Positions 1 through 20,000 of a stretch of DNA of 20,000 nt are shown here, one piece after another. Each line of letters begins with the position of its first letter. The stretch's first letter is position 1. The stretch lies in the IMG/VR virus record IMGVR_UViG_3300020165_000001, one strand, 5' to 3'. The position numbers and the translations under genes are program-made. The notes beneath the pieces were generated by a model that was given only the letters and a program-made list of their open reading frames with translations, was not told the origin of the DNA and did no database searches. Source of the DNA: an uncultured virus (IMG/VR IMGVR_UViG_3300020165_000001) (lineage: Duplodnaviria; Heunggongvirae; Uroviricota; Caudoviricetes).

Positions 1-2
1 TT

Positions 3-1358
3 TTAGATAGAATATCTGGTAGAGATGAATACTTAAAATACTTAGAAGATAATCAAGATGCTTTTAAAGAATTAAGTACTATAGAAAAAAACTTAAAGTC
101 TTTTAGTAAAGGGACAAAAGAATATAATGATCTTGTAAGAAGAAAGAATGAATTAATAAAAGATCTTACAAAAAAAGAAAACATACTTAAAGAAGATTTG
201 TATAAAAAAGAATTAAACAATTATGTTAATTCAGAAAACAATGCAAGAGAAGAATTAAGTAGACTACAAAATGAAGCTAAATCCTATATAGATGCAGGAG
301 AAGAAGTTCCTTCAGATATAACTAATAATATAGCAAAAGCAAGAGATACAATATCCAAATCTGGTAATAGAGTAAAACTATTAGTTAAACAAGATTGGAA
401 CGATTATGATATTAGTCCTGTACAGCAAGGATACAATCAAAATATTTTATTGCCTGATGGTACTATTGACATAGAAGAAAGTAAGACGACACCTATATTG
501 CCAGACCCCTTAAGTGATGATAAGGAAGAGGATATTGTTTATAATGTTGTTGATGAAAATACTGATCAAACACAAATAATAGAAACTCCAGAAGCTAAAA
601 TTATTACAGAAGATGTTGTAGAAGAAACAGTAGGAAGAGAAGATGCTGTAACAGAAACAGAAGACCCTACAATTGATCCTAACTATAGAATGAATCAACT
701 AGGTAATGCTGGTAAAGCATTATTTCAAGGTGCTGGTAAAGTGTTAGATTACGTTGGAGGTCCAGGAGGTATTATATCTTACGTGATGGGTAAGAAAGGA
801 TTGAAAGAGGCTATGAAAGAAGTGAAGCCTCATGCAAGCGCACAACTATCACCTATGTTTATGCAGCATCTTAGACAAAGTAGAGAGATTGCTAAGAAAG
901 GATTTCATCCTGATCAAGCTAGGGTGATTCAAAAAGAAATGGATGGTGCTTATCAAAAAGGATTAGAGAATGCGGTTAGAGGTTCTGGAGGACAAAGAGC
1001 AAGATTTTTAGCTTCCTCTGGTATATTAGACGCTCAAAGATCATCTGCACTATTAAATTATGCTGCTGAAGATTCTGAACTACAATCAAAGAATCAAGAG
1101 AAGTATGAAAAGCTTATGATGTTTAAAGAGAATTTTGATATACAACAAACAGAAAAAGAAAGAGCAGAGGATATGGAAAGACAGGTTGCTAATAAAAAAG
1201 CAGCAGCTACATTTACATCAGCTGCATTTACAAACCTTATGTCTGGATTTGGAGGAAGTGGCAGCTCTCTTTTAAACAGAAACAACACAAGCAATCTTTA
1301 CAATACAATAGAAGGATTAATGAGTAACCAGGGGAACACAGGAACAGATAACAAATAA
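3..1358 (+). CDS. 5'-truncated putative internal virion/ejection protein (>=451 aa)
   Basis: The ORF track starts at TTG 198, but the same frame is open back to position 3 (LDRISGRDEYLKYLEDNQ...), so the true start lies upstream of the window. It has a coiled-coil-like N-part, an acidic E/D/T linker, Gly/Ala-rich segments (GGPGGIISYVMG; AAATFTSAAFTNLMSGFGG) and no Cys. Function is inferred from context only. Confidence 0.6.
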   Translation, partial: LDRISGRDEYLKYLEDNQDAFKELSTIEKNLKSFSKGTKEYNDLVRRKNELIKDLTKKENILKEDLYKKELNNYVNSENNAREELSRLQNEAKSYIDAGEEVPSDITNNIAKARDTISKSGNRVKLLVKQDWNDYDISPVQQGYNQNILLPDGTIDIEESKTTPILPDPLSDDKEEDIVYNVVDENTDQTQIIETPEAKIITEDVVEETVGREDAVTETEDPTIDPNYRMNQLGNAGKALFQGAGKVLDYVGGPGGIISYVMGKKGLKEAMKEVKPHASAQLSPMFMQHLRQSREIAKKGFHPDQARVIQKEMDGAYQKGLENAVRGSGGQRARFLASSGILDAQRSSALLNYAAEDSELQSKNQEKYEKLMMFKENFDIQQTEKERAEDMERQVANKKAAATFTSAAFTNLMSGFGGSGSSLLNRNNTSNLYNTIEGLMSNQGNTGTDNK

Positions 1359-1360
1359 TT

Positions 1361-3379
1361 ATGGGAATAGATTATGGATTTTTTGATGCTTTAACAGGCC
1401 CAATGAAGGCAGCTGGAGATATCCAAGCAAATCGTGATGCTAGGGCAATGCAGCAAATGCAACAACAGCAACAAATTAAAAATCAACAATTACAAGAGCA
1501 AAACAGAGACCAAGCATATCAACAACAATTATCAGCAGCTACAGACCAAGCATTAAAAGATATATACACTGATAATGGATTTGCAAGACAAAAAGATGTA
1601 GATGATTTTAAAAATTGGCATACAGACTTATCTGGATGGAAATCTATACAGGGAGTTTTAAGGCAACATGGCTCTATAGACAATGCTAGGCTAAGTGGTA
1701 ATTTAGATTATTTAATGGAAGAGTATAAAGCTAATTTAAAAGACAATCCAGTTTCTAGAAGAATTAAACAGAACAAAAATTCTTTAGAAAAATATCACGC
1801 TGCTGCTTTAGATCCAAAAAATCAACAATTTATTACATCAGGCCAAAGTGAAAGATACGAGCAGTTTATAAAAAATGAAACTGATAACTTTGTATTCCAC
1901 GGATTAAGATCAGATTATTTAGATCAAGCTAGTCAAGCATTAAGTATGTCAGACCAATTAGATTTAGATGAGGTAATAGGAAGTAATTATCAGGCTATTA
2001 TAAAGGATATGATTAATGATCAGAATCCTGATGATCCACAAGCATTTATGCAATCATTAAGTCAAGAGGACATTAGAACGTGGGTAGGTAAAGAATTACG
2101 CTATGATGAAGGTTCTGGATTCTTTAATGATAAAGGTATATATGGTGTTAAAGAAATTGATACAGAGTTTGCTACAGAAATGGTTAGGTCATTAGATGCC
2201 GTAGGAAGCACTGGTATCGCTAAGGGTAGTGATTATTTTAGAAATAAAGATCAAGGTGTATCATTTAAAGAATTGTTTGACGGGACAGCTGCTATGGATT
2301 GGGATAGATTAGGAGGTTATGACAAGAATAACGAAATGAAAAACTACAAAGGCATAAAAGCACCTTTTGCTAAAGGAAGACAAATGGTTGGTAGTGGTAG
2401 AGTATTCGCTAATAATCAAATGCTTGAAAACGCTATAACACAATCTTGGGCTGGTGATTATGGAGATGAAGCTAAATCATCTAGATATAATTCTAAATCA
2501 CGTCAAGTAAACGATATAGCTATGCAAGGCCTGTATGATTCAAGAGGACATAAAATAACAGATAGCGATATAGCATCTACTTGGTTAACAGGAGCAGGCT
2601 CATGGCAAGAATCAGAAACAGATGACTTAAGATTAACTGGATATCACATTGCTTTAGAAGGTAAAAATAAAGATGGTGATGCATTCTTACTTACAGACGT
2701 TTCTAATGAGGAAGATATGAATAAATTGAGAGAACAATACGCTAATACAGTATTTGATTACGTTGTAGTAGCAGAACTTATAGATGACGATATGGTAAGC
2801 CATGATGATGCTTACTATAAGAAGATAGATATGGGAGATCCTACAATTCAAGCAGCTTTAAATGAAAAGATAGATTCTACAGATTTAAATAGAGTCAAAA
2901 CTCAAATGGCAACATACGAGCAAAGTTTAGCGCAAAAAACATATAATAATAAAAGAAAAGCTTCAGGTAATGCTATATTACAAAAACAAATGAATTTACC
3001 TTCTTCTCCTGCTGTAGATGAATTTATAGGAGCTTATGATCAATCTCTATCAATAGGATTAGGTATGGCTAATGTTCCTTCAGCAAAAATTCAAAAGGCT
3101 ATTCCTTTGTTAATGTCAGATTTATATGTAGATTCGCAACAAGAAAGAGAATACCCTGTACAAATTGGAGATCAGATAGCAAGAAACTCTTCTGAATATA
3201 TGGCTTTATCTACACAGGTTCTTAAAAAAGGATTGATTAATAAAAATCCTGGAGTGTTAGATATGCTAAAAGCAATACAAGAGGGTAACTATGACGTATA
3301 CAGTCAAGGTTTAATGCCTGAAAATAGATACAAGCAAAGCAGAAAATTAAGTAAACAAATATCACAATACCAAAATTAA
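1361..3379 (+). CDS. Putative internal virion/ejection protein, 672 aa
   Basis: ATG lies 2 nt after the upstream TAA. It has a Q-rich coiled-coil-like N-terminus (AMQQMQQQQQIKNQQLQEQ), is mostly helical/acidic, lacks Cys, and sits just upstream of the virion RNAP gene. No catalytic motif recognised. Confidence 0.6.
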   Translation: MGIDYGFFDALTGPMKAAGDIQANRDARAMQQMQQQQQIKNQQLQEQNRDQAYQQQLSAATDQALKDIYTDNGFARQKDVDDFKNWHTDLSGWKSIQGVLRQHGSIDNARLSGNLDYLMEEYKANLKDNPVSRRIKQNKNSLEKYHAAALDPKNQQFITSGQSERYEQFIKNETDNFVFHGLRSDYLDQASQALSMSDQLDLDEVIGSNYQAIIKDMINDQNPDDPQAFMQSLSQEDIRTWVGKELRYDEGSGFFNDKGIYGVKEIDTEFATEMVRSLDAVGSTGIAKGSDYFRNKDQGVSFKELFDGTAAMDWDRLGGYDKNNEMKNYKGIKAPFAKGRQMVGSGRVFANNQMLENAITQSWAGDYGDEAKSSRYNSKSRQVNDIAMQGLYDSRGHKITDSDIASTWLTGAGSWQESETDDLRLTGYHIALEGKNKDGDAFLLTDVSNEEDMNKLREQYANTVFDYVVVAELIDDDMVSHDDAYYKKIDMGDPTIQAALNEKIDSTDLNRVKTQMATYEQSLAQKTYNNKRKASGNAILQKQMNLPSSPAVDEFIGAYDQSLSIGLGMANVPSAKIQKAIPLLMSDLYVDSQQEREYPVQIGDQIARNSSEYMALSTQVLKKGLINKNPGVLDMLKAIQEGNYDVYSQGLMPENRYKQSRKLSKQISQYQN

Positions 3380-3381
3380 TT

Positions 3382-3516
3382 ATGCCAGCAAGAGGATTAT
3401 ACGCAAATATGAATGCTAGAAAAAAAGCAGGTACTTCTAGATCTAAAAAGAATACTACAATATCTAAAAAAGCATATTCTAATATGAAATCTGGATTTAA
3501 AAATAAAAAGAAGTAA
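3382..3516 (+). CDS. Small highly basic protein, 44 aa (not in ORF track)
   Basis: MPARGLYANMNARKKAGTSRSKKNTTISKKAYSNMKSGFKNKKK*. It fills the gap between two large genes exactly: ATG is 2 nt after the upstream TAA, and its TAA overlaps the next ATG (TAATG). 14 K/R, no D/E. Confidence 0.8.
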   Translation: MPARGLYANMNARKKAGTSRSKKNTTISKKAYSNMKSGFKNKKK

Positions 3517-6500
3517 TGGCAGAAGACTATAGATCAGGTTTAAATATGCTGTTAGGTGATTTAGCTAAAAACGATGTCAACGTTCCTAGTCCAGAAGAAG
3601 CAATTAGTCAACAATATGACGCTCCTATGGAGGGGCCGTCAACACTTAGTTCTGTGATACAAGGACTAGATATCTCAGGACAACAAGATATAACTTTTGA
3701 TAGAATGGCTCAAGGACAAGCCGCTTCACAGTTAGGTGCTGATGAGTATGGTAAGTTAGATGAATTAAAGTATGGCTCTGCTCCTGATCAACAAATAGTA
3801 GATCCTAATGCTATGATAGGCTCTACTGGAGAAAGAGTAGGGAGAGGATTAAAAGCAGGTTGGGGTGATTTATTATATGGTACTGGTGAAACAGTAGATT
3901 TTATTAATGCTTGGGCTAGACCAGGAGATGTAGAGCCTTCTACTTCTGTTGGTGAATGGTTTCAAAAGATAGGTACAGAATATCAAAATGAAAATGCTTT
4001 AATTCTTTCTGAAGATTTAAAAGACATTACCTTTCAAGATATGTTTAAGGGAGAGTTTTGGTCTTCTAAGATATCTAGACTAGTTCCTTATGCTATGTCA
4101 TTTGTTATACCTTACGGAGGAGGTGCTAAGGTAGGAGCTTCATTGTTAGGAAGATTTGGGGTATGGTCTGCTAAAGGTATATCTAAAGCTAATAAATTAG
4201 GGAAGGTAGGTATTCCTGTTGGGGCTATGGGTAAAGGTATAGGAATGGGTGGTAATGGAATAAAAGGATCTGGTATTTTAGGGAAGTTAGCATTTGATGG
4301 TGGTAAAAAAGGATATGCTCAAACAAAATTTATGCGTAATGCTGGAGGTTTTATTGGAGGGGGTGCTGCTGCGAATATGGCGGAAGGAGCATATCTTTCA
4401 GGAGAAGCATATTCTGAAATGTTACATGAGGTAGATGCTGATGGAAATAAACTATTTACCCCAGAAGAAGCGGCTAATCATGCAGCTGGCGTAATGTATG
4501 ATAATGCTAAATGGATGGGTGTAGATATGGTTCAATATGGATTACTATTTGGTGGTATAGGTAAAAATATGGCTAAAAGATTATTACTAAACCCTCTAAA
4601 ATCAAATCCATTTAAAGCTAGTATAAAAGGGCTTACTGCTCATACCGTAAGAAAAGTATTACCTAATTTACCAGCAGCAGGAGCTTATGCAAGTGTTGAA
4701 GGTATAACAGAAGGTATACAAGAAACATATCAAGAGTGGATTAAATACGCTAACATACAAGAAGCTAAAGGTGAAGATTACGAATCTATGACTGATTGGG
4801 TTAAAGATGAGTACGGAAATTATAAGCCAGAAATTAGAGATTTATTCTGGTCTTCTGTAGGATTAGGAGGCGCTATGGGTGGTGCTAGAGGTTATTTTGA
4901 CTCAGCAGCAGCAAGGCATAAAGCTCTTAATGAGCATCAAGAGGCTATCAATACTAATGCTCAAATAATGGATGCGGCTAAAACACCTGATCAACAGTAT
5001 GTTGCGGAGCAAATGGTGCAAGATAATATTATATCACTTAATGTATGGAATTATAGAGGTGATGGATCTATTGTTATGGAGTATATTAACAATATGGTTA
5101 AGGATAAAAAGATGGATCAACAAACTGCTGATGAATACATTCAGGCGGTAGAGCAAGCAGAAAAGAATTACGAAAAGCATACAGTTAATAGTATGCTCAC
5201 TGAAGCTGGTGCAAAACAAGCATTTTTTAGAGAGACAAGAAAATCTAGAAACCAAGCACAACAAGCATTACAAATAGCCTCTTATGAAAATGATAAAGCT
5301 GTTACTATTGAGAACATTAAAGATGATAAAAAACAGAAAAAAGCTCTTGCTATATTAGAGCAAAATCATTTATCTATAATGGAAACATTAGAACAGGATA
5401 TGGCTGTTTTAAATAGAGAGATAGAAGACATATACACTTTAAGGGTTGACGAGGCTCCTACAGCTAAATCTACAGGCAAGAGAGATGCTAGGTATAAAAC
5501 TCAAGGCCTTACTAAAGATGAGATAAATATATATTCACAAGAAGGAGCCAAGGAAGCTGAAGCAGAAGCTAAGAAGAAAGCAGATGCAGAACCTTCTATA
5601 ATATCTAAAGTTGTAGAAGGAGCTAAAGAATTAGGAGGTAAAGCTGTAGAGGGGGCTAAAAGCTTATTTGGTAAGGCTAAAGAAAAAGCTACATCAGAAG
5701 AAACTAAAAAAGCAGTAGAAGATATTAAAAAATATACTAAAGAAGAAATAACTCCTTCTGCTAAAGAAAAATTAGTTAAAGCTTTAGAAGCTGGTAAAAT
5801 AGGAGTGAAGGCTGCTTTAAAAATTATTGGTAGTGGAGTAAATAAAATCATTAACAATAAAGATGTAAAAGAAGCCATAGAAAAATTTAAACAGGCTAAG
5901 AAAGAAACAGTAGAAGCTGCTGAAGAAAAGAAACAAGAGTCTGACGAAGACGTAAAAAAAAAAGACCAAACCCAAGTAGTTCCTAAAACAGAAGAGTATA
6001 GCAAGACAGAAGAAGCTCTTAAAAAGAAAGGAATACAGTTAGAAGCTGCAAGTATATCTAAAGTAGTAGATAAAGAAGGTAAGGCAAGTACTACTAGTTA
6101 TATGTTAAAAACAGCTACAGGTAAAGTTATTAAGTTTTTTACATCTAAACCTTTCGGAGCAGAAGCTCTAACAAACACACCACAAAATATAAAGTTAAAT
6201 TTAGTAGAGCCAGTAGCTGGTAAAGCTGATGTAGTTGAAGTAAATGGTAAGTTATACTTTCAGTATCAAAAAGGAGCTCCACTATATGAAAGTAAAATCC
6301 AAGTTATAGTAGGAGATAAAGTTATTGGTCAGTTAGAATACCAATCTTATAAAGAAGATACAGGTCCTACTAAAAAAGCTAAAAAGAAAGATGCTCGTAC
6401 TATAGATAAAGTAATAGGTTCTGTTAAGCAAACGAAAGAAAGTTTTAAAAAATTACTTGATAAGTCTTTTAAGAATATTCCTGCACAAGAGGATATATTA

Positions 6501-9500
6501 ATTAATCGTAATTTAGAAGTATACACTCATTCAGGATTAGGGGCAGCAGCATTAACTAGAAGTATTGTACAAAAACAATTCCCAGGTGCGCGTGGGTATG
6601 TAATATCATCTAAGCTAGCAGACGACTATGGGCAAGAAGCTACATCTTTAGCAATAGGCTCTGTTGTTTTAATTAATGAGAATCAAGTAGAACAAACTGA
6701 TTTAATACATGAATTAGGACATGTGTATTACGGCTTAATGGAAGATACTCCATTAATGAAAAGAATTAAAAAGCTTTTACCGAAATCATCTTTATATCAA
6801 AAAACTAGAGAAGAATATCCTGAGCTAACTTTAATGAGTTATAAGGGTAATAATCTGACTTTAGGTAGTATTTATAGAAATGTACTTAATAATAAACCAG
6901 ACGCTACTAATGACGTTATAAGCATTGCAGAAAACATTGCAATAGCAGAAAGACAAGGAGATAGCGCAAGAAGTACAGAGTTATTTAATAACTTAAGAAT
7001 ACAATTAAAAGCACAAGGAGTTAAAGATGTTAGAGTAGACCAACAAAGACATTTGCTTGAAGAAACGTTTACTAGAACACTAGAAGCCTATTCTAAAGGA
7101 ACAGTTAATTCGGTTATAAAAGGATCAGAAGCTCAAGAATTATTAAAGAAAGATTTAATAGAGTTTTATAAAAAAACTAAGAAGCTAGCAACTGACGAAG
7201 AAGCTAAAAGACTTTTAGATTTATCTGTAGATAACATACAGTCATTAGACTTAGAGGCTTCTATTAAGCACATCTTACTAGATTTTAACTCTGGAGAGCG
7301 CACTATACCTGTAGTGCAAAACTCTGCTTATGGTGATATCAAAAGAGCTAATAAGAAAGCATTTTCATCTAGAGCAACATACTCAGCAGTATCATCTTAT
7401 ATAGGAGATTTTATAGGCAGAAGCTTAACTCCTACTGTTATGACTAATAGAGTTATGAAAAGAATAGCAGAAGACTCTAGCTTAAAAGTTGCAGATGTTA
7501 AACAATTAAGAGAGTATGTAAAAGCTATTATAGTTCAGATTACTAGACCTGCAGATTTAAAGTTAGCTGACGAAACATTAGACAATCAGCTTTCTGATAT
7601 AGGATTAGATTTAAATGAAAAAGAAAACATGGATCAGGCTTCTGAGTCAGATCAATACAAAGAATCTAATAAAATAATTGCATTACCAACAACTACATCT
7701 AATTTTATAAAGAAGATTACTGAAGTATATAACTTTAAAAACCCTGACAATGTAATTAACAGGAAGAAGTTGTTGTATGATATGTATGTTATAGCTAAAA
7801 GCACACAGAACGATCCATTTGATTTTATTCCTACATTAAGAAAATCTGATAGTGCTGAGATTATGGCTATGTTAAGGGTATTAGATGGTGTTTATGGTAA
7901 AGACAAAGTTCTTACTAACGCTAAGCTAATGGAGCTTAAAGGCCCAATAGAAGGTATTAATATAGAGGTTCTAACTCAACAAGCATTAGAGATAGGATAT
8001 ATGGGCGCTAGAAAGTGGAAAACTTATAAAACCATGAGTAAAACTTTAGAGGCTGGTGTTATAAATGATGTTATGAATAACCTTAAAGAAAACACAGCTA
8101 AAGGGAAAAGAATAGCAAAAATATATGATAACTTATTTTATGATTCTAAAGAAAATAAATTTAAAGAAGTTCTTGATGAGAACGATATAAACACAGCTGC
8201 TAAAAGAGTTTTGTCTGAAATTTTAGATGACACTAACAAGGGTGTTTTAATAGACAAGGACGCTTTATTAAATGCAAGGATATTATTTAAAGGCAAAAGA
8301 CAAACATTAAGTCAGATACTTTTTAATCATACTAGATTTAAAAATGGCAAGCCTAATTTAGAGAACCAATCTTTAATGGGTATAACTAAAGAAGGTAAGT
8401 TTGCTGCAAAAATAGGAAAGTATGAGGCTAAAGGATTAATATACGGCAAGCAGGGTGAGTTAAAAGTAATACTTACAGAAGGTCTTGTAGCTTCTAGAGC
8501 TATTAACTATTTATCTATGGTAGATAATGTAGAGGGAGATGGCATAAGTGTGTTTAATAAGGAGAATGGTTTGCATAATAGAGCTAAAAATGTAGCAACT
8601 ATTATAAACAACGAAACTATTATAGAGTCAGACAGTGTTATGCACCCTGATAATAATATTTATACTGATATGGCTTTTAGAAAAAAGCAAGCTGGAGTAT
8701 TAGCTAATAACGATGGTAAGGTGACAAATAATCCTTTTAACTTTACTATACACTCAGGAATGATGAGAACATTAGTTACAAGAGCTGATGGTGTTAAGTA
8801 TGAGGGTAGAGCATCAAAATTAAATAGCGTAACTCCTAGTGAGTTAATAGCAGGTGATTTCTTTAGCTTCTTATCTAAATACAATGAGTTAATGGCTGGT
8901 AACGAAGCTATGGGTATATACGATCAAGCTATTGCAGTATTTTCTGATAAAAGTAGAAGGTACTATGTAGAAAGTATTATAGCTCATAACGATAAAATGA
9001 AAAAGTTATTGCTTACTAAAGTAAAAAACAATCCTGCTTATAATGCTAAGTATTTAAAAGGAAGTAAAGTCTTTCCATATACTATAGAAAATGGTAAGAT
9101 TAAAGAAATGCCTGCTCTTATTAAAAAATGGAAAAGCTATGCAAATAAAAATGCAGAACTATTTAAAGGCAATACTGATTTAAAAGAGGTTAAAAATTTA
9201 GACGCTGCTTTAGACGCTTTCTTAACATCATATATTGCTAATAAGTTTATGGCTCAACAATTGTTTGTGCATGATCATAGACAATCTAAAGACCAAATAG
9301 ACTATATTAAAAGAGCTGCTGGTTCAATAGCTAGCCATATTGTATTTGATAGAAATACACAAATAGAGCCTATTATTATTAAAGATTACTTTGTTGATGA
9401 GGAAGGTAATATAGGTACCGATGAAAAAGAAGACAGTGCTATTGAAAACGATGCAATGGGATATGTTCTTCCTGAGCAAGCTAAATACATTAGAGCTAAG

Positions 9501-12500
9501 TATGGAGAAGTACAAAAGGTAGGTAATGTATTTAAGTTTGTATATCACTATACAGAAACAGAAGGTAAGTTAAAAGGCAACACAACATATTTAAAGTTTG
9601 CTGTACACACGTTAACACCTAAGCTAGAATCCACAAGTCCTTATCTTAAAAACATAGGAGATATGCTTAGAAAAAGACAAGAGCAAGTTCAAGAAATGTC
9701 TAACACTCCAGGTAACCTTGTTATAGCTGCATCTGAATCTGCTGCTAAACTATTCTTTGATGGGCCTTCTGGTAAAACAGGAAGTAAGTATGTATACGAT
9801 GTTTCTACATCTGAAAACATAGATCAGATAATGGCTAGTCAAGATGAGATATATAAAGGAGACAATGGTTACCAAGCATTATCAGGAGAGGGATTAGGTA
9901 TACAGTTAGAATTAGATAAGCAAGCAAGTGAAAGATTCTTTCCTTCTCAATTATTCTACAACTTAGCAACAAACATAGAAACTAAAGAGGAGCAAGCAAT
10001 TGTAGAGGAAATGTTTATATTACGACAAAGAGTAATGGAAGCAAACAATTATTCTAGAAATAATGCTGGAGAACAAAATGGCCTTATTGTAGATAACATG
10101 GCTACAGAATCACAAGTCCTACAAGAGAGAGATGGATTTAAGTCTTCTGTAAGCGCAGATGTATTTGGTGTACTACTAGACTCTGTTTTTCCTAAAGTTG
10201 ATCCTAGATATCCTTTTGTTAATGCGTCTTATAACTCTATAGCAACAGGACGTATAACACACAAAGGTACTAAAATGTACACTAAAGGTTCTATTGCTTA
10301 TCAATCTGCAAGTCTAGGTATGGGGTTACAATCTTATAAAGAAGGTTTATTTAAAGGAGATGAGAGTGTAATTGCTTCAGAAGCTATTGTTCCTGGATAC
10401 TTACAAAAAGATGGAGTTAAAAAAGGAGACTTGTTTATCGGCACAAGAGTACCTGCTCACGGTAAAGTAAGTAGTTCTATTTTTGTAGTAAAAGATTTTC
10501 ATGATCAAATAGGAAACTCACCAACATCTAATATTACTATACCTGCACATGTAAGTAAGAATTGGGGAGCCGATTTAGATGGCGATTCGGTTCACATGAA
10601 TTTTAAATGGACAAACGCAGAAGTTAAAAAGAAAGGTAAAGAATGGAGAGAGTTTTCTAATGAGTTTTTTGACAAGTATGTACAGTTAATTAGTCAACCT
10701 AAAAGACAGGCTGAAATTAAAGCTGATATTAACTTTGAAAACGATGCTAAGGCAGCTATTGCTAAAGCAGAAAGTGTTTATGGCTCTAAAGCTAAACAAG
10801 AAGAGTCACAGCTTACACCTATGGGCGATGCGCAAATGTTTGAAGATAATGTGCCAGCAAAGAATTTAGTTGGTATAATCGCAGCATTACAAAGAACGTT
10901 TAATATATTTTCTAACACAGAAGAAAAACTACCTTTTAGTATAAAGATTAATAATAAAACGGAAGACAAGTTTTTTGATGATTCTTCATTAGAAGGTGGT
11001 GTAGGTAATTGGTTTGGTGTAGCACAGCTTCTTAATATAGCATTAGACAACGCTAAACATCAATTTGCTGGGAAGCTTGGTATAGATATGCAAAGTGTAT
11101 TCCCTTATGTTACTTTAAGAAGATTAGGGTATTCATTAAATGATTTATCAGTATTATTTAATTCTCCTATAGTAAAAGAGTATATGGAGTTTAAAAGAAG
11201 TAGAAGTAAAAACTATATATCAAAAGATAGTGATATTAAAGAAATGTTCTTAGAAGATCAAACTATAAACTTTAACGAGTTAGTTATGTTCTTAGAAAAA
11301 AGAGGTGTAAAAGGATTAACTACAAAAACTGAAAAGGGTAGAGCTTACAATCAAAAGACTTGGGATAAGTTAGCTAATAGAATTACAGGGGGTATTGAGA
11401 TAAATTTAGATGCATTGTCTAAAGAGGACGCAACGGCAGAGATTGACACTATACTAATGCTATATGGTTTAAACAAATACAATCAAGATATAGTAAGGCC
11501 TTTTTCTAAAGCGTTTACTGTACATCAAACTATAGAAAAGAATCCTTTAGAACTTAGAAAGATAAGAGATGATATAGCAAGAATACAAGCTGGTCCTGTT
11601 ATTATAAATGAAAAAGCTAAAGCTGGTGGATTAAACATATCTTACACATTAGGAGCTAGTTCACGTAATAGCATTGTACAGCATGCTATGGGATTATTTG
11701 ATAGTGTATTAGAAAGAGCACAAAGAACTGATATAAGATATACTCAGTATATGAGAGATATTATTAATGATGCTACTTTTGAAGAATTAAATAAAAATAA
11801 ATTAACTAAGCCAAAGATTATAAATCAAATTATAATAAATAACTTAAACAAGAAAATTGAGTTTTTAAGACCTTTTGCACAAAAAGATAGCCCTACACTA
11901 ATAGAAGAATTTAAATTATTACAAGGACGTAATAAGGAAAATAAATTCTTAAATAGAATTATAGAGGTTAATGAAAAAGGAAACAAAGTAGTTATTAATA
12001 GAGCTGAGATTACAGAGTTTACATCTTATAAGGCTATAGAGCAAATAAAAGAATCCTTTAATCAACTTACTGAAACTGAAAAAGATTTTGTGTTTGCATT
12101 AGAAGCGCAGTTTAATGGATTTGGATTTACAGGAGGAGCTGGTGCTGCTGGGTCTTTTGTGCCTTTCTTTGATGACGTGTATATAGATAAAATAAATAAA
12201 TCTATGTCTGCTATTATAGAAGAAAATCAAAATAGAGAAGCAAACTTAGTAGGTTTATTTGCAACAGAGTATACAGATGCAAAAAACATGATTGTAAAGA
12301 AAGCTAAAAAATACTCCACTGAAGACAAGATAGACATAGCTTCTAAGCTAGACAATTCTTTTGTAGACCCAACAAGAAAAGCTAAAAAGATAATATCTTC
12401 TGATACTTCTTATAATAATGATTATTTAGGAAGTGGTGTTAGAATGCTAGATATAGATACTTGGGCTAAAGACAAAGGAATTGATTTATCTAAAATATCT

Positions 12501-14960
12501 CCAGAATCAGATACATTTACTATACTAAGAAATAGATATGACACATATAGAGAGCAATATAGACTAGTTAAAGAGTTTGAAGCTAAGTTAGAAAGCAAAC
12601 CATTATCTAGCTATGAAATAGATAGCCTATATGAGCTAGGTGTTAAGTTTAGAAAGATGGACAACTCAGCTACTAAAGGTATTGCTCATGCTATAGAAAA
12701 AGAAATAGGACAAAGAGCATTTAGAATACAATCTGAAAAGCTTAGAAAATTAGGAGCTAAGCAGGGATACGAATACAATACTCCTGGAGTAGATGGTGTA
12801 GCACAAGAAGATATTAGTAATTTTCAAAAATGGCTGGGGTCTAATGATATGACATCTAAAAGGCCTGAAATGCAATATCTAATTAATGAGGTGCAAGAAC
12901 AGTACAGAGCTTACTTAAGATCCTTTACAAAATACAAGAATATTATAGAGAGTGCTAACAGATCTCTTGTCAGATCTAAAATGAGAAGTTTAAGTATTTT
13001 AGAAAGAGTTAGACAAGGTTTTGATGTTAATGCAAGATATGAGTTTATATATGGTAATATAGCAACATTAGAAAATGGCAATATAAGACTGCTAAGTGAG
13101 CAAGAAATAAATGAAAAAGAATTAACACAAGAAGAGATTAATTACTACAATGCTTTTAAAAAGATAGGAAGTGATTTATTAAATGTACAAGATGTTGTAG
13201 TTCCAGGTATGCAAATGGGCAATATAGAATCAATGTCTAGAAGTGGATTATTTGGACTATACAATACAACAATAGATTCTAGTGACTACAATAGAGTTAG
13301 GGTAAAAGGTGTTGACAAAAACGGAGACAAGGTTTATAAAACTTTTTACGAATGGAAGTATGATGTTTACAAAGGTAGGAGTGGTTCTATTACATTAGAG
13401 TCTGGTAAGAAAATAAATGAGTTAGAAAAGTTAAGAAAACTAGCTAAAGACTACAAGTCTAGAGGTATGCATATGGACGGAGAAAGTATTATGCTTTCTG
13501 ACGCGGAGTATGATGCTTTAATAAACAACGGATCAAGACTTAAGAGAATGATGGGTGATGGAGCTATGAATAGTTTAGATGCCGAGTTAATACAAGAGTA
13601 TGAAAGAAGAAGAGGTGTTAAGGCTGCTACTACTAGTTATGATATACACTCTGGTATGCTAGAGTTTGTAAGAAGCTCATTGTTTATGCATGGTGAAAAC
13701 TTACAAGAAAATCCAAATGGCTTTGCTGGTATGAATAAAATGGCTGTTCTTACAGATTCTATTATAGGATTTAATAAAGGTTTAGATAATAAAAAAGCTG
13801 TTGAGTATTTAACTAAATGGTGGAAAGAAGGATTTTTAGAAAAGAAACAACAGGAGGGTGTATTTGGTAAAACAGGAGATAAAGTTATAGATGGCTTTGT
13901 TAGGCTTACATCACTTAGATTGCTTGGTTTTAATATGGGTGTAGGTGTTGGTAATATATTAGCAGGTAAGTATCAAGAACTACGTAAGCGTGGTGGTAAG
14001 CAATTTGCATTAGGAGAAAAAAGATATTGGGTTGATGGTAAAGACAAGTCTTGGAATCTATTAAAAAAACACAGGATAGTAGAATATAGTTTTGATGAAT
14101 TTATACACTTATCTGAAAGAAAGGGAATGTATGGAACATTAGAAAGATGGTCTTATATATTTATGGATAGATCAGAAAGTTACATACAAGGCTCTGCATT
14201 TTTAGGAGAGCTTACACAAAGAGAGTATGATGGTCTTGATCCTATTACAGATAAACGAGTAATGCAGATTAATCATAAAATATCTACACTGCACGGAGAA
14301 GGATACACAGCATTAGACGCAAGCACACTATCTATGTATTCTTATGGTAGGGCGTTAATGCAATTTAAAAAATGGTTTGTTACTACACTAAGAGATAGAT
14401 TAAAGCCTGAAGATATAAATAGATTTGGAGAGGTTAATATAGGTAGTTACAGAGCATCTAGCGAATTTGTTGTAAATTTATTTAGAAAGTATTTTGCTGG
14501 AGAGATGACGAAGAAAAACATTATGGATATATTTAATGAGTCTAGCAAAGTAAGACAAAAAGAAATTATCAATCATTTAAACGGTATAGGTATAGGGGTA
14601 ACTTTATTAAGTTTAATTGCACTTGCAGAAGATGATGACGATATTGATTCTACAACATTAAGAACAATGAAAAAGTTGTCTCATGATGTATTTGTAACTA
14701 CAGATATAAATAGATTTACAAATTATACAATAAAGCCTTCTGCTTACAGTACGTTAAGAAATTCTACTAAAGTTATAGGAGAAGCTGTTAGAGGTGATAA
14801 GGTTAAAAGAAGTGGCCCATACGGAGGCAAAGGAGAGTCACAAGCTATAAAAACACTTAAGTATGATATAGCCCCATTAGCTGAAGTTAGAAAAGATATA
14901 AAAAACATTTTCTTTGGTGGTAGTGAACCAAAAAAAGAAACAAGCTCATTAATAAGATAA
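3516..14960 (+). CDS. Giant virion-associated polyprotein: two-barrel (DPBB) DNA-dependent RNA polymerase fused to a zincin metalloprotease and ejection-protein-like termini, 3814 aa
   Basis: Catalytic GADLDGD (D2353-D2357, nt 10572-10586) is preceded by RVP (R2311) and followed by ALDNAK (D2511). Upstream motifs are DYIKR, NDAMGY (D1979), SESAAK (K2078) and GLGIQLE. HELGH is at aa 1065-1069, with a downstream EE at aa 1182-1183. No Cys. The architecture matches crAss-like virion RNAPs (type example Cellulophaga phage phi14:2 gp66). Confidence 0.88.
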   Translation: MAEDYRSGLNMLLGDLAKNDVNVPSPEEAISQQYDAPMEGPSTLSSVIQGLDISGQQDITFDRMAQGQAASQLGADEYGKLDELKYGSAPDQQIVDPNAMIGSTGERVGRGLKAGWGDLLYGTGETVDFINAWARPGDVEPSTSVGEWFQKIGTEYQNENALILSEDLKDITFQDMFKGEFWSSKISRLVPYAMSFVIPYGGGAKVGASLLGRFGVWSAKGISKANKLGKVGIPVGAMGKGIGMGGNGIKGSGILGKLAFDGGKKGYAQTKFMRNAGGFIGGGAAANMAEGAYLSGEAYSEMLHEVDADGNKLFTPEEAANHAAGVMYDNAKWMGVDMVQYGLLFGGIGKNMAKRLLLNPLKSNPFKASIKGLTAHTVRKVLPNLPAAGAYASVEGITEGIQETYQEWIKYANIQEAKGEDYESMTDWVKDEYGNYKPEIRDLFWSSVGLGGAMGGARGYFDSAAARHKALNEHQEAINTNAQIMDAAKTPDQQYVAEQMVQDNIISLNVWNYRGDGSIVMEYINNMVKDKKMDQQTADEYIQAVEQAEKNYEKHTVNSMLTEAGAKQAFFRETRKSRNQAQQALQIASYENDKAVTIENIKDDKKQKKALAILEQNHLSIMETLEQDMAVLNREIEDIYTLRVDEAPTAKSTGKRDARYKTQGLTKDEINIYSQEGAKEAEAEAKKKADAEPSIISKVVEGAKELGGKAVEGAKSLFGKAKEKATSEETKKAVEDIKKYTKEEITPSAKEKLVKALEAGKIGVKAALKIIGSGVNKIINNKDVKEAIEKFKQAKKETVEAAEEKKQESDEDVKKKDQTQVVPKTEEYSKTEEALKKKGIQLEAASISKVVDKEGKASTTSYMLKTATGKVIKFFTSKPFGAEALTNTPQNIKLNLVEPVAGKADVVEVNGKLYFQYQKGAPLYESKIQVIVGDKVIGQLEYQSYKEDTGPTKKAKKKDARTIDKVIGSVKQTKESFKKLLDKSFKNIPAQEDILINRNLEVYTHSGLGAAALTRSIVQKQFPGARGYVISSKLADDYGQEATSLAIGSVVLINENQVEQTDLIHELGHVYYGLMEDTPLMKRIKKLLPKSSLYQKTREEYPELTLMSYKGNNLTLGSIYRNVLNNKPDATNDVISIAENIAIAERQGDSARSTELFNNLRIQLKAQGVKDVRVDQQRHLLEETFTRTLEAYSKGTVNSVIKGSEAQELLKKDLIEFYKKTKKLATDEEAKRLLDLSVDNIQSLDLEASIKHILLDFNSGERTIPVVQNSAYGDIKRANKKAFSSRATYSAVSSYIGDFIGRSLTPTVMTNRVMKRIAEDSSLKVADVKQLREYVKAIIVQITRPADLKLADETLDNQLSDIGLDLNEKENMDQASESDQYKESNKIIALPTTTSNFIKKITEVYNFKNPDNVINRKKLLYDMYVIAKSTQNDPFDFIPTLRKSDSAEIMAMLRVLDGVYGKDKVLTNAKLMELKGPIEGINIEVLTQQALEIGYMGARKWKTYKTMSKTLEAGVINDVMNNLKENTAKGKRIAKIYDNLFYDSKENKFKEVLDENDINTAAKRVLSEILDDTNKGVLIDKDALLNARILFKGKRQTLSQILFNHTRFKNGKPNLENQSLMGITKEGKFAAKIGKYEAKGLIYGKQGELKVILTEGLVASRAINYLSMVDNVEGDGISVFNKENGLHNRAKNVATIINNETIIESDSVMHPDNNIYTDMAFRKKQAGVLANNDGKVTNNPFNFTIHSGMMRTLVTRADGVKYEGRASKLNSVTPSELIAGDFFSFLSKYNELMAGNEAMGIYDQAIAVFSDKSRRYYVESIIAHNDKMKKLLLTKVKNNPAYNAKYLKGSKVFPYTIENGKIKEMPALIKKWKSYANKNAELFKGNTDLKEVKNLDAALDAFLTSYIANKFMAQQLFVHDHRQSKDQIDYIKRAAGSIASHIVFDRNTQIEPIIIKDYFVDEEGNIGTDEKEDSAIENDAMGYVLPEQAKYIRAKYGEVQKVGNVFKFVYHYTETEGKLKGNTTYLKFAVHTLTPKLESTSPYLKNIGDMLRKRQEQVQEMSNTPGNLVIAASESAAKLFFDGPSGKTGSKYVYDVSTSENIDQIMASQDEIYKGDNGYQALSGEGLGIQLELDKQASERFFPSQLFYNLATNIETKEEQAIVEEMFILRQRVMEANNYSRNNAGEQNGLIVDNMATESQVLQERDGFKSSVSADVFGVLLDSVFPKVDPRYPFVNASYNSIATGRITHKGTKMYTKGSIAYQSASLGMGLQSYKEGLFKGDESVIASEAIVPGYLQKDGVKKGDLFIGTRVPAHGKVSSSIFVVKDFHDQIGNSPTSNITIPAHVSKNWGADLDGDSVHMNFKWTNAEVKKKGKEWREFSNEFFDKYVQLISQPKRQAEIKADINFENDAKAAIAKAESVYGSKAKQEESQLTPMGDAQMFEDNVPAKNLVGIIAALQRTFNIFSNTEEKLPFSIKINNKTEDKFFDDSSLEGGVGNWFGVAQLLNIALDNAKHQFAGKLGIDMQSVFPYVTLRRLGYSLNDLSVLFNSPIVKEYMEFKRSRSKNYISKDSDIKEMFLEDQTINFNELVMFLEKRGVKGLTTKTEKGRAYNQKTWDKLANRITGGIEINLDALSKEDATAEIDTILMLYGLNKYNQDIVRPFSKAFTVHQTIEKNPLELRKIRDDIARIQAGPVIINEKAKAGGLNISYTLGASSRNSIVQHAMGLFDSVLERAQRTDIRYTQYMRDIINDATFEELNKNKLTKPKIINQIIINNLNKKIEFLRPFAQKDSPTLIEEFKLLQGRNKENKFLNRIIEVNEKGNKVVINRAEITEFTSYKAIEQIKESFNQLTETEKDFVFALEAQFNGFGFTGGAGAAGSFVPFFDDVYIDKINKSMSAIIEENQNREANLVGLFATEYTDAKNMIVKKAKKYSTEDKIDIASKLDNSFVDPTRKAKKIISSDTSYNNDYLGSGVRMLDIDTWAKDKGIDLSKISPESDTFTILRNRYDTYREQYRLVKEFEAKLESKPLSSYEIDSLYELGVKFRKMDNSATKGIAHAIEKEIGQRAFRIQSEKLRKLGAKQGYEYNTPGVDGVAQEDISNFQKWLGSNDMTSKRPEMQYLINEVQEQYRAYLRSFTKYKNIIESANRSLVRSKMRSLSILERVRQGFDVNARYEFIYGNIATLENGNIRLLSEQEINEKELTQEEINYYNAFKKIGSDLLNVQDVVVPGMQMGNIESMSRSGLFGLYNTTIDSSDYNRVRVKGVDKNGDKVYKTFYEWKYDVYKGRSGSITLESGKKINELEKLRKLAKDYKSRGMHMDGESIMLSDAEYDALINNGSRLKRMMGDGAMNSLDAELIQEYERRRGVKAATTSYDIHSGMLEFVRSSLFMHGENLQENPNGFAGMNKMAVLTDSIIGFNKGLDNKKAVEYLTKWWKEGFLEKKQQEGVFGKTGDKVIDGFVRLTSLRLLGFNMGVGVGNILAGKYQELRKRGGKQFALGEKRYWVDGKDKSWNLLKKHRIVEYSFDEFIHLSERKGMYGTLERWSYIFMDRSESYIQGSAFLGELTQREYDGLDPITDKRVMQINHKISTLHGEGYTALDASTLSMYSYGRALMQFKKWFVTTLRDRLKPEDINRFGEVNIGSYRASSEFVVNLFRKYFAGEMTKKNIMDIFNESSKVRQKEIINHLNGIGIGVTLLSLIALAEDDDDIDSTTLRTMKKLSHDVFVTTDINRFTNYTIKPSAYSTLRNSTKVIGEAVRGDKVKRSGPYGGKGESQAIKTLKYDIAPLAEVRKDIKNIFFGGSEPKKETSSLIR
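5607..5672 (+). repeat. Imperfect 33-bp tandem repeat encoding 11-aa amphipathic repeats
   Basis: KVVEGAKELGG / KAVEGAKSLFG; DNA aaagttgtagaaggagctaaa... / aaagctgtagagggggctaaa...; lies within a K/E/A-rich linker. Confidence 0.7.
6708..7064 (+). other. Zincin-like metalloprotease motif within the giant protein
   Basis: DLIHELGHVYY (HExxH at nt 6708-6722) is preceded by a hydrophobic strand (VVLINE). LLEETF (EE at nt 7059-7064) is the candidate third zinc ligand. Confidence 0.72.
9450..11057 (+). other. RNA polymerase catalytic core (two double-psi beta-barrels) within the giant protein
   Basis: Ordered motifs DAMGY...FK...YLK...SAAK (Lys-bearing barrel), then RVP...GADLDGD (Asp-triad barrel), then DNAK. 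The R-to-first-D spacing is 42 aa, similar to the RxP...DxDGD arrangement in beta-prime subunits and RNAi RdRPs. Confidence 0.85.
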
Positions 14961-14966
14961 AAATTG

Positions 14967-14974
14967 TATATTTG
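14967..14974 (+). promoter_or_regulatory. Putative Bacteroidota primary-sigma promoter -7 element (TAnnTTTG)
   Basis: TATATTTG in the 28-nt intergenic gap, 14 nt upstream of ATG 14989. No clear -33 TTTG element seen. Confidence 0.6.
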
Positions 14975-14988
14975 TAAAAAATTAAAAT

Positions 14989-15363
14989 ATGAACGTAAAC
15001 GACTTATTTAAAGCATCTTTCGGTAGTTACGGCTCTGTTTATTTGAATGGTGATGGATCTCAATTAGACCTTACTGGAGCTACTGCTAATAGATTTATAT
15101 TAGCAATCACAATGATGGAAGATGTAACGTTTCAAACCATACAAACATTAGATGGTGTTATAGGATCCGTAAGTACTGACGACACTAATGAAACACAGAT
15201 AGATGATGCTTTTGGAGCGGTAACAAATTTAGGAGATGATGATGCTTTAGCATTAACTACAAGCCACACTTTCCCAAAAGGAATTACAATATATGGTAAA
15301 TGGGATCATGTGGAGCTAAATAGTGGTTCTTGTTTGTGTTATTTAGCACCAGTAGGGTATTAA
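14989..15363 (+). CDS. Small acidic beta-rich protein, 124 aa, putative virion structural protein; paralog of 15384..15740
   Basis: A-rich leader without a Shine-Dalgarno. Shares the motifs FGxxGSV, F(I/L)AIT and FPxGITIYGxW with the next ORF. Confidence 0.65.
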   Translation: MNVNDLFKASFGSYGSVYLNGDGSQLDLTGATANRFILAITMMEDVTFQTIQTLDGVIGSVSTDDTNETQIDDAFGAVTNLGDDDALALTTSHTFPKGITIYGKWDHVELNSGSCLCYLAPVGY

Positions 15364-15383
15364 TAAATTAAAATAAAAATAAA

Positions 15384-15740
15384 ATGGCAAACGTAGATGA
15401 TTTAGTAAGAAAAGGTTTTGGACAAATGGGTTCTGTATTTACATCTGTAAGTGGAGCAATTACTCCTCCTTCAAATAAAGTATTTATAGCAATAACTTTT
15501 TTAGCAGAAACAACTTTAGATTCTTCTAGTGGTTTAGTGGCAGACACTAATCATTTTACCACTGAATTTCCTGGAACTAATGTAGCTGCTCATGATGCAG
15601 GTGCTGCAACTGACATTTCAGGTACTGGTGGAGATGCTATAGATGTTAATGATATATTTCCAGCTGGAATTACTATATATGGTAGATGGACAGAAATTGA
15701 TATAACTGACGGAATGGTTATTGCTTATATAGGAGAATAG
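15384..15740 (+). CDS. Small acidic beta-rich protein, 118 aa, putative virion structural protein; paralog of 14989..15363
   Basis: A-rich leader (aaataaaaataaaATG). FGQMGSVF...FIAIT...FPAGITIYGRW. Its TAG stop overlaps the next GTG start. Confidence 0.65.
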   Translation: MANVDDLVRKGFGQMGSVFTSVSGAITPPSNKVFIAITFLAETTLDSSSGLVADTNHFTTEFPGTNVAAHDAGAATDISGTGGDAIDVNDIFPAGITIYGRWTEIDITDGMVIAYIGE

Positions 15741-16903
15741 TGTTAGGTTTAGGCTCTAATATAACTGGTATATCTAAAGTAGGAACTACTATAGTTACAG
15801 ATAATTTAGTCTTAAGACATGATTATAAAATGAGGGCTGTTGAACCATTAAGTGATGGTGCTGCTGATATTAATGCTGATGCTGCTAATAATGAGTATAT
15901 AGATGTTGGTCTAATACCTATAACAACAAACGACGTTTCAATATCCGCTTGGGTGTATATAACGACTTGGGTAAATTATGCTGGTATAGTTGTTAATAGA
16001 TCTAATAGCGGCACAAACCCAGGACTAGAGTTAAGATGTGCTAATGGAGCTCAAAAATTCCAACTCGTAATAGATGACGCGAACGGTAGTTCGTCAGCAG
16101 CTATATCATCCACGTTAAACTCTAACCAATGGTACCACGTTTGTGGTGTTTGGGACAGAAGTGGTAACATGTCTTTGTATATTGACGGCGTGCTAGACGG
16201 AACAGACGATATTACTGGTAATCCATTAACTTTAACACACTCTACAGCTACTAAAATAGGACAAGCTAGCACAACTGAAATGAGGGGTTACGTATGTAAC
16301 GTGGGCTACTGGGATAGAGTTTTAAGCCAAGCTGAGGTAAAATCCATAATGAATAAAAATTACGATAGCCTTTCGGCTAGCGAGAAAACGGATTTAGTTT
16401 CATGGTGGAATTTGGATAGTACAGTGCCTGGATTTACTACTACGGTTTATGATAACCATGGGGGAGAGACTTTTGGTGGTGAGATTTTAACTCAACCAAT
16501 ACTAACAGGTACTAATTGGTCAAACGTTAATGGAACTGTTAGTGATGGCATTGGTACGGTGACTATTCCTGCAGATGGTACTTATAGTTATTTTAGGCAC
16601 GGAAATATGACATCAACCTATATAACAGGGGGTATATATAGAGCTGTGGTAACGGTAAAAGGTACGGCTGGAAAAGATATAAGAGTGAGAAGTGAGATTG
16701 GTTCAGACAACGGTGGTTTGACGGCTACAACGGGGCGTATTACACTAACGGGTAATCTTCAGACGGAGACTTTTGATTTTAAATCTAATGGCCAAGATGA
16801 CGATTTTAGAATCGAGAGGCATGATTCCGACGAGGCATATTCATTTGAAATTCACTCAGTATCACTTAAGAAACTAAACGGTAACACAGGAACTTTATCA
16901 TAA
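15740..16903 (+). CDS. LamG/concanavalin A-like domain protein, 387 aa (putative tail/fibre adhesin)
   Basis: LamG signature: SISAWVY...NQWYHVCGVWD...MSLYIDG...IG...GYVCNVGYWDRVLSQAEV, then LVSWWNLD and a C-terminal beta-sandwich module. The GTG start is coupled to the upstream stop. Confidence 0.8.
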   Translation: MLGLGSNITGISKVGTTIVTDNLVLRHDYKMRAVEPLSDGAADINADAANNEYIDVGLIPITTNDVSISAWVYITTWVNYAGIVVNRSNSGTNPGLELRCANGAQKFQLVIDDANGSSSAAISSTLNSNQWYHVCGVWDRSGNMSLYIDGVLDGTDDITGNPLTLTHSTATKIGQASTTEMRGYVCNVGYWDRVLSQAEVKSIMNKNYDSLSASEKTDLVSWWNLDSTVPGFTTTVYDNHGGETFGGEILTQPILTGTNWSNVNGTVSDGIGTVTIPADGTYSYFRHGNMTSTYITGGIYRAVVTVKGTAGKDIRVRSEIGSDNGGLTATTGRITLTGNLQTETFDFKSNGQDDDFRIERHDSDEAYSFEIHSVSLKKLNGNTGTLS

Positions 16904-19707
16904 TGGCGACGACAATACAACAAATAGAATTACCGAAAAAAGCTAGGGCAGTAGATACCTCTGGAAACAACAATCACGGGCAAATATATTCTGGTCGAGC
17001 GTTAGAATTTGATGGGGTTAGTGATTATTTAAACACAGGTGAAGTATTTCAATCTACATTTAGAGATTCGTTTTCAATATCTTTTTGGGTAAAACCAGAT
17101 GATGGGCAGCCAGCAGCATATATAAGTGTACTAGGAGCAAGAGATGCTACTGGTGATGATTCAAGAGTATATTTTAATATCCAAACTACTGGAAAAATAT
17201 CGTTTTATTACGAAGTTGAAGGTACAGTTATTAATGCAGAAACAAATTTAGCTGTATTTAATAATGGGGCTAATTCATGGCATCGTGTCGTTGGAGTTGT
17301 TAATAATACAACTAATCAAATGCATGTTTATGTAAATGGGGTAGATCAAACTTTAGATGGAACTAATGATGGGGATATAGGTAGTACAGATCTTAGTACT
17401 TACACTTCAGTTAGACCTTTGTTTATAGGAGGCGCAAGTAATGATGGACTTCTTGCCAATATTTATGCAGGATTAATATCTGATGTCCAAATATGGAATA
17501 CAGTACTGTCTGCAGATGACGTAACCTACGATTACTTAAATCCTGAATCCCTTGCTTTAAATGCTAGTGGTACATCCCTTACAGAATCCAACCTTAAATT
17601 ATGGTACCCAATGCAAGATGGTCATAGAGGCCAACAATCATATATTTTAGATGGCGCTAATAGTGGGTTGGGAGTTGAGTTAGCTAACTTTGCAGACGGA
17701 AACATAACATTTAACAATAGCGGAGCTAGTGTAGCTTCTTCCAATAGCCTTAACTCGTATAACGCTGTAGGTGATGGGTCAACAAGTGATGCGAGACCAA
17801 GGGTTTCGTTTGCACTTACAACTGGCCAAACATATAAGATAGAGTACACCCCAACTTTAGTGTTAGATGGTGGTGTGCTTGATTTTTTTGTAGGTGGAAG
17901 TAGACTTATTGCTAACAACGACATAAATACATCTTTTACTAAAACTTTTACAAGCGCTGATGGTTATGAAGGGTTTGATTTTGACGGGTCACAAGCTTTT
18001 AACGTAGACTTTACTTTATCGATAAAAGCAATAAACGACAAACACCACGCGACGACTGTGTTTTATGGGGATGAGTTGGTTTTAGAAGGTGATTTCAGTA
18101 ACAGTGGCGCCGCATGGACCACTTATGGAAATATAACCGTGGCAGTCAACGGCGGAGCTTTTGTATCCACAGGAGACGCTGATGGTGGTTATGGGGCTTG
18201 CGTGCAAGCTGAAACTTTAATAGCGGGAAGAACTTATGAATTAAACTTTGACGTAACGGCTGTTACTGGTGGAGGAAGTGTTTATAATTATTGTGACAGT
18301 TTAACGAAAGACCTAGGGACAGCTTCTGTTACGGGTTTTACTGATACTTTCGTATCTGATGGAACGGGTGGGATTGATGTTAGAACCACTTGTTCCAATG
18401 GTCAAGCCGTAACTATAGATAACATATCCCTCAAAGAAGTCGGTGTAGCATCAGGCTGGACAGACGCAGATCAACAATTACATATACCGCAAACGGCTTT
18501 GCAATCGTATAATGAGTTGGCTTGGTTTGATGGGACTATAGCTAGTGATGGATACGTAGATTTAGACAGTGCAATTACTACAGATGGTAATAATTGGTCT
18601 TTATCTTTCTGGGTTTTTCATGACGACAATGGTCAAGCTTTTGATATTGTTTTTGGAGATGGCGCTAATCAATTTATAGCTTTAAGTAAGGACTCAGTTG
18701 ATAAGTTAATGTATAGAGATAGTAGTAATACCTACCACGCAATATCAGACGCAGCTATACCAGAGTCCGAGTGGGTTCATATAACTATTACAGCTATAGC
18801 CAACACAAGTATCACCGCTTACGTAAATGGAGTAGCGCAAGCGACTAATAGCACTATGACAAACACCACGTTACTTTTAGAGAGGTTCATGCGTGGTTAT
18901 TCTTCAGTTTTCCACCATACGTTTGGTACAATAAACGAAATATCATATTATAATGACGTTTTAACATCAGCTGAAGTGTTAGATCTATTTAACGATGGAA
19001 AAGCTAAATCAGCTTTAGAAGCAGATGGTAGCGCTGGTTTAGTTGGTTATTGGAGAAATAATGGTTTATCTGAATGGAAAGATTTAAAAGGTAGTAACGA
19101 TGGTAATACGACAGCTGGAGTTGTAGAAACAATTCTAATCCCACAAGGCGTAGATTCTACGCGAGATAATCAAGGATTTATAATGAATAAGCAGAAAGAT
19201 ACGAGTTGCTTGAATTTGACTAATGGTAGTGATAATCCGTATGTGGATTTAGGAAGTGAAACGGTTGTGGCTGCTGATGATGCTGTGAGTTTTTCCGTAT
19301 GGCTAAAACCTGATGATGTTGTGCAGAATTATTTCCTTGGGCACTCGTCCCAGAATTCTATAAAAATATACGATGCAACTACAATATTCTATAGAGCTGA
19401 TAATGCCCCTGTGAATTTCACAGTACAAACTATTATACCCGAACAATGGGTGCACGTAGTGTTGGTGAAAGCTGGTGGTGGCACTGATGAGATGTCTGTT
19501 TATGTAAACGGCGCTTTGAACGGAACCGCAAGCACTGATACAGAGACTTCAAACGAACCACTTGACTACCGATACTTAGGCGCAGAGAGAGATTGGACTA
19601 ATTCTTTCAGGGGTGCTGTAGATGGGTTTTTGATATATAACAAAGCTTTAGATGGAACTGAAATACTAAGAAATTATAACGCAACAAAAGGTAATCACAG
19701 AAATTAA
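16903..19707 (+). CDS. Multi-LamG protein, 934 aa (putative receptor-binding/fibre protein)
   Basis: Three LamG repeats: ALEFDGVSDY..FSISFWVK..WHRVVGV..YVNG..SDVQIWN; WSLSFWV..WVHI..YVNG..NEISYYN; SFSVWLK..WVHVV..YVNG..DGFLIYN. Two inserted modules lie between repeats 1 and 2. TAATG coupling with the upstream gene. Confidence 0.85.
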   Translation: MATTIQQIELPKKARAVDTSGNNNHGQIYSGRALEFDGVSDYLNTGEVFQSTFRDSFSISFWVKPDDGQPAAYISVLGARDATGDDSRVYFNIQTTGKISFYYEVEGTVINAETNLAVFNNGANSWHRVVGVVNNTTNQMHVYVNGVDQTLDGTNDGDIGSTDLSTYTSVRPLFIGGASNDGLLANIYAGLISDVQIWNTVLSADDVTYDYLNPESLALNASGTSLTESNLKLWYPMQDGHRGQQSYILDGANSGLGVELANFADGNITFNNSGASVASSNSLNSYNAVGDGSTSDARPRVSFALTTGQTYKIEYTPTLVLDGGVLDFFVGGSRLIANNDINTSFTKTFTSADGYEGFDFDGSQAFNVDFTLSIKAINDKHHATTVFYGDELVLEGDFSNSGAAWTTYGNITVAVNGGAFVSTGDADGGYGACVQAETLIAGRTYELNFDVTAVTGGGSVYNYCDSLTKDLGTASVTGFTDTFVSDGTGGIDVRTTCSNGQAVTIDNISLKEVGVASGWTDADQQLHIPQTALQSYNELAWFDGTIASDGYVDLDSAITTDGNNWSLSFWVFHDDNGQAFDIVFGDGANQFIALSKDSVDKLMYRDSSNTYHAISDAAIPESEWVHITITAIANTSITAYVNGVAQATNSTMTNTTLLLERFMRGYSSVFHHTFGTINEISYYNDVLTSAEVLDLFNDGKAKSALEADGSAGLVGYWRNNGLSEWKDLKGSNDGNTTAGVVETILIPQGVDSTRDNQGFIMNKQKDTSCLNLTNGSDNPYVDLGSETVVAADDAVSFSVWLKPDDVVQNYFLGHSSQNSIKIYDATTIFYRADNAPVNFTVQTIIPEQWVHVVLVKAGGGTDEMSVYVNGALNGTASTDTETSNEPLDYRYLGAERDWTNSFRGAVDGFLIYNKALDGTEILRNYNATKGNHRN

Positions 19708-19717
19708 AAAATAAAAA

Positions 19718-20000
19718 ATGGCACATTACGAATTATATGTATGTTTAACGAAAGCGGTTTACGAATCTGCGGTACCAAGTGTATTACAACCTAAACTTGG
19801 TTGGAATAACTATACGTATACAGAGGTAGAAAGAACAGGTACAAGAATGGTTAATAAATACGATTACTTTCCATCAGAGGATAATACTGTAGCTGAGATT
19901 AAAGCTTATATGGACGATGCGAGCGTAGATTACGCTTCAGGTGATACGAAAGCTGAATTACTTGAAAAGCTTTATGCGTCATCGCACGATACTCCACAAG
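19718..20000 (+). CDS. 3'-truncated protein with HeH/LEM/SAP-like motif (not in ORF track)
   Basis: ATG follows an A-rich leader and the frame is open to the window end: MAHYELYVCLTKAVYESAVPSVLQPKLGW...NTVAEIKAYMDDASVDYASGDTKAELLEKL... Confidence 0.75.
   Translation, partial: MAHYELYVCLTKAVYESAVPSVLQPKLGWNNYTYTEVERTGTRMVNKYDYFPSEDNTVAEIKAYMDDASVDYASGDTKAELLEKLYASSHDTPQ

What the first reader, a model, noticed from the sequence alone, without database searches (positions are those of the whole stretch)
3..14960. About 4980 consecutive codons with no cysteine across four genes
Seen: reading the translations of the 451+, 672, 44 and 3814-aa proteins I find no Cys, whereas the downstream 124-, 387- and 934-aa proteins have 2, 3 and 4. 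Established: the ~3500-aa N4 virion RNAP is cysteine-free, which is attributed to passage through the oxidising periplasm. Inference: all the large proteins in this block are ejected through the cell envelope, so Cys absence delimits the ejected cargo module and gives homology-independent support that this RNAP is virion-delivered.
Basis: partly seen in the sequence, partly recalled or inferred. Interest (0 to 1): 0.7.

Follow-up and report, generated by a model that had tools for sequence, protein, structure and literature searches.

The report
Cysteine-free injected protein block, crAss-like phage
A marine crAss-like phage encodes about 5,000 consecutive residues of virion cargo proteins, including a giant RNA polymerase, with no cysteine at all, most likely because these proteins must be threaded unfolded out of the virus particle into the host cell.

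Summary
The ORFs at 3-1358, 1361-3379, 3382-3516 and 3516-14960 give 4,981 residues with 0 Cys, and the downstream genes carry Cys. It is not chance or base composition. The rest of four related contigs has 0.79-1.19% Cys, so 47 are expected here (P about 1e-21). TGT/TGC is common in the off-frames.

The depletion is conserved: 6 Cys in 285,315 residues over 77 homologues of the giant protein. In 35 metagenome loci the Cys-free block starts exactly after a Cys-bearing muzzle-protein homologue.

The 3,814-aa protein is not N4-like. Its core folds like the virion-packaged two-barrel RNA polymerase gp66 of crAss-like phage phi14:2 (Foldseek E 2.8e-20). The block matches the crAss001 cargo module and starts one gene upstream of the window.

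Cys suppression in ejection operons is already published for N4-like phages (PMC11445570). This is the same rule in an unrelated lineage.

By-product: in 8 crAss-like phages with split polymerase-chain proteins, the rare Cys sit at the termini facing each split (12 of 12 junctions). They are missing where the modules are fused, as here. This suggests disulfide-coupled cargo chains.

The parts
3..1358 (+). 3' part (451 codons) of a cargo-block gene whose full length is 661 aa in close relatives. It is the second gene after the muzzle gene. 0 Cys.
   Evidence: Full-length homologues are Cys-free in L002, L003 and L006 (661-724 aa; the L001 copy is cut by the contig end), and the 1194-aa form in L005 has 1 Cys. 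In 33 metagenome loci this position has 8 Cys in 22,956 aa. No Pfam or PHROG family. No significant match to crAss001 gp46 (E 0.095).
1361..3379 (+). 672-aa cargo-block protein of unknown fold. 0 Cys.
   Evidence: Homologues have 2 Cys in 21,066 aa over 35 loci, both in one 1.6-kb fragment. No Pfam or PHROG family.
3382..3516 (+). 44-aa lysine/arginine-rich ORF (phrog_25774), present in only some relatives.
   Evidence: PHROG E 3.1e-18. Sequence. Present in L001 but absent between the 672-like and giant genes of L002, L003, L005, L006 and L007. Too short for its lack of Cys to mean anything.
3516..14960 (+). 3814-aa giant virion RNA polymerase fusion protein. 0 Cys.
   Evidence: 76 homologues of 2116-4355 aa; with the query, 6 Cys in 285,315 aa, and 72 of 77 proteins have none.
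6708..6722 (+). HELGH (HExxH) motif of a putative zincin-like domain in the N-terminal third of the giant protein.
   Evidence: H, E and H, plus Y1101, Q1177 and E1183 (residue numbers in the giant protein), are invariant in 21 diverse sequences. HExxH is present in 72 of 77 homologues. No fold match.
8793..11795 (+). Two-barrel RNA polymerase core (residues 1760-2760).
   Evidence: AlphaFold2 pLDDT 82.4, pTM 0.81. Foldseek best hit 6VR4 (phi14:2 gp66), E 2.8e-20, TMq 0.64, followed by QDE-1 and RDR2.
10572..10586 (+). DLDGD catalytic metal-binding motif (DxDGD).
   Evidence: D2353, D2355 and D2357 are invariant in 46 sequences. A D.D[GI]D motif is found in 75 of 77 homologues.
13797..14663 (+). 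C-terminal region similar to the C-terminal part of crAss001 gp49 / phi14:2 g065 (RNAP-associated cargo protein). It includes the protein's only strongly hydrophobic helix (residues 3684-3703).
   Evidence: phmmer E 3.6e-6 against gp49 in a set of 14 proteins. Profile E 1.3e-6 against gp49 and domain E 4.4e-4 against g065 in a set of 22 proteins. Hydropathy.
14989..15363 (+). First Cys-bearing gene (124 aa, Cys115 and Cys117). It marks the 3' limit of the Cys-free block and is a paralogue of the next gene (15384-15740).
   Evidence: 27% identity, E 1e-14.
15740..19707 (+). Two Laminin_G_3 (concanavalin-like lectin) proteins of 387 and 934 aa, probably tail fibres. They have 3 and 4 Cys and lie outside the block.
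   Evidence: Pfam E 1.2e-25 and 3.6e-47. phrog_8510 virion structural protein.

Best explanation
The window holds most of the cargo (ejection plus early-transcription) module of an uncultured marine crAss-like podovirus of about 66 kb.

The proposed mechanism is inferred by analogy with crAss001, phi14:2, T7 and N4. The proteins are packed inside the capsid and tail. At infection they are extruded ahead of or with the DNA through the narrow portal-tail-muzzle channel in a partly unfolded state, and cross the envelope. The giant protein then refolds and transcribes early genes.

The giant 3814-aa protein unites in one chain what other crAss-like phages encode as two or three proteins: an N-terminal HExxH-bearing part, the two-barrel RNA polymerase, and a gp49-like C-terminal part.

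Cysteine is purged from all these proteins because a long-range disulfide would lock the chain and block threading or refolding. Such a bond could form during extracellular life in the crowded, oxidised virion or be made by periplasmic oxidoreductases.

Shown here: the depletion, its conservation, its sharp boundaries, the polymerase fold, and the synteny with the muzzle gene. Inferred: packaging, ejection and the selective cause.
For: (1) 0 Cys in 4,981 aa against 30-47 expected. TGY is frequent off-frame.

(2) Conservation down to about 26% identity: 6 Cys in 285,315 aa of 77 giant-protein homologues. Representatives from a 1.8-billion-protein library have 19 Cys in 124,535 aa once one weak, unrelated Cys-rich hit is set aside.

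(3) Sharp boundary in 35 metagenome loci. The gene three positions upstream of the 672-aa homologue (muzzle-like in most loci) has 162 Cys in 25,057 aa (0.65%). The next four positions have 4/17,233, 8/22,956, 2/21,066 and 1/45,938.

(4) Other virion proteins of the same phages do carry Cys: portal 4, major capsid protein 4 and muzzle-like protein 17 in G002. The rule is therefore specific to cargo, not to virion proteins in general.

(5) Identity of the module. The muzzle homologue sits immediately upstream (E 1e-35 to 1e-43). The first block gene matches crAss001 C1 gp45 (E 3.5e-5). The RNAP core matches gp50 and the C-terminal region matches gp49. Fold match to phi14:2 gp66. The portal is about 30% identical to Crassvirales portals.

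(6) The same trend holds in cultured relatives whose cargo proteins were detected in virions by mass spectrometry (crAss001: PMC10172136; phi14:2: record annotation). crAss001 gp45, 46, 47, 49 and 50 have 7 Cys in 7,478 aa against 286 in 22,750 (1.26%) for the rest. phi14:2 g065-g070 have 6 in 6,990 against 0.86%.

(7) The same rule holds in unrelated podoviruses. Schitoviridae: gp71 homologues 0.00075% against 0.865% for proteomes (PMC11445570). T7: gp15 0/747 and gp16 0/1318.

(8) The residual Cys obey a threading logic. Pairs lie only 5-19 residues apart (crAss001 gp45 390/398; phi14:2 g069 369/378). Autotransporter passengers likewise tolerate only closely spaced Cys (PMC3546941).

(9) Virion Cys do oxidise in crAss001, where inter-subunit disulfides are resolved in tail and portal-vertex proteins (PMC10172136).
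Against: There is no proteomic or infection data for this phage or its clade. No cultured relative was found.

The two smaller window proteins (451+ and 672 aa) have no detectable homology to known cargo proteins, so their cargo status rests on position and Cys absence alone.

The N-terminal 1,750 residues of the giant protein show no detectable sequence similarity to gp47-like proteins.

Gut crAss-like phages tolerate some internal Cys in the same proteins, up to 17 in IAS virus, so the constraint is not absolute.

The cause cannot be told apart by sequence: periplasm, oxidation in the virion, or simply the helical, fast-evolving nature of these proteins.
Confidence: 0.75

Rival explanations
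1. The lack of Cys is a by-product of base composition, codon bias or a generally Cys-poor phage proteome.
For: The block is AT-rich (32-37% GC) and Cys is the rarest residue of these phages anyway (0.95%).
Against: TGT/TGC occur 60 and 201 times in the two other sense frames of the giant gene and 0 times in frame. Non-block ORFs of four related contigs have 0.79-1.19% Cys. The largest Cys-free ORF outside the block is 383 aa.
Confidence: 0.01
2. The depletion reflects the structural class (very long, mostly alpha-helical, fast-evolving proteins that need no Cys for metal sites or stability) and has nothing to do with ejection.
For: Cargo proteins of crAss001 are predicted to be alpha-helical (PMC10172136). 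Yutin et al. note unusually high evolutionary rates for these polymerases (PMC7886860). The model of the HExxH region is largely helical.
Against: The polymerase core is a well-packed mixed alpha/beta fold with 23 invariant residues in 21 sequences, yet it is Cys-free across the family. The 2,289-aa muzzle-like protein next door carries 17 Cys. Neutral drift would not hold 285,315 residues at 6 Cys. It would also not place the surviving Cys at chain termini or in short loops.
Confidence: 0.1
3. The danger is oxidation during extracellular storage in the virion, not catalysed disulfide formation in the host periplasm. This is a variant of the main explanation that differs in where the selection acts.
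For: Disulfides do form between crAss001 virion proteins. Cargo is packed at crystal-like density (PMC10172136). Internal Cys in the polymerase chain are 0, 0 and 1 in the three lineages from oxic waters (window clade; phi14:2, host Cellulophaga; Fpv2, host Flavobacterium). They are 1, 4, 17, 3, 9 and 9 in six gut phages. That the two cultured hosts are aerobes is my recollection.
Against: The same oxic/anoxic contrast is predicted by the periplasm model, because disulfide formation is thought to be lacking in obligate anaerobes (PMC12214031, introduction). The sample is small and confounded by phylogeny.
Confidence: 0.35
4. Cys is avoided to escape a thiol-directed host defence or chemistry acting on incoming proteins, not to permit threading.
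For: Nothing direct. A defence acting on phage DNA entry in the periplasm has been described (PMC13128918; search listing and start of abstract only).
Against: No such Cys-directed mechanism is known to me. The tolerance of short-loop pairs and terminal Cys fits a topological constraint better than a chemical one.
Confidence: 0.03

Closest known systems
Genome-ejection operon of Schitoviridae (N4 gp50-gp52; DEV gp71-gp73)
   Same: A giant (about 3,400-3,500 aa) virion-packaged RNA polymerase sits next to smaller ejection proteins, and all are nearly or wholly Cys-free across the family. Lokareddy et al. 2024 state that suppression of Cys is a conserved feature of this operon (PMC11445570).
   Different: The N4 enzyme is a T7-like single-subunit polymerase. 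The window's enzyme is a two-barrel polymerase, with no Pfam, PHROG or PDB-sequence match to N4-type proteins. Gene order differs: here the small proteins come before the polymerase. The parallel is convergent.
Cargo module of Crassvirales (crAss001 gp45, gp46, gp47, gp49, gp50; phi14:2 g065-g070)
   Same: Same position directly after the muzzle gene, same polymerase fold and DxDxD motif, weak sequence matches to gp45, gp50 and gp49, and the same strong Cys depletion (0.09% against 0.9-1.3%).
   Different: Here the polymerase chain is one 3,814-aa polypeptide instead of two or three proteins totalling 5,400-6,700 aa. Depletion is absolute, not about 10-fold. The genome is about 66 kb instead of about 90-105 kb. 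An invariant HExxH domain sits in the N-terminal third. Intestiviridae records annotate a zincin protease in the separate RNAP-associated protein, and the Steigviridae gp47-like proteins lack a conserved one.
T7 internal core / ejectosome proteins gp14, gp15, gp16
   Same: Proteins stored in the capsid are ejected unfolded through the tail to span the envelope (PMC8605104, start of abstract). gp15 and gp16 have 0 Cys in 2,065 aa.
   Different: There is no polymerase among them and no detectable homology. T7 gp14 has 1 Cys.
Autotransporter passenger domains (type V secretion)
   Same: Polypeptides that must cross a narrow channel after exposure to the periplasm tolerate disulfides only between closely spaced Cys (PMC3546941). 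The rare Cys pairs in the phage cargo proteins are 5-19 residues apart.
   Different: A bacterial secretion system, unrelated in sequence and machinery. It is an analogy of constraint only.

Membership tests
crAss-like virion two-barrel RNA polymerase (phi14:2 gp66 / crAss001 gp50 type) | Two double-psi beta-barrel polymerase fold within one polypeptide | tested here: met
   The model of residues 1760-2760 (pLDDT 82.4) matches 6VR4 at E 2.8e-20, prob 1.00, TMq 0.64. Next come QDE-1 and RDR2 at E 5e-5 to 1e-3.
crAss-like virion two-barrel RNA polymerase (phi14:2 gp66 / crAss001 gp50 type) | Catalytic DxDxD motif | tested here: met
   DLDGD at residues 2353-2357. The three Asp are invariant in 46 sequences. 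The motif is found in 75 of 77 homologues.
crAss-like virion two-barrel RNA polymerase (phi14:2 gp66 / crAss001 gp50 type) | Detectable sequence homology to known members | tested here: inconclusive
   phmmer E 7.6e-4 to crAss001 gp50 in a set of 14 proteins. Profile E 4e-6 to DAC15_63 and 1e-6 to the ctbg_1 RNAP, both in small sets. No hit of the family profile to any PDB sequence at E <= 1. No PHROG. tblastn of residues 1829-3814 against cultured phages found nothing.
crAss-like virion two-barrel RNA polymerase (phi14:2 gp66 / crAss001 gp50 type) | Packaged in virions, translocated into the host, transcribes early genes | not testable with these tools
   Shown for phi14:2 gp66 only (preprint 10.1101/2020.03.07.982082, passages).
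Crassvirales-type cargo module | Lies directly downstream of the muzzle-protein gene in the structural operon | tested here: met
   In G002 the 2,289-aa gene before the block matches crAss001 gp44 (E 1.5e-35) and phi14:2 g071 (E 1.2e-43). Terminase, portal and capsid PHROGs lie upstream.
Crassvirales-type cargo module | Homologues of cargo proteins C1 (gp45) and C2 (gp46) | tested here: inconclusive
   The first block gene of G002 (683 aa, outside the window) matches gp45 residues 73-234 at E 3.5e-5 in a 14-protein set. The window ORFs 3-1358 and 1361-3379 give no significant match (best E 0.05-0.1).
Schitoviridae (N4-like) ejection operon | T7-like single-subunit vRNAP domain | tested here: not met
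   The polymerase core that is present has the two-barrel fold. No Pfam family at all and no PDB sequence match. Residues 1-849, 1451-1759 and 2761-3814 were not folded.
Schitoviridae (N4-like) ejection operon | Near-zero Cys in the vRNAP and neighbouring ejection proteins across the family | tested here: met
   Compare PMC11445570.
Zincin-like metallopeptidase (for the HExxH region) | HExxH plus a third ligand, and the zincin fold | tested here: inconclusive
   HExxH and a downstream Glu (E1183) are invariant. The model is of middling quality (pLDDT 64.3). Foldseek gave no match at E <= 0.001. VIA-align gave only short helical matches with Z <= 8. No Pfam hit.

The most novel reading that the evidence does not exclude
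In crAss-like phages the polymerase cargo is delivered as one covalent thread. Where the chain is split into two or three proteins, a Cys within the last 1-9 residues of one protein and a Cys at position 3-5 of the next would form a head-to-tail disulfide in the oxidised virion. The proteins would then be pulled through the tail in order and released by reduction in the cytoplasm. Where modules are fused by a peptide bond, the Cys pair is dispensable and lost. The window's clade, with all modules fused, is the end point: no Cys at all.

The pattern itself is observed. All 12 split junctions in 8 phages of Steigviridae, Intestiviridae and Fipvunavirus have both Cys (one needs a corrected start codon). 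Free ends lack them. Fused junctions (Fpv2, Intestiviridae, window clade) lack them. Among 149 non-cargo ORFs, 3 have Cys at positions 3-6, 14 have Cys in the last 9 residues, and none has both. The disulfide link is my inference.
Probability: 0.4. Interest if true: 0.8.

Novelty: new member of a known kind. Interest (0 to 1): 0.6.

Why it matters
Cysteine exclusion appears to be a simple, homology-free mark of proteins that tailed phages inject. It now holds in three unrelated podovirus lineages: T7, N4-like and crAss-like. For crAss-like phages, which dominate the human gut virome and are mostly uncultured, it gives a way to delimit the cargo module in metagenomic contigs whose proteins match nothing.

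The clade in this window shows the rule in its purest form and shows that the three-protein polymerase machinery can exist as one chain. The terminal-cysteine pattern, if it reflects disulfide coupling, would explain how several giant proteins leave the capsid in a fixed order. The structural work on crAss001 leaves this question open. It can be tested directly with non-reducing gels of virions.

Tried and rejected
- **Whole genome of the window:** none is held. I used four IMG/VR contigs of relatives instead.
- **Cultured relatives:** megablast of the giant gene and tblastn of its C-terminal half against cultured phages gave no match. Only the portal links the clade to crAss-like phages.
- **Family assignment of the four block proteins:** Pfam and PHROGs gave nothing except phrog_25774 for the 44-aa ORF and a sub-threshold AAA_13 hit.
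- **Family profile against PDB sequences:** 0 hits at E <= 1.
- **HExxH region:** the AlphaFold2 model has pLDDT 64.3. Foldseek against PDB gave nothing at E <= 0.001. VIA-align wide search gave only short helical matches with Z <= 8. The function of this domain stays open.
- **Equivalence of the giant protein's N-terminal 1,750 residues to gp47-like proteins:** no sequence support. It is positional only.
- **Hydropathy:** no strong transmembrane segment in the two smaller window proteins. The giant protein has one hydrophobic helix (3684-3703). The first block gene of relatives has a Gly-rich, mildly hydrophobic stretch.
- **N4-type polymerase:** considered and rejected.
- **Compositional artefact:** considered and rejected.
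- **Earlier notes of this scan:** none exist for this place.
- **Literature:** I found no statement on Cys in crAss-like cargo proteins.
  - 430 papers held at least 4 of 5 terms. I saw the top 20 listing, and Bayfield 2023 shows 0 occurrences of 'cysteine'.
  - 1 paper. Its 7 'disulfide' mentions fall in 5 places, all shown, and all concern structural proteins.
  - the phi14:2 preprint has 0 occurrences of cysteine or disulfide.
  - Yutin 2021 has 0 occurrences of 'cysteine'.
  - Limits: the library holds only open-licence papers and preprints. The journal version of the phi14:2 paper and all supplements were not seen.
Full report
**Observation.** The window has one long co-directional gene array on the + strand.

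At the window's own downstream Cys frequency (10/1,657) 30 Cys would be expected. At the frequency of non-block ORFs in four related contigs (411/43,298 = 0.95%) 47 would be expected, with log10 P(0) = -13.1 and -20.6. The codons TGT/TGC are not rare in the DNA. In the giant gene they occur 0 times in frame, 60 and 201 times in the other sense frames, and 102-190 times in the antisense frames. Other rare residues (Trp, His, Met) are present. The absence is therefore real, highly non-random, and acts at the protein level. The 44-aa ORF is too short to count.

**Conservation.** Seven IMG/VR loci with 44-96% identical giant proteins show the same thing. A run of four large genes has 0 Cys, with a single Cys in one 1,194-aa protein, and is flanked by Cys-bearing genes. 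Whole contigs G001-G004 give 0, 0, 1 and 0 Cys in blocks of 5,051-6,721 aa, against 0.79-1.19% elsewhere.

A search of 5.8 billion proteins found 76 homologues of the giant protein (26-99% identity over the core, 2,116-4,355 aa). With the query they hold 6 Cys in 285,315 residues, and 72 of 77 have none. An exhaustive HMMER search of 1.8 billion representatives found 81 proteins. The 75 new ones hold 106 Cys in 126,862 aa, of which 87 are in one weak hit (E 9e-6) that does not belong to the family.

A scan of metagenome contigs with the 672-aa family gave 36 loci, 35 usable. At least two are the same contigs as IMG/VR loci. Counted by gene position, the gene three places upstream has 162 Cys in 25,057 aa. 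The next four positions have 4/17,233, 8/22,956, 2/21,066 and 1/45,938. The block thus has a sharp 5' edge one gene upstream of the window and a sharp 3' edge at 14960.

**What the genes are.** None of the four proteins matches Pfam, and only the 44-aa ORF matches a PHROG of unknown function. The giant protein carries an invariant DxDGD (DLDGD, residues 2353-2357) and an invariant HExxH (1065-1069).

An AlphaFold2 model of residues 1760-2760 (pLDDT 82.4, pTM 0.81) matches the virion-packaged DNA-dependent RNA polymerase gp66 of crAss-like phage phi14:2 (6VR4) at Foldseek E 2.8e-20 and TMq 0.64. The next matches are the two-barrel polymerases QDE-1 and RDR2. So it is an RNA polymerase, but of the crAss type and not the T7-like type of N4.

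The relatives' contigs carry terminase, portal and capsid PHROGs of crAss-like phages. The portal is about 30% identical to Crassvirales, Flavobacterium and Cellulophaga phage portals. The gene just before the block is a homologue of the muzzle protein, crAss001 gp44 (E 1.5e-35) and phi14:2 g071 (E 1.2e-43).

The first block gene weakly matches cargo protein C1 gp45 (E 3.5e-5). The giant protein's core matches gp50 and its C-terminal region matches gp49/g065. In crAss001, gp45, gp46, gp47, gp49 and gp50 were found in virions by mass spectrometry and are proposed to be ejected partly unfolded (PMC10172136, passages). phi14:2 gp66 is translocated into the cell and transcribes early genes (preprint 10.1101/2020.03.07.982082). 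The window's block is the counterpart of that module, with the polymerase chain fused into one 3,814-aa protein.

One metagenome contig carries two copies 65,668 bp apart, which suggests a genome of about 66 kb.

**Comparison with known cases.** Cys suppression in injected proteins is published for N4-like phages. Ceyssens et al. 2010 noted the Cys-free vRNAP and proposed passage through the tail or periplasm as the reason (PMC3715699). Lokareddy et al. 2024 measured 0.00075% Cys in gp71 homologues against 0.865% in 191 proteomes, and called it a conserved feature of the ejection operon (PMC11445570).

I checked other systems. T7 gp15 and gp16 have 0 Cys in 2,065 aa. The crAss001 cargo proteins have 7 in 7,478 aa against 1.26% elsewhere. 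phi14:2 g065-g070 have 6 in 6,990 against 0.86%.

I found no mention of this in the crAss literature I could search. The journal version of the phi14:2 paper and the supplements were not seen. The finding is thus the known rule in a new, unrelated lineage, and in its most extreme form.

**Mechanism.** The best reading is selection against disulfide-capable residues in proteins that must be threaded through a narrow channel and refold.

Three observations fit a topological constraint better than a mere lack of need for Cys. First, other virion proteins of the same phages keep Cys. Second, virion Cys of crAss001 do form inter-subunit disulfides. Third, the few Cys pairs that occur in cargo proteins are 5-19 residues apart, like the closely spaced pairs tolerated in autotransporter passengers (PMC3546941).

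Where the oxidation threat lies, in the periplasm or in the stored virion, cannot be decided here. Internal Cys in the polymerase chain number 0, 0 and 1 in three lineages from oxic waters, and 1-17 in six gut phages. This fits either model, and the sample is small and confounded by phylogeny (for anaerobes).

**By-product.** In crAss-like phages whose polymerase chain is split, nearly all remaining Cys sit at chain ends that face a split.

| Phage | Upstream protein(s) | Polymerase protein | Downstream protein |
|---|---|---|---|
| phi14:2 | g067: Cys1797 of 1797 | g066: Cys3 and Cys2179 of 2180 | g065: Cys3 |
| crAss001 | gp47: Cys2339 of 2341 | gp50: Cys5 and Cys2404 of 2412 | gp49: Cys5 |
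| DAC15 | _61: Cys2220 of 2222 | _63: Cys5 and Cys2265 of 2265 | _62: Cys4 |
| IAS virus | gp058: Cys2110 of 2110; gp055: Cys5 | gp056: Cys2157 of 2159 | gp057: Cys5 |
| Fpv2 | first two modules fused with the polymerase | 4401-aa fusion: single Cys at 4400 | 1596-aa protein: Cys3 |

In three Intestiviridae the last two modules are fused. The zincin-bearing protein ends in Cys at the second-to-last residue (2017 of 2018, 2311 of 2312, 1956 of 1957). The fused polymerase starts M-x-C and has no C-terminal Cys. In one record this needs the first ATG as start instead of the annotated non-ATG start.

That is 12 of 12 split junctions with both Cys, and none at free ends or at fused junctions. Of 120 close relatives of gp50, 119 have Cys at positions 3-6 and 114 have one in the last 6-9 residues. 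Among 149 non-cargo ORFs of crAss001 and phi14:2, 3 have Cys at positions 3-6, 14 have Cys in the last 9 residues, and 0 have both.

The window's fully fused, fully Cys-free protein is the logical end of this series. I propose that the terminal pairs form head-to-tail disulfides that couple the cargo proteins into one thread. This is inference and needs non-reducing analysis of virions.

**Verdict.** The phenomenon is known in N4-like phages and appears undescribed in crAss-like phages in the literature I could search.

Noticed in passing
L019-L022, L060-L065 (crAss001, phi14:2, Fpv2, DAC15, IAS virus, Rudgehvirus, C0521BW15, ctbg_1): The rare Cys of the polymerase-chain cargo proteins sit at the extreme C-terminus of one protein and at position 3-5 of the next. 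This holds at 12 of 12 split junctions. They are absent at free ends and where modules are fused. The pattern suggests head-to-tail disulfide coupling of cargo proteins.
   Followed up: partly
L040, L044, L048, L049, L053 and L058; crAss001 gp45; phi14:2 g069: When cargo-block proteins do carry a Cys pair, the two are 5-19 residues apart (266/285, 287/306, 752/759, 260/265, 298/303; 390/398; 369/378). Only short loops seem to be tolerated.
   Followed up: partly
window 3382-3516: A 44-aa, very basic ORF (phrog_25774, E 3e-18) lies between the 672-aa gene and the giant gene. It is present in L001 but absent at this place in L002, L003, L005, L006 and L007. Its role is unknown. A small DNA-binding or packaging peptide is a guess.
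   Followed up: partly
window 6708-6722 (giant protein residues 1065-1069) and about 6063-7865: HExxH with a downstream Glu is invariant in the N-terminal third of the giant protein. Intestiviridae records annotate a 'zincin protease' in the separate RNAP-associated protein. No fold match was obtained. It might process the giant protein or act on the cell wall.
   Followed up: partly
window 14989-15363 and 15384-15740: The two small genes after the giant gene are paralogues (27% identity, E 1e-14). Only the first has Cys (a C-x-C near its end). No family was found.
   Followed up: partly
L003 25375-27549; L004 15439-17613; L006 24658-26991: Some relatives encode a 724-777-aa protein with 40-45 Cys (5-6%) a few genes downstream of the block. 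This is the opposite extreme to the cargo proteins. It is not present in the window.
   Followed up: no
L045 and L046 (one 85,541-bp metagenome contig): The 672-aa gene occurs twice, 65,668 bp apart, on one contig. This looks like a concatemer or a wrap-around assembly and implies a genome of about 66 kb, well below the 90-105 kb of cultured crAss-like phages.
   Followed up: partly
L064 10152-10220 (CrAssphage sp. C0521BW15): The annotated start of the giant RNAP gene is a non-ATG codon 21 codons upstream of the first Met. Starting at that Met gives M-S-C, like the other phages, so the deposited start is probably wrong.
   Followed up: yes
window 15740-16903: The 387-aa Laminin_G_3 protein also gives marginal Pfam and PHROG hits to 'Toxin_R_bind_N' and 'toxin' families. 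This is the shared lectin-like jelly-roll fold of receptor-binding domains, as expected for a tail fibre, and is not a sign of a toxin.
   Followed up: no

Follow-up and report, generated by a model that had tools for sequence, protein, structure and literature searches.

The window analysed here, 20,000 nucleotides of DNA from an uncultured virus (IMG/VR record IMGVR_UViG_3300020165_000001), encodes the catalytic loop GADLDGD of a putative RNA polymerase, and it raises the question of what kind of enzyme carries this loop and what the glycine at its fourth motif position says about ancestry. The first-pass annotation had read GADLDGD as the signature of the eukaryotic RNAi polymerases rather than of the crAss-type enzymes, and had suggested a lineage that kept the canonical glycine. 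The reference point is phi14:2 gp66, the one crAss-type virion polymerase to have been characterised in depth, whose loop adopts a conformation in the crystal that cannot bind Mg2+.

We propose, with a probability of roughly 85%, that the open reading frame (ORF) encoding the loop is a fused virion "transcription block" polyprotein of a Crassvirales-related phage with a genome of ~65–73 kb, and that its central portion is a two-barrel DNA-dependent RNA polymerase. Judging from the predicted model, the core would be an orthologue in kind of phi14:2 gp66. The proposal draws on the sequence and its conservation, the predicted fold, homology to gp67, gp66 and gp65, position in the tree, and gene neighbourhood. 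The features discussed are collected in Table 1.

Table 1 Features of the window and of the giant ORF, with nucleotide positions in the window.
Feature	Residues	Nucleotides	Strand	Remarks
Upstream ORF, first		3–1358 (5' open)	+	Cysteine-free
Upstream ORF, second		1361–3379	+	Cysteine-free
Fused virion RNA polymerase polyprotein ORF (P0002)	3,814 aa	3516–14960	+	Predicted identity
N-terminal region	173–461	4032–4898	+	Homologous to phi14:2 gp67 (GenBank tag gp078) residues 155–402
Lys/Glu-rich linker	~600–1000	5313–6515	+	Poorly conserved; K+E fraction 0.27–0.33
Conserved domain with HExxH	981–1320	6456–7475	+	Candidate zincin-type metallopeptidase
Two-barrel RNA polymerase core	1651–2570	8466–11225	+	Predicted fold and hhalign
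Invariant basic pair K1932-R1933 in DYIKRAAG	1932–1933	9309–9314	+	First-barrel region; invariant columns; putative role
K2007	2007	9534–9536	+	First-barrel region; invariant column; putative role
K2027	2027	9594–9596	+	First-barrel region; invariant column; putative role
R2311-V-P2313, start of second (beta-prime-like) barrel signature R.P...G.D.D.D	2311–2313	10446–10454	+	R and P invariant; aligns with gp66 YRIPNQG (hhalign)
D2353-L-D-G-D2357, metal-binding Asp triad loop with canonical Gly2356	2353–2357	10572–10586	+	Aligns with gp66 1361-DFDID-1365
Helix, likely counterpart of gp66 bridge helix (1529–1559)	2448–2467 (model 798–817)	10857–10916	+	Putative; hhalign pairs it with gp66 ~1540–1560
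L-D-N-A-K2514, trigger-loop motif	2510–2514	11043–11057	+	NIALDNAK paired with gp66 NAFVDNAK (hhalign)
C-terminal region	3470–3718	13923–14669	+	Homologous to phi14:2 gp65 (tag gp076) residues 988–1323
Two downstream ORFs, tail-fibre-like		15740–19707	+	Laminin_G_3 (ConA-like lectin) domains, Pfam E 1.2e-25 and 3.6e-47; phrog_8510 virion structural protein

Domain layout of the giant ORF

The motifs RVP, DLDGD and LDNAK all lie in frame within this single ORF, in which nt 10446–11057 of the plus strand translate to RVPAHGK...NWGADLDGDSVH...NIALDNAK; re-deriving the coordinates returned the positions of the first-pass annotation, with RVP at nt 10446, DLDGD at 10572–10586 and DNAK running to 11057. 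Full-length-type homologues (n = 54) range from 2,269 to 4,355 aa. Whole-protein searches of Pfam, PHROGs and PDB sequences gave nothing usable, and no Pfam family was matched at E values up to 1 besides a chance hit to DUF4695; by Pfam and PHROGs, ~2,900 aa of the protein have no recognised function.

Profile–profile comparison with hhalign places both ends of the chain. The N-terminal region matches phi14:2 gp67 with a probability of 94.6% and an E value of 6.7e-8 (93.6% using the whole alignment), and the C-terminal region matches gp65 at 96.2% and 2.5e-9 (95.2% in a second run). Together with the polymerase core, the three segments follow gp67, gp66 and gp65 in colinear order, which indicates that the ORF is a fused crAss-type virion polymerase polyprotein. 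All three phi14:2 proteins are flagged as structural by MS/MS in the GenBank record, and the cited part of the gp66 preprint places them in virions and describes a single fused polyprotein in some phages. The remaining segments (aa 480–1000, 1000–1320, 1320–1650, 2570–3100 and 3100–3450) gave no match above 50% probability in hhalign against seven phi14:2 proteins, and a counterpart of gp66 residues 1–528, which include the cleft-blocking domain, was not detected in the comparison of aa 1320–1650.

The polyprotein contains no cysteine, which is consistent with a protein that passes unfolded through the tail, and cysteine is likewise absent from 116 of the 140 relatives longer than 3,000 aa. 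Its sole strongly hydrophobic segment in a hydropathy scan is aa 3684–3703 (nt 14565–14624).

Upstream of the polymerase, the HExxH domain carries HELGH at aa 1065–1069 (nt 6708–6722), with H1065, E1066, H1069, Y1072, Q1177, E1182 and E1183 invariant, and thus combines the HExxH motif with conserved downstream acidic ligand candidates (E1182 and E1183) in the pattern of zincin-type sequences. The model of this domain is a low-confidence fold (pLDDT 66) with no Foldseek match at E ≤ 0.001. A VIA-wide comparison gave a best Z of 6.8 on a short helical piece, and neither PPEP-2 (Z 5.0, 131 residues) nor PPEP-3 (Z 4.7, 144 residues) rises above the noise range. No Pfam family matched the domain at E values up to 5, and the ESM Atlas returned unnamed clusters only, one of them with LPD23 on 18% of its members. 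The HExxH motifs of phi14:2 are found in record gp081 and in gp65, which lies downstream of the polymerase, whereas here the motif precedes the polymerase, so the fusion is not a simple end-to-end join.

Predicted fold and homology of the polymerase core

The AF2 model of the core (pLDDT 83, pTM 0.80) has the two-barrel catalytic fold. Its top Foldseek match is phi14:2 gp66 (6vr4_A; E 7.5e-19, TMq 0.65), followed by QDE-1 (E 5e-6 to 1e-4), RDR2 (3e-4 to 1e-3) and P23-45 gp96 (1e-2). When aligned with VIA, residues 1–915 of the model superimpose on gp66 529–1666 (Z 18.5, rmsd 3.7, 795 residues aligned), while QDE-1 gives a Z of 18.1 over 498 residues and RDR2 a Z of 17.0 over 429. The predicted structure also matches P23-45 gp96 and gp64-type enzymes, and its second barrel matches Rpb1-type subunits with Z ~10. 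A further line comes from hhalign, which pairs the core with gp66 860–1667 at 97.1% probability (E 7e-11). Taken together, VIA and hhalign extend the gp66 homology over the two barrels and the connector between them as well as over bridge helix and trigger loop, and on this model aa ~1651–2570 are a predicted crAss-related two-barrel polymerase. The gp66 bridge-helix numbering follows the cited part of the gp66 preprint.

The relationship is too distant for direct sequence searches. Both the full protein and the A2 profile missed 6VR4 among PDB sequences, where the sole match of the profile was a designed repeat protein; plain hmmsearch of A2 against gp66 reported no match, hhalign being required; and tblastn of aa 1663–2995 against 50,697 phage records found none. 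The link to gp66 consequently rests on predicted structure, hhalign and intermediate sequences. Searches with the A2 profile recover Ile/Val-type proteins (E 1e-17 to 1e-25) as well as crAss001, IAS virus and the Azobacteroides phage ProJPt-Bp1 (4e-9 to 6e-6). A tblastn search with the ProJPt-Bp1 polymerase segment recovered that phage alone (2 records), making BLAST unfit for a survey of these enzymes.

Conservation of the catalytic motifs

By itself, the bare string D.DGD is weak evidence: when the protein was shuffled 2,000 times with its composition preserved, the string turned up in 127 cases, and it occurs once in the six frames of the window. It is conservation and fold that make the motif real, and a chance string in a structural protein was rejected on the Asp triad conservation and the fold. 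All 54 homologues carry G[AS]DxDGD, and a profile alignment of 201 proteins retains the three Asp in each of the 180 with all five loop columns filled. In a 23-sequence full-length alignment reaching down to 21% identity, R2311, P2313, G2351, D2353, D2355, G2356, D2357, L2510 and D2511 are invariant. Among 16 named phage records, 14 show the R.P context, placed 39 residues ahead of the Asp loop, and in the other two, cr116_1 and cr125_1, the R.P...G.D.D.D context was not seen. The first-barrel basic motifs align with gp66 DFFKR and TYLKY in hhalign, and K2514 aligns with the gp66 trigger-loop lysine K1615, the last residue of VDNAK (1611–1615). The cited part of the RDR2 preprint treats gp66 K1615, QDE-1 K1119, RDR2 K923 and the trigger-loop His of Pol II as equivalent. 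From the alignment, K2514 is probably the counterpart of these three lysines.

Relation to the eukaryotic RNAi polymerases

One alternative, which we regard as very unlikely, is that among phage enzymes the Gly-type group stands nearer to QDE-1 and the RDRs, or that its members are RNA-dependent polymerases themselves. The Z-scores of gp66, QDE-1 and RDR2 are indeed tied, the glycine and the trigger-loop lysine are common to QDE-1 and RDR2, and RDR2 has the literal motif (830-DLDGD-834), as the first-pass annotation had stated for plant RDRs. Nevertheless, the nearest structure to the core model is gp66 and not an RDR: gp66 is ahead in Foldseek by 13 orders of magnitude, and 795 residues align with it against 429–506 for QDE-1 and RDR2. 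The polyprotein has no Pfam RdRP match at E values up to 1, and the gene sits within the structural module of a dsDNA phage.

The motifs themselves point the same way. Of the two RDR-like features originally noted, the downstream LDNAK loses its specificity, because phi14:2 gp66 has VDNAK, with the trigger-loop lysine, at the aligned place. For GADLDGD the glycine is kept and the match to RDR2 is literal, but it carries no phylogenetic specificity: Leu is only one of nine residues found at the second loop position of the 153 Gly-type relatives (L74, N18, F16, Y14, H13, K7, D6, M3 and Q2). At the level of the motif, the likeness to plant RDRs is thus non-specific, with a glycine that is universal in two-barrel polymerases and a variable second position. 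The broader idea that crAss-like RNAPs are kin of the RNAi polymerases stands as a published proposal, in that the cited part of the gp66 preprint proposes kinship with QDE-1.

Glycine at the fourth loop position

The contrast with gp66 is as the first-pass annotation described it. The phi14:2 enzyme has DFDID, with Ile1364 opposite Gly2356, and a self-inhibited crystal form is described in the cited part of the gp66 preprint. The same source (2020) generalises Ile or Val at the fourth position (DFDxD) to all crAss-like phages, and gives Gly as common to all previously studied two-barrel RNAPs. The window departs from the former rule, and so do most of its relatives, since 153 of 180 aligned proteins have Gly at this position. 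Where the R.P...G.D.D.D context was seen, in 14 named records, the residue is Ile or Val in 13 and Gly in one, in a survey of named phages that ran outside the Intestiviridae, Crevaviridae and the epsilon and zeta groups. The exception is ProJPt-Bp1 (Suoliviridae), a named member of the Crassvirales with DNDGD. The notion of a distinct lineage had presupposed that DxDGD is uncommon among crAss-like RNAPs; taken broadly it is widespread, in a large sister group and in ProJPt-Bp1, but the other named records are Ile/Val.

In an unrooted IQ-TREE phylogeny of 65 rows, a branch with an SH-aLRT support of 96 sets off 35 rows, all of them Gly and the window among them, and the named Crassvirales together with Fpv3 fall within an 11-row clan with a support of 98. 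Two Gly proteins lie on the Ile/Val side, ProJPt-Bp1 on a branch of 2.05 and P0177 (DHDGD) inside a 16-row Val-type clan, so the character has changed more than once. A FastTree phylogeny of 113 rows gives a similar, not identical, picture: a five-row Gly subclade groups with Ile/Val rows on the drawn midpoint root, whereas in IQ-TREE the same subclade is inside the Gly side, with the Val rows P0195, P0197 and P0201 attached beside it.

These trees bear on a second alternative, a simple reversion, with an Ile/Val-type Crassvirales polymerase as ancestor of the window enzyme and a glycine regained only recently. The two Gly proteins on the Ile/Val side show that changes at the fourth position do occur, yet we find reversion very improbable for the window, which is not nested inside Ile/Val-type clades and sits amid 35 of 35 Gly rows behind a supported branch that separates a large Gly-type group from the Ile/Val enzymes of named Crassvirales. 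Moreover, the Gly-type proteins are the majority in the alignment and are highly diverse, down to 21% identity, a depth for which a recent reversion cannot account. The suggestion of a lineage that keeps the canonical glycine is therefore borne out by the tree. As both trees are unrooted, an ancestral glycine rests on the statement in the cited part of the gp66 preprint that the other studied RNAPs all have Gly, and it is from there that we infer the direction of change, Gly to Ile/Val.

The last alternative, a polymerase-like core that is a non-catalytic structural or ejection relic, would suit the ~2,900 aa of unrecognised function but is highly implausible given that the Asp triad is invariant (180/180), that the R.P signature, the trigger-loop DNAK and the first-barrel basic residues are invariant down to 21% identity, and that the homologous gp66 is an active enzyme requiring each of its three Asp, as reported in the cited part of the gp66 preprint.

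Gene neighbourhood and phage lineage

Our preferred reading, a fused virion polymerase polyprotein of a Crassvirales-related phage, also draws on the genes around it. In close relatives, the counterpart of the first upstream ORF has a tail-lysozyme domain at its N terminus and comes after the gene for the crassvirus muzzle, and the polymerase gene follows crassvirus muzzle, ring and tail-lysozyme genes. Two relatives, L009 and G001, both have crAss_MUZ and Phage_lysozyme2. L009, which matches the giant ORF of the window at 90–94%, has crAss_MUZ directly upstream, and G001 has a portal (phrog_6547, E 2e-113), TerL (phrog_6681), a major capsid protein (phrog_11589), crAss_MUZ (E 1e-130) and CrAss_Ring_1. 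The crass-type portal, terminase, capsid, muzzle and ring genes are thus seen in these relatives, and none of the crass-type tail genes lies inside the window. One complete relative, of 70,886 bp, has a portal with 24–32% identity to those of Crassvirales. The putative host is a marine member of the Bacteroidota. A scan of genome contigs yielded no more than two contigs, both distant and both from metagenome bins, with the labels Gammaproteobacteria and Flavobacteriaceae.

Proposed mechanism and significance

From here we infer activity, template preference, packaging, ejection and processing. D2353, D2355 and D2357 of the second barrel would bind the catalytic Mg2+, the trigger-loop K2514 would contact the incoming NTP, and R2311 and P2313, with K1932/R1933, K2007 and K2027 of the first barrel, would line the active centre. 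The polyprotein would be synthesised late, packed into the capsid and enter the host along with the DNA, where the delivered polymerase would transcribe the early genes. The HExxH domain and the two end regions, like gp67 at the N terminus and like gp65 at the C terminus, would travel with the polymerase and may process or release it. A retained ancestral glycine would allow the standard metal-binding turn without strain, and the Ile/Val of Crassvirales proper would be the derived state.

There is precedent for the enzyme type, for its fusion into a single polyprotein and for the strategy of injecting a polymerase, and the practical value is modest. What sets the window protein and its group apart, on the sequence comparisons, is the canonical Gly where the studied crAss-like phages have Ile or Val. 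A wider reading, which we put forward tentatively and consider rather doubtful, is that the giant polyproteins with Gly are the signature of a large, so far uncultured sister lineage of the Crassvirales (genomes of ~65–73 kb) that kept the ancestral unstrained loop. With such a loop, the Ile/Val-dependent self-inhibited conformation of gp66 would not be used, and the phage ancestor of the eukaryotic RNAi polymerases would be modelled better on Gly-type than on gp66-type enzymes. The Gly group as such removes one awkward step from the proposal that the Gly-bearing eukaryotic enzymes came from a phage of the crAss-type branch. The diverse and related Gly group offers a natural comparison for asking whether the self-inhibited state depends on Ile/Val.

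Comparison with known systems

The closest known system is phi14:2, whose gp66 shares with the window protein the R.P...G.D.D.D signature, the DNAK trigger-loop motif and the first-barrel K-R and YLK. In both cases the polymerase gene lies among the structural genes of a crass-type phage, and the order of gp67-like, polymerase and gp65-like parts is the same. They differ in that phi14:2 has three proteins (1,797 + 2,180 + 1,421 aa) where the window has one 3,814-aa chain, in an insert of ~100 residues after the Asp loop of gp66 that the window protein is missing, and in genome size, 100 kb for phi14:2 against ~70 kb in the relatives of the window.

QDE-1 of Neurospora (2J7N, 7Y7P) and RDR2 (7W82, 7ROZ) have the same single-chain two-barrel fold (Z 17–18), and share the DxDGD glycine and the equivalent trigger-loop lysine, but at ~12% identity and with far less of the chain aligned than for gp66. 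They are cellular silencing enzymes, whereas the window enzyme belongs to a phage virion polyprotein.

P23-45 gp96 is a 5,002-aa protein in which the polymerase is fused to the tape measure protein, along with a metallopeptidase and membrane segments, according to the cited part of the P23-45 preprint. Like the window protein, gp96 (8H2M) holds a two-barrel polymerase, here with DFDGD, inside a giant virion protein. Its match to the core is far weaker than that of gp66 (VIA Z 11.3 over 351 residues, and the Foldseek E value given above), and it is a siphovirus tape measure where the window protein belongs to a crass-type cargo block.

A further parallel is the virion RNA polymerase of coliphage N4, a phage of ~70 kb, which is giant (~3,500 aa), is packed and injected, and has its central catalytic module between injection and packaging regions. 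The N4 enzyme is a T7-like single-subunit polymerase of unrelated fold, and its likeness to the window protein is one of analogy only.

A crAss-type polymerase core within a giant open reading frame

The window contains a single very long ORF (3516-14960, + strand), which encodes a protein of 3,814 aa. Translation of 10446-11057 gives RVPAHGK...NWGADLDGDSVH...NIALDNAK, exactly the series of motifs that the first-pass annotation had read there. As a bare string the loop motif is weak evidence, because D.DGD is present in 127 of 2,000 shuffles of the window protein; it occurs once in the six frames of the window. Searches with the protein against Pfam, PHROGs and PDB sequences, and by tblastn against 50,697 phage records, returned nothing.

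Table. Motifs of the window protein and its segments matched in phi14:2 virion proteins
Feature	Window protein (aa)	Strand	phi14:2 residues	Evidence
RVP	2311-2313	+		translation
DLDGD	2353-2357	+		translation
LDNAK	2510-2514	+		translation
gp67-like segment	173-461		gp67 155-402	hhalign 94.6%
gp66-like segment	1899-2565		gp66 860-1667	hhalign 97.1%, E 7e-11
gp65-like segment	3470-3718		gp65 988-1323	hhalign 96.2%

The central region (aa 1651-2570) was aligned with 28 relatives from IMG/VR loci, giving the profile A2, and then folded; the predicted model has a mean pLDDT of 83 and a pTM of 0.80. The top Foldseek match in the PDB is gp66, the virion RNA polymerase of the crAss-like Cellulophaga phage phi14:2 (6vr4_A; E 7.5e-19, TMq 0.65), followed by QDE-1 (E 5e-6 to 1e-4), plant RDR2 (3e-4 to 1e-3) and P23-45 gp96 (1e-2), with the large subunits of cellular polymerases giving local matches only. 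VIA-align places model residues 1-915 on gp66 529-1666 (Z 18.5, rmsd 3.7, 795 residues), and gives Z 18.1 for QDE-1 (498 residues), Z 17.0 for RDR2 (429 residues) and, for the second barrel alone against Rpb1-type subunits, Z about 10. On this predicted model gp66 and QDE-1 are tied by Z-score, with far greater chain coverage for gp66.

The hhalign comparison sets IGTRVPAHGKVSS of the window protein against gp66 IGYRIPNQGQSSN, WGADLDGDSVH opposite TGSDFDIDKMY, and NIALDNAK opposite NAFVDNAK (VDNAK at 1611-1615). In GenBank the paper's gp66 carries the tag gp077 (2,180 aa), and its DFDID, the loop also named in the first-pass annotation, lies at 1361-1365. According to the RDR2 preprint, RDR2 K923, QDE-1 K1119 and phi14:2 K1615 occupy the site of the trigger-loop histidine of multisubunit polymerases, which contacts the NTP beta-phosphate. 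Given this equivalence and the alignment with gp66 VDNAK, K2514 is the predicted trigger-loop lysine. The alignment also suggests that a helix at aa 2448-2467 is the counterpart of the bridge helix so named in the gp66 preprint. Our results uphold, by fold, hhalign and tree, part of the earlier interpretation, namely a crAss-related two-barrel polymerase from a lineage with the canonical Gly. The proposal that LDNAK is an RDR-like extra falls away, as the motif is common to the crAss-type enzyme.

A word-indexed search with aa 1900-2700 recovered 54 homologues (2,269-4,355 aa); their contigs reach about 73 kb, apart from a single one of 105 kb, and G[AS]DxDGD is present in 54/54. Within a 23-sequence full-length alignment with identity down to 21%, R2311, P2313, G2351, D2353, D2355, G2356, D2357, L2510 and D2511 are invariant, as are K1932, R1933, K2007, K2027 and an HExxH at 1065-1069. 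Even close relatives differ in polyprotein length, here by almost 300 residues: the giant ORF of L009 (10001-22303), at 90-94% identity, encodes 4,100 aa vs 3,814 in the window.

Glycine at the fourth loop position

With A2 as query, 1.84 billion cluster representatives yielded 346 proteins at E <= 0.001, and 193 remain at E <= 1e-10. The fourth position of the DxDxD loop, whose survey the first-pass annotation had suggested, was read in a set of 201 proteins, aligned to the A2 profile and made up of the matches listed (best 150 of 346), the first 54 homologues and the window protein. The five loop columns are filled in 180 of these, all of which keep the three Asp (180/180). Across these 180 proteins the fourth residue is Gly (153 proteins), Val (18), Ile (8) or Ala (1), and position 2 of the 153 Gly-type proteins is L74, N18, F16, Y14, H13, K7, D6, M3 or Q2, counts that are skewed to the query's relatives and are not prevalences. 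The Ile/Val-type proteins form the distant tail of the search (E 1e-17 to 1e-25 among the matches listed). The Ala belongs to P0095, a relative of 3,991 aa within the Gly group, whose loop reads DHDAD.

Named phages were scanned with the degenerate pattern G.D.D.D in 16 records, comprising 15 Crassvirales and Flavobacterium phage Fpv3, with no Intestiviridae or Crevaviridae record in the set. In 14 of the 16, one match has an R.P signature 39 residues upstream; its fourth position is Ile or Val in 13 and Gly in Azobacteroides phage ProJPt-Bp1 (DNDGD). R.P context was absent from 11/11 other matches examined in these records, and matches without it total 13 when those of cr116_1 and cr125_1 are included; the same scan found no R.P-context match in either phage, and no RNAP-type loop in cr116_1. 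Strings without an upstream R.P include GSDFDID at about 100631 of crAss001 and GADNDID at about 95785 of IAS virus and about 11287 of cr116_1. The recurrence of GADNDID in two related phages may mark another conserved protein. ProJPt-Bp1 (Crassvirales, Suoliviridae; AP017903.1, about 77818-77838) carries HRTPLNG...GDDNDGDK within a 3,483-aa open frame, and is an exception to the Ile/Val rule that the gp66 preprint extends to every crAss-like phage.

In a FastTree phylogeny of 113 rows the window is deeply nested within Gly rows. IQ-TREE under LG+G4 with a short search (65 rows, 814 columns), for which every third Gly-side row of the 113-row set was kept, recovers a branch (SH-aLRT 96) with 35 rows on one side, all of them Gly (35/35) and including the window. 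An 11-row clan (support 98) unites phi14:2, crAss001, IAS virus, DAC15, four cr-phages, Fpv3, ProJPt-Bp1 and the relative P0170, and the Gly rows on the Ile/Val side are ProJPt-Bp1 (branch length 2.05) and P0177. The fourth-position character changes at least three times on this tree. Both trees are unrooted; we infer that Gly is the older state because the gp66 preprint gives it for all previously studied RNAPs.

A fused counterpart of the phi14:2 virion-protein block

Segments of the full-length alignment, compared by hhalign with phi14:2 sequences, gave three colinear matches (Table; gp67 and gp65 are GenBank tags gp078 and gp076, offset as for gp66). The phi14:2 record flags gp65, gp66 and gp67 as structural by MS/MS; the gp66 preprint describes all three as virion components and notes phages in which they are joined as a single huge, probably cleaved polyprotein. 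On this sequence evidence, the giant ORF is therefore a fused version of the gp67-gp66-gp65 block.

The window protein has no cysteine, nor do the two ORFs that precede it (translated lengths 452 and 673 aa), so that all three ORFs of window 3-14960 are Cys-free. Among relatives >3,000 aa, 116/140 have no Cys and 138/140 have <=2. We conjecture that such ORFs fit proteins passing unfolded through the tail. Two Laminin_G_3 (lectin-like) tail-fibre-type genes downstream of the giant ORF have 3 and 4 Cys. One of them (15740-16903) gave weak rows for a PHROG labelled "toxin" and for the N-domain of Clostridium neurotoxin receptor-binding proteins (E 2e-5); we rejected a toxin reading, as both matches stem from the ConA-like lectin fold that these families have in common with a tail fibre.

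Upstream of its giant ORF, L009 encodes a crAss_MUZ muzzle (E 2e-69), followed by an ORF of 683 aa, a tail-lysozyme protein and an ORF of 672 aa, the last two being the window's first two ORFs. A more distant relative, G001 (70,886 bp, CheckV completeness 100%), encodes a portal, terminase and capsid of crass type, the muzzle (E 1e-130) and also ring protein 1; DnaB, Erf, RusA and exonucleases are present as well. The portal of G001 shares 24-32% identity with those of Crassvirales and of Flavobacterium and Cellulophaga phages (123 records). No DNA polymerase or primase was found among 57 ORFs scanned with PHROGs, a replication set leaner than that described for the order.

Proposed role and comparison with known systems

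In the mechanism we propose, the window protein would be a late polyprotein that is packed in the virion, injected and cleaved, and its central two-barrel polymerase would transcribe early genes. The Asp triad would bind Mg2+, K2514 would handle the NTP, and Gly2356 would allow the standard loop turn. In gp66, the preprint reports, a cleft-blocking domain holds the Ile-containing loop in a shape that does not allow Mg2+ to bind; hhalign sequence comparison of the upstream region found no counterpart of this domain in the window protein.

The invariant HExxH (HELGH, window 6708-6722) lies upstream of the polymerase, whereas in phi14:2 the motif occurs in gp65 (residue 245, downstream of the polymerase) and twice in record gp081; thus the protease-like domain has moved or is a different one. 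The low-confidence model of this domain (pLDDT 66) has no Foldseek match, and its best VIA-wide match is a Pro-Pro endopeptidase (Z 5.0 over 131 residues).

The gp66 preprint already describes this type of enzyme, the strategy of an injected polymerase and the fusion into a single polyprotein. A full-text search, with Yutin 2018 and the Nature 2021 gp66 paper beyond its reach, found no published description of the Gly-type group; a study of newly recognised marine clades of Crassvirales leaves the polymerase loop unmentioned in its available part. What differs is the canonical Gly across a large, diverse, uncultured Crassvirales-related group, which runs counter to the gp66 preprint's Ile/Val rule for crAss-like phages as a whole.
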